Shown here: piece after piece, positions 1-64,000 of the stretch
How positions within the stretch are numbered: the stretch's first letter is position 1
How the letters are laid out: each line of letters begins with the position of its first letter
Source of the DNA: an uncultured Mycoplasmatota bacterium
GTDB lineage: Bacteria > Bacillota_I > Bacilli_A > RF39 > UBA660
DNA: 64,000 nt
Reading direction: 5' to 3'
Assembly (NCBI GenBank): GCA_900553835.1
Contig: USFF01000001.1
Span: 1,568 to 65,567 of the forward strand
Position numbers and translations under genes: made by a program
The notes under the pieces: model-generated
Told to the model about the DNA's origin: nothing
Databases searched by the model: none
What the model saw: only the letters and a program-made list of their open reading frames with translations

Positions 1-274
1 CATTTCCTTCTCCTTTTAGCTTAACTAAAGTTACTCCATCATTTAAGTTATCTGTTTTATAAGAAAGTACTCTTTTATCTTTTTTTAAATACTCATGAAC
101 TTCTTTCTTAATAACTCCAGTACCTTTACCATGTACTATTATTATATCATACTTTTTTAATTTAATGCAATCTGTAATTGTCTCTTTTACTTTTATAGTT
201 GCTTCTACCCTAGTCATACCATGTAAATCTATTTTTTCATAGTAATAAGTAAATGGATCATCTATTCTTTTCAT
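1..274 (-). CDS. Smr-domain protein (start at 274, C-terminus runs off the window)
   Basis: The minus-strand frame is open from ATG 274-272 to the window edge. It translates as MKRIDDPFTYYYEKIDLHGMTRVEATIKVKE...IIIVHGKGTGVIKKEVHEYL, which carries the Smr hallmarks (DLHG, HGKG). The start overlaps the stop of the upstream gene. Confidence 0.55.
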   Translation of the reverse strand, partial: MKRIDDPFTYYYEKIDLHGMTRVEATIKVKETITDCIKLKKYDIIIVHGKGTGVIKKEVHEYLKKDKRVLSYKTDNLNDGVTLVKLKGEGN

Positions 275-1118
275 ATATATCATGCACCTCATTTATATCA
301 GGTAAATTATTATAAGTATCATAGTTTTTAGTACTTAAACTAGCTGAAATGGCTGCGATTTTTAAGCATTTTTCTAAGTTTAAGTTTTCTGTTAAACCAT
401 ATACAAAACTAGAAGCAAATATATCTTTTATGTTAGAGTTATTCTTTTTTATTACTTTTAAAGAACTCATTACTTTTATTTTATCTTCTACTTTATATAA
501 GTAGCCTTTTTCTTCTAAGAAAATAATTACTTTTGAGTTATATGTATTTTCCATATAATTTAAAACTTCTTTTAAAGTGTCAGGTTTATTATAATCTATT
601 CTTTTTTTAGAAGTAATTTCTGCAAATTCTTTAGAACTAATTATATAGTCAGATAATAAACATAACTTAGGAGTATTTTCTTTATAATTATTTACTATTA
701 ATACTTTAGTACCTTTAATATCTTTAATAGCATCTACGCTTATACTTTCATCCATAAGTATTATATCAAAATTAGTATTAGGTTCTATATTATTTTTAGT
801 ACTTTTATCACTTATTATAACAGTGCTGGCACTGTTATATTTATTAATAATTATACTTCTTGTGCTAATTTGATCATTTAAAGAAGTAAGACTAGTATTA
901 ATACCTAATTTATCAAGCTTATTAATTAATTCTAGAGTGTTTACTTCTGTAGAAAGAGTAATATCTACTCCCCATTTATTAAGAAGTAAAGAAGAAAGTA
1001 TTACCCCACCATATGTACTAAAAGTACCCTTAGAATTAACTATACTATTTTCTTTTATAAATCCATCTAATAAAAAAATACTGTCTAAAAAAGTTTTACC
1101 TATAACTAATACTTTCAT
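258..1118 (-). CDS. PfkB/ribokinase-like carbohydrate kinase family protein (C-terminal GAGD motif looks degenerate)
   Basis: 286 aa. The N-terminal MKVLVIGKTFLD...YGGV and the overall length and layout resemble PfkB kinases. The C-terminal anion-hole motif is not canonical. Confidence 0.45.
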   Translation of the reverse strand: MKVLVIGKTFLDSIFLLDGFIKENSIVNSKGTFSTYGGVILSSLLLNKWGVDITLSTEVNTLELINKLDKLGINTSLTSLNDQISTRSIIINKYNSASTVIISDKSTKNNIEPNTNFDIILMDESISVDAIKDIKGTKVLIVNNYKENTPKLCLLSDYIISSKEFAEITSKKRIDYNKPDTLKEVLNYMENTYNSKVIIFLEEKGYLYKVEDKIKVMSSLKVIKKNNSNIKDIFASSFVYGLTENLNLEKCLKIAAISASLSTKNYDTYNNLPDINEVHDIYEKNR

Positions 1119-1261
1119 AATAACCCTTTCCTATTCTATTAAACATTATAACAAAATTATATATAATTTAAAAGTGAAAATTTAAAATTTCATTAAAACC
1201 GACCCTTCTGGGTCACGAAGTTTTCTTTGACTTTTTGATATATTTTATCTTGGTGAAGAAT

Positions 1262-1507
1262 ATGATAGAGGAAAAATTCTATGATTTTAATCCTGATATT
1301 AAAAAAGTAATAGCCTTAAATATTAGGAAGTATAGGAAATTAAAAGGACTAACTCAAGAACAACTTGCTCTTTATTCCGATCTGTCTTACGACTTTGTAA
1401 GAAGAATTGAAACATCTGGTGGAAAATGTGGTTTTTCAGTAAACACTCTTTATAAATTAGCAACCGTTTTAGAAGTTCCTTTAGATTTACTTATAGAAGA
1501 AAAATAG
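1262..1507 (+). CDS. XRE-family helix-turn-helix transcriptional regulator
   Basis: LKGLTQEQLALYSDLSYDFVRRIETSG is a classic HTH_3 motif. The start was moved to ATG 1262. Confidence 0.7.
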   Translation: MIEEKFYDFNPDIKKVIALNIRKYRKLKGLTQEQLALYSDLSYDFVRRIETSGGKCGFSVNTLYKLATVLEVPLDLLIEEK

Positions 1508-1511
1508 CTTT

Positions 1512-2243
1512 TCAGCTATTTTTTATACTTTCTAAGAAACTTTTACTTTTTAAATAAAGTCCTGTATATTCTCTATAGTATTCTTTTAGAAAATTATCGA
1601 TTATATTAACAGTATTATTATTAATATTAAGTTTACTTATTTTACTAATATCAATATAATTATAAAGATTAAATATTTTAATAGTATTTTCATCTATTAT
1701 TAGTTCATTTGTTCTATGTAAAGAGCAAACAAAGCCACCTTTATTTAAACTTATAGTTTGTACACTAGTGCTTCCACATACTGAACAACCATTTAAACAT
1801 AGTCCTACTCCTAAATAGTTTAAATATTTAATTTCTACTATATTAGTAATTATTTTTGGATCTAAATTATCCTCTATTTTAAGTAAAGCATTTATAAAAA
1901 TATCATATATAGAACTAGCACTATTTTCTTTATAAACATTTTTAGTTAAATCTGCTAAATATGACATATAACTAAATTTAATTATATCACTTTTAATATT
2001 CATGAAATAATTAATAACATCCGCGCCTATTAAAGTAGATAATTTTTTTTCTTTATAGTAAATATGAAAATTAGCATAGGTAAAATTATTGCTGACTACT
2101 CTTAGTTTACTTTTTTCTTTTAAAGAGCCTTTAGAAATAACTCCAATTAAACCTTTATCTTTAGTAAGAATATTTAATATCTTAGAGTTTTCTCCATATT
2201 TAGTAGTACCAACAACAATTCCTTCTATGCTAATAATTTCCAT
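1512..2243 (-). CDS. recO: DNA repair protein RecO
   Basis: 243 aa with an OB-fold-like N-terminus and a Cys cluster (CLNGCSVCG...C). It sits downstream of era, as in Bacillus. Confidence 0.85.
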   Translation of the reverse strand: MEIISIEGIVVGTTKYGENSKILNILTKDKGLIGVISKGSLKEKSKLRVVSNNFTYANFHIYYKEKKLSTLIGADVINYFMNIKSDIIKFSYMSYLADLTKNVYKENSASSIYDIFINALLKIEDNLDPKIITNIVEIKYLNYLGVGLCLNGCSVCGSTSVQTISLNKGGFVCSLHRTNELIIDENTIKIFNLYNYIDISKISKLNINNNTVNIIDNFLKEYYREYTGLYLKSKSFLESIKNS

Positions 2244-2244
2244 T

Positions 2245-2325
2245 TTATTTACCTTTCTTATAATTTAAATAATCTTCTATTTTTCCACTTTCTTTAAATT
2301 TATTCCATAAATCTTTTTTATTCAT
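2245..2325 (-). CDS. YqzL-like small protein (26 aa), absent from the ORF track
   Basis: Translates as MNKKDLWNKFKESGKIEDYLNYKKGK. A GGTGA Shine-Dalgarno lies upstream. It is wedged between era and recO, where Bacillus has yqzL, and its stop abuts the recO start. Confidence 0.5.
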   Translation of the reverse strand: MNKKDLWNKFKESGKIEDYLNYKKGK

Positions 2326-2370
2326 TTTTATCACCTACTATATATTGTGATAAAAATATTTTTTTATTCA

Positions 2371-3252
2371 CTAAAATTCATTAAAACCAAGTTCATTTAA
2401 ATATTTTTCTTTATCTCTCCATTTTTTTAATGTTCTAACATAAAGTTCAAGATACACTTGTTTCTTTAAAAGTACTTCCATATCTTTTCTAGCAAGCATT
2501 CCTATTTCTTTGAGCATTAAGCCTTTTTTACCTATAATAATTTTCTTTAAAGCTTCTCTATCTACTATAATATCTACATAAACATTAATAGTTTTATCAT
2601 CTTCTGTTAAATCTGAAAGTATTGTATGTACTGAATGAGGAACTTCCTCATTAGTTAAATTAAGTACTTTTTCTCTAACTATTTCAGCAAGTCTTTTTTC
2701 TATTGGTTCGCTTGTTTTTTCTTCCTTTGGGTAGTATTTAACATCACAAGTTAAATATTTCTTTAAAACCTCTATTAGTCTTTTAACATTATCTCCTGTT
2801 TCAGCACTTACTGGTACAATATCACTAAAAGGATATAAATCTTTAAGTTCATCTATTTTCTTTAATATTTCTTCATTAGATAGTTTATCTATTTTATTAA
2901 TAACTAAAATAACTGGTTTTTCTAATGATTTCATTTTATCTAAAACAAACATGTCGCCTTTACCTAGTTTTTCTTTAGCATCCATAACTAGTACTAAAGC
3001 ATCAGCATCATATGTACTATAATAAGCTTGACTATTTAATTTATTGCCAAGTTTATTAAGTGGCTTACTTATACCAGGAGTATCTATAAATACTATCTGT
3101 GTGTCTTCTTCATTATAAATACCTTGTACTAAACTTCTTGTTGTTCCTTGTTTATCACTTATGATAGCTACTTTTTCACCTACTATTTTATTTAAAAGTG
3201 TACTCTTTCCTACATTTGGCCTACCTACTATACTTACAAAACCACTTCTCAC
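2371..3252 (-). CDS. era: GTPase Era
   Basis: G motifs GRPNVGKSTLLN, DTPG and NKID, plus a C-terminal KH domain. 293 aa. Confidence 0.95.
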   Translation of the reverse strand: MRSGFVSIVGRPNVGKSTLLNKIVGEKVAIISDKQGTTRSLVQGIYNEEDTQIVFIDTPGISKPLNKLGNKLNSQAYYSTYDADALVLVMDAKEKLGKGDMFVLDKMKSLEKPVILVINKIDKLSNEEILKKIDELKDLYPFSDIVPVSAETGDNVKRLIEVLKKYLTCDVKYYPKEEKTSEPIEKRLAEIVREKVLNLTNEEVPHSVHTILSDLTEDDKTINVYVDIIVDREALKKIIIGKKGLMLKEIGMLARKDMEVLLKKQVYLELYVRTLKKWRDKEKYLNELGFNEF

Positions 3253-3629
3253 TTCATTTGCTCCTTACTAAAATTTTTATTCATTATTTCATTAAATGTT
3301 AAAACTTCCATATCCCCTTTAGTATTCATTATATTAAAGAGAATATCTTTATCAAAAAATTCTAAGAATGTTTGCTTACATAAATTGCATGGATAAAATA
3401 ATATATCCCCATCAGTCATTAAATATAAACTAGAAAACTCCCTTTCTCCATGAGAAACTGCACTGTTGATTGCATTTCTCTCAGCACATATAGTTCCTCC
3501 AAAAGAAGCATTTTCTATATTAACTCCCTCATAAAAATTACCATTTTTACTCTCTACAATGCATGCAAAATGAACACCACTATAGGGAGCATAACTATTT
3601 TTAATTAATTCTAAAAGTTTATCTCTCAT
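3249..3629 (-). CDS. cdd: cytidine deaminase
   Basis: 126 aa with zinc ligands CAERNAI and PCNLCKQ. Confidence 0.9.
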   Translation of the reverse strand: MRDKLLELIKNSYAPYSGVHFACIVESKNGNFYEGVNIENASFGGTICAERNAINSAVSHGEREFSSLYLMTDGDILFYPCNLCKQTFLEFFDKDILFNIMNTKGDMEVLTFNEIMNKNFSKEQMK

Positions 3630-4085
3630 TTATCTTTCTACTCCTAAACTACTTAATATTTCATCTTGAAGGCCAAACATTTCTTTCTCATCTTTTTCAT
3701 TCATATGATCATATCCTAGTAAATGAAGTAAACCATGAACAAGTAAAAAACATATTTCTCTCTCAAAAGAATGGTTATAATCTTCTGCTTGAGAATGAGC
3801 TTTTTCTAAACTTATATATATTTCTCCTAAATCAGTTATATCACTTTTAATATTTTCATCATTATCCATAAATGCAAAACTAATAACATCAGTTTCTCTA
3901 TCTATATTTCTATAAATTTTATTTATCTCATGAATATGTTTATTATCTGTTAGTACTATACTAACAAAAGAATTGTTAACATTTAGCAGTTCACTCACTT
4001 TACACACCACTTTATCAAGTAATTGTAAATTCACTTTCTCATTAGTTAAATTAGTTAATTCATACTCCATAAAATTAGCCTCCAT
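3630..4085 (-). CDS. ybeY: rRNA maturation endoribonuclease YbeY
   Basis: HGLLHLLGYDH metal-binding motif. It is the first gene of the ybeY-cdd-era block. Confidence 0.9.
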   Translation of the reverse strand: MEANFMEYELTNLTNEKVNLQLLDKVVCKVSELLNVNNSFVSIVLTDNKHIHEINKIYRNIDRETDVISFAFMDNDENIKSDITDLGEIYISLEKAHSQAEDYNHSFEREICFLLVHGLLHLLGYDHMNEKDEKEMFGLQDEILSSLGVER

Positions 4086-4359
4086 TACATTTTAATTTTA
4101 ACAAATTAATAATATTTTGTCTAGTGAATTAATCTAATTTATGACTATGTTAAATCAAAAACTTATAACAACACTTTTAAATAAATAATGTAATATTTCA
4201 AATTTTAAAAATTTAATTTCAAAAATTAAATTTTTACACTTTTGTGTAAAAATTTGATGTAAAATTTCACGTAAAGTAAAAATATTTAGGGGAATTTAGG
4301 GAAAAAATTCGTATAAGAAAGGGGAAGGGGTAAATTCTACCCTTCAGAAGGAGGAAGTT

Positions 4360-4746
4360 ATGGAAAAGAATTATTTAGAGAATATAAGGGGTTATATAAT
4401 AAGTGAACAAGCAAGAACTATAGTAAGAGACTATAATGCTAACAAAAGTAAACTTGAAACTTATTATAATATTGGAAAGGAACTATCTGAAGCAGGTAAG
4501 CATTATGGTGAAGGAATAGTAAAGAAGTATGCAATTGAATTGACTAATGAATTTGGTACAAATTATGGAGTTACAAATTTAAAATATATGAGACAATTTT
4601 ATAATTTTGTTAAAAAAGGCCACCCACTGGGTGACCAATTGAGTTGGACTCATTATAAAATACTTTTACCATTAAAGGATGTTAATGAAATCAAGTTTTA
4701 TATTGATTTAACTATTAGAAATAATTTAAGTAAATATGCTTTATAA
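4360..4746 (+). pseudogene. DUF1016/YhcG-family gene fragment (N-terminal domain only, nuclease domain missing)
   Basis: YYNIGKEL...YGEGIVKKYAIELTNEFG...NLKYMRQFYNF...LSWTHYKILLPL matches the DUF1016 N-terminal region. The ORF stops after 128 aa, where full-length members (about 340 aa) continue into a PD-(D/E)XK domain. Confidence 0.65.
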
Positions 4747-4836
4747 AAGGAATAAAAAGTAATGAAGTAGTGAAATAAGAAAGGTTATTCTAGTTTTTTT
4801 TTAATAAGTAATGTATAATTAAGTTAGGAGGTATTT

Positions 4837-5340
4837 ATGAAGAAGTTATATATAGATTTTGATGGAGTTATATTAGATACTATTACTATTTTATATAAAA
4901 AAGCTGATGAAGAGGGATATGAAAGAAATGATACTAAATTTTATGAAAACTTTGATTACAATACTATTTTAAAAGATGAATATATATTAAATAATTCAAT
5001 TCACTGTATTAAGAAATTAATAGAAAGTAATATTTTTGATGTAAATATTTTGACTCATTGTAATTCTTTAAAGGAAGGTGCTCTTAAGGTTAAATATATT
5101 AGAAGATTTTTTAAAGATATTACTGTTATAATTGTTCCTAAAGAAATAAGTAAAACTAAGATGGTACACACTGAAGGTGCTATATTAGTAGATGATTATG
5201 CAGGTAATTTAAGAGAATGGGAAAAAGAAGGTGGAATACCTGTTAGATTTTCTTTAAAGCGTAATGGTAAAGGTTATAAAGTAGTTGATAAATTAGATGA
5301 GTTAATAGAAATGTTTGGTGAAGTAAATGAAAATAGATAG
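4837..5340 (+). CDS. HAD-superfamily 5'(3')-deoxyribonucleotidase-like hydrolase
   Basis: N-terminal DxDxV motif (IDFDGVILDT). 167 aa. Confidence 0.6.
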   Translation: MKKLYIDFDGVILDTITILYKKADEEGYERNDTKFYENFDYNTILKDEYILNNSIHCIKKLIESNIFDVNILTHCNSLKEGALKVKYIRRFFKDITVIIVPKEISKTKMVHTEGAILVDDYAGNLREWEKEGGIPVRFSLKRNGKGYKVVDKLDELIEMFGEVNENR

Positions 5341-5848
5341 ATTAGTTTTAAAGCCTTTAGATAACAACTGTTATATTTTAAGTAGTAATGGATGTGCTTT
5401 AATTGTTGATCCAAGTAGTAGTGAAAACATAATAGAAAAATATCTAAAAGACAATTCACTTGAACTAGTAGGTATTTTAGTAACTCATTATCACTTTGAT
5501 CATGTAGGTGCACTTTCATATTTAATTAATAAATATAAAGTTAGAGTATATGACTATAAAACTTTAGGTAAACAAAAAGTATTTAATTTTAAATTTGAAG
5601 TTATACCTACAAGAGGACACTCAAAAGATAGTGTAAGTTTTTATTTTAAAGATAGTAATGATATGTTTGTAGGAGATTTTATATTTATGGGAAGTATTGG
5701 AAGAATGGATTTAGAAGGTGGTAATGAAGAAGAAATGGCATATAGTTTAAGATGCTTAAAAGAAATGAATAAAAATACTAAACTATTTCCTGGACATGGA
5801 ATGATTACTACTTTAGAAAGAGAAATTAAGGAGAACCCTTATCTATGA
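5327..5848 (+). CDS. MBL-fold metallo-hydrolase
   Basis: THYHFDHVG (HxHxDH) motif and a later GHG. 173 aa. Confidence 0.8.
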   Translation: MKIDRLVLKPLDNNCYILSSNGCALIVDPSSSENIIEKYLKDNSLELVGILVTHYHFDHVGALSYLINKYKVRVYDYKTLGKQKVFNFKFEVIPTRGHSKDSVSFYFKDSNDMFVGDFIFMGSIGRMDLEGGNEEEMAYSLRCLKEMNKNTKLFPGHGMITTLEREIKENPYL

Positions 5849-8019
5849 TAGCTAGTGTACTTGTAGAATATACAGTTAAATCTTTAGATAGGACATTTGA
5901 CTATATTATTCCTCTAGAACTAATAAGTACCCTAAAAGTAGGACACAAAGTACTAGTACCTTTTGGCAAACAAATAGTTGAAGGCTTTGTTATGGATATT
6001 AAAAATGAAAAAGAAGAAAATATTGAATACAAAGAAATAATTAAAATAGTAGAAAAAGATTTTTGTTTAAATGAAGAACTACTAAAGTTAGGAGAGACTA
6101 TTTCTAAAGAAACTTTATCTACTAGAATGAGTGCTTACCAAGCTATGTTTCCTAAAGCACTTAAAGCTAAAAGCAAAGTAAATATTAATGTAAAAAAAGA
6201 AGTATATGTAAGAATTAATCCTTCATTTGATACTGAAAATTATATTATAAATAACAAAAGAAATTTAAAAGAAATAGAAATTATAAATAAACTAAAAAGT
6301 GGAGAATTAAAAAAGAGCTTAGTTTCATCTCCTTCACTTAATAGATTAATAGAAAAAAATATAGTTTTAACTAGGGAAGTTTTAGTTAATAGAAGTGTTG
6401 ACTTTATTAAAGAAGAGGAAAAAGATATAGTACTTACTAGAGAACAAAGTGAAGCATATAAAGAAATTAAAGAAAGCACTAATAACAAGATACTTCTATA
6501 TGGTGTAACTGGAAGTGGTAAAACTGAAATATACATTAAATTAATAAAAGATGCAATTAATGAGGGCAAAACTGCTTTAATGTTAGTACCTGAAATTAGT
6601 TTAACACCTCAGATAGTAAATAGATTTCTAAGTATTTTTGAAGGAAATGTAGCAGTTCTTCATAGTCAGTTATCTGAAGGAGAAAGATATGACGAATATA
6701 GAAGAATAGTAAACAAGGAAGTAAATATAGTAGTGGGTGCTAGAAGTGCTGTTTTTGCACCTCTTAAAAATATAGGAGTAATTATAATTGATGAATGTTC
6801 TAGTCAAAGTTTTAAACAAGATGTAAATCCTAAATATAATGCTATAGATGTTGCGTTCTTAAGAAGTGAAAATTATAACTCTAAAGTAATAATGGGAAGT
6901 GCAACTCCTTTACTAGAACAATATGCAAGAGGTTTAAAAGGAGTTTTTAAATTAGTCAAGTTAACTAAAAGAGTAAGCGAAAATTATCCTAAATATACAC
7001 TAGTTGATATGAATGAAGAAGTTAAAAAAAGAAATTTTGTTTTAAGTAATCAGTTAAAAGTAAAACTAGTAACTGAAGTTAATAAGGGACACCAAGTAAT
7101 TATTCTCTTAAATAGAAGAGGTTACTCTACATTCTTAAGTTGTTCAGCATGTGGTTATACACTAAAATGTCCTAAATGTGATATTTCTTTAATATATCAC
7201 AAATCATCCAATAATTTAACTTGCCACTACTGTGGATACTCTACTAAAATGAGTAAAGTATGCCCTAGCTGTAAAGAAGAAGCAATTAAAGATTTAGGAA
7301 TGGGTACAGAAAAACTAGAAGAATTAGTTTTAAAAGAATTTCCAAATTTAAGAGTAGTTAGAATGGACTATGATACAACTAGAAATAAAGGAAGTCATTC
7401 TAAAATAATTGAAGACTTTAAAAATCATAAATATGACATCTTAATCGGAACACAAATGATAAGTAAAGGATTAAACTTTAAAAATGTAACTTTAGTGGGT
7501 GTAATAAATGCTGATACATCTTTAAACATACCTGACTTTAGAAGTAGTGAAAGAACCTATGAACTACTTACTCAAACGGGAGGTAGAACTGGTAGGTATG
7601 ATCTTCCAGGAGAGGTATTAATTCAAACATATAATAAAGATAATTATTGTTTAAAGTGTGTTACACTAGATGACTATGAACTTTTCTATAATAAGGAAAT
7701 GGAAATAAGAAAAGCATTAAAGTATCCACCATACTACTATTTAACTTTAATTAAAATAAGTAGTGATAAATATGAAATTGCTAAAGAAGAAGCTAGTAAA
7801 GTAAAGAATATCTTATCTAAAAAACTTAATGAAGAATTCATAGTACTAGGACCTTCTGTTTCAAGTTTAGTTAAACTTAAAGATAGATATTATTTTCAAA
7901 TAATTATTAAATACAAAAAAGTATTAAATTTATTTGAAGTATTAAAAGAAATAAATGAACTTTATATTTCTTCTAAAGTAAATATTGATATTAATATAAA
8001 TCCTCTTAATTTGATGTAA
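5845..8019 (+). CDS. priA: primosomal protein N' (replication restart helicase PriA)
   Basis: Walker A GVTGSGKTE, a DEC(S) box, and Cys-rich zinc fingers (CSACGY..CPKC..CHYCGY..CPSC). 724 aa. Confidence 0.95.
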   Translation: MIASVLVEYTVKSLDRTFDYIIPLELISTLKVGHKVLVPFGKQIVEGFVMDIKNEKEENIEYKEIIKIVEKDFCLNEELLKLGETISKETLSTRMSAYQAMFPKALKAKSKVNINVKKEVYVRINPSFDTENYIINNKRNLKEIEIINKLKSGELKKSLVSSPSLNRLIEKNIVLTREVLVNRSVDFIKEEEKDIVLTREQSEAYKEIKESTNNKILLYGVTGSGKTEIYIKLIKDAINEGKTALMLVPEISLTPQIVNRFLSIFEGNVAVLHSQLSEGERYDEYRRIVNKEVNIVVGARSAVFAPLKNIGVIIIDECSSQSFKQDVNPKYNAIDVAFLRSENYNSKVIMGSATPLLEQYARGLKGVFKLVKLTKRVSENYPKYTLVDMNEEVKKRNFVLSNQLKVKLVTEVNKGHQVIILLNRRGYSTFLSCSACGYTLKCPKCDISLIYHKSSNNLTCHYCGYSTKMSKVCPSCKEEAIKDLGMGTEKLEELVLKEFPNLRVVRMDYDTTRNKGSHSKIIEDFKNHKYDILIGTQMISKGLNFKNVTLVGVINADTSLNIPDFRSSERTYELLTQTGGRTGRYDLPGEVLIQTYNKDNYCLKCVTLDDYELFYNKEMEIRKALKYPPYYYLTLIKISSDKYEIAKEEASKVKNILSKKLNEEFIVLGPSVSSLVKLKDRYYFQIIIKYKKVLNLFEVLKEINELYISSKVNIDININPLNLM

Positions 8020-8056
8020 TTATTTATAAATTGTTGTATAATTATTTAGAAGGAGA

Positions 8057-8995
8057 ATGCATATGAAAGATAAAAGAGTAGTTTTTATGGGAACACCTGA
8101 ATTTGCAGTTCCTGTTTTAGAAAAATTAATTGAAAATACTAATGTTGTACTAGTTGTAACACAAAGAGATAAAAGTGTTGGAAGGCACAGTGAACTTAAA
8201 TTTACTCCTATAAAAGAAGTAGCAGTTAAACATAACATACCTGTTTTTCAACCTGAAAGAATAAGGGGTGATTATGAAAGGGTAATAGAATGTAAACCTG
8301 ACATTATCATTACATGTGCTTATGGACAGATTATACCTAAAGTACTTTTAGACTATCCAGAGTATGGATGTATTAATGTACATGCTTCACTTCTTCCAAA
8401 ACTAAGAGGCGGAGCACCACTACATAAAGCTATTATATATGGAGAAAAAGAAACTGGGATAACTATAATGTATATGGATGAAAAAATGGATAATGGAGAT
8501 ATAATAGCTACTGAAAAAATAGATATTTTAGATAGTGATAATGTGGGAACCATTCATGATAAATTAATGGTTATAGGATCTAACTTACTTATGAAAACTC
8601 TTCCTAGTATATTTAACAAAACAAATAACCGAATTAAACAAAATGAAGAAGAAGTAACTTATGCTTACAATGTTACAAGAGAAGAAGAAAAAATATGTTT
8701 TAATAAAACAGCTAGAGAAGTATTTAATCAAATAAGAGGTTTATATCCTTATCCAGTTAGTTATACAGTGCTAAATGGTAATGTCATTAAAGTATTAGAA
8801 AGTAAACTCGATACCAGTACTGCTGGTAAAACAGGAGAAATAACTAACATCACTAAAGAAGGAATGGTAGTAAAATGTCTAGATAAAAGCATAATTATTA
8901 CAAAAGTAAAACCAAGTGGAAAGAAAGAAATGAATGCTTTAGACTTTGTTAATGGATATGGAAAAGACAAAATAATAGGAGAAATATTTGAATGA
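8057..8995 (+). CDS. fmt: methionyl-tRNA formyltransferase
   Basis: FMGTPEFAVPVLEKL and HASLLPKLRGGAPL motifs. It follows priA. Confidence 0.95.
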   Translation: MHMKDKRVVFMGTPEFAVPVLEKLIENTNVVLVVTQRDKSVGRHSELKFTPIKEVAVKHNIPVFQPERIRGDYERVIECKPDIIITCAYGQIIPKVLLDYPEYGCINVHASLLPKLRGGAPLHKAIIYGEKETGITIMYMDEKMDNGDIIATEKIDILDSDNVGTIHDKLMVIGSNLLMKTLPSIFNKTNNRIKQNEEEVTYAYNVTREEEKICFNKTAREVFNQIRGLYPYPVSYTVLNGNVIKVLESKLDTSTAGKTGEITNITKEGMVVKCLDKSIIITKVKPSGKKEMNALDFVNGYGKDKIIGEIFE

Positions 8996-9654
8996 AAGAA
9001 AAAGAAAAAAATATATTAAAAATAATTTTATATGTGGGTTTTCTATTTATCTTAATTATAGTTTCTAAATTAGTAAGTAACCAAAGTACAAATAATAAAA
9101 ATAATACTAACAAGATTTATAATAATAAATTAAAAGAATTTTCAAATTATGAAAGTCAAGTGCATTTAGTACTTGATGGAGATGCAGTAACTCTTAAATA
9201 TGAAAAAATAAGAAATGCTGAAATGGGATCTAGAATTTATCATAATGATACAAAGAATTATTTAAGATACAATAATTGTTACTATGAAGTAAATGGTACT
9301 GAATTTACTAAATTAGATGAATTTAATAAACTTATATATGATGATACTTTTATAGATATTAATAATATAATTAAAATTCTTGATTTAAAAGAAATAAATT
9401 CTAGTAATGAATATGATTTAAAAGATATTCTAAATATTTATAATGAAGTTAATAGTACTAGCTATTTTGATATTAATAATAAAAAGATTACACTTGATTA
9501 TAAAGAGGATGATGCAGTTATTAGTATTATATTAGACTTAACTAATTTATATAATTTAGTTAACAAAAAGGAAGAAAGTAGTGTTATATATAATCTAAGT
9601 TTTAAAGAGATAAGTGATAGAGATATTAGTTTTATAGAAGATAAAATAAATTAA
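8992..9654 (+). CDS. hypothetical N-terminally membrane-anchored, Asn-rich protein
   Basis: ATGA overlap with fmt. One N-terminal hydrophobic helix. No recognisable domain. Confidence 0.5.
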   Translation: MKEKEKNILKIILYVGFLFILIIVSKLVSNQSTNNKNNTNKIYNNKLKEFSNYESQVHLVLDGDAVTLKYEKIRNAEMGSRIYHNDTKNYLRYNNCYYEVNGTEFTKLDEFNKLIYDDTFIDINNIIKILDLKEINSSNEYDLKDILNIYNEVNSTSYFDINNKKITLDYKEDDAVISIILDLTNLYNLVNKKEESSVIYNLSFKEISDRDISFIEDKIN

Positions 9655-9730
9655 AAAATATATCTAGTTTTGTCTAATTTAATGAAATTATATTTTTATT
9701 AGTATATACTTTATCTAGAGGTGATAAACT

Positions 9731-9814
9731 ATGGATAAATTAAATGAGATGTTTACTGATATGATTGATGATTTAACCTATTCTATTTTAGAAACTAAAG
9801 AGAAATTTAAATAA
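9731..9814 (+). CDS. candidate 27-aa small protein (MDKLNEMFTDMIDDLTYSILETKEKFK)
   Basis: GAGGTG lies 7 nt upstream of the ATG. The stop is followed directly by an intrinsic terminator. Not in the ORF track. Confidence 0.35.
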   Translation: MDKLNEMFTDMIDDLTYSILETKEKFK

Positions 9815-9843
9815 CCTACTAATAATAAAGTAGGTTATTTTTT
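9814..9843 (+). terminator. intrinsic terminator
   Basis: ACCTACT-loop-AGTAGGT 7-bp stem followed by a T-run. Confidence 0.6.
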
Positions 9844-9906
9844 AATAAATAATAAATAAAGGTTAAAAATATACTATAATTACCAATATTATTAACTAAC
9901 ATTTAA

Positions 9907-9935
9907 TTGACAAATTTGTTTATAAATAGTACAAT
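9907..9935 (+). promoter_or_regulatory. sigma-A type promoter upstream of gpsB
   Basis: TTGACA, 17 nt, TACAAT. Confidence 0.45.
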
Positions 9936-9960
9936 TATAATGGAAAAGGGAGTTAATTAT

Positions 9961-10275
9961 ATGGAAGATAAAATATTATTAACAGCAAATGATATTCTTG
10001 AAAAAGAATTTAAAATTGATGCAAGAGGTTATAGACCACAAGAAGTAGATAAGTTTCTAGATATTATAATCAAAGATTACACTGAATATGAAAAGATTAT
10101 ATCTAGATATAAAAATGAACTTACTCTTATGGTTAATGAAAACTCAAAGTTAAAAAGTGAACTAAGAAACTTAAAATCAACATTAAGTGTTGCAGAAAAT
10201 AGTCGTGGTGTTACTAATGTCGATATTTTAAGAAGACTTGGTGAACTAGAAAAAATAGTATATGGAGAAGAATAA
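9961..10275 (+). CDS. gpsB: cell-cycle protein GpsB (DivIVA-domain)
   Basis: KEFKIDARGYRPQEVDKFLD is a DivIVA-like N-terminus, followed by a coiled coil. About 104 aa, followed by rnpB as in Bacillus. The start was moved to ATG 9961. Confidence 0.85.
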   Translation: MEDKILLTANDILEKEFKIDARGYRPQEVDKFLDIIIKDYTEYEKIISRYKNELTLMVNENSKLKSELRNLKSTLSVAENSRGVTNVDILRRLGELEKIVYGEE

Positions 10276-10612
10276 ATATCTTAGGTAAACGCTGCATATA
10301 ATTATGTAGAGGAAAGTCCATACTCGCATAATCTGAGATTGATTATAGTGTTCGTGCTAGAGGAAAAAATAACTCTAGGTAGAGAAATCTAACGGCGATG
10401 AAAATGGAAAGTTCTTTCATGAGTAGTTGTAAAGTGCCATAGAGACGATGCATTTTAGGAATAAAATGAGTGGAACGCGGTAAACCCCACGAGCGAGAAA
10501 CCCAAATTTGGTAGGGGAGTCTACACAAATGAAATGAAAAGAGTGTAGGAGTTAATAACTAGATAAATGTTTACCACCCGTAAGGGCACAGAAAATGGCT
10601 TATTAGATATTT
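10274..10612 (+). ncRNA. rnpB: RNase P RNA, bacterial type B
   Basis: Conserved GAGGAAAGTCCAT, GTGCCA.AG.GACG, GGAACGCGGTAAACCCC.CGAGCGAGAAACCCAAATTTGGTAGGGG and ACAGAAAATGGCTTA blocks. P1 pairing is AAATATCT/AGATATTT. The ends are approximate. Confidence 0.9.
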
Positions 10613-10637
10613 ATATAAATAAAAAGGAGTTAAATTT

Positions 10638-11135
10638 ATGAAGGACATCGGTAGTCAATTTGAAGAAAAAAGACGAGAAATCGGAATTAAATTAGAAGAA
10701 GCTGCAAGTGATTTAGAAATCACAGTTGCTCAGCTTGAAAATTTAGAAGATGGTAATGTTAATGCTTTTAAAGACATTTTTTTCTTAAAAGAATTAATAA
10801 AAAAATATGCTATTTATCTAAATTTAGATGACAATAAAATTATGGAAGAATTTAATGACTTTGTATTTGATTTTACTAGTAAAATACCAGTTGAAGAAAT
10901 TGAAGAGAAAGTTAAAGAAATTGTAACTCAAAATGAAAAAGAAACAAGAAAGAAAATAAGTTCTCCTTATACTAGAAAAAAGGTTAGAAAAGCTAAACTT
11001 AGACCTGTATATGTATTTACATTAGTAACTGTTTTACTTGTTTCTATAACATTTATATTATTAAATGTATTTCTAAATAAACAAAAAGAAATTAATTATG
11101 TAGGAAGTGAAATATTTAATGAATATACCAAATAA
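10638..11135 (+). CDS. RodZ-like HTH-domain membrane protein
   Basis: N-terminal HTH, a basic linker and one TM helix. It lies immediately upstream of pgsA, like ymfM/rodZ in Bacillus. Confidence 0.65.
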   Translation: MKDIGSQFEEKRREIGIKLEEAASDLEITVAQLENLEDGNVNAFKDIFFLKELIKKYAIYLNLDDNKIMEEFNDFVFDFTSKIPVEEIEEKVKEIVTQNEKETRKKISSPYTRKKVRKAKLRPVYVFTLVTVLLVSITFILLNVFLNKQKEINYVGSEIFNEYTK

Positions 11136-11712
11136 AATAACTATAGCTAGAATAATATTATCTATAATTTGTATAATACTTTTAGTATTACCCTTAGAAA
11201 CTTTTGGAATTAATCTTCCACCTGTAGTAGTAACTCCAGCTATTAGAGTACCTGTTAAATATATAATATGTGGGTGTTTATTCTTAATAGCATCTACAAC
11301 AGACTTTATAGATGGACATATTGCAAGAAAATATAACTTAGTAACAGATTTTGGTAAAGTAATGGATGCAGTTGCTGATAAAATACTTGTTAATGGTGTT
11401 TTAATTGCACTTGCATGTAATGGTTTTATCCATATGATAGTGCCTATCGTAATTGTATGTAGAGATATATTTGTTGACTCTATTAAAATGGTTGTAGGAA
11501 ATAAAATAGGTGCAGTAGGAGCATCAAAACTTGGAAAACTTAAAACTATATTTATGATGACAGGTGTAACTTTGATGTTATTTTATAACTTACCATTTGA
11601 AATATGGGGTCTAAGAATTGCGGATGCTTTAATAATGATAGCAACTATTTTATCAGTTGTAAGTGGTATTCAATATTATGTTAAAAATAGAAAGTATATC
11701 TTTGAAAGTTAG
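11119..11712 (+). CDS. pgsA: CDP-diacylglycerol--glycerol-3-phosphate 3-phosphatidyltransferase
   Basis: CDP-alcohol phosphatidyltransferase motif DFIDGHIARKYNLVTDFGKVMDAVADK. Multiple TM helices. Confidence 0.9.
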   Translation: MNIPNKITIARIILSIICIILLVLPLETFGINLPPVVVTPAIRVPVKYIICGCLFLIASTTDFIDGHIARKYNLVTDFGKVMDAVADKILVNGVLIALACNGFIHMIVPIVIVCRDIFVDSIKMVVGNKIGAVGASKLGKLKTIFMMTGVTLMLFYNLPFEIWGLRIADALIMIATILSVVSGIQYYVKNRKYIFES

Positions 11713-11796
11713 ATATGCTTTTTTATTTAATGGGAACTACTTTATAGATTGAAATTAAATGAAAAAAAGTATATACTAAATACAAGAGGTGGAATT

Positions 11797-13206
11797 ATGA
11801 TATTATATAATTCATTAAGCGGAAAAAAAGAAGAGTTTATTTCTAATGTTAAGGGCAAAGTTTTAATGTATACTTGTGGTCCAACAGTATATAACTATGC
11901 TCACATTGGTAACTTAAGAACTTACATAATGGAAGATGTACTTGAAAAGTCTCTCAAATATTTGGGCTATGATGTTAAAAGAGCAATGAATATAACTGAT
12001 GTAGGTCACTTACAAAATGATAGTGATAATGGTAAAGATAAAATGGTAGAAGGTGCTAAAAAAGAAAATAAATCTGTTTTAGAAATAGCAAAATATTATA
12101 CTGAGGCATTTAAAAATGATTTTAAAAAATTAAATCTTAAATGGCCTACAATAGTAGTTCCGGCTTCATCATGTATTGATACATATATTGAAATGATTAC
12201 AAAATTACTAGATAAAGGTTTTGCCTACAAGAGTGGAGGAAATATTTATTTTGATACTTCTAAATTAGAAAAATATAATGTTTTTTCTAGTCAGGTAAAA
12301 GAAGAATTACTTGTGGGAGCTAGAGAAGATGTTGATACAGATGAAAATAAGAAAAATCAACAAGATTTTGTTTTATGGTTTACTAAATCAAAATTTGAAA
12401 ATCAAGCACTAAAGTGGGAAAGTCCATGGGGTACTGGTTATCCAGGATGGCATATAGAATGTTCGGGAATTAATTACAAATATTTAGGAGAATATTTAGA
12501 TATTCATTGTGGGGGAATAGATAATAAATTTCCACATCATACAAATGAGATAGCCCAGTGTGAAGGTCTTTTTGGACACAAATGGTGCAACTATTGGTTT
12601 CATGTATCTCATTTAAATTTGAAAGATGCGAAAATGAGTAAATCAAGTGGAAATTTTGTTACAGTAAGTAAATTAATTGAAATGGGTTATAATCCTATGG
12701 TATACAAATTATTTTGTTTACAATCTCATTACAGAAATACTTTAATTTTTAGTAATGAAACAATAGAAGGTGCTAAAAGTGTTTATACCTCAATTGTTAA
12801 AAAAATAAAGTTAATTGATCCAAATGAAGGTGATTTAAATAATGAAGTGATTGCAAAATACAGAAGTAAATTTAGTGAAGCTTTATCTAATGATTTAAAT
12901 ACTTCTTTAGCAATTACAGTACTTTTTGATATGTTAAAAGATAACATTAGTGGAAAAGAAAAAGCATTTTTATTAAATGACTTTGATACTGTTTTAGATT
13001 TAGATCTTTTATCATATTTGAATTCCGATAAAAACGAAAATATTGATAAAAATTTATTAGAATTTATAAATAGCAAAATAGAAGAGAGAAAAGAAGCAAA
13101 GAAAAATAAAGATTTTGCCTTAGCAGATTTTATTAGAAAAGAACTTGAAATTAAAGGAATAATTTTAAAAGATACAAGAGAAGGGACAGAGTACGAAATA
13201 ATATAA
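11797..13206 (+). CDS. cysS: cysteine--tRNA ligase
   Basis: HIGN (HIGH) and KMSKS motifs. The start was moved to ATG 11797, behind AGAGGTGG. Confidence 0.95.
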   Translation: MILYNSLSGKKEEFISNVKGKVLMYTCGPTVYNYAHIGNLRTYIMEDVLEKSLKYLGYDVKRAMNITDVGHLQNDSDNGKDKMVEGAKKENKSVLEIAKYYTEAFKNDFKKLNLKWPTIVVPASSCIDTYIEMITKLLDKGFAYKSGGNIYFDTSKLEKYNVFSSQVKEELLVGAREDVDTDENKKNQQDFVLWFTKSKFENQALKWESPWGTGYPGWHIECSGINYKYLGEYLDIHCGGIDNKFPHHTNEIAQCEGLFGHKWCNYWFHVSHLNLKDAKMSKSSGNFVTVSKLIEMGYNPMVYKLFCLQSHYRNTLIFSNETIEGAKSVYTSIVKKIKLIDPNEGDLNNEVIAKYRSKFSEALSNDLNTSLAITVLFDMLKDNISGKEKAFLLNDFDTVLDLDLLSYLNSDKNENIDKNLLEFINSKIEERKEAKKNKDFALADFIRKELEIKGIILKDTREGTEYEII

Positions 13207-13237
13207 TGTTTTTTGCCTCAAAAAGGAGTGACTAAAT

Positions 13238-14989
13238 ATGACAGATTTTATTAAAAATCAAGAAGAAAAATTGAAAGAAATTATTATAAAATGTGGTTAT
13301 ACAATAGATAACGTAAGCATTGTCCCATCAGTAAAACCTGAATTAGGTCAATTTCAATTTAATGGAGTTATGGAACTAGCACAAAGAAATAAGATTAACC
13401 CAAGAATAATTGCTGATGCTATAGTCCAAAAAATGAACGGTGACGAAGATTATAAAAATGTAAACGTAGCAGGACCTGGGTTTATAAATATTTCATTTTC
13501 AGATAAAGCATTATCTAATTATTTAGAATATTTAAGAACGCATATTACTGAGAAAACAAAAAAAGATGAAAATAAAAAAATCATCATAGATTATGGTGGA
13601 CCAAATGTTGCCAAAACTTTACATGTAGGTCACTTACGTAGTGCTAACATAGGAGAAGCACTTAAAAGGCTTTCAAAAGAATTGAACTATGAAGTAATAA
13701 GCGACATTCATTTAGGAGACTGGGGTAGACCAATGGGATTAATAATGCTTGAGTTAAAAGAAAAACACCCAGACTGGGTTTACTTTGATGAAAATTATGA
13801 GGGAGAATACCCAAGTGAATGTCCAATTTCAAATAGTGACCTAGAAAAGATGTATCCAGTAGCAAGTAACAAGGCTAAAGAAGATGAAGAATATCTTGAG
13901 GAAGCAAGAAACATTACAACAAAGTTGCAACGGAAACAAAAAGGTTACTATGAATTATGGAAGCAAATAGTTAAAATTTCTACTTCAGAAATCAAACACC
14001 TTTATGATAAACTTAACGTGTCATTTGATTTATGGAATGGCGAAAGTGATGCTGATGAATATGTTTCAGAAGTCATAAATTATTTAAAAGACAAAGGATT
14101 AGCATACGAAAGTGATGGAGCGCTTGTTATGGATGTTAGTTTACCAGATGATACTGCGGTAGTACCACCATTATTACTAGTTAAATCAAATGGTGCTATT
14201 TCTTACGAAATGACAGATTTAGCAACTTTATGGGAAAGGGTAAAAAATTATAGTCCTGATGAAATTTGGTATGTAGTAGACAAAAGACAAGATTTACATT
14301 TCGAACAAGTTTTTAGAGCAGCTTATAAATCAGGAATTGTGCCAAAAAATATAAAACTAGAATTTATTGGTTTTGGGACTATGAATGGAAAAGATGGAAA
14401 ACCATTTAAAACAAGAGATGGTGGGGTAATGTCTTTATCAAATCTAATTGATGCTGTAAAAAAAGCAACTTTAAATAAACTAAATCCTAATATAACTGGG
14501 AAAGATAGAGATGAAATTTCAGATGTATTAGCTGTTGGTGCACTTAAATATGCAGACTTACTTCCAAATAGATCGACTGATTATATTTTTGATGAAGAAA
14601 AATTCTGTGATTTTAATGGTAAAACTGGAATATATATATTATATTCTATAGTTAGAATAAGATCATTGTTAGCTAAAGCTAAAGAGCAAAATATTGCTAT
14701 TGGACCAATAAAACAGTTAACTTGTGACTCTGACAGAAATATTGCTATAAAAATACCTGAAATCTTTTCTATATTAGATAAATCCTTTAGAATAAAATCT
14801 CTTAATGATATAGCAGAATATTTGTATCAGTTAATAAATGTTTTTAATAATTTTTATACGTCTAACAGAATTTTAACAGAAAATGATGAATTAACAAGAG
14901 AGTCTTGGTTAGGGCTTGCTGAACTTGTATATAATATTAGTTTTAAATTAATAAATATTTTAGGAATAAAAGAGCCAAGAAAGATGTAA
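13238..14989 (+). CDS. argS: arginine--tRNA ligase
   Basis: 583 aa with the HVGHLRS class-I motif and a typical ArgS N- and C-terminal layout. Confidence 0.95.
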   Translation: MTDFIKNQEEKLKEIIIKCGYTIDNVSIVPSVKPELGQFQFNGVMELAQRNKINPRIIADAIVQKMNGDEDYKNVNVAGPGFINISFSDKALSNYLEYLRTHITEKTKKDENKKIIIDYGGPNVAKTLHVGHLRSANIGEALKRLSKELNYEVISDIHLGDWGRPMGLIMLELKEKHPDWVYFDENYEGEYPSECPISNSDLEKMYPVASNKAKEDEEYLEEARNITTKLQRKQKGYYELWKQIVKISTSEIKHLYDKLNVSFDLWNGESDADEYVSEVINYLKDKGLAYESDGALVMDVSLPDDTAVVPPLLLVKSNGAISYEMTDLATLWERVKNYSPDEIWYVVDKRQDLHFEQVFRAAYKSGIVPKNIKLEFIGFGTMNGKDGKPFKTRDGGVMSLSNLIDAVKKATLNKLNPNITGKDRDEISDVLAVGALKYADLLPNRSTDYIFDEEKFCDFNGKTGIYILYSIVRIRSLLAKAKEQNIAIGPIKQLTCDSDRNIAIKIPEIFSILDKSFRIKSLNDIAEYLYQLINVFNNFYTSNRILTENDELTRESWLGLAELVYNISFKLINILGIKEPRKM

Positions 14990-15466
14990 ATGAAGTTGTC
15001 TATGCGAGTGAAAAGTGAAGAATTAAGGAGATTTAAAACTAACGTTATTTATGACTATGGATACAGAGTGGTGTATTATTATGAAAAATATCATGAGGTG
15101 CCACAAACTTTATATGCAGAAAATATAGAAGATTTTATTTGTTTTTTCAAAGAGAAAAATAAAAAAATTAAATATAATGGTACTCAGGATTTATTAAAAA
15201 GATTTTTAGAAAAGGTGCCTGATGCATTAGGTGTTGCAATTTATGATATTGATCAAAATTGTATTGTAAAGTTAATTAAAGGTGGAGTAAAAAAAATTAA
15301 CGATACTGTAGTTTATAAAGAAGAATTAATTTATGATTATAACTATGTTACAGTTAAGGATGGATTTAGAATCGTTTATTTATATAATGATGGAACTTAT
15401 AAGCTTGGAGTAGGTGCTAAAAACATCGAGGATTTTATGAAAGAATTACTCCTTATGAACCTATAG
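14990..15466 (+). CDS. hypothetical protein with an internal duplication; the reading frame apparently continues to 15630 after a frameshift
   Basis: The start directly abuts the argS stop. Two modules share ..YDY.Y.VVY.Y...Y.....A.NIEDF. The matching tail of module 2 (..DLLNRYLEECQGVDGVALYNVDG) is in another frame at 15421-15630. Confidence 0.5.
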   Translation: MKLSMRVKSEELRRFKTNVIYDYGYRVVYYYEKYHEVPQTLYAENIEDFICFFKEKNKKIKYNGTQDLLKRFLEKVPDALGVAIYDIDQNCIVKLIKGGVKKINDTVVYKEELIYDYNYVTVKDGFRIVYLYNDGTYKLGVGAKNIEDFMKELLLMNL

Positions 15467-15687
15467 GTGAATTATGTGAAATTCCGCCATTTATATCAGT
15501 AGAAGATTTATTAAATAGATATTTAGAAGAATGCCAAGGAGTAGATGGGGTTGCATTATATAATGTAGATGGTACTTTAATTGATCAAAGGAATAGAATA
15601 AATTCTAATATAAAACAAAATTTAATTTGAGTGTATAAGTTGCACAGTGTATTTACTATAAAGTAGTTAAAAAACCTATATTTTAGA

Positions 15688-15715
15688 TTGACTTTTATAT
15701 TAAAAATTGTATAAT
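15688..15715 (+). promoter_or_regulatory. sigma-A type promoter of the small-ORF/ThiF-like/ABC-F operon
   Basis: TTGACT, 16 nt, TATAAT, with TG just upstream of the -10. Confidence 0.45.
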
Positions 15716-15757
15716 ATTATTAAAGAAGGGATAACAACTTCATTTGGTAGGAGGTAT

Positions 15758-15826
15758 ATGATGAAATTTAATGTAAAAAAAGTAACAGAAGCTAAATTTT
15801 CTTGTCACGTTGATCAAAACTGTTAA
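15758..15826 (+). CDS. 22-aa candidate precursor peptide MMKFNVKKVTEAKFSCHVDQNC
   Basis: GGAGG lies 5-8 nt upstream of tandem ATGs. It sits between a promoter and the ThiF-like gene and is followed by a hairpin. Not in the ORF track. Confidence 0.45.
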   Translation: MMKFNVKKVTEAKFSCHVDQNC

Positions 15827-15830
15827 TTAA

Positions 15831-15849
15831 AGCTCATTATTGAGCTTTT
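15831..15849 (+). terminator. hairpin (partial terminator/attenuator) between the small ORF and the ThiF-like gene
   Basis: AAGCTCA-TTAT-TGAGCTT stem-loop followed by TTTATCATT. Confidence 0.4.
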
Positions 15850-15870
15850 ATCATTATAACGGAGGTAAAA

Positions 15871-16893
15871 ATGTTAATTTTAAATACAACAAAACCATTT
15901 TATGTAGACAAGGTTAATAAAATAGTTAGAATGGGTAATTTTAAAGAAACGGGTAAAGAAATTGATTATGAGGATGAAATATTTTTATCTCTGATTAATA
16001 ATCTAAAAGAACCAATAGAGGAAAATGAACTTATAGAAAAAATTTTTAAAGAAACAAACATAGATAAAAATGAAGTCAAGAATATAATTGCGTATTTAAT
16101 AGAAGAAAATTTTATTATTAAAAATGAAGAATATGAAAAAATATGTAAAAGTGAGTATAGTAGGCAAGATTTATTTTTTTCACTATTTACAGATAATTTT
16201 AAGCAGAACAAAAAAATATTTGCTGACAAAACTGTTTTAGTATTAGGCTTGGGTGGAGTAGGTGCTAATGTTGCATATATGCTTTCACGTGCAGGTTTTG
16301 AAAATTTTATTTTGGTCGATAATGATATTGTTGAGTATAGTAATTTAATAAGACAATATCCATATCAGAAGAGGGACTTAGGAAGAAATAAAACTGAAGC
16401 TCTAGCATCTAAATTAGATGGAAATATAGTAACCAAAAAAATTATGATAGATAAAAAAGAACAAATTTTAAAAGATATTCAAAAATGTGATATTGTTATA
16501 TGTACTTTAGATAAACCTTTTAGAGTTATTAGAAGATTGATTAATGATATATGTGTCAGTGAAAATAAACCTGTTATTTTTGCCGGTTTCGCTGAACATG
16601 TTGCAATGATAGGACCATTTGTGATACCGCATGAAACAGCTTGTTTAAAATGTATAGACAAAGAAACAACAGATATACCTCTAGAAAATGTCAAAAACAT
16701 ACCATCTTATGGTCCGTTGTGTGCGTTGATTTCTTCAATTGTTGTTAATGAAATTATAAAATATTTTAATAATTATACGGAATATAATTTGAGAGGAAAA
16801 ACAATGATGTTTAATTTTGCAACATATGATACTCAAATAATTAATTGGAATAAAAAAGATACATGTGAGGTGTGTGCTAAATATGATAGTTAA
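15871..16893 (+). CDS. ThiF/E1-family adenylyltransferase with an N-terminal winged-helix-like extension (MccB/PaaA-like)
   Basis: GLGGVGANVA nucleotide loop, DNDIVEYSNLIRQ, and two CxxC pairs (CLKC, CEVC). About 95 aa precede the YSRQ motif. 340 aa. Confidence 0.8.
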   Translation: MLILNTTKPFYVDKVNKIVRMGNFKETGKEIDYEDEIFLSLINNLKEPIEENELIEKIFKETNIDKNEVKNIIAYLIEENFIIKNEEYEKICKSEYSRQDLFFSLFTDNFKQNKKIFADKTVLVLGLGGVGANVAYMLSRAGFENFILVDNDIVEYSNLIRQYPYQKRDLGRNKTEALASKLDGNIVTKKIMIDKKEQILKDIQKCDIVICTLDKPFRVIRRLINDICVSENKPVIFAGFAEHVAMIGPFVIPHETACLKCIDKETTDIPLENVKNIPSYGPLCALISSIVVNEIIKYFNNYTEYNLRGKTMMFNFATYDTQIINWNKKDTCEVCAKYDS

Positions 16894-18484
16894 TAATATA
16901 AAAGTAGAATTTAATGGTAATTTAATAATAGATGATGTATCATTTAAAATAAATAAAGGGGAAAAAGTAGGACTAGTAGGTAAAAATGGAAGTGGTAAAA
17001 GTACTCTTTTAAAAACTATTTCTGCTGAAAGCAATAAATCTTTTGTTAAGACTAATGGTGAAACAATTGGTTATTTAAAACAAGAAATCGAAGAAGAATA
17101 TTATGATTACAGTGTACTTGAATATATTAGAGAAGTTACTAAAGTAGAGAGTTTAGAAAATAAATTAAATGAACTTTCTTTGAATTTGACTGAAGATAGA
17201 ATGGAAGAATATACTCTTGTGTATAATGAATTTTTAAGCATAGATGGTTACAATTTTGAAAGTAATCTTGAAATTATAAAAAATGGTCTAAATTTGAGGG
17301 AACCACTTGATACCAAAATTAAAAAATTATCTGGCGGAGAAAAAATAAAAGTTTTATTAATAGAATTATTAATGTTAAACAAAGATATATTACTCTTAGA
17401 TGAACCTACAAATAATCTTGATACCGAAGCAATAACTTGGTTAGAAAAATATTTAAAACAAAGTGCAAAAAAAATGATTATTGTATCACATGATGAAATT
17501 TTTCTTAATAATATAGTAAACAAAATATTTGAATTATCAGATGGGAAAATTAAAGAGTATAACATGACTTATAATAAGTATTTAATAGCTAAAGAAAATG
17601 AATATAATAGAGAAAAAGAAGAGTATTATAAAACTAAAGAAGAAAAAGAAAGACTTAAAAGTGAATTAGAAAAAGCAAAAAGATGGGCTAATTCTGGAAA
17701 CAGTAAAAAAGCGCATAATGATAATGATAAAATAGCTAATAATTATGCTAAGGAAAGAACAAGTACATCAAATATAAAAAGAATAACAAGAAATTTAGAT
17801 AAGTTAAATATTCCTAATTTTGAAGAAAAAAAGCCTATAGACGTATTTTTTAGTTTAGATGATGACAAAGGAAATAAAGACATAGTTTTGGATAATCTTG
17901 TATGTGGCTATGATACATTTAAAACTGTTCTTCTTAATTTAACAATACCATATGGGATTAAAGTTCAAATAAAAGGTTTTAATGGAAGTGGAAAAACTAC
18001 TTTAATAAAAACTATTTTAGGACAAATAGATCCTATTAAAGGAACTATTAGTGTAGGTTCTAAAGTTAAGATGGGATATATTTCACAAAATACATTATTA
18101 GAAGGTAATAAGTCTGTTATAGAGTATCTTACTGAAAATATGAATGAAGTTAATTATTCCTTTGTGTTTACTTTGCTTGAAAAATTAAACATTAGTTATG
18201 AAGACAAAGATAAAATTTATTCTAAATTGTCACCAGGAGAAAGAACAAGAGTTGCTATTGCTAAACTTGCACTTTTAAAAACCAATGTATTAATATTAGA
18301 TGAAGTAACTAATCATCTTGATAAAGAAGCGCTTGACTTAATATATGAACTTATAAGTAGTTATGAAGGAACTATAATTAGTATTTCACACAATAGAAAA
18401 TATAATGAACTATTAGATGCAGACATTTTATTAGATATGAGTACTGGTTTAATAGAAAATTTAAAATTAACAAAAAAGTTATAA
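16883..18484 (+). CDS. ABC-F family ATPase (two ABC cassettes, charged linker, no TM segments)
   Basis: GKNGSGKST/LSGGEK/LLLDEPTNNLD and GFNGSGKTT/LSPGER/LILDEVTNHLD motifs. A Lys/Glu-rich inter-domain linker. The ATG overlaps the ThiF-like stop by 11 nt. Confidence 0.85.
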   Translation: MIVNNIKVEFNGNLIIDDVSFKINKGEKVGLVGKNGSGKSTLLKTISAESNKSFVKTNGETIGYLKQEIEEEYYDYSVLEYIREVTKVESLENKLNELSLNLTEDRMEEYTLVYNEFLSIDGYNFESNLEIIKNGLNLREPLDTKIKKLSGGEKIKVLLIELLMLNKDILLLDEPTNNLDTEAITWLEKYLKQSAKKMIIVSHDEIFLNNIVNKIFELSDGKIKEYNMTYNKYLIAKENEYNREKEEYYKTKEEKERLKSELEKAKRWANSGNSKKAHNDNDKIANNYAKERTSTSNIKRITRNLDKLNIPNFEEKKPIDVFFSLDDDKGNKDIVLDNLVCGYDTFKTVLLNLTIPYGIKVQIKGFNGSGKTTLIKTILGQIDPIKGTISVGSKVKMGYISQNTLLEGNKSVIEYLTENMNEVNYSFVFTLLEKLNISYEDKDKIYSKLSPGERTRVAIAKLALLKTNVLILDEVTNHLDKEALDLIYELISSYEGTIISISHNRKYNELLDADILLDMSTGLIENLKLTKKL

Positions 18485-18546
18485 ATTTGCATTAATGAAA
18501 AAAGTGTGCTATAATAAGTACACTTTTTTATTTAAGGGGGAAAAGT

Positions 18547-19716
18547 ATGGAATCATTTGATGGTAAATTAAAAAACGACTATATTAATGTTTTAAAAGTT
18601 AATGGTTTTTCAGATAAGGATATTAATAAAATAGAAAGACTTTTGTATAAATATAAAGATGTATTAACTGATTTTAGAGACTTAGTTGGTGACAGTCTTT
18701 TACCGGATAAATTTTATTTTTTTAATAATATGAAACATTTTGCGTATTTGTTTAGCAGTGATATTGATAAAACTGTAACAAAAGAATACTTGAATTTTAA
18801 TAAATTTATTTATTATTTAGTCAAACTTATAGGGCCTAGTTTTTTATTATCTAAACAAGTAATTGAAAATAGAAATATTTTAAAAGGTATAAATGTTAAA
18901 GATAATGGTATTAATCTTCCAAAAGAACCGGTAATGTGGACACCTAATCATCACTTCAAAGACGATGTTTTATGTTCAATGTTAAAAACTCAAAGACCCA
19001 GTTGTATGGCTTTTGCTAGTATTCCTCATTTTTTTAACTCATTTGATGGAATACTTGCTTATTCACTTGGAGTTATACTGATAAATAGAAAAAGTGAGGA
19101 AAGTAGAAGTACATGCTTACCAAAAATGAAAAAAGTAGTTGAACTTGGTTCAGATCTAATAGTTTGGCCTGAGGGTGTTTGGCATAAAAATCCAAACGAT
19201 TTAATTTTACATTTGTGGCCAGGTATATATAGGTGTTCAATTGAAACAGGAATAAAGGCGGTACCGATGATACATTATGTGAGAGATACTACTCAAAGAG
19301 AAAAGAAAAATAAAAATTTAATTCATACTGTAATTGATGAACCGGTTGACTTTAATACCATGCATGGGATGGGAGAACGAGCTTGCTTAGAATATTATAG
19401 AGATATAATGTGTACATGGTATTACTTAATGATGGAAAAATATGGACAAAGTACTAGAGAGGAAGAACTTAAGGGATATGATAATTCTGTTGAGGCATGG
19501 GAAGAACATTTAAATAATCTTCTTAATAATGCAGCAAGGTATGATAAAAGCATTGAGACAACAGCAAGTTATCGTATGAATGATTATGTCACTCCACTAG
19601 ATGTTTATGAAAATATTGCTTCACTTGATGTAACCAAAAGTAATGCTTTAGAAGTAGCAAATGCCAGAAAATTAATAAAAGAATATAAAATTAATGATTT
19701 TCAAAGTAGATTTTAA
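18547..19716 (+). CDS. PlsC/LPLAT-family acyltransferase-like protein
   Basis: NHHFKDD (HX4D) and WPEG motifs. Its own TTGCAT-17-TATAAT promoter lies at 18487-18515. Confidence 0.55.
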   Translation: MESFDGKLKNDYINVLKVNGFSDKDINKIERLLYKYKDVLTDFRDLVGDSLLPDKFYFFNNMKHFAYLFSSDIDKTVTKEYLNFNKFIYYLVKLIGPSFLLSKQVIENRNILKGINVKDNGINLPKEPVMWTPNHHFKDDVLCSMLKTQRPSCMAFASIPHFFNSFDGILAYSLGVILINRKSEESRSTCLPKMKKVVELGSDLIVWPEGVWHKNPNDLILHLWPGIYRCSIETGIKAVPMIHYVRDTTQREKKNKNLIHTVIDEPVDFNTMHGMGERACLEYYRDIMCTWYYLMMEKYGQSTREEELKGYDNSVEAWEEHLNNLLNNAARYDKSIETTASYRMNDYVTPLDVYENIASLDVTKSNALEVANARKLIKEYKINDFQSRF

Positions 19717-19782
19717 AAGAGATAATTTTCTCTTTTTTTATTATTTGTGGTATGTTATAATTATAATTGGAAGTGATGGATA

Positions 19783-21606
19783 ATGGCAGGAATTTTATTA
19801 CCGATATGTGCTACATTTTTTTCGTTATTATTAACAATAATATATTTTTCTAAAAAGAGAATTGATTTAGTTGAGAATAAAATTTATTCATTTATGATAC
19901 CAATAGTTTTAATAGATAGTGTTTTAGTTTCTTTAGTACAGGGAATAGGTTTAAACGGAATAAATTCTATAAGCAATATATTTATTTCTTTAATAAATAA
20001 AATTGATTTTATGCTTTTAGTAGTTTATTCTAATTGTATATTATTTTATATTATACTTATAACTTATCCAAAGGTGAAAAACAAATTTAAGTTTTTATTA
20101 TCAGCCTTTTCTGTTTTAGATATTTTAGTATTTATTTTCATAGCACTTGGAAAAGTAATTATTATTAGTAAAGGACATAACAACAGTGTAGAAGGTTCTT
20201 CATTGATGACTACTCTTATAGTTTGTGGAATATATATATTTAGTTCAATAGTTATTTCTATCATTAATATTAAAAAAATTGATAAAAGATATATACCTGT
20301 TTTTGCAAGTATCGGGATAGCTCTTTTCTTAATTCCAATGTTTAAAATTAATCCATACTTAATAGTTGTGTCTATCACTCTGACTTTTATAAATTACATT
20401 ATGTTCTTCACAATAGAAAATCCAGATGTTAAAATGGTAAAAGAACTAGAAATAGCTAAAGATGCAGCAGTAAAAGCAAATAAAGCTAAAAGTGAATTTT
20501 TAAGTAGTATGTCACATGAACTTAGAACACCACTTAATGCAATAGTATGTTTTAGTGAATTATTAGAAACTAAAGAAGGACTAGATAAAGAAAGTAAAGA
20601 TTTTGCTAAAGATATAGTAAATGCTAGTCATAATTTATTAGAGTTAGTAAATGGGGTACTTGATATAAGTAAAATAGAAGCAGGTAAAATGGAAGTAATA
20701 AATAAAGAGTATAATGCTAAAGAGTTATTTAATTCACTAAGTACAATGGTTATTCCTAGAATAGGAGATAAAAAGATAGAATTTAAAACACGTTTAGCAG
20801 AAGATTTACCTTGTGTACTTAATGGAGATACTGGTAAAATAAAACAAATAATACTTAATTTACTTACAAATGCAGTTAAATATACTGACTATGGATGTAT
20901 AGATTATGATATAGAATGTTTAAATGATTTTAAAAATAATAGAACAAAGTTAATAGTAAGTGTTAGGGATACAGGAAGGGGAATAAAAGAAGAAGATATA
21001 AATAGATTATTTCAGAAATTTGAAAGAATTGATGAAGATAGGAATACTACAATAGAAGGAACTGGACTAGGACTTGCAATAACACAAAGTTTAGCTGATC
21101 TTATGGGTGGAAAAATTAAAGTAACTTCTAGATATGGATATGGTTCTACATTTACATTTGTATTTGAACAAGATGTAGTATCATTTAATGAAGTAGAAGA
21201 AAAGAAAGAGGAAGAAATTATAGAAGAGAAAGTAGACTTTAGTAATAAAAGTATACTAGTAGTAGATGATTCTAAACTTAACTTAAAGGTAGCAGAGAAT
21301 GTATTAAAAGAATATAATGTAAACATCTTTACATGTATAAGTGCAAAAGAATGTTTAGATTACTTAAGTATAGGTAAATATGATATAATATTAATGGATA
21401 TAATGATGCCTGTTATGAATGGAGTAGAGGCCTTAAAAGAAATAAAAAAACTAGGAGTAGAAACTCCTGTAATAGCTTTAACTGCAGATGCAATAGATGG
21501 ACAAGAGGACAAATATTTAAAAGAAGGTTTTGATGGTTATTTATCTAAACCAATTGATAAAAATGAATTAAAAAAGATATTAAATAAGTATTTGAAAGGA
21601 GAATGA
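19783..21606 (+). CDS. hybrid sensor histidine kinase (multi-TM sensor, HisKA, HATPase, receiver)
   Basis: H-box SHELRTPLNAI, N/G boxes (DTGRGI, GTGLGLAI), and a C-terminal REC domain (VVDDS..LMDIMMP..K). Confidence 0.9.
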   Translation: MAGILLPICATFFSLLLTIIYFSKKRIDLVENKIYSFMIPIVLIDSVLVSLVQGIGLNGINSISNIFISLINKIDFMLLVVYSNCILFYIILITYPKVKNKFKFLLSAFSVLDILVFIFIALGKVIIISKGHNNSVEGSSLMTTLIVCGIYIFSSIVISIINIKKIDKRYIPVFASIGIALFLIPMFKINPYLIVVSITLTFINYIMFFTIENPDVKMVKELEIAKDAAVKANKAKSEFLSSMSHELRTPLNAIVCFSELLETKEGLDKESKDFAKDIVNASHNLLELVNGVLDISKIEAGKMEVINKEYNAKELFNSLSTMVIPRIGDKKIEFKTRLAEDLPCVLNGDTGKIKQIILNLLTNAVKYTDYGCIDYDIECLNDFKNNRTKLIVSVRDTGRGIKEEDINRLFQKFERIDEDRNTTIEGTGLGLAITQSLADLMGGKIKVTSRYGYGSTFTFVFEQDVVSFNEVEEKKEEEIIEEKVDFSNKSILVVDDSKLNLKVAENVLKEYNVNIFTCISAKECLDYLSIGKYDIILMDIMMPVMNGVEALKEIKKLGVETPVIALTADAIDGQEDKYLKEGFDGYLSKPIDKNELKKILNKYLKGE

Positions 21607-21607
21607 A

Positions 21608-22339
21608 ATGAATAACGAATATTTAAAAAATGCTGGAATTAATGTAGATGAAGTAATGAACTTTTGGGGAGATATTGAAGCTTATAAAGATAACTTACTA
21701 GAATTTTTAACCTCTGTAGATACAAAAATAAAAGAACTAGAAAGTTATAAAAATAATACTGAAATAAGTAGTTATACCATGCTTGCCCATAGCTTAAAGA
21801 GTGAAACAAGATATTTAGGTTTAAATAAATTATCTGATATATTTTATACTCATGAACTTAAAGGCAAAGAAAATAATGTTGACTACATAAAAAGTAACTT
21901 TACTGAAATAGAAAATGGAGTTAATAAAGTTAAAAGTGATTTAAAAGACTTTTTAAATAGTACAACTATTAAGAAGAGTTTATTAGTAGTAGATGACTCT
22001 AATATAATAATTAATTATATAGAAAACTTAGTAAAAAGTGATTATAATGTAATAAGAGCTAATAATGGAATAGAGGCTGTAAATAAAATAAATGAAAATA
22101 TATATGCACTTTTACTTGATATAAATATGCCTAAAAGTACTGGTATAGATGTTTTAAAATATATGAATGATAATGATTTAATAGATAAAATACCAGTAGT
22201 AATTATAACTGGCAATGATACAAGTAATCAAATAAAAGAATTAATTGGTTATAATGTTTTAGATGTACTTAATAAACCATTTACACCTGATAATATAAAA
22301 AGAGTATTAACTTTAATAGAGAATTTTCATAATAATTAG
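21608..22339 (+). CDS. Hpt-domain plus receiver-domain phosphorelay protein
   Basis: AHSLKSETRYLG is an Hpt histidine motif, followed by a REC domain (LVVDDS..LLDINMP). There is no output domain. Confidence 0.8.
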   Translation: MNNEYLKNAGINVDEVMNFWGDIEAYKDNLLEFLTSVDTKIKELESYKNNTEISSYTMLAHSLKSETRYLGLNKLSDIFYTHELKGKENNVDYIKSNFTEIENGVNKVKSDLKDFLNSTTIKKSLLVVDDSNIIINYIENLVKSDYNVIRANNGIEAVNKINENIYALLLDINMPKSTGIDVLKYMNDNDLIDKIPVVIITGNDTSNQIKELIGYNVLDVLNKPFTPDNIKRVLTLIENFHNN

Positions 22340-22431
22340 GAAATTCTTTTTTTGTAAATTAAAAGTAAAATAATTGTTAAACTATTTAACTCTTTATATG
22401 AGTGTGATAAACTCTTAATAGGTGAATAGAT

Positions 22432-22938
22432 ATGGAAAAGAAAAAAACAAAAAAAGAAATAGTGAGGATGCTTTTAAATCAAAATTTAGAAACAGAGGAT
22501 GAAAATGAATTACTAGATATGTTAGTAGATAATCCTATTGCAATTGATGTAGATAAAGTAGCTAAAGATACAGAAAAAAGGGGAGATAAAATAGCAGATA
22601 AAATCACAAATATAGCTGGTAGCTGGGGTTTTATATTGGGATTTAGTTTGTTTCTTATAGTATGGATATTACTTAACTTATTTGTATTAAAAAATTTAGA
22701 TCCTTATCCTTTTATACTTCTTAATTTACTTTTATCATGTATTGCTGCTCTTCAAGCGCCAATAATAATGATGAGTCAAAATAGAAGTGCTAAAAAAGAT
22801 AGTATGAGAAGTATGAATGACTATAAAACAGATCTAAAAAGTGAATTAATACTAGAAGAACTTCATGATAAGATGGATAAAATACTAATAAATCAAAATA
22901 TAATATTAAAAGAATTAGAAAAAAATAAAGAAAAGTAA
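22432..22938 (+). CDS. DUF1003-family membrane protein
   Basis: Two TM helices with PYPFILLNLLLS...QAPIIMMSQNR. Confidence 0.7.
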   Translation: MEKKKTKKEIVRMLLNQNLETEDENELLDMLVDNPIAIDVDKVAKDTEKRGDKIADKITNIAGSWGFILGFSLFLIVWILLNLFVLKNLDPYPFILLNLLLSCIAALQAPIIMMSQNRSAKKDSMRSMNDYKTDLKSELILEELHDKMDKILINQNIILKELEKNKEK

Positions 22939-23394
22939 TTTTAAGAATTAAATATATTAATTACGATGCTCGTAAACAAAAATCTCAAATTTAATTTGAG
23001 ATTTAATTTTATAATTTAATTTATTTTAATTTTTTCATATTAAAAAATATTTTAGGAAGTTATCTAGAAACTTTATTATCTATTCTTAAGTTATCTATGG
23101 TACTTTTATATACATCATAAATGAATTTTTCTCCTAATTTATTGACACCTATGCCGTTAATATTATTATGACCTCTACCAGGAATTATTATATGTTGAAT
23201 ATCAATTCCTAGATTTTGAAGTAACTGAATAGTATTTTTTGCTCTTTGAAATAAATCTGAACCCAAAATACTTCTTTGATATTTTCCAACGTCAGTTGGT
23301 ATGCTTCTATTTAAATAACTCAAAAATATTTGAGTTTAATGTTGTTTTTCACTTAAAACATGATATAATATTATACTTACAAAGGTGGTAGTTT

Positions 23395-23934
23395 ATGAAT
23401 AAGGAAAAATTAATTCAAATAAAAAGAAGATTATTAGCACTAGGTCTAGCAGGTGTAGTGCTTGGTTCAACAGGATGTGCAAATGATAAAAGTGAAAATG
23501 CAGAGCCAAGTAGAAGTTCTATTTCACAAGGATACTCTAATGTTGAAGACTATTATAAATATGCTGTACAAAATGGAAAAGCAATAAAACTATATAATAG
23601 TGAATATGTGTTTTTACTTTATAATATAGAAACTTATGATGTAGAGGAATATATTTTTAAATGTCCTGTTACATGGTTTGGTGGAGGAGAATTATATGAT
23701 TTAGAAACGGAAGAAATGTTAGCATATGGAGATGGAATAGCAACAACTTATAATGGAGATTTTTATAGGTATATAGTAAAAAATAATTATCAAGTACGCC
23801 TTAATGAAGTTAGTGATTATGTGGAAGGTCACGTTGACAAAGAATATTATTCATTAGATGAAATCAAAGTATTAGAACCACTTATAGAGAATAGTTTAAA
23901 AATTATTAATAAAGCAAAGGTAAATATAAAATAA
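23395..23934 (+). CDS. lipoprotein, function unknown
   Basis: Signal peptide with lipobox LGSTG-C. Confidence 0.7.
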   Translation: MNKEKLIQIKRRLLALGLAGVVLGSTGCANDKSENAEPSRSSISQGYSNVEDYYKYAVQNGKAIKLYNSEYVFLLYNIETYDVEEYIFKCPVTWFGGGELYDLETEEMLAYGDGIATTYNGDFYRYIVKNNYQVRLNEVSDYVEGHVDKEYYSLDEIKVLEPLIENSLKIINKAKVNIK

Positions 23935-24100
23935 TGTTTTAAAATGATGTAATTTAAGAGTGTTAAAAAATATACAGAGCAAAATTATTTAATAACCATG
24001 CATTATTTTAGAAAAACTACAATTTATTATTTATAATGAATATAAGACTTCAAAATAAAAAAATTAAGAAGTCTTTTTTTTATAAATGTACCTAAAATTA

Positions 24101-24133
24101 AAATAAAAAATAAAAAGCCCTTACAATAAGGGC
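24101..24133 (-). terminator. intrinsic terminator (minus strand)
   Basis: GCCCTTA-CAA-TAAGGGC stem with a T-run on the minus strand. Confidence 0.6.
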
Positions 24134-24217
24134 CTATTAACATTATTTGGAGCGAGTGTCGTAGGTATCTACAACTTTTTCCAATATATGAATTGATATA
24201 CAAATATCAATCTAATA

Positions 24218-25477
24218 TTATTTTAGCATATAATAAGTATTTTTACCAGTGCCTGATTGTATTAAAGTATTATTGCTTATCATATTGTTTAAAATATCAA
24301 TAGCTCTAGTTTTAGATACATCAAGTAATGATTCTACTATTATTCTATTTATTTTATTATTTTTCTTTAAATATTCAATAATTTGTTCTTCTTGTGTTAA
24401 ATTAGTTGGCAGATTTTTGACGTTATCATTTTCAATATAATTCACATTATATAAAGTTACTTTGAATACGTTTTCGGTATCCAATATTAATGGTTGCTTA
24501 TCAAAGCCTTTATATGATTCAATGATTCTTCCAATACCAGTTCCGAAACTTTCTACGTATTTTAATCTATAAAATATATTTGCTAAATTAGGATTTCTTG
24601 ATTCGGAAACACCATTGTATAAATCTTCCATATTAAGTCCCCTGATTAACCCACCTAAAGATGTAATTTCAAAATGATCATCAAATAATGATATTAATAT
24701 ACTACCCGTAAAATGATAATCACGATGTATAACAGCATTTAATAAAGATTCTCTAATTGCATATTCTGGATAATCCCTTGTATCAATTCTCTCTAAACCT
24801 ATAATTTTTCCTTTAGTTTTGTTATATAAATCTAAATATTCAAATGTATCATTTACTTGCTTTAGTACTGAACCAGTAAATTCCTTTCTGTCTTTAAATT
24901 CTAATTTGCTATTTCCGTTAAAAATAGCACATTTTATTGAATAAGGACATTCATCTGATAAAAGCAACCCTAAATTAGTATATTTATTATTTAAACTAAC
25001 AATATTTAATGCTTTAAATTTATTATCATTAATTTCTATGTTGTGGTTTTTAAAAATATTTTTCAAATATTCAAAGTGTAAATCTTGAACACTTGAAACA
25101 TTATTTTCAAAAGAATTGCTATTACTTTCTATTAGCATCTTTTTTATAACTTCTTCACTTGCTTGTACTGATGCGTTTCCGTGTCTTAAATAAACACCTG
25201 CCGATTTTAAACCTTTATCAGATAAATAATATGGTTTATTTGGTGCCTCACTAATTTTAACTATAATTATATCTTTGCCTTCAATTCTTTCTATATATAT
25301 TTTAGTATAAAGTGTTAAATCTGATTTAATACCTTCACGTATCATTCCGCTTAATGCTTCTAAATCTTTATTAGCATCTTTTAAGCCAATAACATTTCCG
25401 CCATCATCAATGCCAATATAAATAGTTCCATTATTAGTATTAGCGAATGCAACAATTTCTTTTTTTATATAAAAATA
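24218..25477 (-). pseudogene. AlbA_2 (Schlafen-like) + HATPase_c_4 + wHTH protein gene lacking an in-frame start
   Basis: The frame is open upstream of the tracked Met through KKEIVAFANTNNGTIYIGIDDGGNVIGL (AlbA_2 core) to a stop at 25478-25480, with no start codon. AVIHRDY...SESRNPNLA..FGTGIGRI is typical of HATPase_c_4. Confidence 0.7.
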
Positions 25478-25488
25478 TTATCAATTGA

Positions 25489-25518
25489 TTCGACCTCTTT
25501 TCGACCACTTTTCGACCA
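25489..25518. repeat. TTCGACC repeated three times at 11-nt spacing (CTTTTCGACCA x2 tandem); a fourth TTCGAC lies at 25555-25560
   Basis: Read directly from the sequence. CG-containing words are rare in this AT-rich DNA. Confidence 0.8.
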
Positions 25519-25677
25519 GCACTGTTTTTTGTATTAAAAAATCAAACTAAAAAGTTCGACTAAATATCAATTTGGAGCGATTACCAAAGGGGTAATGCAC
25601 ACTTTCAATAAACAAATTCATTTGTATTTGATGTATTAATTATATCGTATTATTTAAAATATATCAATATATATATC

Positions 25678-27819
25678 TTAATTAGTCATATTAGTAAAAT
25701 GATTAATATCTACGGTCTCAATTTTTCTCATTAAATATTGTGCTGATTTTAAAATTTGTTCTGGATTACGTGCTGATTTATGGGATAATATGTTACATAC
25801 ATCTAATAATACAGGTATTTGTATATTATCATTATTTGATACTTGGTTAACGTCTTTACATAATGCGATTTTAACATTATTTATGTTATCACTTGTAGGG
25901 CTAGAATTTGATACTTTGAAAGACATAAATTGTTCTAATATTTTTCTCATAATATTAGGATAATGATATATTTCACAATCAGTTAAATCATCAGTATTAG
26001 TTTTTTTTGAAAACTCATAAATTTCTTTAAAATCATGTTTATATGGTGTTTCTTTAGTTTTTGTTTTTACTAGATAGCTACCATTTTCATTTTTCTTGAT
26101 TTCGTAAAATCTATATGGTGTCTCTTTACCTTCTTTATCGGAATCTTTTTTTCCATAACAGATATTACAGAAATCTTCCCATACATGTGTAAAAATAAAT
26201 ATTTGAGGACACTCTAAATCAACAATTTTCTTAACTAATTCAAGAATGTACATTTTATTCACGTCATCTACACTTGAAATAGGATCATCAACAATTATTG
26301 TTTTAATCTCATCTTTAAATTGTTTTTGTTTATCATCGTTAAATAATTCGTAATAGAAGAACAATAACGCAAGTAAATTATTTTCACCTTCACTTATGTC
26401 ATCTAATAATAGAGGAATATTATCATTTCTATGCTTAATAACATAGTTTTTTTCAACTATATCTAAATAAAAATCTATACCTAATTGTAAAAGAAGTTCA
26501 TTTATATAATTAGCAAAATCGCTAGTAGTAGATTTGCTGTTTTTAAGTTTTGAAATTTGTATTAATAATTTTTGATTATTTTTTTCTGTTTCATGTAAAA
26601 TTTTTGTTTTTTCTTCTTTTTCAGTTATTAATGTTTTTATTAGAGAATTATTTGATATTTCTAATGCAATAGCACCTTTAATTAAAATATTACTTTTTTC
26701 TATTTTAGAATTTAATGTTAAAATTTTATTGTTTTTCTCATTATTAATATTAGCGAAAGCATTTGAAATATTTGTCATTATATCAATAATAGTTTCTTTA
26801 TCAAATTGATATGTATTAGTCATATTTTTAATTTTTAAATCACTAATATCAACATAATTTTCTAGTTTGTCTATATTTTCTATTACTATATCATAAATAT
26901 CATCAACACTGTCTCCAACCATATTTGAAACAATCTGTCCATTATATAGTATTGCTTCTTTAGTATTAATAATATTTTTTAATTTATCTATAAAAAATTC
27001 TAATTTTTGTAAATCTTGTTGTTTTCTATCTTCTAAATATTTTTGTGTTTTTTCTTCTATTTCCTTCATATTTAAATTTCCACCACAAAATTTACAATAA
27101 ACCGAGTTTTCTTTTTTGTGTATTTCTAAACCTTCTTTAAGCCATTCTATTATTTTTGTTGATGGTATTTCTTCAGCATTATATTCTGTTGACATGATGT
27201 CGTATATAGAATTAATTTCTTCCTCATTTATAACATTAACATCAGTAATTTTTAAAGTTTGTAGTGCTAATAAATCTTTTTCATATTCTGAAGCATCTTT
27301 AAAATTAGTTAATTCATCTTTAGTAACCAATTTAAGTGCAGGTTGTAAATCTTTTTTATATGCTTCAATTAATTCTTCTATGTTATTTGCAACTTTCTTT
27401 TTTATTGACGAATTTCCTTTTTTTGAATTAAATATATTTGAAATTTCATTATTTATTTTATCTTCAGCATCGTTAATATCCTTTGTTATTGTTAAAGTAT
27501 CTTTTATTTCTTTTTCTTTTTCTAAAATTTCTTTTTCTACATCAACATCTTTTGCTCCAAAGGTAGCCACAATACCTTTTAGTCCATTATTATTTTCTAA
27601 AAGTAAGTTATTTTTTATATAGTCTTTATTATAAAATCTATAGTTTGCATCTGTATTTTCAGAATCCTTTAAAAATTCATTAATAATTCCCTTTGATAAA
27701 GCTGTCTTTCCTTTGCCATTATATCCAAAAAATATATTTTTCTTTTTGAACTTATCTATTGAAGGACCAGTATAATTTTTAAATGATTTATAATTATAGT
27801 TATTAATTGTTTCTAACAT
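25678..27819 (-). CDS. AAA_13-family ATPase, RloC/PrrC-like putative tRNA anticodon nuclease
   Basis: Walker A GYNGKGKTAL, LSEGENN, and Walker B IIVDDPISSVDD. A long coiled-coil insert carries CKFCGG. The C-terminus has R-x3-E (MRKILEQ) and a downstream His (ILSHKS). The start was moved to ATG 27819, behind AAGAGGTG. Confidence 0.6.
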   Translation of the reverse strand: MLETINNYNYKSFKNYTGPSIDKFKKKNIFFGYNGKGKTALSKGIINEFLKDSENTDANYRFYNKDYIKNNLLLENNNGLKGIVATFGAKDVDVEKEILEKEKEIKDTLTITKDINDAEDKINNEISNIFNSKKGNSSIKKKVANNIEELIEAYKKDLQPALKLVTKDELTNFKDASEYEKDLLALQTLKITDVNVINEEEINSIYDIMSTEYNAEEIPSTKIIEWLKEGLEIHKKENSVYCKFCGGNLNMKEIEEKTQKYLEDRKQQDLQKLEFFIDKLKNIINTKEAILYNGQIVSNMVGDSVDDIYDIVIENIDKLENYVDISDLKIKNMTNTYQFDKETIIDIMTNISNAFANINNEKNNKILTLNSKIEKSNILIKGAIALEISNNSLIKTLITEKEEKTKILHETEKNNQKLLIQISKLKNSKSTTSDFANYINELLLQLGIDFYLDIVEKNYVIKHRNDNIPLLLDDISEGENNLLALLFFYYELFNDDKQKQFKDEIKTIIVDDPISSVDDVNKMYILELVKKIVDLECPQIFIFTHVWEDFCNICYGKKDSDKEGKETPYRFYEIKKNENGSYLVKTKTKETPYKHDFKEIYEFSKKTNTDDLTDCEIYHYPNIMRKILEQFMSFKVSNSSPTSDNINNVKIALCKDVNQVSNNDNIQIPVLLDVCNILSHKSARNPEQILKSAQYLMRKIETVDINHFTNMTN

Positions 27820-27824
27820 AAAAC

Positions 27825-27839
27825 ACCTCTTTTCGACCA
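27825..27839. repeat. 15-nt exact copy (ACCTCTTTTCGACCA) of 25493-25507
   Basis: Exact match read from the sequence. It overlaps the Shine-Dalgarno of the RloC-like gene. Confidence 0.8.
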
Positions 27840-27958
27840 TTTATTATACCATGTTTTTTATGTTTTTTCTTAGTTATATAGCTGTATAAACGAAAATTTA
27901 ATTGTGTAATTAGTAATTTTTTTAAAAATATGTTATAATTAAGACAAGAGGTGAAAAA

Positions 27959-28669
27959 ATGTTAAAAGATATGTATGATGAAAGAGGAATTTTAAAACCA
28001 GAATACACAATGACAGAATCAGAAAGAAAAGCACAATTATTTAATAATAATAAGTTAATACTTCCAGATTATATGAATGAACCACAACCAAAAGTAGATG
28101 TGCAATCTTTAATGATTAAAGAAAAATTAAATAAAAGCTTAAAACAAATGCAAGAAGATGTTTTGAAAAATAAAATATCTTTAAAGAAATTTGAGAAATA
28201 TTATACTTTAATTAAAAATGGAGTTGCAACTGGACTTTTAGATAATGCCTTAACTTATGCTTTAACTTTATCAGATGCAGTAGTTTTAACTATGTTAACA
28301 GACAATGATGAGGAAAAATATTATACATACATGAAAGATTTAGAAGATATTATTGCAAATGAAATTCGTAAATCATTAGGAGCTGATGTACTAATATTAG
28401 AAAATCGTTTAAATGGAATGTTGAAAACAATAAATCAATATGTTGTGACATTAAAACAATATTATGCTTTTTGTGAGACTTTGCAATATGCAATGATGGC
28501 AAAAATTGAAGGTATAAATTATTTGGAATGTGCAAAAGCTTTGCAAAATGCAAAAATAGAATCACCTAAAGCGTATGATGAGTACATTAAATTACATAAT
28601 TTTAAAAAGAAAATAGCATCAATTGTATCACAATTAGAACAACCTGAAAAAGGTAAATCAAGAAAATAA
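27959..28669 (+). CDS. hypothetical protein (236 aa), helical-looking
   Basis: Good TATAAT and GAGGTG signals. No recognisable motif. Confidence 0.5.
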   Translation: MLKDMYDERGILKPEYTMTESERKAQLFNNNKLILPDYMNEPQPKVDVQSLMIKEKLNKSLKQMQEDVLKNKISLKKFEKYYTLIKNGVATGLLDNALTYALTLSDAVVLTMLTDNDEEKYYTYMKDLEDIIANEIRKSLGADVLILENRLNGMLKTINQYVVTLKQYYAFCETLQYAMMAKIEGINYLECAKALQNAKIESPKAYDEYIKLHNFKKKIASIVSQLEQPEKGKSRK

Positions 28670-28689
28670 ATATAGATGGTTATGAATAA

Positions 28690-30126
28690 TTATAGTTCGT
28701 AATCATCTTCTTTTTTCGTTTCATAATAATCAAAATCCGTTTCATTTTCTAGTTTTTGAATAGATGTTGTAATATATTCTTTATCTTCATCACTGAAGAT
28801 TTCATTATTTGACATATCAATTATAACGTCGCCATAAATTGAATCTTTTTCTTTATTGCTATATAATTTTTTAATAAGAAAATCTAATAATTTTTTCCAT
28901 GCTTCTTTTAGTTTTTCAATAATTTCATTTAAGGTAGATATTGTAGAATTTAATGTTTCTATATCAAGTTTTAATCCTTCAATCTTTTTTTGTTTTTTCT
29001 GGATAGTATTATCTTTATCTTTTATGCTAGATTCTAATTCTTGAATTTTCTCATCTTTTTCATCAATAGTATCTTCTAATTCATCAATTTGGTTATAATG
29101 ATTATTTAAAGCATTTTCAAAATTTTCCATAAGATTTGTAAGGTCATTAACACTTTTAATTTCATTAACATTACTATCAACATTTTCTATATATTCATTA
29201 ATGGTATTGATATCATTATCACTGATTAGATAATTATTTTTAATAAGTTTTGTGGGTTTTAAATTATTAACAATTTCTTTGACTTGCTTAGATTTTTCTA
29301 AAGTTTTCTTTGTTGATTCATTAACTTTTTCTAATCTTTGTTTATTTTTATCAGCTTGTCTTTTTAGTTTGCCATATTTTTTATCCATATCTCTAGACGC
29401 AATATCATACCCACGACCATCTTCTTTATTTTCTAATTGTTTATTGGTATTATAAATTTTATTAAAACTATTTATACAATTAAGTCTCATAGCATCTTGT
29501 ATCATTCTTAGAGAATCTTTTGTAAATATGGTGGATTTGCCAACTTGTTTTTCCATACCATTTTTATTTCCATTTTTAACAGGAACTCCAACAATATGAA
29601 GATGTGGACTCGATTCATCATAATGGATCGTAGCATTTGCTATTTTAAAAGACGGAGCAACTCTTTCTAATTCATTGATTTGTTCTATGAAAACACCAGT
29701 CATTTTTCTTCTGTATTTTTCAGTTTTTCTCTTCCAAAAAGACATTTTTCCAAGTTCAATAATAATCTCACAAGCTAAATCAGTTTTCTCATTTTTAGAA
29801 ATGTGTTCAAAATAATTTTCAATTTTTCTATCATTTCTAGTTTGATTTTCATTGTATTTAATTCTTGCATCATCAAATTCTTTTATGTATAAATTTACTA
29901 CATCTTTATACAAATCATTTGTTCCGCGGAGTATTTCTATTTTCTCTTGATTATTATCATATTTTCTTAAATTATGATTATTTGCTCTTGATAGTTGATT
30001 AGCATTTTGAATAGCATTATTATTAAATACTTTATCTACAACTTTACCATCTTTAATAGTTTGTCTAGATTTTTTACTTTTGTTTTTATCATTTCCTATA
30101 TGAAATGAATAAGATAATTTGCCCAA
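28690..30126 (-). CDS. MobV-family (Mob/Pre) relaxase
   Basis: HN.R motif (NHNLRK) and HxDExxPHxH motif (HYDESSPHLHIVGVP), with a coiled-coil C-terminus. TTG start behind AGGAGG. Confidence 0.8.
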   Translation of the reverse strand: MGKLSYSFHIGNDKNKSKKSRQTIKDGKVVDKVFNNNAIQNANQLSRANNHNLRKYDNNQEKIEILRGTNDLYKDVVNLYIKEFDDARIKYNENQTRNDRKIENYFEHISKNEKTDLACEIIIELGKMSFWKRKTEKYRRKMTGVFIEQINELERVAPSFKIANATIHYDESSPHLHIVGVPVKNGNKNGMEKQVGKSTIFTKDSLRMIQDAMRLNCINSFNKIYNTNKQLENKEDGRGYDIASRDMDKKYGKLKRQADKNKQRLEKVNESTKKTLEKSKQVKEIVNNLKPTKLIKNNYLISDNDINTINEYIENVDSNVNEIKSVNDLTNLMENFENALNNHYNQIDELEDTIDEKDEKIQELESSIKDKDNTIQKKQKKIEGLKLDIETLNSTISTLNEIIEKLKEAWKKLLDFLIKKLYSNKEKDSIYGDVIIDMSNNEIFSDEDKEYITTSIQKLENETDFDYYETKKEDDYEL

Positions 30127-30729
30127 AAATTTCCTCCTTTCTGCTAGGTTTATTTTAGAGATATTTTTGATATTATACTCACTATTTGGGAGTAGAATTT
30201 CAATGTCAAAATTTCTAACTCCCTATATATTTTGACGTACTACATCAAAATATGGGAGCTAAGGTTAAAGCCACCTTAGAATCCGCTTGTCTTATTCGTA
30301 ATATTCCAAAACGATGTAATGGAATACAACTACATAAGACTAACGATAAATAACAAATACTATTTATTATTTATCTTTTGAAAATTATTCAAATATTGCA
30401 AACTAGGTAAGCAATTATTTTCATAATTTTGTTATACAAACTATCGCCACTTTCATGAGTAAACTCACAAAATGTGCCACGTTTGTTATTACTTTTTTTA
30501 GAAAAAAGTAAACGAAAAACTTTGAAATTTTGCCATCTCAAAGTCTATTCTTCTTCTTTTTCTTTATATTCTAATAATAAATTATTACATTGTTGTTCTA
30601 TTATTTTTGGTATAAATTCTTTAACTGCTTCTTTATCATTATTAAAATATTCTAATAATTGTGGTATTAAAAATTTAAAAAAATAATTTATATTATCACC
30701 CCCTTAACCAATAAAAAAATTGAGATAGT

Positions 30730-32493
<1,764 letters not shown>

Positions 32494-32801
32494 TTAAAAT
32501 GCAACAAAAAACACAAGAGAGATTTCCCTTGTGTTTAACAGATTATTCGCTAGTAAATTATCTAATTTTTACCTAGCATACACTATTTTATATGAAGTCG
32601 GTGCTAAAATCAATAGCGATTTTTGTTGCCTTTTTAGTGGTATTTTTAGTTGTGTGAAAATTAGTATTTTTCCTTTGTTTACTAGCGTTTTCTCATAAAA
32701 TAAACTTACAATACAACTATATCATCAGAAAAAAGAATTGTCTAGATAACTGTCAGTATAAATTTAGTCTACTTTTTGTCTACTTTTAGTATAATAATAG
32801 T

Positions 32802-33092
32802 CTATGATTTATTCATATTATTTAAAATATTAATAAATTTAGTAAAAGAAATAATTACATTATGATTAGGTAAATAAATCTTTTCATTATCATTGTAGAG
32901 TAGAGCAATTAATACATTATTGGAATTAGTTATTATAATTTTATGTGGTTCTTGTACACTAAGATTAGTTTTATCAAATTTAACAATATGACCAGATATA
33001 AATTCTATATTAAGATTTGTTGTACTAACTTTCATTTTTAGTTTATTTTGTATTTCACTTGGGAAATCTAAAGATTCTATGGTCGTTTTCAT
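32802..33092 (-). CDS. small conserved element protein (96 aa), paralogue of 48371-48640
   Basis: It aligns by eye with the 89-aa protein (M.T.IE...SE....K..M ... G.I......TN.....PH..I). It holds the same position between the recombinase and the tRNA. Confidence 0.5.
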   Translation of the reverse strand: MKTTIESLDFPSEIQNKLKMKVSTTNLNIEFISGHIVKFDKTNLSVQEPHKIIITNSNNVLIALLYNDNEKIYLPNHNVIISFTKFINILNNMNKS

Positions 33093-33257
33093 AATTAATT
33101 CATCAACTCCTTTACACAATGAAAAAAGCCCATAATATCAAATACTATGAACTTGTTTATTTTATCTAAATTAATCTATATACTTTCCAAGCTGAGACGG
33201 GGGAAAGTAATAAAAAAAACCACACACTCATATAAAGTGTGCGAGTATTAACCTCAA

Positions 33258-33332
33258 TGGAGCAAGCGATGGGAATCGAACCCACGTCTCAGCCTTGGCA
33301 AGGCCACGTACTAGCCGTTGTACTACGCCTGC
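33258..33332 (-). tRNA. tRNA-Gly (GCC)
   Basis: A manual cloverleaf works: GCAGGCG acceptor, anticodon loop TTGCCAA, GTTCGATTC T-loop, encoded CCA. Terminator hairpin at about 33215-33245. Confidence 0.9.
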
Positions 33333-33455
33333 ATGCATATATATAATAACATACTTTAATATAAAAAATCAAGTGTAATATTTATGTAAAGTTTCACTAA
33401 AAAACTTTACATAATAAACAAACTATAGTAATATGGTTTTAGAGGGTAAGAGATT

Positions 33456-34217
33456 ATGGATAAAGAATTTGAAGATATCAAGAAATTATTTGAAGAAAGA
33501 GATGATAAGGCTTACATGGAAAGCATGGAAAGAGCTTGTCAAGAAGCAATTAATTCTAGAAAAGAAGAAAGAATTACTAGAAAAAAACAAATGCATGATA
33601 AATTTATTGGGACAAAAATAGTCGCAATTGTTTTAGGAGGTTTATTGCTAGTAGGTGGTGCTAAACTAATAACTGAAAAAGAAAGTAGTAATAATGACGT
33701 ACAAATAACAATGCTTAGTGATGATTTAAGTATGAAGGAATTAGGTAAAGAGATAGGATCACTTGTATATGTTAAAGGAGATAACTTTAATGAAAAATTT
33801 GATACTACTTTAAAAAGTATATTAAGTCAGTGTACATACAGAACAAGTGATAATGAGAGTTTTTATTATAGTCATACAGAAATAGCAAGAAAGATTTTAT
33901 CTTTAGACGAGGACTTAAGAGAATATGCTCTTTGTAGTGTTTTAAATGATATGGGATCATACAGAACAGCTGAATTTGAAAAAGGAAAAACTAATGCTGA
34001 CTATTTACTAAAAAACATATCTATGTTTGAAAGTGATAACGAAATAAAACTTTTAGATGGTACTACATCTTTAGAGGAGTACCTAAAAATGAAAGGTTTT
34101 GTTGACAAAGATGGAAATGCATCATTTGAAATGTTTGTAGAAAAAGAAAATCAAAATGCTCCAATTATTAAAGAAATAGTTGAAAGTTTAATGGAAAGTA
34201 AAGGTGTTAGAAGATGA
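33456..34217 (+). CDS. hypothetical membrane-anchored protein
   Basis: A charged N-terminus, one TM helix (IVAIVLGGLLLVGGA) and an extracytoplasmic domain. Confidence 0.5.
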   Translation: MDKEFEDIKKLFEERDDKAYMESMERACQEAINSRKEERITRKKQMHDKFIGTKIVAIVLGGLLLVGGAKLITEKESSNNDVQITMLSDDLSMKELGKEIGSLVYVKGDNFNEKFDTTLKSILSQCTYRTSDNESFYYSHTEIARKILSLDEDLREYALCSVLNDMGSYRTAEFEKGKTNADYLLKNISMFESDNEIKLLDGTTSLEEYLKMKGFVDKDGNASFEMFVEKENQNAPIIKEIVESLMESKGVRR

Positions 34218-34456
34218 GTGAATATAATGTAGCATCTTTAAATGGAAAAGATTATATAGAAGCAGATACTGTAAACTTTAGAGATAATACTTATGTATTT
34301 CTAGTAAATGAAAAAAATGAAAAAGATTTCCTAGTTAGGAAAATAACTAGTGAAGGAGATAAAACTTTTTATGAACCACTAGAAACTAAAGAAGAATTTG
34401 AAGTAGTAATGCTTATGTTTACTAAAAAACATAAAGAAGTAATAGAAAACATATAA
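34214..34456 (+). CDS. hypothetical small protein (80 aa)
   Basis: ATGA overlap with the upstream gene. Confidence 0.45.
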   Translation: MSEYNVASLNGKDYIEADTVNFRDNTYVFLVNEKNEKDFLVRKITSEGDKTFYEPLETKEEFEVVMLMFTKKHKEVIENI

Positions 34457-34537
34457 GGCTTATTGAAAAAATAAGTCTTTTTATTTATAGACTAATCTTA
34501 AGCTTTATTATATAATATTATTGTAGGATAGATAAGT

Positions 34538-35783
34538 ATGAAGAAAGTATTAATAATATTAGGAACATTTTTAATTTTAATAATTATTACAGGTGTATAT
34601 ATTTACTATAATGTAAAACCAGATATAAAGCTAAATGGTGGAGACATTATAATCTCTTATGGAGATATAAATATATAGAACTTGGAGTTAATGCTTTTAT
34701 ATTTAATAACGATATATCAAATGACATAAATGTAGATAACAAAGTCTCACTTAATAAAATAGGAGACTATAAAATTACATATTCAATAACAAATAAGTAT
34801 TTAAAAAATATTTCCACTATAAAAAGAAATATAAAAATAATTGATGATGAAAAACCTATAATAAATTTATTAGGAAAAACAGAACAAAAATATTATGTAA
34901 ATGATAAATACAAAGAAGAAGGATATACTGCCATAGATAACTATGATGGTGATATAACTGATAAAGTTACTATAGAAAACAAAGTTGATTTTACTAAAAA
35001 AGGTAACTATGAAATAATATATAAAGTTACAGATTCATCAGGTAATGAATGCACTGAAATAAGGAAAATAAAAGTAGAAGAAAAACCGGTACCTAAAGAA
35101 CCTATTTATCAAAACACTGGAACTGGCAGAGGGTTACCAATTTTAATGTACCATTACTTTTATGATAAAAGTAATGGAGAAATTGGAGAAAACAGCAATT
35201 ACATGGAAGTATCAGATTTTATAATCAAATGAAATACTTAAGTGAAAACAATTATTACTTTCCAACATGGGATGAAGTAGCTTCATTTATAGATGGTAAA
35301 CAAGTACTACCTGAAAAATCAGTAGTCATTACTATAGATGATGGACAATCATCAGTATTTGAATATGCTTATCCTATATTAGAAAAATATAATGTAAAAG
35401 CAACTGCCTTTATAATAACATCATGGAGTAGTGGTTTTAAAAATTACATGGGAGGATCATTAGAATTCCAAAGTCATACACATAACATGCACAGAGTTTT
35501 TTGCCCAGGTGGACATGGTGGTAAATTTAGATGTATTGACTATTCTGAAGGATTAGAAGACTTAAAAAAATCAGCAGAAATATTAGGAAAAAATGATGTA
35601 ATTGCTTATCCATATGGAGATGTCACAGATAATGTATTAAAAATAACTAAAGATGCTGGATATAAAATAGGACTAACTACAGTATATGGAAAAGCAAAGA
35701 AAGGTATGGATAGATATAGACTACCTAGAGTAAGAATGTATAACGGTATTACACTTAATTCATTCATAGAAAAAGTAAAATGA
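34538..35783 (+). pseudogene. polysaccharide deacetylase (NodB-domain) gene disrupted by at least two frame breaks
   Basis: The ATG at 34538 opens a TM helix and runs into TAG at about 34676. An Ig-like region continues in another frame to TGA at about 35230 (..LPILMYHYFYD..). The NodB domain (TIDDG, FQSHTHNMH) lies in the tracked ORF 35229-35783. Confidence 0.7.
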
Positions 35784-35867
35784 AACTTAAGAATAGTTCT
35801 TGAGTTTTTCTTTTGTATATATTATAATTAAATAGAAAGATATGAAGAGGAAAGGAGAATTCATATT

Positions 35868-35998
35868 TAGCGCCAGAGCCTTAAATGGTTGACGAGGATG
35901 GTAGTTATCGATAATTCGGCGGATGCTATCACGGATAAGTAATCGTTAGAAGTATTACAAAAAATAAAATCAAGATTATAACAAAAAATACTTCATAC
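35868..35998 (+). promoter_or_regulatory. glmS ribozyme/riboswitch
   Basis: AGCGCCAGA...GACGAGGATGG...TTCGGCGGATGC core. It lies directly upstream of glmS. Confidence 0.9.
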
Positions 35999-36024
35999 TA
36001 ATTTTTTAGTATGGAGGAATTTTT

Positions 36025-37767
36025 ATGTGTGGTATCATAGGATACATAGGAAAAAAACATAATGGTGTAGATGTAATTATAGATGGTCTAAAACACCTAG
36101 AATACAGGGGATATGATAGTAGTGGAATAGCTTTTATTGAGGATAATAAGGTAGTGATAAAAAAAGAAGTTGGTGGAATTACTAACTTAGAAAAGCTACT
36201 TGATAATAATAAAACTATGGTAGGTATAGGGCATACAAGATGGGCAACTCATGGTAAACCAACAAAAACAAATGCACATCCACATAAACAAGGGGTAATA
36301 ACTTTAGTACATAATGGAATAATTGAAAACTTTATGGATATAAAAGGTGAATTAATTAAAATTGGTTATACATTTAGTAGTGACACTGATACAGAAGTTG
36401 CAAGTGCTTATATAGATTATTTATATAAGGAAAATCATGATATGATAAAAGCTCTATCTTTAGCAAGTAAAAAGTTTATAGGTAGCTATGCTTTTGGCAT
36501 TATTAACGAAGATGAAAAGGATAAACTATATGCATTAAGAAAAGATAGTCCTTTAATAATAGGAATAGGAGAAAATGAAAACTTTATAGCTAGTGATGTA
36601 CCATCTATCTTAAAATACACTAATAAATATATAGATATAGATAATGATGAAGTAATAAAGCTTACAGAAAATATGCCAGAAGTTTATAATCTAGAATGTA
36701 AGAAAATAGATAAGCAAATCAATGAATTTGAGGGAGATTCTAGTTTGGTTGAAAAAAATGGTTATGAAACATATATGCTCAAAGAAATACATGAAGAAGC
36801 AGAGGTAATTAAAAAGACTAGTGAAGAAAATATAGATTTTGATTTAACTAAATATGATGAAATTGATATTGTTGCATGTGGAAGTGCTTATCACGCAGGT
36901 TTAATAGGAAAATATATGATAGAAAAACTTGTTAATAAAAAAGTTGATGTTTCAATTGCAAGTGAATATCAATATGATAAACATTTTTATAAGGGAAAGA
37001 CACTTTTAATAGCAATAAGTCAAAGTGGGGAAACTACAGATACTAAAAAATGTGTTACTATTGCAAATGAAAGTGGTATAGACTCGCTGGCTATAGTTAA
37101 TGTAAAAGGTAGTAGTATTGCAAGAATAAGTAAACATGTAATTTATACATTAGCAGGTCCAGAAATTGCAGTTGCAACTACAAAAGCTTATTTAGCACAG
37201 ATAACTACTTTAATTCTTTTAGCTATTAATAATAGTGGTAAAGAAATAAATAGAGAAGAGTTACAAAAATTACCTTACTATATAGAAAATTTAACAAGTA
37301 AAGACTATTTAACTCTTGCTAAAGAACTATATCAGAAAGATGATATTTATTTTATAGGAAGAGGAATAGATTATGCTCTTTGTATGGAAGGATCTTTAAA
37401 ATTAAAAGAAATAAGTTACATACATAGTGAAGCATATGCAGCAGGAGAGTTAAAACATGGAACTATTTCATTAATAAATGAAGGAACACCTGTAATAGTA
37501 GTAGCAACAAACGATTTATATTTAAAAACTATAAGTAATGCTAAAGAAGTTAAAGCAAGAGGAGCAAGAGTAATATTATTAACTAATAAAGAAGTAATAA
37601 ATGATGGAGTTTATGATGAAATAATAACAATTCCAAATGTAAAAGAAGAATTAACTCCAATTTTAGCAATTATTCCATTACAGCTATTAGCATATGAAAC
37701 AGCTAAATTAAGAGGAAATGATATAGATAAACCTAAGAATTTGGCTAAAAGTGTTACTGTGGAGTAG
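36025..37767 (+). CDS. glmS: glutamine--fructose-6-phosphate aminotransferase
   Basis: MCGIIGY N-terminal nucleophile, two SIS domains, and a C-terminal LAKSVTVE. Confidence 0.95.
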   Translation: MCGIIGYIGKKHNGVDVIIDGLKHLEYRGYDSSGIAFIEDNKVVIKKEVGGITNLEKLLDNNKTMVGIGHTRWATHGKPTKTNAHPHKQGVITLVHNGIIENFMDIKGELIKIGYTFSSDTDTEVASAYIDYLYKENHDMIKALSLASKKFIGSYAFGIINEDEKDKLYALRKDSPLIIGIGENENFIASDVPSILKYTNKYIDIDNDEVIKLTENMPEVYNLECKKIDKQINEFEGDSSLVEKNGYETYMLKEIHEEAEVIKKTSEENIDFDLTKYDEIDIVACGSAYHAGLIGKYMIEKLVNKKVDVSIASEYQYDKHFYKGKTLLIAISQSGETTDTKKCVTIANESGIDSLAIVNVKGSSIARISKHVIYTLAGPEIAVATTKAYLAQITTLILLAINNSGKEINREELQKLPYYIENLTSKDYLTLAKELYQKDDIYFIGRGIDYALCMEGSLKLKEISYIHSEAYAAGELKHGTISLINEGTPVIVVATNDLYLKTISNAKEVKARGARVILLTNKEVINDGVYDEIITIPNVKEELTPILAIIPLQLLAYETAKLRGNDIDKPKNLAKSVTVE

Positions 37768-37770
37768 TTA

Positions 37771-38499
37771 ATGTTAAAACTTTTATTTAGTAAGGAATAT
37801 ATCTTTTTATGGATATTAGTTATTTTAATTACTGTTTTTGAAAAGAAGGTTATTGGCTTTTTTGGAGAATTATGGGTTAGATTTGAATTAAAAAAACTTG
37901 GAAAGAACTATAAAGTTCTAAATAACGTTATAGTTAGAACTGAAGATAACAGTACTCATCAAATTGATCATGTTATTATTTCTAAGTATGGTATATTTGT
38001 CATAGAAACTAAACAAATAAATGGATACATAAAAGGAAATGATTATGATAAGAATTGGACTATTAAGCGAGGTAAAAATACTTACTTCATTCATAATCCA
38101 ATACATCAAAATTATGGACATGTAAAAGCACTTTCAAAAGTCTTAAATATTGATGAAAATAAATTTATTCCATTAGTATGCATTTCTAGTCAAGCTAAAA
38201 TTAAGGTAAATTCAAGTAATGTATTTAAACTATTTAATTTAGTAAGTCAAATTAAGCAATATAAAGAAGAAATACTTTCAAATTATGAAGAAGTTTATAG
38301 CTTTTTAGTTAATAGAAATATTAAAGGCTATAGTAATTCTAGGATGCATGTTAAGAATGTAAAACAAATTAAAAAGGTTAGAACTAATGAATTAAATAAT
38401 AAATGTCCACTTTGTGGTGGAGAACTTATTAAAAGGCAAAGTAAATATGGAAGTTTTATAGGATGTTCTAATTATCCTAGGTGTAAATTTAAAAAATAA
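37771..38499 (+). CDS. NERD-domain protein with a C-terminal topoisomerase-type zinc ribbon
   Basis: HQIDHVIISKYGIFVIETK NERD core and CPLCGG...CSNYPRC. Confidence 0.8.
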   Translation: MLKLLFSKEYIFLWILVILITVFEKKVIGFFGELWVRFELKKLGKNYKVLNNVIVRTEDNSTHQIDHVIISKYGIFVIETKQINGYIKGNDYDKNWTIKRGKNTYFIHNPIHQNYGHVKALSKVLNIDENKFIPLVCISSQAKIKVNSSNVFKLFNLVSQIKQYKEEILSNYEEVYSFLVNRNIKGYSNSRMHVKNVKQIKKVRTNELNNKCPLCGGELIKRQSKYGSFIGCSNYPRCKFKK

Positions 38500-38599
38500 T
38501 GAAAGTCTCTAATATATAGGGACTTTTCTAATTAATTTTAAAAATTGATGTAATTTTAAGAAAAAGTATAGTATAATGTTATTTAAGAAGGTGGTTTAC

Positions 38600-38899
38600 A
38601 TGTTTAAAACTATTATTATTTTTGTAGGCTTTCTAACATTTTGTTATATTAATAGAGATAAAGCTTTAAAAGATTATAAAGAAAAACCAAAAAATGATAA
38701 ACCTAAAAAAGAAAATCATTCTCCATATTCAGAAGAAGAAATGGACAAATGGTTTTTAAAGGAGTGGCAGAAAGACCTCGTAAGACAAGGAAGATTTGCA
38801 CCCTGGAGTTTTAAAAAGAAATCAACTAGACATGAACCACTAAGTGATGGACAATATCATAAAGATGATGATGTGGGCAAGATAGAGGAGGATTACTGA
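38600..38899 (+). CDS. hypothetical small membrane-anchored, Lys/Asp-rich protein
   Basis: AAGGTGG Shine-Dalgarno and one N-terminal TM helix. Confidence 0.4.
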   Translation: MFKTIIIFVGFLTFCYINRDKALKDYKEKPKNDKPKKENHSPYSEEEMDKWFLKEWQKDLVRQGRFAPWSFKKKSTRHEPLSDGQYHKDDDVGKIEEDY

Positions 38900-38956
38900 A
38901 AAAGATTGCATTGTATAATAAAAAGAAAATGTAAAATTAGAATTGGTAAACTAAAA

Positions 38957-38977
38957 AGGATAAGCAGAACTTATCCT
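38957..38977 (-). terminator. intrinsic terminator of the collagen-like operon
   Basis: AGGATAAG-CAGAA-CTTATCCT stem with a T-run on the minus strand, abutting the stop codon. Confidence 0.6.
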
Positions 38978-40066
38978 TTATTCAATTTTTAAAATATTTA
39001 AGTATGATATAGTATCTTCTCCAGGGGTTAAAGTAATATTAGTGCTTGATGAAACTGCCATATCTATTTTATCATTAATATTTAAACTCACTATTATGGA
39101 GCCATTAAATGAAACATATTCCGCAGTTGAAACTTGTTTAGTAATTTTACTACCATTAATAGTTCGATTTTCTTTTCTTAATTCTAAGGATATGTCAGCA
39201 TTATTAGTGGTTTGACCACTAAAATAATAATCTATTTTATACATACCTTGTTTATTTATTTTAATAGTATTTGTAAATGATGTATCTACTTCTTTAGAGG
39301 CTGATATGTTTCCTAATTCCACTTGATTTGGAGTATTTGCTGTTAATGTATAGGAATTACCATTATTTTCATAAAGAGAAGCATATGCTTCTAAAATTGC
39401 ACTACCGGTATCTCCCTTACTACCAGGAGGACCAGCAGGTCCAGTATTACCTCTTGGTATTAAAAATGTTAAATTATGTGTATTATTGGAAAAGTCATCT
39501 GTAACACTAGCATTTAGCCCCGGATTAATAGTTCTAGTTTCAGATATATTTACTTTTTCTCCTATACCATCATTTCCCTTATCTCCTTTAGGTATTGAAA
39601 ATGTTAAATTATGTGTATTATTAGTAAAATTATCTGTAACACTAGCATTAGAACCCGGATCAATTGTTCTAGTTTCTACTACCGTTATTTTTTCACTTTC
39701 TCCAGTATCACCCTTAGGGCCCATATCACCTTTAGGTCCAACATCACCATCAGCGCCATCAAAGCCTTGAGGAATGTAGAAATCTAAAGTGTGAATATTA
39801 TTAACATAGTTATCTACAACTCTTGCTCTTGCATTAGCATCTAATGTTTCTGTTTTACCAATTGTTATTTTATCCCCATCTTTACCTCTTGGAATAGCAA
39901 ATTCTAAAATAGCATTCTCTTTAGTACCCACATTTTTAACACTTGCATCTTGAAAAGGATAAAGAGTAGTAGTTTTACCTACTTCTATAGTAGAAGAGCC
40001 ATCTTTTCCTTTTGGTCCTCTTATATAGCAATATTTATATTGTTGACATGTACACTTTTTATTCAT
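38978..40066 (-). CDS. collagen-like repeat protein with a BclA/C1q-like C-terminal domain
   Basis: Cys-rich N-terminus. Short GXY runs (GPKGKDG, GADGDVGPKGDMGPKGDTG, GNTGPAGPPGSKGDTG) alternate with four ~45-aa beta-type modules. The C-terminal ~140 aa resemble the BclA jelly-roll head. Confidence 0.7.
   Translation of the reverse strand: MNKKCTCQQYKYCYIRGPKGKDGSSTIEVGKTTTLYPFQDASVKNVGTKENAILEFAIPRGKDGDKITIGKTETLDANARARVVDNYVNNIHTLDFYIPQGFDGADGDVGPKGDMGPKGDTGESEKITVVETRTIDPGSNASVTDNFTNNTHNLTFSIPKGDKGNDGIGEKVNISETRTINPGLNASVTDDFSNNTHNLTFLIPRGNTGPAGPPGSKGDTGSAILEAYASLYENNGNSYTLTANTPNQVELGNISASKEVDTSFTNTIKINKQGMYKIDYYFSGQTTNNADISLELRKENRTINGSKITKQVSTAEYVSFNGSIIVSLNINDKIDMAVSSSTNITLTPGEDTISYLNILKIE
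39456..39685. repeat. 135-bp-period tandem repeat inside the collagen-like gene
   Basis: GGTATT(A/G)AAAATGTTAAATTATGTGTATTATT... recurs at 39456 and 39591 with high identity. It encodes 45-aa modules. Confidence 0.75.
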
Positions 40067-40075
40067 AAAGCCTCC

Positions 40076-40627
40076 TTAAGTTGTTTCTTCTAGAAATAAA
40101 TCACCATCTGCTATAGGAATAGTAGCATAATTTATATCACTTATACTGAACTTTTTAAGAGGTGCCTCTGGATTTGCAATTTCTATTATTTCTTCGTTTT
40201 TCTTAAGTTCTATATTTTTTAATTCTTCACTAAATGTATGTTTTCCATCACTGCTTATTTGTTTATAGTATACTTTTAAACTTTTATTTTCTGAAAATGG
40301 TACATTATTAAAAATAGCATATCCATCTTGATTTGTTTCTACTTCTATACCTATATTATTTCCTGTGTAGTCTGTTCTTATAAATTTAGCACCAATAATA
40401 TTAACTCCAGTACTAGGATCTCCAGTATCAGTAACATGTAATTTTAAAATTCCTGAAGCAGATATAGTAAAAACATAGGTTTCGATGTTATCTACTATTT
40501 CTATACTTTTAGGTGACAGAGAACTGTTATCATATCCTGGAATATCTGCAGTTGCATTATACTTTCCATTAACGATTTCTGTACTACCAAGTCCATTGGT
40601 TATTGGTATCTTATGTTTTATTGCCAT
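40076..40627 (-). CDS. hypothetical protein, possible prealbumin/Cna-B-like beta-sandwich
   Basis: The pattern ...TNQDGYAIFNNVPF....LKVYY resembles carboxypeptidase-regulatory-like domains. Confidence 0.4.
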   Translation of the reverse strand: MAIKHKIPITNGLGSTEIVNGKYNATADIPGYDNSSLSPKSIEIVDNIETYVFTISASGILKLHVTDTGDPSTGVNIIGAKFIRTDYTGNNIGIEVETNQDGYAIFNNVPFSENKSLKVYYKQISSDGKHTFSEELKNIELKKNEEIIEIANPEAPLKKFSISDINYATIPIADGDLFLEETT

Positions 40628-40962
40628 AAAGTAATTTCTCCTTCCTTTATATTAACTTTATTATAGTTAGAATCATATATAATTATATTTTTGATATTTC
40701 CTTTTTTATTTTCAATTTTATTATCTAAACAGATAGAATAATTATATCCTCTTATGGCATATATTGGTATATTAATTATTCTTCCTTTAGAATGTATTTC
40801 TAACTTATATGTATTTTTATTATATATAGGTAACTTTATTTTTTCTAAATTATTTATTTTTTTAATACAAACTATTTTATTACATTTATTTTTTAAATAA
40901 AGAGTAGTTCCATTTATTAAGCAGTTAGATTTTAAATTTATATTAATGAAATCTTTGTTCAT
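40618..40962 (-). CDS. hypothetical protein (114 aa)
   Basis: 10-nt overlap with the downstream gene in the same operon. Confidence 0.4.
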   Translation of the reverse strand: MNKDFININLKSNCLINGTTLYLKNKCNKIVCIKKINNLEKIKLPIYNKNTYKLEIHSKGRIINIPIYAIRGYNYSICLDNKIENKKGNIKNIIIYDSNYNKVNIKEGEITLWQ

Positions 40963-41013
40963 AAATCACCTCAATATATTATAATATATTCTATTTAATT
41001 ATCATTGAAAAGG

Positions 41014-42837
41014 TTAAATCACTATTGACCAAATATATTTAGTATAATATTCTTCGTTTAGGTTATTGTCGTTTATTTTAAGTAGTAAACCTTTATCTTT
41101 TTCGTAATTAATTTCTTTGATAGATATTTCATCTATATTCTTGATATTTTGATAAATACTAGTTGGTTGTGTACTTATTTGTAGTAATTCATTATTATTT
41201 TTAAATATTAAAGAATCAATTAATACCTTATTATTATCACTCATTAAAGGATTTATATAATTAATAAATAATTCATAGTTAGTAGCATTATTTCTACTAT
41301 CAATAATAATAATATTACTAGGTTTTATTTTATTATATATATTATTTTCACTAGGTAATGAAATATCAAAATTTGTTATTTTAGTACTTTCTAAAAGAGT
41401 AACTTCTCCATTAAATGGAGTAATTATTTCTCTATCTAAATACATGTAGCTGGTAGGTTCAGCTGATGTAATTTTAATTACTGTATTATCTTGAATATTA
41501 TTTTCAAGTAAATATTCGAATAACCCATTTTCATCAGATTTAACTATTTCATTAGTACCATCAAAAGATATGGATACATCTGCGTGACGAGTAGTGTGAC
41601 CAGAGATTTTAGTGGAATTACTATTTATAGGATGAATATTTATTTTGGGTTGACCTATAGAAAACTGCTTTTTATTTTGAAAGGAAAAATTATCTAAAGA
41701 AGGTAATGTGTTTTTTTCCTCATTAGTATAATTACTATATATAATATTAGTAGTATTCTTATCAAATGTTCCTTTTACTATAGATAAAGTATCTTTTTTA
41801 TACCATGAGTAGAGTGGTAAATCTTCAATTCCACCAGCTACTAAAAGATCTTTACTATCTTTCCACATATTTATTCTATTAAATGAAAACTCAAAATTTA
41901 CAGGATTATTTGTATAAAGTACATTAGAATTTTTAGTATAAAGAACTATGTTTCTAGGATTATTAAACTTAATACTTTGATTATTTCCTTTAAAATAAAT
42001 ATTATAATTATCAATAGGAGTATTTTCGTAACTATTAATTACTAATAAGCTTGCTCCTTCATTTACTGTTAAATTTCCATATATATTCCACATAGGTACT
42101 CTTTGATGGGAATTTTCTATAAAATTTAATTTAGAAAAATCATCTATTAAAACATCTTGACATCCATTACCAATTGTCTGTGCAAAACCATTACCTGTTA
42201 TTAAATTTAGTTCGCTACATCTAGATATTTTAAAATCTAGTCTAGGAGTGCCATTAAAGAATGCATTTTTACTTGTTATATTAACTCTGCTATTTGATAG
42301 AATTTTAAAATATGCATCAATTGTGTGTAAATATATAAATGGAGTATTATTACTATCAATGTCACTGTTACCGCCAATTAGTATGTTATTACATTCACAT
42401 ACTTTATCAGATGTAATGTTGTTAGTATCTTCAATTTTAATGTAACTGTCAATTATTTTTGTGATTCCATATTGATTGTATAGGAGTTTAACACCATTAA
42501 ATCTGGTATTACTAAATACTATTTTAGAATTTAAATCATCATTTATATAAATAAAACCAACTTTATTTGAAGAAGTTATTTTTATATTTTTAAATATTAT
42601 AGTACTATTAATTGATGTACTTATAGTAGAATCAATTAAATTATTAGTAATAGTATGAGTATTAGTATTATAAGTTCCATCAATTATAATTTTAGATTTA
42701 TCTCCTATCATAAAAGATTCTTCTATAGTTATATCATTATCTAGATAAATGTATGTATAAGTATTATCTTCTGTTAAAACAGTTTTAAATTCTTCAAAGT
42801 TAGAAACAACAACAGTTTTATCATTTATAATTTTCAT
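41014..42837 (-). CDS. large Asn/Ile-rich hypothetical protein, possibly beta-helical
   Basis: AGGAGG Shine-Dalgarno. Repetitive short beta-strand-like periodicity. No signal peptide seen. Confidence 0.45.
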   Translation of the reverse strand: MKIINDKTVVVSNFEEFKTVLTEDNTYTYIYLDNDITIEESFMIGDKSKIIIDGTYNTNTHTITNNLIDSTISTSINSTIIFKNIKITSSNKVGFIYINDDLNSKIVFSNTRFNGVKLLYNQYGITKIIDSYIKIEDTNNITSDKVCECNNILIGGNSDIDSNNTPFIYLHTIDAYFKILSNSRVNITSKNAFFNGTPRLDFKISRCSELNLITGNGFAQTIGNGCQDVLIDDFSKLNFIENSHQRVPMWNIYGNLTVNEGASLLVINSYENTPIDNYNIYFKGNNQSIKFNNPRNIVLYTKNSNVLYTNNPVNFEFSFNRINMWKDSKDLLVAGGIEDLPLYSWYKKDTLSIVKGTFDKNTTNIIYSNYTNEEKNTLPSLDNFSFQNKKQFSIGQPKINIHPINSNSTKISGHTTRHADVSISFDGTNEIVKSDENGLFEYLLENNIQDNTVIKITSAEPTSYMYLDREIITPFNGEVTLLESTKITNFDISLPSENNIYNKIKPSNIIIIDSRNNATNYELFINYINPLMSDNNKVLIDSLIFKNNNELLQISTQPTSIYQNIKNIDEISIKEINYEKDKGLLLKINDNNLNEEYYTKYIWSIVI

Positions 42838-42847
42838 AGAAACCTCC

Positions 42848-43696
42848 TTAATGTATTTTTACTACATTTAACATAGCATTAGTGCTTCCATTAAATGAAA
42901 CGTTCACATTATTAGAAGATCTTAAATTTAAAGTTAGAATATCATCTTTGTTTAAAGATATAATCGTACTACCATTTATTGTATTAATAAAGTTAGCATC
43001 AAATTCATTTGTAATATTCGTTGCTGGTTGTAGGATGTCATTTGCTCTTACTGAGATAGTAATAGCAGTATCATCACTAGTACTAGCGCTAAAAGTGAAA
43101 TTAACTAGGTATACACCAGTTTCTTTAACTTTGATAGATGAATTACCTTCATACTCGGTTAAAAAAGCTGGACCTTGTTCTTCAATTGTGAGGACTATAT
43201 CTGTTGCTGCTGGTAAATTAAATTGCTTTTCTGTTAAAGAATATCTCATTCCATAGGCATTAATTATAGAAGTACCCGCATCACCTTTGTCACCCTTTGG
43301 TATGAAAAATACTAAATTATGCACCCAGTTTTCATAAGTGTCAATAACGTGTGCTTCTTCACCGGCGTTTAATGTTTCTATACCTTCAATATTTATATGC
43401 TCGGTTCTTCCTATTTCACCAGGTAAACCTCTTGGTCCTGTTTCGCCCTGGTCACCTTTGTCACCTTTAATACCTTTTGGTAATTTAAAATCAAGTATTA
43501 CATCGGTAGGCGTTCCGGTGTTTTTAACTTCAGCGTTCATGTTGTTATCTACTGTTTCGACATTTCCTATTTGTATTGTTGCAGGTCCTGGGTCTCCTTT
43601 TTCGCCTTTGATTCCTTGTTCTCCTTTAGGACCGGTAGGTCCTACTAGCATGCATACATTGCATAAATTTTTATTTTTATATTGGTTATAATTCAT
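42848..43696 (-). CDS. collagen-like repeat protein with a BclA/C1q-like C-terminal domain
   Basis: N-terminal CNVC, then GPTGPKGEQGIKGEKGDPGP and GDKGDQGETGPRGLPGE runs, one beta module, and a C-terminal head ending ..AMLNVVKIH. Confidence 0.7.
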   Translation of the reverse strand: MNYNQYKNKNLCNVCMLVGPTGPKGEQGIKGEKGDPGPATIQIGNVETVDNNMNAEVKNTGTPTDVILDFKLPKGIKGDKGDQGETGPRGLPGEIGRTEHINIEGIETLNAGEEAHVIDTYENWVHNLVFFIPKGDKGDAGTSIINAYGMRYSLTEKQFNLPAATDIVLTIEEQGPAFLTEYEGNSSIKVKETGVYLVNFTFSASTSDDTAITISVRANDILQPATNITNEFDANFINTINGSTIISLNKDDILTLNLRSSNNVNVSFNGSTNAMLNVVKIH

Positions 43697-43717
43697 TTTA
43701 CACCTCGTATCTGTAAA

Positions 43718-43744
43718 TAATTTATGTTTTTTTATATAGTCGGT
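43718..43744 (-). promoter_or_regulatory. possible sigma-K-type (late mother-cell) promoter
   Basis: On the minus strand, AC-16 nt-CATAAATTA fits AC-N16/17-CATAnnnTA. It lies about 20 nt upstream of the ATG. Confidence 0.3.
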
Positions 43745-44016
43745 GTAATTAATTTATAATAGATAAAATAAAAAAGAGATTACTCAGAAATTAAATGATT
43801 AATTTTCTGCGTATTCTCTTTATAAACTTAATTGGTGCCCTTTTGGTGGAAGTATAACAACCACTAGGCATAAATTTATAGGTAGTAATAACTACTAACT
43901 AATATAATTATATCACAATTTTTATTTTTTTAATAATAAAGTTGCCAATTCCTTTAATCAAAATTTTTAATTTACGCAAAAATATGGTATAATAATTAAT
44001 AACAAGGAGGTTATTT

Positions 44017-44253
44017 ATGAATGACGACATTAAACGCCTTAAAGAATTAAAAGATCGACATCATTATTTTGGTGATTTAACCCCTAATGAAGAAGAAGAA
44101 ATGCACCAATTGGATTCATTACTATCTAGTAATTTGGAATTATTAGAACAAAGAGCCATTGATGATAGATTTCCTGGTATTGATGAAAAAATATGGGAAT
44201 TAAGAAGTGTTTTAAAAATAGGCTGTGAAAATCAAATGTTTAAAAGAAGATAA
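44017..44253 (+). CDS. hypothetical protein (78 aa)
   Basis: TATAAT then AACAAGGAGG then ATG. Confidence 0.5.
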   Translation: MNDDIKRLKELKDRHHYFGDLTPNEEEEMHQLDSLLSSNLELLEQRAIDDRFPGIDEKIWELRSVLKIGCENQMFKRR

Positions 44254-44321
44254 ATAATATTAATTATTAACCAAAATGTGTTATTTATATGCTATAATTA
44301 TATTAACAAGGAGGTGTTAAT

Positions 44322-44816
44322 GTGAGTAATTTTCAAAATAATTCAATAATAACTATTGATGCTGAATTAAGAGGATATCTTTTAAGGGATTTTTTAGAAA
44401 AAAACGGTCTAAGAGAAGAAGTTAATAATAACATTGTATATGGTACTTATACAACAATGGAAGAAATGGATGGTATAGGTGGTGGCTTATCAGAAGTTAA
44501 ACATGAAGGTTGGAATTATTTGGGAAAAGGGTTAGAAAAAAATCCTTTTGCTCCAGTTCTTAAAACTAAACCTACTGTTATGGATAATGCTAAATTGCAA
44601 CTTTTTGTTTGTGATAGATATGGTATATTAACTAAAGAAGACTTTTTTAAATCACTTGATGAATTACAAACTAAGTTATCAGATCAATTTATAACAAGAA
44701 AAATTCAAGAGAGAGAAAGAGTAATGGCTCAAATGGCAAAATTACAAGAACAACTTCGTTCAATTGATGCTGATATAGAAAATGCAAAAGGAAATAATCG
44801 TAGCCCAAGACGATAA
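44322..44816 (+). CDS. hypothetical protein (164 aa) with a C-terminal coiled coil
   Basis: TATAAT then AACAAGGAGG then a GTG start. Terminator hairpin at about 44838-44878. Confidence 0.5.
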   Translation: MSNFQNNSIITIDAELRGYLLRDFLEKNGLREEVNNNIVYGTYTTMEEMDGIGGGLSEVKHEGWNYLGKGLEKNPFAPVLKTKPTVMDNAKLQLFVCDRYGILTKEDFFKSLDELQTKLSDQFITRKIQERERVMAQMAKLQEQLRSIDADIENAKGNNRSPRR

Positions 44817-44961
44817 TTTGTTTTTTGAATATGTTTAAAAAGTTCTAATAATTGTTATTTCATTAGAACTTTTCTTTATTTTCATTACGAAGTTTTGAAA
44901 ATAAAAACATAATTTTGCTTGGCTTTATATGCCTTGCTAAAATTATGATTAAAAGGGATTA

Positions 44962-45060
44962 AAAAGGGAATTTCCCTTTTTCACACCGTTATTGGCTTTG
45001 CCAATAGCGTAGTGTGTTACCATTTCGACAAAATGGTCTTTTTTCACGAGCTGTTGCTCG
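44962..45060. promoter_or_regulatory. candidate oriT (inverted-repeat cluster with a TAGTGTGTTA nick-like motif)
   Basis: Palindrome AAAGGGAATTTCCCTTT, ATTGGC-TTT-GCCAAT, TAGTGTGTTA at 45010-45019, ACCATTT-CGACA-AAATGGT, and CGAGC-TGTT-GCTCG followed by T6. Confidence 0.35.
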
Positions 45061-45064
45061 TTTT

Positions 45065-48230
<3,166 letters not shown>

Positions 48231-48370
48231 TTAAATAAATAAGTATAAATTTTAAATATGTTATATGTGCTTTTAATCATAGAAGTACCTCTCTTTCCCC
48301 TTTAAAAAGCGATACTGCTTGCTTTTATTAGTTCTATACTATATACATTTATTCTTGATTTGTCAAGGTT

Positions 48371-48640
48371 TTAGTGGGTTTTAATATATTCTTCAAAATC
48401 TTTAAACTTAATTTTCTCTTTATAACCATTTATAAAAATATCATCACATTCATCAAATATTAAATAATCAATACCTTTAATTTTTACTATATGAGGTTTA
48501 ACCATAGCAATATTTGTGTTTTTAATACTTTTAATATTTCCATTTGTGATAGTGTAGTCAACATAAGCAAACCTACAAATCATTTCTACCTTTCTTTTTA
48601 ATTCTTCACTTATTACAAGTTCTTTAGTTTCTATTGTCAT
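48371..48640 (-). CDS. small conserved element protein (89 aa), paralogue of 32802-33092
   Basis: See 32802-33092. It lies between the recombinase and tRNA-Ala. Confidence 0.5.
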   Translation of the reverse strand: MTIETKELVISEELKRKVEMICRFAYVDYTITNGNIKSIKNTNIAMVKPHIVKIKGIDYLIFDECDDIFINGYKEKIKFKDFEEYIKTH

Positions 48641-48739
48641 AACTCATCACTTTTCCTTTCTTAAATAACAAAAAAACTAACATTTCTGTTAGTAATTTAT
48701 TACTCTCGAATTTATAAAAGTTCGAGTTTCCTATCAATC

Positions 48740-48816
48740 TGGTGGAGAATGTGGGACTTGAACCCGCGACCCCCTGCGTGCAAGGCAGGTGCTCTAGCCA
48801 ACTGAGCTAATTCCCC
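48740..48816 (-). tRNA. tRNA-Ala (UGC)
   Basis: GGGGAAT acceptor with G3:U70, anticodon loop CTTGCAC, and an encoded CCA. There is one C50-A64 mismatch in the T stem. Confidence 0.9.
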
Positions 48817-48959
48817 ACGGTAGGCACTTGATTAAATCAAGCATAAAAATCATATCATAGAATTAGTAAGTATGTCAATACTTTTTTAACAACAAATGTG
48901 TATTTTTGACTTTTTGTATAAAATTTGGTATAATTTTAGTAATTAAGGGGGAATAAAAG

Positions 48960-49265
48960 ATGAAAATAAAATTACCTGATAAATTTAAAAAAGAAGATAG
49001 TGTAGTGCTAATAGACATATATAAGGGTCTATTAATAATAGTAAACAAAAGTGATTTTAACCCTGAACAAATTTTAAAAAGCAGTATAATTCCAAAAGAA
49101 AGAGTAAAAAATGTTTACAGAGTAATAAATGCAAATAGCCATGAACTAAAAGTAGTAAACGGAACAGTTACTATTCCATATGACTTTGATAGTTATGTAC
49201 TTAAAGAAAACGAAAAATCTTTATACATAATAAACGCGGAGGTAAAAAATGAAAAAACTCTCTAA
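48960..49265 (+). CDS. hypothetical protein (101 aa)
   Basis: TTGACT-17-TATAAT promoter and a GGGGGA Shine-Dalgarno. Confidence 0.5.
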   Translation: MKIKLPDKFKKEDSVVLIDIYKGLLIIVNKSDFNPEQILKSSIIPKERVKNVYRVINANSHELKVVNGTVTIPYDFDSYVLKENEKSLYIINAEVKNEKTL

Positions 49266-49905
49266 TACATCATATACAAGTGCTTTATTATTTAGTAAAC
49301 CTAAAATTGAAAAAATAGTATTCGAAGTGCCAGAAAGTAAACAAGTAAAAACAGATGTAGGTTTTGTTTTTGGAGGAATATCACAAGAATATAGATTACA
49401 AAAAGCACTAGAACTTTATCAAAATGGATTAATAAACAAAATACTTTTATCAGGTGGAATAGGAAAAATAAGTACAGAAAAAACTAAAACAGATGTATGT
49501 ATGATGCTAGAATATTTAAAACAAATTAACACACCAAAGGATATAATGAGAGACATATTAGTAGAAGACAAATCAAGAGACACATATGAAAACATTGTAA
49601 ATAGTTTAAAATTATACTCAAAACCAAATAGAACATACACACTAATATCTTCTGACTTTCACTTAAGAAGATGCTCAGGTATATTTGCATACATACTTGA
49701 TAAAAGTAATCAAAATGGAATGTTTTCTATAAGTCCAGTTATGGATAACCAAACAGATAAAAATAACTGGCAAAATAATAAAATGGGTAATATTTTAATA
49801 TATAAGGAATTATTATCTTTACTTTATCATGCTAAAAACAAAAAAATGTATGATGAAGAATTATATGAAACATCAGAAGAAGTAAAAAAACATATTTTGA
49901 AGTAA
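49249..49905 (+). CDS. YdcF/DUF218-family protein
   Basis: LSGGIGK...DILVEDKSRDTYEN...SSDFHLRR motifs. Confidence 0.75.
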   Translation: MKKLSNTSYTSALLFSKPKIEKIVFEVPESKQVKTDVGFVFGGISQEYRLQKALELYQNGLINKILLSGGIGKISTEKTKTDVCMMLEYLKQINTPKDIMRDILVEDKSRDTYENIVNSLKLYSKPNRTYTLISSDFHLRRCSGIFAYILDKSNQNGMFSISPVMDNQTDKNNWQNNKMGNILIYKELLSLLYHAKNKKMYDEELYETSEEVKKHILK

Positions 49906-49955
49906 AACTTGAAATATGTTTTTATTATGGTATACTTAATTTAGGAGTAAAAAAT

Positions 49956-50465
49956 ATGACTTACAAATTTAGAAATGAATTATTTAAAAAAGCACCAGAA
50001 TTTGAAAAAATCTTTAACACTTTACTAAATAAAGAAAAAATAAAAGAATTTGATGACCAAATATTAAACATAATTGCAAAAGACAAAACTGCTATAAAAA
50101 TTAATGGAGAACCTCTTGCTCTTAAAGACTTATTCCATCAAGAAATAACAGAAGGTAAATGTAAACTCTGTACATTTGAACTTGTATTGCTTCTTGATAA
50201 ACTAGGTATTTATAGTGAAGCAGTATATGCTGAAAATAAATATTTTAAAGGTACAACAGGATCCTATAGTGGGGGACACTGGTATGTAGAAGCATATTTT
50301 GAAAAAAAGCCTAAACTAATAGACACGTCACTTGTAATAACAGGAACAGAAGATGCGTTTACTATGCTAGGACACAAAATAATAAAAAAATATGACATTG
50401 ACTCATTATTTAAAGAAAACTCTGAATTAATAGATTACTATGATCAAATGATAATTCACAAATAA
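49956..50465 (+). CDS. hypothetical protein, possible transglutaminase-like Cys/His/Asp fold
   Basis: C..C, GGHWYVE and LIDTS spacing only. Confidence 0.4.
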   Translation: MTYKFRNELFKKAPEFEKIFNTLLNKEKIKEFDDQILNIIAKDKTAIKINGEPLALKDLFHQEITEGKCKLCTFELVLLLDKLGIYSEAVYAENKYFKGTTGSYSGGHWYVEAYFEKKPKLIDTSLVITGTEDAFTMLGHKIIKKYDIDSLFKENSELIDYYDQMIIHK

Positions 50466-50764
50466 CTAACATTTATAATATTCTTAAAATATATTCTTAT
50501 ATTATCCATAAGAATATATTTTTCATAAACATTAATACTTTTAATAAAACCACTTTTATAAAATAAAAAACCATTATTATAATGTTTAACTTTAATAGAT
50601 AAATGATTATTATAAGCATTTACTAAAATGCTATTAATTTCATTTATTCTGTCTTCCATTATAATTGGTTTACTTATCTTACTCCTATTTAGTTCAATTT
50701 CTTTAATATCATTAGAATTTAAAAGTGTATTAAAAGGTTTCCATTTAATCATACCTCTATCCAT
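50456..50764 (-). CDS. YolD-like protein
   Basis: RGMIKWKPF N-terminal motif. It lies downstream of a Y-family polymerase gene. Confidence 0.7.
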   Translation of the reverse strand: MDRGMIKWKPFNTLLNSNDIKEIELNRSKISKPIIMEDRINEINSILVNAYNNHLSIKVKHYNNGFLFYKSGFIKSINVYEKYILMDNIRIYFKNIINVSYL

Positions 50765-50769
50765 AATAA

Positions 50770-52032
50770 TTACTCCTTATTATGTCCACCTAATTTAGTA
50801 TTTCTCACTTTAATAGTACTATAATCAAGTAAACTTGATGCTTTCAAAAGAGAATTATCACCATATTTTTTAGAAATTTCATCAATTACAGTATTTAACT
50901 CTTCCTTTTCTCTTTCTTCTATAACATCTTCAAATAAATTTAATTGTTCATAATTATTATTCTCAAGTTTACCTAAAGATATACTAATTTTTCTAATAGG
51001 TAAATCTTCCACAAATGAATTAAAAATATACATACAAGTTTCAAATATCTTACCCTCATCACTAGTAGGGCTAGAAAGCTTTCTAGAATGGTAAAATCCA
51101 CCACCTATATTTCTAGAATATCCAATACCAAATCCAATACTAGATGTAACTTTCTTATTCTTTCTTAACCTTTTACTAATAGTGCCTGACATTTCCTTTA
51201 TAATAAGAACAGCACTTTCTTTACTATAGTCCTTATAAAGAATTTGACTTAGTCCATAGCTTTTATTTTTACTTTCAAAATTATTTTCTCTAATACTACT
51301 ATTATCAATACCATTAGCGTGCATATAAAGTTCCTCGCCAAGCACCCCAAATCTTTTCTTATAAAATTCCTTTGGGTACTTATTAATATCTCCAACTTTA
51401 TGAATACCCAAATCATTTAATTTCTTCATAGTTTTGGAGCCAATTCCCCACATTTCATCAAGAGGAGAAATATTCCATAATTTTGTTTTAACATCATCAT
51501 AAGTCCACTTACTAATAAAATCCGGAGAATGTTTAGACTCAGTATCTAATGCAACTTTAGCAAGTAATAAATTTGGACCAATCCCACATGTACTAGTAAG
51601 TCCAGTCTTTTCCTTAATTGTATTCATTATCTTTTTAGCAAGTTCCACATCAGTCATCTTATAAAGTTTTAAATAATCTGTAACATCTAAAAAAGACTCA
51701 TCAATAGAATAAACATGCATGTCTTCTTTACTAACAAAATCTAAAAAAATATTAATAACTTCTTTACTTTTTTTGACATATAAACTCATTCTAGGTTTAG
51801 CTGTAATATACTTAATATTTTTAGGTATTTCAAATACTCTTCCACGTGATGGAACACCAAGTGTTTTCATATATGGAGTAACTGCAAGAGTAATCGCGCC
51901 TCCTTTTCTTTGAGGATCAGCAACAATAAGTGGAGTTTTAAAAGGATCAAGGCCCATTTCTACACATTCACATGATGCAAAAAAACTCTTTAAATCTATA
52001 CATAGAATATTCCTTTCCTTCATGTTTATCAC
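50770..52032 (-). CDS. Y-family DNA polymerase (UmuC/DinB-like)
   Basis: ILCIDLKSFFASCE and SIDESFLDVT catalytic motifs, plus a GIG HhH. Confidence 0.9.
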   Translation of the reverse strand: MINMKERNILCIDLKSFFASCECVEMGLDPFKTPLIVADPQRKGGAITLAVTPYMKTLGVPSRGRVFEIPKNIKYITAKPRMSLYVKKSKEVINIFLDFVSKEDMHVYSIDESFLDVTDYLKLYKMTDVELAKKIMNTIKEKTGLTSTCGIGPNLLLAKVALDTESKHSPDFISKWTYDDVKTKLWNISPLDEMWGIGSKTMKKLNDLGIHKVGDINKYPKEFYKKRFGVLGEELYMHANGIDNSSIRENNFESKNKSYGLSQILYKDYSKESAVLIIKEMSGTISKRLRKNKKVTSSIGFGIGYSRNIGGGFYHSRKLSSPTSDEGKIFETCMYIFNSFVEDLPIRKISISLGKLENNNYEQLNLFEDVIEEREKEELNTVIDEISKKYGDNSLLKASSLLDYSTIKVRNTKLGGHNKE

Positions 52033-52128
52033 CTTATCAAAAGTATAGCATATTTTAACTTTTATATCTATATTTATAACTGGTATTTTTTTCCTTTAAA
52101 AGAATAAATTTAAATGGGGGAACTATTA

Positions 52129-52449
52129 ATGAAAAAAAACTTACCAAATGTTTTTGCTAATAAAAAAATAGGTTTAGTAAAAAACAATGAAGAAATGTAC
52201 TATTCAAAAGAAGAAAAGAAATTAGATACATCCTTAATAATAGATGATAACTTTAAAGAAATACTAATAAGAAAGAAAATAAATGACTTATTTAATAGTA
52301 AAGATTTCGTATATAAAGTAAATGCTTTAATAACTACAAAAGAAGGAGATAAAAATGTAACTTTAATTGCTAAAGGAAAAGATTCGTTACTTACTTATAA
52401 CAATGAAAAAATACTAATTAAAGATATAATTGATATTAAAAAGGCTTAA
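52129..52449 (+). CDS. hypothetical protein (106 aa)
   Basis: The ORF has a GGGGGA Shine-Dalgarno. No motif seen. Confidence 0.45.
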   Translation: MKKNLPNVFANKKIGLVKNNEEMYYSKEEKKLDTSLIIDDNFKEILIRKKINDLFNSKDFVYKVNALITTKEGDKNVTLIAKGKDSLLTYNNEKILIKDIIDIKKA

Positions 52450-52518
52450 AGTCTTTTTTTATGTACATTTATTTATTCTCGTGATATAATTTATAAGTAA
52501 AAAAGGAAGTGAAGTATT

Positions 52519-53934
52519 ATGAATTTACCTAATATGAATGAAGCTAAAAAAAGAGATAAAAATAGAATAGTAAAAGAATTTACTTATGAAGAAATAAAAT
52601 TAGATAAAAGTTTAATTAATAAAAAGTATTATGTTAGAACTTATGGATGTCAAATGAATGAGCATGATGGTGAGAGAATAAAAGGAGTACTTTCTAAAGA
52701 AGGAATGATAGAAACAGATAATATAGAGGAGGCATCTTTAATAATTCTTAATACATGTGCGATTAGGGAAAATGCTCATGATAAAGTGTTTGGATTTTTA
52801 GGCTTAGTAAAAAAATTAAAAGAAAATCATGATATACTTCTTGGAATATGTGGATGTATGGCTCAGGAAGAGAGTGTGGTAAATGAAATAATGAATAAAT
52901 ACAAATATGTAGATTTTGTATTTGGAACACATAATTTAAATAATATGATTAAAGTTATAAATGATAGAATAACAAATAATAAACAAAATATTGAAGTTTA
53001 TAGTATTCTAGGGGATATATGTGAGAATATTCCAGAAAAAAGAGATAGTAAATATTCAGCATGGGTTGATATTCAACTAGGTTGTGATAAATTCTGTACT
53101 TACTGTATTGTTCCATATACAAGAGGAACACAAAGGAGTAGAAGAAAAGAAAATATTATTAAAGAGATAATAGACTTAAAAGAGAAGGGTTATTTAGAAG
53201 TTACTTTACTAGGACAAAACGTTAATGCTTATGGAAAAGATTTATATGAGGACTATAATCTTGCTAATTTATTATTAGATGTAAGTAAAACAGGAATACC
53301 TAGAATTAGATTTGTAACTAGTCATCCTTGGGATTTTACTGATGAAATGATAGATGTAATAAGTAAATGCGATAATGTAATGCCTTATGTACATTTACCA
53401 ATTCAAAGTGGAAGTGATAGAATACTTAAATTAATGGGTAGAAGATATACCAAAGAAGAGTATGTTAGCTTATATAACAAAATTAGAGAAAAAGTAAAAG
53501 ATGTTAGTATAACTACAGATATAATAGTAGGTTTTCCTGGTGAAACAGAGGAAGATTTTGAAGAAACTATTAACGTGGTAAACGAATGTAAATTTGACGG
53601 AGCATTTACATTTGCATTTAGCCCAAGAGAAGGAACACCAGCGAGTAAACTTAAAGATAATACTTCTTTAGAAGAAAAAAATGAAAGACTTCATAGATTA
53701 AATGAAGTGGTAAACAAATGGAGTAATTTAAGAAATCATGAGATGCTTGGTAAAACTGTAAAATGCTTAGTATTATCTTTAAGTGAAAAAGATAATACTA
53801 AATATATGGGATACACTGAAAATATGAAGTTAGTTAACATAACAAGTAACAAAAATATCACTGGAAAAATAGTAGATGTTAAAATAGATGAAGCAAAAAG
53901 TTTTAGCTTAAATGGAACTTATATAGAAAAATAA
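52519..53934 (+). CDS. miaB: tRNA (N6-isopentenyl-A37) methylthiotransferase MiaB
   Basis: N-terminal CQMNEHD, radical-SAM CDKFCTYCIVP, and a TRAM C-terminus. Confidence 0.9.
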   Translation: MNLPNMNEAKKRDKNRIVKEFTYEEIKLDKSLINKKYYVRTYGCQMNEHDGERIKGVLSKEGMIETDNIEEASLIILNTCAIRENAHDKVFGFLGLVKKLKENHDILLGICGCMAQEESVVNEIMNKYKYVDFVFGTHNLNNMIKVINDRITNNKQNIEVYSILGDICENIPEKRDSKYSAWVDIQLGCDKFCTYCIVPYTRGTQRSRRKENIIKEIIDLKEKGYLEVTLLGQNVNAYGKDLYEDYNLANLLLDVSKTGIPRIRFVTSHPWDFTDEMIDVISKCDNVMPYVHLPIQSGSDRILKLMGRRYTKEEYVSLYNKIREKVKDVSITTDIIVGFPGETEEDFEETINVVNECKFDGAFTFAFSPREGTPASKLKDNTSLEEKNERLHRLNEVVNKWSNLRNHEMLGKTVKCLVLSLSEKDNTKYMGYTENMKLVNITSNKNITGKIVDVKIDEAKSFSLNGTYIEK

Positions 53935-53956
53935 ATGGAAACAAAATCGTTTCCAT

Positions 53957-55720
53957 TTATTTTATCTTACCAGTAAGACTATCTATTTCTAAATTAGAAA
54001 GTTTATTATAATATTCAAGAATTTTATCCATTTCCTTGTCTACATTTTCTTTACTAAAACCTTCAGCTAATCTAGTATTTCTAACAATTTCCATTATAGT
54101 TTTCTTGTCTAATTTTTTACCTTTCAAATATTCAAGTTTTCTTTCATTACTAACACTACTATCAAATAATTCTTTAAAATTAAAAGTAAATAAATCTTTA
54201 TCAGTAAAATCTTTATCACTTAATTCATTGTAAGTATCTAGATTATCCATATTAAGATTTAAATACTCATAATCCTTCTTAAAGAAATTTGGTACACTGT
54301 CGTGTGGAAAGACTTTTTTATAGTCCTCTGGACTAATTAAAAAGTAAGTATATAAATCAAGTGCAGTATAATCTTTTCCTAACCTTTCATTTCCATTCTT
54401 TTTATAACTATCCCAAGTAGGATCTACCACATAAACTCCATGTATATTATATTTATCATCATCTACTTTTACTAATCCTCTACTATGATATCCTGAAAGA
54501 GTCTTGTCATCTTCCTTATAACAACTAACACTAAAATCTGTAAAACTAATTCCTTCAGTACCTTTTAATATTTCAGCAAGCATATTGGTATAACCAACAC
54601 ATACTATATTACCGGTTTTAATTATCTTATATGGTTCTCTAGATTCAAAAACATCCTCATTAGTTGCTTCTTTATATTCAAAAGTTTTCATAATGTCATA
54701 GCCAAAAGCTAACTTTTCTACTGGAGATAAATCGTAATCATTAAGTAAACTTCTGTACCACTTCATACTCATAACTAAACCTTTAAAATCATCATAAGAA
54801 GAAGTTTTAGTATTTCCTTCATAATTTACTTTAAGATTTACTAAAGTACTTAAACTATCAAGTAAAGAATAATCAAAATCAGTATAATCTTTAACAACAG
54901 GATTTCTCATAAAGTCAGTTAAGCAAAAACATACATCATTTACATTATATCCTTTATTCTTAAAATAATTAAATAAATAAGCAGATATATTCATATCAGG
55001 ATCAGTAACTTCTATAGATATGTCTTTACCACTTATATCTATAGAATATTCTCCAGTATTAGTTTTAACTTTAACTTTATTTATATTACTTTTAATATAA
55101 GGAAAAACTTTATCTAAATCTTCTATGTTAAAATTATTAATAGATTTAACTTCTAAAGTATTCTCTTTAATATTAGAATTTTCCTTATTATTATTTATAA
55201 CAATATCATCAAATAATATCTTATTATCGTTACTAGTACTTACAAAAATAGAACCTTTGTAGTCTTCAATATTAAAGATATATCCACCAAAGTTAATCCT
55301 CTTAATACTAGTATTTTCACTTAAAAACTTTAACTCTTCACTAGTTAAAAATCTATAACTATTAAAACTTATTTCTTCTAAACTTTTAAATTCTTTAAGA
55401 GCCTCTAAATTATTACTAACAAAATCTACTGGTATAGTCATACTTTTAATACTTCTTGGTAAATTATTAATAATAAGATCATTTAACTCTTTAAAGACAT
55501 ATATAGTTTTAAGAGTGTTTTCATCATAACTAATACTCAAATCTATTTTTTCATTTTCATCTAATACTCTTCCTAAATCATCCAAAGAAATTTCAACTTC
55601 TATAAGAATAAACTTATCATTTAGATTTCTTAAAAAAGTGATAATGTTTTCATAAGTATCTTTATTAGTACTTTCAAATTTTTCACCAAGCACATTTTCT
55701 ATAATTTCATCTATATTCAT
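53957..55720 (-). CDS. LRR-like plus transglutaminase-like (Cys-His-Asp) domain protein
   Basis: CVGYTNMLAEIL, GYHSRGLV and VVDPTWD make a papain/transglutaminase-like triad pattern. The N-terminal half has leucine-rich-repeat-like periodicity. Confidence 0.55.
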   Translation of the reverse strand: MNIDEIIENVLGEKFESTNKDTYENIITFLRNLNDKFILIEVEISLDDLGRVLDENEKIDLSISYDENTLKTIYVFKELNDLIINNLPRSIKSMTIPVDFVSNNLEALKEFKSLEEISFNSYRFLTSEELKFLSENTSIKRINFGGYIFNIEDYKGSIFVSTSNDNKILFDDIVINNNKENSNIKENTLEVKSINNFNIEDLDKVFPYIKSNINKVKVKTNTGEYSIDISGKDISIEVTDPDMNISAYLFNYFKNKGYNVNDVCFCLTDFMRNPVVKDYTDFDYSLLDSLSTLVNLKVNYEGNTKTSSYDDFKGLVMSMKWYRSLLNDYDLSPVEKLAFGYDIMKTFEYKEATNEDVFESREPYKIIKTGNIVCVGYTNMLAEILKGTEGISFTDFSVSCYKEDDKTLSGYHSRGLVKVDDDKYNIHGVYVVDPTWDSYKKNGNERLGKDYTALDLYTYFLISPEDYKKVFPHDSVPNFFKKDYEYLNLNMDNLDTYNELSDKDFTDKDLFTFNFKELFDSSVSNERKLEYLKGKKLDKKTIMEIVRNTRLAEGFSKENVDKEMDKILEYYNKLSNLEIDSLTGKIK

Positions 55721-55818
55721 AAGTCTCACCATTTTAATTTTATCATATTTAAAAGATAATTTAAATAGAAGTGTAAACAAAGTGGGTATTTGTCATATAT
55801 TATTAATGGGTGAAGTAA

Positions 55819-56349
55819 ATGTTTAAAGAGATTGTTACTAAAGCTGTCATAGGTAAAGGAAAGAAAACTTTTAGAAATAAATATGAACTTTTTACTACAG
55901 ATAAAATAGATACAGTTTTAGGTTGCTGGGTAATAAACCACACTATGAAAGGTGAAAATGATAATGGTAAAGTAAAAATAACTGGTTCATTTGATGTTAA
56001 CATTTGGTATAGTTATGATAATAATACTAAAACAAGTGTAGATGCTAGAAAAATTAATTATACGGAAACTGTATCTATCCATTTAAATGGAGAAAATACT
56101 TTAACAAATGATAGTGAAATAATAATAACTAGTTTAAAAAATCCAGTTGTAGTAGATGTTAGTTCTAGTAATAATAAGATAAACTATGAAATAGAAAAAT
56201 GTTTAGGTATAGAAATAATAGGCGATACTAAAGTAAGAGTTCAAATAATGGATAATAACTATGAAGATTTTGATATTATTGATGAAGCAGTTAGTACAGA
56301 AGAAATAAATAATATAGTGGATAATCAAATAAATGAAAATTATTTATAG
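55819..56349 (+). CDS. cotE: spore coat morphogenetic protein CotE
   Basis: It aligns by eye with B. subtilis CotE (EI.TKAV..KG.K......LG.W.INH......V.I.G..D.N.WYSY..N.KT). Confidence 0.8.
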   Translation: MFKEIVTKAVIGKGKKTFRNKYELFTTDKIDTVLGCWVINHTMKGENDNGKVKITGSFDVNIWYSYDNNTKTSVDARKINYTETVSIHLNGENTLTNDSEIIITSLKNPVVVDVSSSNNKINYEIEKCLGIEIIGDTKVRVQIMDNNYEDFDIIDEAVSTEEINNIVDNQINENYL

Positions 56350-56365
56350 TGTAAACCAAAAAAGG

Positions 56366-56394
56366 TTGACAGGCGTGTGATTTAGTGGTAATAT
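56366..56394 (+). promoter_or_regulatory. sigma-A promoter of rpsP
   Basis: TTGACA-17 nt-TAATAT with an upstream TG. Confidence 0.5.
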
Positions 56395-56421
56395 TATATA
56401 CAGAAAGCGAGGTAACACTTT

Positions 56422-56688
56422 ATGGTAAAATTAAGACTTAAAAGAATGGGTTCTAAAAAGAAACCTTATTACAGAATAGTAGCGGCAGACAGTCATGACA
56501 GAAGAGATGGAAGTTTTATTGAACTAGTTGGTACTTATAGTCCACTTGAAGACAGTAAAATAACTGTTAATGAAGAAGTTGCTCTTAAATGGTTAGGGAA
56601 TGGGGCTATGCCTACAGACACTGTTAAAAATCTATTAAGTAAGGCTGGAATTATGAAAAAATTTCATGATTCTAAGAATAATAAGTAA
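56422..56688 (+). CDS. rpsP: 30S ribosomal protein S16
   Basis: [24 protein letters not shown]. Confidence 0.95.
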
Positions 56689-56930
56689 TGTCAGTAGAAG
56701 AATTTGCTGAATACCTAGTTATGAATATCGCAAAAGACTCTGATCTCGTAAAAGTAAAGAAGTTCGACAGTGAAGAAGGAAGTTTTCTTGAAATACTTGT
56801 CAGTGAAAGCGATATGCCACGTGTAATAGGTAAGCAAGGAGTAGTGGCTAATTCTCTTAAAACTATTATTCAAGCTAAAGCATATAGTGATGGTATTAAA
56901 AATCTAAGAGTAAATATTGATTCATTTTAA
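56688..56930 (+). CDS. KH-domain RNA-binding protein (YlqC-like)
   Basis: VIGKQG KH motif. It follows rpsP. Confidence 0.85.
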   Translation: MSVEEFAEYLVMNIAKDSDLVKVKKFDSEEGSFLEILVSESDMPRVIGKQGVVANSLKTIIQAKAYSDGIKNLRVNIDSF

Positions 56931-56967
56931 TTGAAATGAATCTTTTTTTGTGATAGAATTATCTTAG

Positions 56968-57465
56968 GTGAAGAAAGTGAAAAAAGTACCAATGAAAAAC
57001 TATATAATTTTAGGAATAATGTTTATATTTGTACTAGCTTTAACACTTTATTTAAAAGAGTGGAGTGAAGTATATAAAGAAAATAAACTATCAAATAGTC
57101 CCCTTAGTGGTAAAGTAGAAGAAGTTAAATTAGAAGAACTTTCTACAGTAGTAGGAGAGATGAATGAAGTAATAGTTTATATAGGGCATACTAATGATAG
57201 GGAAGTTTATAATGTAGAAAAGAGACTTTTTAAATATTTAAAGGATAAAGATATACTAGATAAATTTATATATGTAGATGTTACAAATAATGAAGATTAT
57301 CAAGAAGTTCTTAAAGAAGTATTTCCAAAAATAAAAGATGAAATAAAAACTTCACCAATGTTAATTTATAATAAAAATGATAATGTAACAGAAGTAATAA
57401 ATAATGATAATGGTATAATTTATACATATAATTTAGAAGAGTTTTATAATAAATATATTAAATAA
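56968..57465 (+). CDS. hypothetical membrane-anchored protein
   Basis: One N-terminal TM helix. The start codon is uncertain (GTG 56968 or ATG 56992). Confidence 0.45.
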   Translation: MKKVKKVPMKNYIILGIMFIFVLALTLYLKEWSEVYKENKLSNSPLSGKVEEVKLEELSTVVGEMNEVIVYIGHTNDREVYNVEKRLFKYLKDKDILDKFIYVDVTNNEDYQEVLKEVFPKIKDEIKTSPMLIYNKNDNVTEVINNDNGIIYTYNLEEFYNKYIK

Positions 57466-57489
57466 AAGAAGCACCAATTGGTGCTTCTT

Positions 57490-58680
57490 TTATATACGAT
57501 TAAATTCGTTTTTATTATTTAAGATTACTAATGTAATTAATGCAACTGCCATTAAGCATGCACCTGGAATAATATAATCAGCAATTCCAGTATTAGGGTT
57601 ATCAATTGAAGATCCTTTTTCAAGTAACATTATAGTTGGGCTACAAACTTCATCATCAATTTTATCATCGGCAGGATATGTACCAATAACTTGTGTTCCA
57701 TTTTGGGTTACAACTATTTGTCTATTAGTTCTTAAATTTAATTTATTAATTAAACTTTCATCAACATTATCTTTAACTTCTAACATATAAGATAATGTTA
57801 CAACTTTATTACCACTAATATTTCCAACTCCCCAAACAACTTCATTATCATTTAGTGATGCACTTCCTACAGTAGAAGTAATATCTTTAATAGTAAAATT
57901 ATCTAAAATATAATTATCAAAACTAATCTTAACAGCTACAGCTGGTAATTCACTTGGTAAAGTAGTTACAATATTACCAGAAAAACTAATGTTAGATATT
58001 TCACTACTATTTACTATGCTAGTAAAATCAGTATCAGTAGTAGTATCAGATGAAATCTTATATGCAAGAACTGTTATACCAGTTGCTTTAGCCTGAGCAA
58101 TTGAAGTTTTAAATTCTTCTAATTTAGCACTATCGGCATCTGTAACAAAAGCAACAATAACTTTATTAACAGTAGCATTATTAAACTTACTAGTCGCATA
58201 ATCAAAAGCATCTTTAACTTCTATACTTTCGCTTCCCACTGAAATATTTCTAATACTTTCAAGTTGAGTAGTGATATTTTTATTATCTGCTTCAATAAAA
58301 GTTCTTTCATTATTACTTGTAATAACAACACCTTGACTTAAATTACTCATATCACTTTCAAGTCTTCCGGCTTCAGTTTTAATTAAATCAATAACTGAAC
58401 CTTTAATATCAGTCATACCAGTACCATTATCAATAACATAGTAAACTTCAGTACTCTTAGAATTATCAATAATAATATCGATAGCAACCTTTCCATTTTT
58501 TAAGTCAGACTTTTCTAAATTAATAGTATTTAGAATATTAGCTCCGTCTGGACTTAACTGTTTTCTAGCATCATTTTGAGATACTACTTTAACAGAGTTT
58601 TTAGTAGCCGCTAGTAGTGGAGTAACGTTTAACATACAAACTGCTACTATCAAAAATAACCCAAATAATCTTTTTTTCAT
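57490..58680 (-). CDS. cell-wall-anchored surface protein with an NPNTG sorting signal
   Basis: A signal peptide, and a C-terminal NPNTG followed by a hydrophobic helix and a charged tail. Possible degenerate VWA-like domain. Confidence 0.7.
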   Translation of the reverse strand: MKKRLFGLFLIVAVCMLNVTPLLAATKNSVKVVSQNDARKQLSPDGANILNTINLEKSDLKNGKVAIDIIIDNSKSTEVYYVIDNGTGMTDIKGSVIDLIKTEAGRLESDMSNLSQGVVITSNNERTFIEADNKNITTQLESIRNISVGSESIEVKDAFDYATSKFNNATVNKVIVAFVTDADSAKLEEFKTSIAQAKATGITVLAYKISSDTTTDTDFTSIVNSSEISNISFSGNIVTTLPSELPAVAVKISFDNYILDNFTIKDITSTVGSASLNDNEVVWGVGNISGNKVVTLSYMLEVKDNVDESLINKLNLRTNRQIVVTQNGTQVIGTYPADDKIDDEVCSPTIMLLEKGSSIDNPNTGIADYIIPGACLMAVALITLVILNNKNEFNRI

Positions 58681-58796
58681 TTTCTTCCTCCTTTATTATA
58701 TTTACATTATATCATTATTTTAAAAAAAAACAAATAAAAAGTAACTTTATTATACACAAAAAATATGATAATATAATAATAGGAGAAGTAAAGAAA

Positions 58797-60326
58797 ATGA
58801 AATACATAGAAATTATACAAAATGAAAGTGCTTTTGTAATTAAAACTACTAATATAGTAAATAGTAGTAGTTTTAACTTTAATATAAAAAAAATAAAAAA
58901 GGACAATAAAGAAGTAATCTCTTTATTGTCAAAAAATAATATAAATACTTTAATATTTAAAGATTTTGATTCATTTTTGATATTATCAAATATAATAGAT
59001 TATCCAAATATAGTATTTGATATTAATAAAAGTTTACCTAAAAAAGTATTAGATACATTACTTAAACATAAAGAAATAAAATATATAGAATGCTTCTTTA
59101 TACCAAGTGACTATGTACATTTATTTTCAAATAATAATGTATCAATAAAGTTTACGAATAATATGCATTTTAATATTAATTTTGTATTATCAAATAAATT
59201 AAAAAATTTAAAAAGTATATATTATAAAAAGGTTATTACATTTTATAATGAAGAAGAAGTGAAACAAAATTTACTTCCATTTATAACAGCTAATAGTAAT
59301 TTAAAACTAATAAAACTATATACTTATTCAAATGAAATAATTACTTATATAATAGATTTATTAGAGGAGAATAATTTTGATAATGTTAGTATATATCTAT
59401 ATCAAACAGATAGTAATATTAATGATATAAAAGATAATATAGATTATTTAAAAAAGAAAAATAAAGAATATAGTAACAAAGAAAGAGAAATAAAAATAAT
59501 ATATAAAGAAGAATATTTTAAAAGTAAAATATTTAAAGAGTTAACTATAAATGGTTTAAAACTATCAATGATATTTATAATTTATGCTTCTATAATATTT
59601 ATGTTTTCTAGTAAATATCATGAATATATAAATTATTTAAATGTAAGGAAACTAGAAAATGAACTTAATGAAGCAAGAAATGATGAACAAATAGATGAAA
59701 TTGATGATACTTCATATACGGAAGTAATAATAAAACCAAACAATGAAAAAGAATATGTTAATAGATATGAAACTATAGTAAACATTAATAAAACTTATGA
59801 GATTAATTCTGATGTAGTTGCATGGTTAAAAGTGAATAATACTAAAATAAATTACCCAGTAGTAAAGACAACAAATAACAGTTACTACCTAAATCATGAT
59901 ATATATAAAGAAAAAACACCTAGTGGATGGGTATTCATGGATTATAGAAACAATAGTAAAGAATTAGATAAAAATACAATTATATATGCACATGCTTTAA
60001 AAACGGGTTATATGTTTGGAGAACTTCATAAATTTATGAATAGTAACTTTAGAAGTAATAAAGAAAATTTAGTTATTAGTTTTGATTTGGTGGATAAATC
60101 TATGAACTGGAAAGTATTTTCATCTTATAAAGTAAGTGATGAGGTAGATTATTTAAGAACGAGTTTTTCAAATGATGAAAGTTTTATGTCATATGTAAAT
60201 GATGTAAAGAAGAGAAGTAGTTATAACTATAATGTAGAGGTAAATCAGAATAGCAAAATAATCACCTTATCAACTTGTAGTGGGAAAAACAGAAGATTAG
60301 TTGTGCATGCTGTTTTAGTGGAGTAA
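58797..60326 (+). CDS. class B sortase with a ~250-aa N-terminal cytoplasmic extension
   Basis: The C-terminal 230 aa carry IIYAH, TLSTC and R. A TM helix at about aa 255-275 is preceded by a long Asn/Lys-rich domain. Confidence 0.75.
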   Translation: MKYIEIIQNESAFVIKTTNIVNSSSFNFNIKKIKKDNKEVISLLSKNNINTLIFKDFDSFLILSNIIDYPNIVFDINKSLPKKVLDTLLKHKEIKYIECFFIPSDYVHLFSNNNVSIKFTNNMHFNINFVLSNKLKNLKSIYYKKVITFYNEEEVKQNLLPFITANSNLKLIKLYTYSNEIITYIIDLLEENNFDNVSIYLYQTDSNINDIKDNIDYLKKKNKEYSNKEREIKIIYKEEYFKSKIFKELTINGLKLSMIFIIYASIIFMFSSKYHEYINYLNVRKLENELNEARNDEQIDEIDDTSYTEVIIKPNNEKEYVNRYETIVNINKTYEINSDVVAWLKVNNTKINYPVVKTTNNSYYLNHDIYKEKTPSGWVFMDYRNNSKELDKNTIIYAHALKTGYMFGELHKFMNSNFRSNKENLVISFDLVDKSMNWKVFSSYKVSDEVDYLRTSFSNDESFMSYVNDVKKRSSYNYNVEVNQNSKIITLSTCSGKNRRLVVHAVLVE

Positions 60327-60545
60327 ATTATGATTGATTGAAATTTAACAGTTGTATAGAGGAATATATTGGTTCAAAAATATATAAAAGTATTAAAATA
60401 GATGTTCAAGATGTGATTTTAGGAATTTATAATAAAAGAGTAGTAGTACTATGTAAAGATTTTTTAAATGATTGTGAAACAATAAAATAACTTTACTTTA
60501 ATAAGTTAAAGGTAAAAAGAGTTCAAAATTTCGAACTCTTTTATC

Positions 60546-62300
60546 TTATCTCTTAACCATCCAATTTCCAAATATATCTGCATTAGAACTACTTGGAGCT
60601 GGATCTGCTTTTTCTAGTTTAACTATCATAGGTATCTTTAATATTCTACCAAAAGCAACACAAGTACCAGGTTGTAAACTCTTTTGTTTATTAACTATTT
60701 CTTCACTCATATTAGGTATCATTTTTTCTATATATTCTAGGTCAAGCGGGTGTGTTATTTTAAAGATAATAAAATTATCAAGCTGACTTATAACATTACC
60801 ATTTAAGTCTGTTGGCCTTTGAGTTATTAAGTCAAGAATAACTCCATGTTTTCTACCTTCTTTTGCTATTCTTTCAAAAATATTATATCCAAGAAGTTCG
60901 GTATCATCATTATTTTTTACATATCTATGTGCTTCTTCTAAAATAATATGAATAGGAATACTTGCTCTTGGGACATTTGTTTTACCAAATGTTAAGAACA
61001 TTCTACTGAATATCTTAGTAATTGTTTTAGCAAATCTATCATCAACATCTTCTAAATTAATATTAATTATCTGTGCTTTTTTATTATCACTGGTAGTAAC
61101 TAAAGATGCTATATAATCTTTTAAAGAATCATATTTCTTACTTGTAAAGTACTTGCTATTATTTCCATTAACTAAGTTATGTAATTTTACTTTTAAACTA
61201 ATAGCTTCATCATACATATCTTCATTAAGTAAATATCTTTCACTAAATAAAGTAAAATTAAGAGCAACTTCTAATTCTTTTAAACCATAAGTAACATTTT
61301 CTACTTTAAAATTCCATTTATGATCTTCTTTAATAAAATTTTCTACATATTCACTTATTAGTTTTCTTTCAACAAATCTTCCTTCTGAGTCTATATCAAA
61401 ACAATTTCTTAAAACTCTAGTATAACCAATACCGGGTACAACTGTATTCAAATTTAATTCTGGTGTGTTAGTATTTGTTAAAATATCAAATATTTGGTCC
61501 CTTATCTTAGCACTTGTTTGATTAGTATACATAATTGATGTAATTGCTTTAGCTAGTAAATGGTTTTTATATTCCAGTGCTTCCTTTGAATTACTTGCAA
61601 ATACCTTAACTAAATTAAGAGTTTCTTCAATAATGGGAATTTGACTAAAACTAACTGCATCAAGCAAATTTAAAACATCATCAACTGAAAGTAATGAAAC
61701 AGGTACTTCTAGTAAACAAGAATTTTCTAAACTTTTGTTAGTAGAAATTAACTTATAAGATAAATTACTATTAATCTTACTAATATCCTTTAATGCATTA
61801 ATATATTCGCCATATGAGTCAAATATAAACAAATTAGCTTTATATGGAAAATAAGGATTACTCATTAAATTCTGAAGTATTCTACATATTCCATAAGTCT
61901 TACCACTTCCGGAATTACCAAAAATAGCCGCATGATTACTAAATAAATTATTAATATCAACTTTAACTGGATAATTCTTATATAAAGGACTAACACCTAA
62001 TGTTAAACATTTAGTATCTCCGCCAACTAAAATATTTAATTCTTCATTATTAATAACTCTTATTTGTGAATTTAAACTTGGTTTTTTAATTAAACCACCA
62101 ATAAAAGATGTATCAGTAAGTTCTCCTAGAAAGTTAATTTTTATTTTGTTGCTTTCAATATCTTCTATCTCTCCAAGTATTTTCTTATCATCATCAATAA
62201 AAACAACATGTAAATTTAAAATATCTCCTAAATTCTTAGCATCTGTTAATAAAGAAACAATTGCATAATTTTTATTAATAGCTAAAATATTTCCAAACAT
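60546..62300 (-). CDS. HerA/DUF87-family ATPase (HAS-barrel + P-loop)
   Basis: GNSGSGKTY Walker A, HIILEEAHRY Walker B, EGRKHGVILDLITQRP, and a barrel-like N-terminus. Confidence 0.8.
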   Translation of the reverse strand: MFGNILAINKNYAIVSLLTDAKNLGDILNLHVVFIDDDKKILGEIEDIESNKIKINFLGELTDTSFIGGLIKKPSLNSQIRVINNEELNILVGGDTKCLTLGVSPLYKNYPVKVDINNLFSNHAAIFGNSGSGKTYGICRILQNLMSNPYFPYKANLFIFDSYGEYINALKDISKINSNLSYKLISTNKSLENSCLLEVPVSLLSVDDVLNLLDAVSFSQIPIIEETLNLVKVFASNSKEALEYKNHLLAKAITSIMYTNQTSAKIRDQIFDILTNTNTPELNLNTVVPGIGYTRVLRNCFDIDSEGRFVERKLISEYVENFIKEDHKWNFKVENVTYGLKELEVALNFTLFSERYLLNEDMYDEAISLKVKLHNLVNGNNSKYFTSKKYDSLKDYIASLVTTSDNKKAQIININLEDVDDRFAKTITKIFSRMFLTFGKTNVPRASIPIHIILEEAHRYVKNNDDTELLGYNIFERIAKEGRKHGVILDLITQRPTDLNGNVISQLDNFIIFKITHPLDLEYIEKMIPNMSEEIVNKQKSLQPGTCVAFGRILKIPMIVKLEKADPAPSSSNADIFGNWMVKR

Positions 62301-62419
62301 AATATCAACCTCTTTATTCTAAATATAATAATAACATAGTTTTACTATTTTTTAAAGTTAAATATTTACTTAATTTAATCTTTTTGTTATAATCAATTTA
62401 GAATAAAGGGTGATATTCA

Positions 62420-63061
62420 ATGAAAAAACTAATAGTCATAATTACATTTTTATTTATAGGAATAACTTACTTAAATGCAGAAGAAATAAATTGTTCATAT
62501 TCTAAGAAAAAAGAGTTAAATACTCTTTCTATGTATGTAGAAGCAAGTTATGAATACAAAGGTAATAACTTATTTGATTTAAAAATATCTAATTTAACAG
62601 AAGAATTAAATATAGAAAGTGATAAAGGCAGTATTAATGATAATATAATATCATCTTTAGAGGAAGGAACTAAAATAAAACTAACAGTACTTGCAGTCAA
62701 TAATGCATGTGCAGGAGAAATACTAAGAATTATAAATGTTACTATTCCATATGTTAATCCATACTATGGAAGTAACAAATGTATTGGAAATGAAAACTTA
62801 AATGTTTGTTCAAATGAATTTTTAGAATATAAACTAAGTGAAACTACATTTAACAATTTAATACAAAAAGCAAATGAAGATAATGCTAAAGTAGAAGAAC
62901 CAACTACTGATGGAGTACAAAAAGAAAACAAAACTTTTTTTGAAAAAGTATATGACGCTATTAAAAGAATATATATACCAGTAGGACTAGTAGTGGGTAG
63001 TTCTTTGTTAACATTATTAATTTTTAGACCAATTTATAGAAAAATAAAACATGGTTTATAG
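62420..63061 (+). CDS. secreted/C-terminally TM-anchored Cys-containing protein, paralogue family member 1
   Basis: A signal peptide, a C-terminal TM helix with a basic tail, and a shared ..ILR.I...T.P..NP......C.G.......C..F pattern. Confidence 0.55.
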   Translation: MKKLIVIITFLFIGITYLNAEEINCSYSKKKELNTLSMYVEASYEYKGNNLFDLKISNLTEELNIESDKGSINDNIISSLEEGTKIKLTVLAVNNACAGEILRIINVTIPYVNPYYGSNKCIGNENLNVCSNEFLEYKLSETTFNNLIQKANEDNAKVEEPTTDGVQKENKTFFEKVYDAIKRIYIPVGLVVGSSLLTLLIFRPIYRKIKHGL

Positions 63062-63117
63062 TATACAAACTGTGTTTTTTTTGTTATAATTAATTTGTAT
63101 TAAAAGTAGGAGGCCTT

Positions 63118-63750
63118 ATGAAAAAGATAATAATATTTATAATGACTTTTATAATAGGAATAAATGTAGTAAATGCAGATTGCTCTGATTATGAAGAAAT
63201 AGCAAAAGATATTTCATATAACGTATTAAGTTATTTTAATTCTGAAGATGTTAACACTAGAATAGATATAAATAATTTACCTAGTGATATGTATTTAGAA
63301 GTGAGAAATAGTTTTAATAGTGATAAAGATATTTATAAATATGAAGATACCGACAGTGGTAATTTCTTCTTTTATACTAAAACAGTACATAGAAAAATAA
63401 ACTATGAAATAAGAGTTTATACAACTGACAGTAGTTGTCCTAATAAAGTATTAAGGACAATTAAATTTACAACTCCTAAATATAATCCGCATATTACAAG
63501 TGAATTATGTGTAGGGTATTATGATAAAGTAAAATATTGTGATGCTTTTTATGATATAAAAGATATGGATTTAGATAAATTTAATAAATTAGTTAGTGAA
63601 GAAATATCGAAAATAAAAGTAGAAAATATGACTACTTTAGATTATGTAAAAAAATATTACTTATTTGCTTTAATTCCGTTTTTGATAATTTCAGGAATTT
63701 ATATAACTAAAATTGTATTAGTTAAAAGGAGGAAAAAGAAGTATGTTTAA
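63118..63750 (+). CDS. secreted/C-terminally TM-anchored Cys-containing protein, paralogue family member 2
   Basis: Same architecture and conserved Cys positions as 62420-63061. Confidence 0.55.
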   Translation: MKKIIIFIMTFIIGINVVNADCSDYEEIAKDISYNVLSYFNSEDVNTRIDINNLPSDMYLEVRNSFNSDKDIYKYEDTDSGNFFFYTKTVHRKINYEIRVYTTDSSCPNKVLRTIKFTTPKYNPHITSELCVGYYDKVKYCDAFYDIKDMDLDKFNKLVSEEISKIKVENMTTLDYVKKYYLFALIPFLIISGIYITKIVLVKRRKKKYV

Positions 63751-64000
63751 GAAGTATTATAGTTTTTTAATATTATTAGTAGTTATGTTGTTTCCCACTA
63801 GTATATTTGCACTTCAGGATAGTTATAGTATTACATTAAGCGGTAATTATGGTTACTACTGGGCTAATTATAACTGGGTTGCAAGTGGTGGGGAAAGTGA
63901 TTATTTAGCAAGTTTTCAACGTGCTGGTAAAAGTAATTTGAAATGTGATGAAAGCGATAAAGCTAACTGGTATTATAAATCAACTGCTGTTATTAAAATG
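63743..64000 (+). CDS. secreted hypothetical protein (partial, continues beyond the window)
   Basis: The ATG overlaps the upstream stop. The signal peptide is MFKKYYSFLILLVVMLFPTSIFA. Confidence 0.5.
   Translation, partial: MFKKYYSFLILLVVMLFPTSIFALQDSYSITLSGNYGYYWANYNWVASGGESDYLASFQRAGKSNLKCDESDKANWYYKSTAVIKM

Follow-up and report, generated by a model that had tools for sequence, protein, structure and literature searches.

A three-gene operon from a gut bacterium encodes a 21-residue peptide, an MccB-like enzyme and an ABC-F ATPase

Analysis of a 64,000-nt stretch of DNA from a gut bacterium (hereafter the window) revealed a three-gene operon encoding a 21-residue peptide, an MccB-like enzyme and an ABC-F ATPase. 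[quoted passage not shown] It is best explained as a minimal RiPP operon of the RRE-ThiF (ThiF-like adenylyltransferase) class, working by the mechanism proposed below, a reading to which we assign a probability of roughly 0.5. The locus thus falls within a known, enzyme-defined RiPP class, since the RRE-ThiF enzymes GrcB, EnfB and IndF have already been described (PMC12250964, PMC12150305). The original prediction of a minimal peptide-modification locus is supported by the conserved upstream ORF and by the MccB/PaaA-type N-terminal domain of the enzyme. Its further claim, that the locus matches no known cluster architecture, stands for the ABC-F partner and the CHVDQNC core of the peptide, neither of which was found in the literature searched, but not for the class of the enzyme.

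The operon lies on the + strand and opens with a sigma-70-type promoter, TTGACT-16-TATAAT (15688-15715; 11 of 12 consensus matches), which is among the two best promoter-like sites within positions 11000-20000. As a class, promoter-like matches are no commoner than chance in this AT-rich DNA (71 observed versus 66 expected). The promoter position is kept across related loci (mean best score 10.6/12 versus 8.8 in shuffled sequences), and in most of them 40-58 nt separate the end of the -10 element from the ATG of the peptide gene. The latter is preceded by the Shine-Dalgarno sequence GGAGG (15750-15754), and all related loci have a comparable ribosome-binding site ahead of this ORF. Downstream of the peptide gene, an 8-bp stem with a 4-nt loop forms an intercistronic hairpin (15829-15848; minimum free energy -9.5 kcal/mol, z = -3.5, equally good shuffles 0/200), and a U-rich stretch comes next. 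A hairpin of different sequence occupies the same place in 26 of the 26 loci examined, mostly with a U-run after it, at a distance of ~3 to ~30 nt from the stop codon. This element is probably a partial terminator. A second, terminator-like hairpin with a 13-bp stem and a subsequent U-run closes the operon (18498-18529; -18.5 kcal/mol, z = -6.3). The promoter and the closing hairpin had both been predicted and were found in place; the predicted intercistronic hairpin is also present, with a stem of 8 bp rather than 7 bp. The parallel drawn with microcin C, in which a terminator hairpin separates the precursor gene mccA from the enzyme gene mccB, is documented (PMC4231749).

The short ORF at 15758-15826, encoding MMKFNVKKVTEAKFSCHVDQNC, is a genuine gene. 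It had been predicted to comprise 22 codons from the ATG at 15758; homologues give 21 residues and the spacing to the ribosome-binding site is better for the second ATG, so the precursor gene is placed at 15761-15826 and its 21-aa product is MKFNVKKVTEAKFSCHVDQNC. Across related loci the peptide has the consensus MKFxVKKLxxxKF[A/S]CHVDQNC, composed of a leader-like N-terminus, [V/I][K/R]K[V/I/L], and a core, C-H-V-D-Q-x-C, reaching the stop codon. Residues C15, H16, V17, D18 and C21 are constant over 44 distinct nucleotide versions showing synonymous codon variation; the terminal residue is invariably Cys, while the penultimate Asn is exchangeable for His, Arg or Thr. A neighbourhood comparison of ThiF-like homologues, as the original prediction had proposed, identified the upstream peptide ORF in 26 of 26 genome loci with upstream DNA (these loci having been found through the enzyme), with the ABC-F gene directly downstream of the enzyme gene in almost all. 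A blind metagenome scan for the peptide core yielded 36 sites, 36/36 of which are 20-21-aa ORFs in the same peptide-enzyme context, with the ThiF-like gene next wherever room allows.

The second gene (15871-16893) encodes a ThiF-family protein of 340 aa (Pfam ThiF, E = 1.4e-43), as had been predicted. Judged by its structural model, the protein is a two-domain MccB-type enzyme. The AlphaFold2 model (pLDDT 93.7) has an N-terminal domain of four beta-strands and three helices (pLDDT ~90-96), spanning residues 1 to ~95 (15871-16155), which Foldseek comparison points to as a peptide-binding (RRE or peptide-clamp) domain of the MccB/PaaA type. Full-length Foldseek matches that include this domain were obtained with MccB (TM 0.75-0.80) and PaaA (TM 0.74), whereas ThiF and MoeB match the C-terminal domain only (TMq 0.60). 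The layout is accordingly that of MccB and PaaA rather than of ThiF or MoeB, in line with the earlier expectation. By sequence, too, the closest solved structure is MccB (E = 3e-29), far better than ThiF (1e-16). The remainder of the protein (16156-16893) is an E1/ThiF adenylation domain, in which sequence comparison distinguishes the GxGxxG motif, R161, K174, D214 and a four-Cys zinc site (C258/C261/C332/C335). The adenylating E1 signatures noted originally are retained: G126/G128/G131, S157-N158-L159-x-R161-Q162 and both Cys pairs are invariant or nearly so across 27-69 homologues. In the N-terminal domain, R20, G22 and N23 are invariant in 27 close homologues and present in at least 90% of 69. 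In the alignment with MccB the residues that bind ATP and Mg coincide, and the EnfB counterparts of R161, K174 and D214 are Arg167, Lys180 and Asp225 (PMC12250964).

The third gene (16883-18484) encodes an ABC-F ATPase of 533 aa with two nucleotide-binding domains (ABC_tran) and a long interdomain linker. The predicted absence of a hydrophobic or membrane segment was confirmed, as was the 11-nt overlap of its ATG (16883) with the ThiF-like ORF. A probable Shine-Dalgarno sequence of this gene, GAGGTG (16867-16872), is embedded in the C-E-V-C codons of the ThiF-like gene. The ABC-F gene lies directly 3' of the ThiF-like gene in every related locus that includes downstream DNA, the sole exception being one low-coverage contig, and pairwise identities of the two proteins are correlated (r = 0.90). 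Their overlapping or abutting start-stop adjacency persists in ~55 loci in which all other synteny has been lost, which argues that selection acts on the linkage itself. The neighbours vary: the PlsC-like acyltransferase (18547-19716), suggested previously as a possible fourth member, is not conserved in related loci and lies outside the module.

The linker of the ABC-F is ~20-24 residues longer than that of YbiT or EttA and has the length found in antibiotic-resistance ABC-Fs; taken alone, it best matches MsrE, VmlR/ExpZ, VgaA and VgaL. The Sal family model aligns with the full-length protein in a single stretch. The score against the NCBIfam model "ribosomal protection-like ABC-F" is 375.7 bits, just under the curated cut-off of 380, and the NCBI name of the homologue P0205 is likewise ribosomal protection-like ABC-F. 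The best solved-structure matches of the whole protein are the housekeeping factors YbiT, YheS and EttA.

We propose that transcription of the gene for the 21-residue precursor starts from a strong promoter and that the leaky terminator hairpin makes the peptide transcript exceed that of the enzyme. The basic leader, MKFxVKK[L/V/I], would be bound by the N-terminal MccB-type domain, and the E1 domain, with ATP and Mg, would adenylate a carboxylate of the core, that of the Asp18 side chain or that at the C-terminus. In RRE-ThiF chemistry the adenylated carboxylate is then captured by an internal nucleophile; here the acyl-adenylate would most probably be captured by a cysteine thiol to form a thiolactone macrocycle, closed either between Asp18 and Cys21 (the GrcB precedent) or between Cys15 and the C-terminus, like the ring of autoinducing peptides. 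The ABC-F gene would be translationally coupled to the enzyme gene, and its protein, with a linker of resistance-type length, would most probably bind the ribosome and shield it from the peptide product, conferring self-immunity, and strains without the biosynthetic genes would retain it as orphan immunity. Taken separately, the ribosome as target with the ABC-F as immunity is a possibility that we rate somewhat short of even. Thiolactone chemistry is more tentative: it is suggested by a single precedent, in which the spacing differs (E-x-x-x-C there, D-x-x-C here).

Some observations sit poorly with this RiPP-immunity explanation. In the ABC-F branch the conserved module contains neither an exporter nor a leader protease, which is awkward for a secreted antibiotic. 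A distant branch has the same peptide core with ThiF homologues of only 33-43% identity, paired with an HExxH membrane protease, a typical arrangement for leader-peptide removal; this speaks for the peptide-enzyme pair, but in this branch the ABC-F is entirely absent. A core that is near-invariant across enzymes diverged to 33-45% identity is unusual for arms-race antibiotics, and a signal, cofactor or metal-binding role fits equally. The ABC-F score below the NCBIfam cut-off also counts against it.

These points lead to the rival that survives best, although we consider it rather unlikely: the RiPP pair is real, but the ABC-F belongs to the intrinsic translation or resistance factors of these gut Bacilli and has no tie to the target of the product. 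A two-gene cassette would then be co-expressed in the ABC-F operon, or the ABC-F would be a regulator like LmrC, an ABC-F of a biosynthetic cluster that serves in signalling (PMC8546547), and the product would be a signal or a metal-binding peptide. The latter is conceivable because the core offers Cys, His, Asp and Cys, all of them classic ligands for metals, and the extreme conservation of the core suits either product. A hybrid histidine kinase with ~6-7 membrane segments, recurring near linked and unlinked ABC-F genes alike, would suit a signal; the module, however, holds no exporter for one. Apart from its absence in the distant branch, the ABC-F is more widespread than the ThiF-like gene and by whole protein nearest to YbiT, YheS and EttA, so it may be intrinsic to the lineage. 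Among six ABC-F orthologues sampled regardless of the ThiF-like gene, four lack that gene beside them, and two of these four are 99% identical to ThiF-linked copies. Upstream of the unlinked copies, no ThiF-like gene was found but either other sequence or a remnant of its 3' end: 8-20 codons remain before the ABC-F in three of the four unlinked lineages, and the C-E-V-C codons with GAGGTG persist directly 5' of the ABC-F where the gene was lost. In addition, frameshifts or truncations affect the ThiF-like gene in seven loci, the ABC-F being intact in three (L024, L030 and L050) and disrupted in one (L064). Orthologues without the enzyme, several with a 3'-end remnant, mean that the peptide and enzyme genes have been lost repeatedly while the ABC-F was kept. 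Such retention is also what orphan immunity predicts, and the start-stop adjacency in ~55 loci and the resistance-type linker speak against a merely intrinsic factor.

Upstream leader peptides commonly regulate antibiotic-resistance (ARE) ABC-F genes. The short ORF might likewise be a regulatory leader or arrest peptide rather than a substrate, with attenuation at the hairpin controlling a resistance ABC-F; the terminator-like hairpin after the ORF would agree with this, and so would the conservation of the peptide, which, like that of arrest peptides, is strongest in the last residues. We nevertheless find it very unlikely. The peptide follows the ThiF-like gene, not the ABC-F, and is present with ThiF homologues lacking an ABC-F, while unlinked ABC-F copies have no upstream ThiF-like gene and presumably no peptide. 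The stop-to-hairpin distance is variable, no alternative anti-terminator pairing that would involve the ORF could be seen, and the enzyme retains its highly conserved peptide-binding domain.

A Trojan horse of the microcin C type is just as improbable. Here an N-P bond would join a nucleotide to the peptide C-terminus, and the resulting mimic of an aminoacyl-adenylate, being non-hydrolysable, would poison an aminoacyl-tRNA synthetase, CysRS in the case of a terminal Cys. MccB is the closest solved relative in sequence and fold, the peptide-hairpin-enzyme order is that of mccA-mccB (PMC4231749), and genes for CysRS (cysS, 11749-13206) and ArgRS lie just upstream in the window. These synthetase genes, however, were not found in any related locus. 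In MccB chemistry, the succinimide and the N-P bond can form only through the side-chain amide of a terminal Asn (PMC11256085, PMC12150305); the peptide described here always ends in Cys, not Asn, and even its penultimate Asn is replaceable, and the locus is therefore no microcin C system. As had been predicted, no MccC, MccD, MccE or MccF homologues were found.

Least probable of all is a ThiF/MoeB-like enzyme acting on a miniature sulfur carrier, whose adenylated C-terminus would become a thiocarboxylate or acyl-persulfide of a sulfur-transfer cofactor: the adenylation domain resembles ThiF/MoeB and the terminal Cys is invariant, with a second Cys in the core, but the peptide lacks a Gly-Gly C-terminus and at 21 residues is too short for a beta-grasp fold, the module has no rhodanese, cysteine desulfurase or acceptor pathway gene, and the extra N-terminal domain is typical of RiPP enzymes, MccB and PaaA fitting better than ThiF and MoeB.

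Known systems resemble the RRE-ThiF operon in part. MccB/MccA of microcin C7 (Escherichia coli) shares the N-terminal peptide clamp, the E1 domain with a four-Cys zinc site, and the short precursor gene directly 5' with a terminator hairpin before the enzyme gene (PMC4231749). The enzyme is only ~23-25% identical to MccB, and an ABC-F replaces the MccC exporter, MccD/E tailoring and MccF immunity. MccA has 7 residues and an obligatory terminal Asn, in contrast to 21 residues and an invariant terminal Cys here; N-P adenylation via a succinimide is not expected for such a precursor.

ARE ABC-Fs (VmlR, MsrE, VgaA and Sal, and the producers' OleB, CarA and LmrC) also have two nucleotide-binding domains and no membrane domain, and the linker is of ARE length with its best matches among them. 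As a whole protein, however, the ABC-F described here is no nearer to them than to YbiT, YheS and EttA, and it scores slightly below the NCBIfam cut-off. To our knowledge, the ABC-Fs described from producers belong to polyketide, lincosamide or streptogramin pathways, and no description of an ABC-F within a RiPP cluster was found in the literature searched. Like producer self-resistance ABC-Fs, this gene lies inside a biosynthetic operon (PMC8546547).

EnfB/EnfA (enterofaecin, WWIII-type, Enterococcus faecalis) combines a 21-residue precursor, whose leader (V/I)RKA resembles [V/I][K/R]K[V/I/L], with a cluster devoid of a leader peptidase (PMC11256085) and an RRE-ThiF enzyme that binds ATP and Mg through the same residues (PMC11256085, PMC12250964). 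In EnfA a hydrophobic core (WWIVI) is made into a macrocyclic imide or amidated, whereas the present peptide has a polar, Cys-rich core; the enf genes also encode four transporters and AgrC/LytT-type regulators, but no ABC-F.

GrcB/GrcA of the GRC cluster (Streptococcus pneumoniae), with GrcB compared by description, likewise pairs an RRE-ThiF enzyme with a precursor that has a terminal Cys, an acidic residue a few positions before it and a nearby His. Also encoded in the grc cluster, and all absent here, are two radical SAM enzymes, a stand-alone RRE, a transporter and quorum-sensing regulators. GrcA has 39 residues and an E-x-x-x-C end, unlike the D-x-x-C and second invariant Cys of the present peptide. 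GrcB adenylates the Glu35 side chain, and the thiol of the C-terminal Cys39 closes a thiolactone (PMC12596934, PMC12250964), which by analogy makes it the best chemical precedent for the core end D-Q-N-C.

The window genome is AT-rich and of Gram-positive type, with 'Clostridium sp. CAG:628' and uncultured gut 'Bacilli'/Bacillota metagenome-assembled genomes as its nearest relatives among the species genomes. The operon begins with a sigma-70-type promoter (TTGACT-16-TATAAT, 15688-15715, + strand, 11/12 matches), followed by a GGAGG ribosome-binding site (15750-15754, +) and a short peptide ORF ending at 15826 (+). A hairpin with an 8-bp stem and a U-rich stretch after it (15829-15848, +; -9.5 kcal/mol, z = -3.5, no shuffled sequence folding equally well) separates this ORF from a second GGAGG and the 340-aa ThiF-like ORF (15871-16893, +), which overlaps by 11 nt the 533-aa ABC-F ORF (ATG at 16883, end at 18484, +). 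A strong terminator-like hairpin follows (18498-18529, +; -18.5 kcal/mol, z = -6.3). In most related loci a strong promoter lies 40-58 nt before the peptide ATG, and in every locus a hairpin is located between the peptide stop codon and the enzyme ribosome-binding site, its sequence differing and a U-run mostly coming after it. Promoter, peptide, hairpin and enzyme thus stand in the same order as in mccA-mccB, for which the arrangement promoter-peptide-leaky terminator-enzyme has been demonstrated (PMC4231749). An Rfam search revealed no riboswitch or leader RNA within the operon. Elsewhere in the window it located a class B RNase P RNA (10277-10607), a glmS ribozyme (35858-36004) and two tRNA genes (33261-33332 and 48743-48816, both on the - strand), which fit a Bacillota-type chromosome and have no bearing on the operon. 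The original prediction was right about the presence of the intercistronic hairpin but gave its stem as 7 bp; apart from this, the codon count of the peptide and a proposed fourth gene, all parts of its description were confirmed.

The species genomes were scanned with a profile of the enzyme, which returned 31 loci. Upstream DNA is available for 26 of them, and all 26 have an ORF of 20-21 residues that carries its own ribosome-binding site and whose end lies 44-78 nt upstream of the enzyme gene, so the short ORF proposed for the window is a conserved companion of its ThiF-like homologues. The consensus of the peptides in these enzyme-found genome loci is MKFxVKKLxxxKF[A/S/E]CHVD[Q/E][N/H]C, followed directly by the stop codon. 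From this consensus, the second ATG (15761) is the most probable start of the window precursor peptide, MKFNVKKVTEAKFSCHVDQNC, which makes it 21 residues long; judged by the ORFs of related loci, the 22 codons originally read are 21. One related locus outside the 26, L023, carries a precursor ORF of only 11 residues (MKFACHVDQNC, 5887-5922) from which the leader has been deleted. Its tblastn match to the window enzyme starts only at query residue 7, and it is possibly a decaying copy.

As an independent test, the core F-x-C-H-V-D-Q-x-C-stop alone was back-translated and the metagenome collection was scanned with it. Each of the 36 matches is the 3' end of such a peptide ORF, none being a chance hit in some unrelated context, and a ThiF-like gene comes next in all 35 with room downstream. 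Residues C15, H16, V17, D18 and C21 are constant in 44 distinct nucleotide versions of the peptide gene, an invariance that is independent evidence for the enzyme-found loci and partly circular for the motif-found ones, while their codons vary synonymously (TGT/TGC, CAT/CAC, GTA/GTT/GTC, GAT/GAC). The C-terminal residue is Cys in 44/44 versions; the penultimate Asn can be His or Arg. The leader is basic, with the motif [V/I][K/R]K[V/I/L], and the core ends in D-Q-N-C and contains a second Cys and a His, the invariant Asp18 and C-terminal Cys21 having D-x-x-C spacing. Judged from these sequences, the ORF is a real gene and the putative partner of the enzyme.

The Pfam ThiF domain covers residues 103-333 of the 340-aa enzyme (E = 1.4e-43), which scores far under the curated cut-offs of ThiF, MoeB, TcdA and TOMM docking proteins. 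By sequence, the closest solved structure is MccB (E = 3e-29, enzyme residues 60-335), with ThiF (1e-16) and PaaA (2e-11) matching less well. An AlphaFold2 model, based on an alignment of 69 homologues (pLDDT 93.7, pTM 0.90), places four strands and three helices N-terminal to the E1 fold. In Foldseek comparisons the whole chain superposes on MccB (TM 0.75-0.80, E ~1e-25) and PaaA (TM 0.74), in agreement with the MccB/PaaA-type N-terminal domain of the original prediction; ThiF, MoeB and ubiquitin-type E1s match the C-terminal domain only (TMq ~0.6). Across the homologues G126, G128, G131, N158 and D214 are invariant, R161 and K174 nearly so, and the S157-N158-L159-x-R161-Q162 motif, the four zinc-site cysteines and the N-terminal residues R20, G22 and N23 are invariant or nearly so. 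The nucleotide- and Mg-binding residues align with the catalytic residues of MccB. The retention of catalytic and N-terminal residues, together with the modelled E1 fold preceded by an extra domain, suggests that the enzyme is catalytically competent and peptide-binding.

The ABC-F protein comprises two ABC_tran stretches in one chain and contains no hydrophobic segment (highest Kyte-Doolittle 19-residue window, 1.48). Its alignments with the EttA, Uup and Sal models run the full length of the protein, and it scores 375.7 bits against the cut-off of 380 for NF000355, 'ribosomal protection-like ABC-F', the name that a homologue bears at NCBI. The nearest solved relatives of the whole protein are YbiT, YheS, ARB1 and EttA (~1e-60 to 1e-55). 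When the interdomain linker was searched by itself, the best matches were the resistance (ARE) proteins MsrE, VmlR/ExpZ, VgaA(LC) and VgaL. From H-loop 1 into Walker A 2 the window protein spans 179 residues, as does a Sal-type protein, compared with 183-190 in MsrE, VmlR and VgaA and 155-159 in YbiT and EttA, so that its linker is ~20-24 residues longer than in the latter two.

Wherever downstream DNA suffices, the ABC-F gene starts within the end of the enzyme gene or right after it (-11 to ~+8 nt), as expected from the original prediction, with L068 as the sole exception. All-against-all clustering of flanking ORFs revealed no other universal neighbour. Pairwise identities of the ThiF-like protein and the ABC-F are correlated (r = 0.90 across 42 loci). 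L068 (1-2572) alone has a peptide gene and an intact ThiF-like gene but no ABC-F gene after them; rplM-like and DNA methyltransferase-like ORFs come next (translations judged by eye), and this contig, of 1.8x coverage, may represent a misassembly or a real rearrangement.

The linkage is one-sided. A sample of six ABC-F orthologues (58-63% identical) was drawn regardless of the ThiF-like gene, which lies upstream of two of them and is absent from the other four. Two of the unlinked ABC-F copies share 99% identity with linked ones found in other samples, an indication of strain-level presence or absence of the ThiF-like gene. In three of the four unlinked lineages (L075, ~3958-4000; L078, ~2960-3000; L079, ~2965-3000), the last 8-20 ThiF-like residues are still encoded directly before the ABC-F start (...NDCEVCGNDSK, ...KCEVCSK and ...NSDCGCV). 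The codons of C-E-V-C, TGTGAGGTGTGT, contain GAGGTG, which is likely the ABC-F ribosome-binding site and would account for the survival of this fragment. Seven further loci (L024, L026, L030, L031, L050, L064 and L072) have a ThiF-like gene with a frameshift or truncation that is not at a contig end, perhaps through pseudogenisation or, in individual cases, assembly error; three of these loci, L024, L030 and L050, retain an intact ABC-F gene, and that of L064 is disrupted. Remnants, strain-level absence and disrupted enzyme genes together indicate that the linked state is ancestral and that the peptide and enzyme genes were lost repeatedly while the ABC-F gene was retained.

Other neighbours are less constant. 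The PlsC-like acyltransferase gene (18547-19716) had been put forward as a fourth member; the closest relatives alone have a weak homologue of it and most loci have none, so it is not conserved with the module. Farther downstream, the window encodes a hybrid histidine kinase with ~6-7 N-terminal membrane segments (19783-21606) and an Hpt/receiver protein (21608-22339). Homologous kinases occur near ThiF-linked ABC-F genes in L001, L002, L008, L018, L045, L049, L067 and L069 and, next to an AMP-binding enzyme gene, near the unlinked ones of L075 and L079. A 158-aa ORF directly after the ArgRS stop codon (14990-15466) has no match in Pfam, NCBIfam or PADLOC and is not conserved beside the operon in other loci. 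At least 12 loci, but not the window, carry a divergent gene for a conserved Cys-rich protein of ~215 aa just upstream of the peptide promoter: L020 (5050-5700, -), L077 (354-983, -) and L080 (1050-1700, -), and also L011, L012, L013, L019, L021, L022, L024, L025, L026 and L028. Its motifs are KYGYTCDINQIYC ... EVGCGYIPILS ... GFRPC ... YLCPC ... DDCPIIIGK; it has no Pfam match and shows weak similarity to SAM-dependent methyltransferases only.

A distant branch of ThiF homologues (P0111, P0239, P0241 and P0244; 33-43% identical to the window enzyme) is encoded in L032 (950-3228), L081 (1766-4054), L082 (4858-7147) and L083 (138-2245). For three of these loci upstream DNA is available, and each has a peptide with the core of the window family before the enzyme gene (MKIEIKKVEKAETTCHVDQRC, MKIEVKKVEKAEPTCHVDQTC and MKVMELDIEEIEEVETTCHVDQRC; 21-24 aa, ending in TCHVDQ[R/T]C). 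No ABC-F gene is present; the enzyme gene is overlapped downstream by that of a 363-380-aa membrane protein with many transmembrane segments, an HExxH motif and weak similarity to Peptidase_M50 and daptide proteases, sometimes with an alpha/beta hydrolase gene after it. Since the core is kept while the partner is an HExxH protein and not an ABC-F, the peptide belongs with the enzyme. In appearance this variant is a typical RiPP cluster that removes the leader and couples this to export. L081 also carries a ToxN toxin gene (47-670) and a RamC_N/protein-kinase gene (7101-7964) encoding a class III/IV lanthipeptide synthetase-like protein, which suggests that bacteriocin and defence genes are concentrated in this region.

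On the basis of the leader, the core ending in D-Q-N-C and the RRE-ThiF precedents, we propose that the basic leader would be bound by the N-terminal domain of the enzyme, which would adenylate Asp18 or the C-terminal carboxylate of the core. A Cys thiol might then close a ring to give a thiolactone, a step drawn from precedent that we regard as possible but somewhat doubtful. For the ABC-F we tentatively favour, at rather less than even odds, self-immunity against a ribosome-directed product, because its gene is translationally coupled and strictly linked, in one direction, to the enzyme gene, its linker is of ARE length, the loss pattern resembles that of orphan immunity genes, and ABC-Fs are established producer self-resistance or signalling factors (PMC8546547). 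The combined reading, that a Cys-dependent thiolactone-type macrocycle has a ribosomal binding site close to the peptidyl-transferase centre or exit tunnel, with the coupled ABC-F as dedicated immunity that non-producers keep as an orphan, is given a probability of roughly 0.3.

These same features of coupling, linker length and loss have to be set against the main rival explanation, in which the ABC-F belongs to the lineage as an intrinsic factor and the product serves as a signal or metal-binding peptide. The module contains neither exporter nor protease, the core peptide is extremely conserved, the ABC-F is distributed more widely than the enzyme, and the distant branch does without it, all of which speaks against immunity; we consider the rival somewhat less likely than immunity. 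Attenuation of ABC-F expression by a leader peptide is rejected as the main role, as the peptide tracks the ThiF-like gene and not the ABC-F gene, and the spacing from its stop codon to the hairpin varies. A function in anti-phage defence is likewise rejected: PADLOC gave generic E1-domain and ABC-ATPase matches only, and a scan of viral contigs for the core motif returned one chance match, within an unrelated gene. The upstream CysRS/ArgRS genes, considered as immunity paralogues for a Cys-adenylate mimic, accompany the operon in no related locus, and this idea is rejected as well. Should the combined immunity reading be true, this would be the first RiPP paired with an ARE-type ABC-F, in uncultured gut Bacilli, and natural peptide antibiotics would be a selective force keeping ARE-type ABC-Fs in the gut microbiome. 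Immunity would by itself imply that uncultured gut bacteria of humans and animals make a new peptide scaffold directed at the ribosome, and would offer a natural reason for the persistence of ARE-like ABC-F genes in commensals. With one 21-mer and two soluble proteins, the system is small and suits direct testing.

Among known systems, the RRE-ThiF RiPPs are a class defined by the enzyme, which adenylates a carboxylate that is then captured by an internal nucleophile. MccB converts a C-terminal Asn to N-P linked AMP, PaaA acts on a Glu side chain, GrcB forms a thiolactone between the side chain of Glu35 and the C-terminal Cys39, EnfB makes a macrocyclic imide from a precursor of 21 residues with the leader motif (V/I)RKA, and IndF yields an indolylamide (PMC12250964, PMC12596934, PMC12150305, PMC11256085). 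The locus combines an intact E1/ThiF domain, a fused N-terminal recognition domain and an adjacent short precursor gene, and by these sequence-testable features it falls within the class. It is not a microcin C system, whose chemistry requires a precursor-terminal Asn for the succinimide and N-P bond (PMC11256085, PMC12150305): all 44 peptide versions end in Cys, and neither the window neighbourhood nor the set of conserved neighbours includes a gene of the MccC (MFS exporter), MccD/E or MccF type. Nor is it of the pantocin A type, which has an internal Glu-Glu-Asn core with a follower, a PaaB oxidase and a PaaC transporter; the peptide lacks Glu-Glu-Asn, its core is C-terminal, the PaaA match is weaker than that of MccB, and PaaB- or PaaC-like genes are absent from the window neighbourhood and conserved neighbours. 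Thiolactone partners are spaced E-x-x-x-C in GRC; the window peptide has a candidate pair, Asp18 and Cys21, spaced D-x-x-C. The GRC partner set (radical SAM, stand-alone RRE, transporter, quorum-sensing regulators) has no counterpart among conserved neighbours, which excludes a GRC cluster. The EnfA leader, (V/I)RKA, resembles the [V/I][K/R]K[V/I/L] leader of the present family; identity of the locus with the enterofaecin cluster was excluded.

Sulfur-carrier activation of the ThiF/MoeB kind was also rejected, as a gene for a Gly-Gly-ended ThiS/MoaD protein is lacking both around the operon in the window and in the conserved neighbour set. A true MoeB-context homologue, P0112 (29% identical), adjoins MoaE, ThiS and MoaC genes and was left out of the family for its molybdopterin context, as was the homologue P0114 for its radical SAM/MFS/decarboxylase context. 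Unlike the degenerate docking proteins beside YcaO cyclodehydratases, the enzyme retains its ATP-binding residues; no YcaO gene is present in any locus, the TIGR03603 score of the enzyme is 60.9 bits against a cut-off of 187.65, and the docking role was dismissed. Neither the CHVDQ[N/H]C motif nor an ABC-F within RRE-ThiF clusters came up in full-text literature searches, whose journal coverage was incomplete. The enzyme class is thus already known, and the loci appear to define a new precursor family in two architectures, one with an unprecedented ABC-F partner. To an emerging class whose characterised members have each given new chemistry (N-P adenylation, bicyclic imide, thiolactone, macrocyclic imide, indolylamide), this family adds an unstudied, strictly conserved Cys-ended core (CHVDQxC), a minimal three-gene architecture and an ABC-F partner that hints at the ribosome as a possible target.

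Follow-up and report, generated by a model that had tools for sequence, protein, structure and literature searches.

ThiF-like RiPP enzymes form a small, expanding class in which five chemistries have been characterised so far, and an RRE-ThiF fusion enzyme adjoining a short conserved precursor gene is a feature of the broad, enzyme-defined group of ThiF-like (TLAT) RiPPs. In the case of IndF and EnfB, the C-terminal carboxylate is activated and an internal nucleophile attacks it (PMC12150305, PMC11256085): IndF couples the carboxylate with the indole of a Trp, and EnfB produces a C-terminal macrocyclic imide (PMC12150305, PMC11256085). GrcB makes a thiolactone by way of a Cys thiol, joining a Glu to the C-terminal Cys (PMC12596934). 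E. coli MccB itself O-AMPylates C-termini other than Asn, the intermediate being trapped by thiols as thioesters (PMC11118369). Non-Asn chemistry is already known in this enzyme class, and a thiolactone or a thioester is not a first. An initial annotation of the locus described below had restricted characterised MccB homologues to a C-terminal Asn or, for PaaA, an internal Glu-Glu-Asn, a view that is out of date given GrcB, IndF and EnfB; it had also presented thiolactone or thioester formation as new for the family, which the GrcB thiolactone and the thiol-trapped MccB thioesters both precede. Within the literature searched, no RiPP cluster with ABC-F self-protection is known, and no co-mention of ThiF and ABC-F was found.

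We analysed a stretch of 64,000 nucleotides from an uncultured Mycoplasmatota bacterium, referred to below as the window, in which a very short open reading frame precedes a ThiF-like gene and an ABC-F gene. Our preferred reading, to which we give a probability of about 0.6, is that these genes constitute a three-gene operon of a new ThiF-like RiPP family, in which a carboxylate of the C-terminal core would be adenylated and probably captured by a Cys thiol, and the ABC-F would probably be protective. This operon family is apparently undescribed. The features of the locus are collected in Table 1.

Table 1. Features of the peptide-ThiF-ABC-F locus, in window coordinates.
Feature	Position	Strand	Remark
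Promoter-like site (TTGACT, 16 nt, TATAAT)	15688..15715	+	11/12 matches; consensus match only
Ribosome-binding site, GGAGG	15750..15754	+	Read from sequence
Putative precursor peptide gene, 21 aa, MKFNVKKVTEAKFSCHVDQNC	15761..15826	+	Position and sequence conserved, ~66 loci
Stem-loop then T-rich tract, terminator- or attenuator-like	15829..15848	+	Between peptide and enzyme genes
MccB-like ThiF/E1-type adenylating enzyme, 340 aa	15871..16893	+	PF00899 at 1.4e-43
ABC-F ATPase, ribosomal-protection-like type, 533 aa	16883..18484	+	Two ABC_tran domains

The peptide gene contains two in-frame ATGs, at 15758 and 15761, and ends with a TAA stop at 15824-15826 (translation MMKFNVKKVTEAKFSCHVDQNC). 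It encodes M(M)KFNVKKVTEAKFSCHVDQNC, with 22 residues if translation starts at the first ATG. The likely product is nevertheless the 21-mer starting at 15761, because the GGAGG motif is placed 6 nt from the second ATG versus 3 nt from the first, and because all homologues are 21 aa long and begin with MK or MR. In most related loci, a GGAGG-like purine-rich motif is found 6-10 nt upstream of the start codon, often as a partial match (AGGTGG, GGGAG or AAGGAA, for instance). The promoter-like site has the top score within 14900-20000. As reported initially, the peptide ends with Asn-Cys, Asn being penultimate, and has two Cys six residues apart. Its N-terminal ~13 residues look like a leader and are followed by the core F-x-C-H-V-D-Q-[N/H]-C.

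Each intact homologue of the ThiF-like enzyme has the same peptide gene 45-100 nt ahead of it, ~66 loci in all. Of 32 loci taken from species-representative genomes, 28 show the reading frame upstream of the ThiF-like gene. A scan of metagenome contigs with the motif only recovered 36 loci, and the ThiF gene comes directly after the peptide gene in all those whose downstream sequence exceeds 100 bp (35/35). Residues F13, C15, H16, V17, D18 and C21 are invariant, whereas their third codon positions vary over 27 distinct DNA versions (TGT/TGC, CAC/CAT, GTT/GTA, GAT/GAC). Conservation of the small reading frame is far beyond chance, and we concluded that the peptide gene is genuine and that selection acts on it at the protein level. 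This conservation concentrates in the Cys/His/Asp core, and the N-terminal part is conserved only moderately. The last residue is a Cys in all ~66 versions. The penultimate one is either Asn or His, with His in at least 11 loci (L002, L003, L007 and eight metagenome loci) spread over several lineages, some of these peptides being otherwise identical. The initial annotation had called for an alignment of the upstream small reading frames, asking whether the internal Cys and the Asn-Cys end are invariant: both Cys are, but the Asn is not.

Coupling with the enzyme was also apparent from the loci in which the system has decayed. The peptide gene is present at all loci with an intact ThiF gene, it is absent or truncated where ThiF has decayed, and the core motif is missing wherever ThiF is absent or broken. 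Locus L041 has lost the peptide core along with most of ThiF in a joint deletion, while the hairpin, the ABC-F gene and the region equivalent to the promoter-like site are retained. The peptide gene is therefore strictly coupled to an intact MccB-like enzyme. The initial annotation had envisaged that the small reading frame might turn out not to be conserved in sequence or position; it is conserved in both, as a gene tied to the ThiF-like enzyme.

In the enzyme, a peptide-clamp (RRE-like) domain occupies the N-terminal ~100 aa and is fused to an adenylation domain that contains a four-Cys site. Among proteins of solved structure, its closest relative by sequence is MccB (profile E 4e-59; 203 bits, vs 132 for MoeB and 101 for PaaA). 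An AF2 model of the enzyme (pLDDT 93.4), submitted to Foldseek, also gave MccB as top match over the full length (~350 columns, TM 0.76-0.79), clamp domain included, with PaaA next. The MccB-like assignment made initially thus holds for both sequence and fold. In an alignment of 64 homologues, G126, G128 and G131 (GxGxxG), D150, N158 and D214 are invariant, and R161, Q162, K174 and C258/C261/C332/C335 are kept in at least 90% of the sequences and invariant in a core alignment of 19. The protein is a full-length MccB relative whose ATP-binding and catalytic residues are intact. Because of this homology and of the intact active site, we infer an ATP-dependent carboxylate activation followed by nucleophilic capture. 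The RRE-ThiF fusion next to a short conserved precursor gene, typical of TLAT RiPPs, is present here, and none of the NCBIfam models scored above cutoff for either the enzyme or the peptide.

Other assignments of the enzyme were considered. A TOMM C-protein reading was discarded: the SagC-type match (1.6e-16) is far below cutoff, there is no YcaO partner and the ATP site is intact. A search for known defence systems with PADLOC returned only generic E1 and ABC ATPase matches. Neither motif nor cluster composition matches any of the ThiF-RiPP clades predicted in lactic acid bacteria (WWIII, NWYFI, VEGR, NICxxxK, CxxxC and GxxQY).

The hairpin between the peptide and enzyme genes (AAAGCTCA-TTAT-TGAGCTTT, folding energy -9.5 kcal/mol with RNAfold) is found together with its T-run at the same place in every related locus, 2-25 nt past the peptide stop codon, with a divergent sequence. 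Its analogue is the terminator between mccA and mccB (PMC4231749). The hairpin is not among the sites listed by a strict terminator scan. The end coordinate of the initial annotation, 15849, includes this hairpin, which lies downstream of the stop.

The ABC-F gene begins within the enzyme gene, whose last 11 nt it shares. Its product has an ABC_tran_Xtn domain in addition to the two ABC_tran stretches, and no membrane domain. Its top NCBIfam model is NF000355 (376 bits for a cutoff of 380), against which its relatives score 364-391, some over the cutoff and some under; one of these relatives is named 'ribosomal protection-like ABC-F family protein' at NCBI. It belongs to none of the named resistance ABC-F subfamilies (180-280 bits vs cutoffs of 680-1450). 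Compared with YbiT and YheS of E. coli, the inter-domain linker is extended by ~20 aa, an approximate figure taken from phmmer alignments. Its top solved relatives are the housekeeping proteins YbiT, YheS, ARB1 and EttA, the scores of resistance factors being close. From these sequence features the protein is ARE-like, and it probably protects the ribosome of the producer.

Linkage of the ABC-F gene to the pair formed by the peptide and enzyme genes is tight. Where sequence is available beyond ThiF, an ABC-F gene comes directly 3' of it in 29 of 29 genome loci and in 28 of the 30 metagenome loci, hence 57 of 59, and the two genes often overlap. A full ABC-F gene was missing after ThiF only in L049 and L075, both on short contigs (coverage 3.3 and 1.8). 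No intact pair lacking the ABC-F gene was found on a well-covered contig among these 59 loci. Between loci, the pairwise identity of the ThiF proteins varies in step with that of the ABC-F proteins (Spearman 0.69, 26 loci). The ABC-F clade is also widespread without ThiF, in varied housekeeping contexts (after an rsmA-like gene in L034, for example). In the ABC-F tree, ThiF-less genes are nested beside near-identical ThiF-plus genes at four places, and the peptide and ThiF genes have been lost at least 4 times with the ABC-F kept, remnants or precise indels being visible. The loss is one-sided, the ABC-F outliving peptide and enzyme, and this gene is the most informative neighbour of the pair.

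Further out, conservation of the neighbourhood is limited to the ThiF and ABC-F genes. A 158-aa reading frame (14990-15466) and a PlsC-like acyltransferase (18547-19716) are both kept only in the closest relatives, which places them outside the system. A hybrid histidine kinase is found nearby in several loci, and absent within 6 kb in most; together with its response regulator it was rejected as part of the core, since the two are adjacent in some loci only and remain with the ABC-F after loss of the pair. About a third of the loci also encode a protein with a methyltransferase fold, a candidate accessory gene. Neither cysS nor argS adjoins the cluster in any of the 32 genome-representative loci, and both are absent from the gene lists of 11 ABC-F-derived loci. 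Their adjacency, to which the initial annotation had attached a speculative aminoacyl-adenylate mimic, is specific to this window, and as it is not conserved the idea is left without its one support. The neighbourhood comparison revealed no conserved exporter, leader peptidase or further immunity gene near the module, and no homologue of MccC, MccD, MccE or MccF was detected by Pfam scans of the window neighbours or in related loci. Carriage by a phage was discarded (no relative in viral contigs), and so was carriage by a plasmid, where the sole matches were below 31% identity and included MccB itself. An Rfam scan of 9-24 kb gave RNase P as its one match, and no known RNA family at the locus.

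We propose that the locus would function as follows. The gene of the 21-aa precursor would be transcribed from a single promoter, most transcripts probably ending at the hairpin and some, as for the mcc operon, continuing past it to cover the genes of the enzyme and the ABC-F. The clamp domain of the MccB-like enzyme would bind the basic, hydrophobic N-terminal part of the peptide (M-K-F-x-V-K-K-L...K-F), and the enzyme would use ATP to adenylate a carboxylate within the invariant core C-H-V-D-Q-[N/H]-C, most likely the alpha-carboxylate of the terminal Cys21. The attacking nucleophile would be the Cys15 thiol, whose capture of the acyl-adenylate would close a seven-residue thiolactone ring and leave the Cys21 thiol free. 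The product would then be released from the cell. The ARE-like ABC-F, whose translation is coupled to that of the enzyme, would most likely shield the producer's own ribosomes; if it does so, the target of the product should be the ribosome.

Several observations speak against this scheme. There is neither a conserved exporter nor a trimming peptidase or a further immunity gene beside the module. The window ABC-F falls 4 bits under its NCBIfam cutoff, and its top solved relatives are housekeeping factors whose scores are near those of resistance factors. A full ABC-F gene is also missing after ThiF in L049 and L075.

Another carboxylate may be the one activated. With a chemistry of the GrcB type, the side chain of Asp18 would be adenylated and attacked by the thiol of Cys21 (four-residue ring) or of Cys15, yielding a small side-chain thiolactone with a free alpha-carboxylate. 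Neither Asp18 nor the C-terminal Cys ever varies, and the position of this Asp, three residues before the terminal Cys, also fits such a product, which weighs against our scheme; in GrcA, Glu35 and the last residue Cys39 (Glu35-x-x-x-Cys39) are joined by GrcB (PMC12596934, PMC12250964). However, the spacing is unlike that of GrcA, the partners encoded by grc (radical SAM enzymes, stand-alone RRE, transporter) are all absent, and the enzyme is clearly nearer to MccB (203 bits), whose substrate is an alpha-carboxylate, than to the side-chain enzyme PaaA (101 bits). We regard this alternative as unlikely.

It is unlikely, too, that the modified peptide has nothing to do with the ribosome and is instead a thiolactone signal or a Cys/His/Asp metal binder, the pair having been inserted into a resident ABC-F operon. 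Several facts are consistent with such an origin: the ABC-F clade is common without ThiF, the top solved ABC-F relatives are housekeeping, no exporter is conserved and a hybrid histidine kinase lies near several loci. Two of its elements weigh against our scheme, as the ABC-F could be a resident gene with a role of its own on whose operon the pair is riding, and His16, Asp18 and the two Cys, which are four of the six invariant core residues and classic metal ligands, together resemble a metal site. Yet the pair is placed directly 5' of one single ABC-F clade in 57 of 59 loci despite differing flanks, and the ThiF and ABC-F genes often overlap and diverge together. An insertion hot spot leaves unexplained why the pair is not seen elsewhere. 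As to the kinase, it is still found beside the ABC-F where the pair has been lost, and most loci lack it within 6 kb.

The product could also be a peptidyl-nucleotide (AMP/NMP on the Cys terminus), which would enter the peptidyl-transferase centre as a mimic of the 3' end of a peptidyl- or aminoacyl-tRNA, the ABC-F then clearing it from there. That MccB is the closest relative of the enzyme and that the ABC-F is ribosomal-protection-like with a long linker both agree with this proposal. The ABC-F Ard1 is reportedly a precedent, ensuring self-protection in the producer of a nucleoside antibiotic (bioRxiv 10.1101/2022.12.05.519065). However, the stable N-P bond made by MccB needs the side-chain amide of a C-terminal Asn (PMC11256085, PMC11118369), whereas the last residue is a Cys here and the preceding one can be His. 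A plain acyl-adenylate is hydrolytically unstable (PMC11118369), and the MccC to MccF functions have no homologues. We consider this outcome improbable.

Much less probable is that the small reading frame encodes a regulatory leader or arrest peptide, not an enzyme substrate, ribosome pausing on it setting hairpin and ABC-F expression, as happens for many antibiotic-resistance ABC-F genes. A short reading frame and a terminator-like hairpin do lie 5' of an ARE-like ABC-F gene in every locus. In leader-peptide attenuators of resistance ABC-F genes, though, the short reading frame and terminator are immediately 5' of the gene, whereas here a 1-kb enzyme gene with a peptide clamp intervenes between hairpin and ABC-F. 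In addition, peptide core and enzyme were lost jointly in L041 while promoter, hairpin and ABC-F stayed, ThiF-less ABC-F genes have no such reading frame (upstream gaps of 64-70 bp in L034 and L037), and conservation is centred on the core. Least credible of all are removal of the Cys followed by MccB succinimide chemistry on the Asn, as suggested initially, and a cysteinyl-adenylate-like Trojan horse directed against an aminoacyl-tRNA synthetase: the MccB-like enzyme, the Asn that is penultimate in most versions and the cysS and argS genes just upstream in this window are in their favour, but replacement of that Asn by His argues against the former, there is no conserved peptidase, the two synthetase genes are not conserved neighbours and the conserved partner is a ribosome-associated ABC-F rather than a synthetase-related immunity gene.

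Returning to the operon reading, the locus probably specifies an undescribed modified peptide acting on the ribosome. A stronger claim, which we advance tentatively and hold to be possible but short of even odds, is that this would be the first RiPP with a dedicated target-protection ABC-F, from uncultured, small-genome gut Bacilli, in which an MccB-like enzyme would act on a 21-residue Cys-terminated peptide and the thiolactone or C-terminally activated product would bind the large subunit near the peptidyl-transferase centre or the exit tunnel. The frequent genomes with the ABC-F only would then be immune non-producers, and thiol capture, a reactivity engineered into MccB by protein chemists, would have a natural use. 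The family contributes a new, sharply defined core motif and a very small operon that should be easy to reconstitute, and from its tight, one-sided linkage to the ABC-F the ribosome can be named as a concrete target, open to testing. If this target holds, gut commensals would provide a new ribosome-binding peptide scaffold, an orphan ABC-F clade would have its natural substrate, and the system would serve as a worked case of gut communities in which producers live side by side with immune-only genotypes.

Among known systems, microcin C (MccA heptapeptide and MccB, E. coli) is similar in that no protein of solved structure is nearer to our enzyme than MccB, in sequence or over the full fold, and that a very short precursor gene is placed directly upstream, with a hairpin before the enzyme gene (PMC4231749). 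Unlike MccA, in which the succinimide and the N-P bond arise from the side-chain amide of the Asn, the precursor has 21 residues and ends with Cys preceded by Asn or His, not with Asn. The MccC exporter, the MccD/E tailoring and the MccE/F immunity are replaced by an ABC-F as partner, and the logic of the aspartyl-tRNA synthetase target is not transferable. IndF (indolylamide) and EnfB (enterofaecin) also belong to minimal Bacillota clusters, and the mechanism proposed here resembles theirs, an alpha-carboxylate being activated with one ATP and captured by an internal nucleophile (PMC12150305, PMC11256085). Their nucleophile is however a Trp indole or a backbone amide, their cores are hydrophobic (NWYFI, WWIVI), and their clusters have transporters and a peptidase, none being reported with an ABC-F. 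GrcB and GrcA of Streptococcus pneumoniae, set beside our enzyme and peptide by description and not by sequence, share the RRE-ThiF fusion and a last residue Cys shortly preceded by an acidic residue (PMC12596934, PMC12250964), and make a thiolactone a plausible product. They differ in that the invariant Asp18-x-x-Cys21 found here is Glu-x-x-x-Cys in GrcA, that a second invariant Cys exists here, and that radical SAM partners, stand-alone RRE, transporter and quorum-sensing regulators do not accompany our locus. As for ARE-type ABC-F proteins (Vga, Lsa, Msr and VmlR; OleB and Ard1 for the producer types), the putative one described here stands outside all named resistance subfamilies, but it resembles them by its two nucleotide-binding domains without a membrane domain, its ribosomal-protection-like top NCBIfam model and its extended linker, and also because its gene shares an operon with biosynthetic genes, the arrangement known from antibiotic producers.

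A scan of one genome per species gave 32 enzyme loci, and in 28 of them an ORF of 20 to 27 codons ended 45 to 80 nt before the enzyme gene. The consensus of its product is M-K-F-x-V-K-K-[LVI]-x-x-x-K-F-[A/S/E]-C-H-V-D-Q-N-C-stop. Among 27 different DNA versions, F13, C15, H16, V17, D18 and C21 were constant while their codons alternated (TGT/TGC, CAC/CAT, GTT/GTA, GAT/GAC), and the intergenic DNA beyond the stop could not be aligned between distant loci, which indicates selection on the encoded peptide. A GGAGG-like purine-rich motif preceded the start codon in most related loci. In the window gene, translation more likely starts at the second ATG (15761), judging by the homologues and by the distance to GGAGG, with a predicted product of 21 residues. 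As a check independent of the enzyme, metagenome contigs were searched with a degenerate DNA pattern covering the last nine codons of the peptide. It matched 36 loci, and in all 35 having more than 100 bp of downstream sequence an enzyme homologue began 45 to 100 nt past the peptide stop. The Asn-Cys-ended small ORF singled out by the initial annotation is thus a real gene, conserved at the protein level and in its place upstream of the enzyme gene, and the internal and terminal Cys (C15 and C21) are indeed invariant. The penultimate Asn is not: it is replaced by His in L002, L003 and L007 (species-representative loci) and in eight metagenome loci.

Otherwise identical peptides can differ at this position, L053 ending in QNC and L052 in QHC. 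Within one lineage sharing the identical leader MKINVKKVTVAKFS, L052, L056, L074 and L076 differ from L053, L060 and L069 in having Asn or His there, which resembles a standing polymorphism at the only core position that varies. In the species-representative locus L023 (5887-5922), 30 nt between two AAATTTG repeats have been deleted in frame, which removes the leader and leaves MKFACHVDQNC; its ABC-F frame is broken into two, and the tblastn match to the enzyme starts at query residue 7.

Features of the operon and its surroundings in the window
Feature	Position	Strand	Remarks
Class B bacterial RNase P RNA	10277-10607	+	250 bits; between a DivIVA-like ORF and a housekeeping gene cluster
Sigma-70-like site	15688-15715	+	TTGACT-16 nt-TATAAT; consensus match, top-scoring in surrounding 5 kb
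Ribosome-binding site	15750-15754	+	GGAGG, read from sequence
Peptide ORF	15758-15826	+	ATG ATG AAA ... AAC TGT TAA; translation MMKFNVKKVTEAKFSCHVDQNC
Hairpin and T-rich tract	15829-15848	+	AAAGCTCA-TTAT-TGAGCTTT; 3' of peptide stop codon
ThiF-family enzyme	15871-16893	+	340 aa; Pfam ThiF match
Codon of enzyme C284	16720-16722	+	Extra Cys just past the crossover loop
ABC-F protein	16883-18484	+	533 aa; best NCBIfam match 'ribosomal protection-like ABC-F'
Hybrid histidine kinase	19783-22339		Multi-pass membrane N-terminus
Two large ORFs	24218-27840	-	375 and 720 aa; just downstream of operon region

In the window, the ABC-F and enzyme genes overlap by 11 nt. The operon is preceded by cysS, argS and a 158-aa ORF without family, and followed by genes for a PlsC-like acyltransferase, a hybrid histidine kinase, a response regulator and a DUF1003 protein. 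A G+C content of 25% and an RNase P RNA of class B are both in keeping with the low-GC Bacilli that related records name. In the 720-aa minus-strand ORF, the N-terminus is P-loop-like and long stretches resemble coiled coils. When the 32 loci were compared by tblastn and all-against-all ORF clustering, only two genes were conserved around the module, those of the enzyme and of the ABC-F, the latter always directly downstream and frequently overlapping. Neither cysS, argS, the acyltransferase or the 158-aa ORF, nor any exporter, peptidase or regulator, was conserved nearby in this comparison, and the speculative link drawn earlier between the peptide and cysS/argS finds no support. A hairpin with a T-run separates the peptide and enzyme genes in every locus, its stem sequences varying from one to the next.

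A family of Cys-rich proteins (209-219 aa) absent from the window adjoins the module at roughly one locus in three: L011 (5047-5676, minus strand), L040 (354-983, minus), L036 (80-718, minus), L012, L013, L019-L022, L024, L026, L027, L029 and nine metagenome loci. The family numbers just 20 clusters in the protein collection, with no Pfam match. The gene is usually divergent and upstream of the peptide gene, or downstream of ABC-F in L019 and L021. AlphaFold2 predicts for it (pLDDT 93.5) a fold like that of class I SAM methyltransferases, weakly matching (TM ~0.5) rRNA and natural-product methyltransferases alike. The hybrid histidine kinase also recurs near ABC-F in several lineages, with or without the peptide and enzyme genes (L001, L002, L008, L018, L033, L037, L039, L041-L043), accompanied in some loci by an Hpt-type response regulator and often by an AMP-binding enzyme.

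In the protein collection, the enzyme's homologues fall into 118 clusters; nearly all lack a name and come from gut metagenomes. Pfam ThiF aligns to residues 103-333, with an N-terminal extension of about 100 residues outside the match. Against solved structures, a profile of 64 homologues matched MccB best (E 4e-59, 203 bits), then MoeB (132 bits) and PaaA (101 bits), and the single sequence aligned with MccB over residues 60 to 335. The AlphaFold2 model (mean pLDDT 93.4) superposed on MccB chains with a TM of 0.76-0.79 over ~350 columns, N-terminal peptide-clamp domain included; PaaA came next (TM 0.75), followed by ThiF, MoeB and UBA5, over the adenylation domain only. The glycine-rich loop, D150, N158 and D214 are invariant in the 64 homologues; R161, Q162, K174 and the four zinc-site Cys are kept in 90% or more, and without exception in a 19-sequence core alignment. 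C284, whose counterpart in MccB is Asn, is likewise invariant in the core family and present in at least 90% of the 64. The conserved active-site residues set the enzyme apart from the inactive E1-like docking proteins that occur in azoline pathways, and there is no YcaO partner.

The window ABC-F scored 376 bits on the NCBIfam ribosomal-protection-like model, just under the cutoff of 380, and members of its family 364-391 bits; NCBI names one relative ribosomal-protection-like. The linker between its ATPase domains exceeds that of E. coli YbiT and YheS by ~20 residues, and an extended linker is a trait of resistance-type ABC-Fs. Its best solved relatives are housekeeping factors, with resistance factors scoring close behind, and none of the named resistance ABC-F subfamilies of NCBIfam matched the family. 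An ABC-F followed the enzyme gene in each of the 29 genome loci whose sequence extends that far, in L036 and L040 (fetched through ABC-F homologues) and in 28 of 30 metagenome loci. In the two others, the enzyme gene is followed by a different, single-domain ABC ATPase and no full ABC-F (L049, 1185-1922) or by just 21 ABC-F codons before a break (L075, 1193-1255). Both contigs are short and of low coverage (3.3 and 1.8), and so may be assembly chimeras. Pairwise identities of enzyme and ABC-F co-vary (Spearman 0.69, 26 loci).

Many proteins were at least 57% identical to the ABC-F, and five clusters of them were looked up from the ABC-F side. ThiF was absent in P0125 (L033) and P0208 (L037-L039), reduced to fragments in P0124 (L041-L043), present in P0168 (L040), and both present and absent in P0146 (L036 and L034/L035). 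In a neighbour-joining tree, every ThiF-less ABC-F adjoins a near-identical ThiF-plus one. L041 (3760-4000) retains the promoter, ribosome-binding site and hairpin, with a peptide gene shortened to MMNFFVKK-stop and an enzyme gene in three short fragments. L037 keeps a stub, being 99.3% identical to L003 from the final ~60 nt of the enzyme gene onward. L034 cleanly lacks a 1.94-kb unit of L036 in which a 212-aa ORF lies together with the peptide and enzyme genes. In L033, a 0.79-kb segment with two small membrane-protein ORFs stands where L001 has the peptide and enzyme genes. Finally, in three more species-representative loci (L024, L031, L032) the peptide gene is missing and the enzyme gene is cut short or frameshifted. 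From these states we conclude that peptide and enzyme are gained or lost as a pair, repeatedly, while the ABC-F stays. The reverse state was almost never met, the two low-coverage contigs being the only cases. As side observations, the decayed operon of L041 also occurs in L042 and L043, in a close relative of the window organism (ABC-F 91% identical); the 1.94-kb unit includes the Cys-rich gene; and one of the two predicted membrane proteins of L033 (3227-3986), both directly upstream of ABC-F, matches DUF5412.

Four points make it very probable (about 90%) that the small ORF product is the substrate of the MccB-like enzyme: the peptide is conserved at the protein level, the two occur only together, they are lost together, and the enzyme has both a peptide clamp and an undamaged active site. 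Five chemistries are known for ThiF-like enzymes in RiPP pathways: MccB makes phosphoramidates, PaaA a bicyclic imide, GrcB a thiolactone from Glu35 to the C-terminal Cys39, EnfB a C-terminal macrocyclic imide, and IndF an amide between the C-terminal carboxylate and a Trp indole (PMC12596934, PMC12250964, PMC12150305, PMC11256085). The initial annotation, which took the known enzymes to act on a C-terminal Asn or, in PaaA, on an internal Glu-Glu-Asn and regarded other chemistries such as thiolactone formation as new for the family, was partly right but outdated, the chemistries of GrcB, EnfB and IndF being already known. The route favoured by kinship with MccB and by the IndF, EnfB and thiol-trapping precedents is one in which the enzyme would adenylate the terminal alpha-carboxylate and the Cys15 thiol would then capture it, giving a seven-residue thiolactone. 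A GrcB-type side-chain thiolactone is also in play, as Asp18 is invariant. A nucleotide conjugate is less likely, since the Asn required by MccB chemistry is here neither terminal nor invariant.

The one-sided dependence of peptide and enzyme on an ARE-like ABC-F points to a toxin with its immunity gene, for which this pattern is expected, and to the ribosome as target. Two facts may also fit a role other than immunity: no exporter is conserved, and the ABC-F is widespread by itself. That the small ORF is a regulatory leader is a weak alternative, because the enzyme gene lies between hairpin and ABC-F, peptide core and enzyme are lost together, and ThiF-less ABC-F copies have no leader. The ABC-F linkage turns an unusual precursor into a testable hypothesis, that of a ribosome-directed peptide from uncultured gut Bacilli.

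No paper naming both ThiF and ABCF was found in the literature searched; as its coverage was incomplete, this is an absence of evidence and no more. A mining study of lactic acid bacteria predicted six ThiF-RiPP clades (WWIII, NWYFI, VEGR, NICxxxK, CxxxC and GxxQY), and both the peptide motif and the ABC-F are absent from all six. The layout with a hairpin between the peptide and enzyme genes is like that of the mcc operon, where a terminator at this place governs how much precursor is made relative to enzyme (PMC4231749). The present genes form a new family in the already known class of ThiF-like RiPPs, marked out by its Cys/His/Asp core and its ABC-F linkage.
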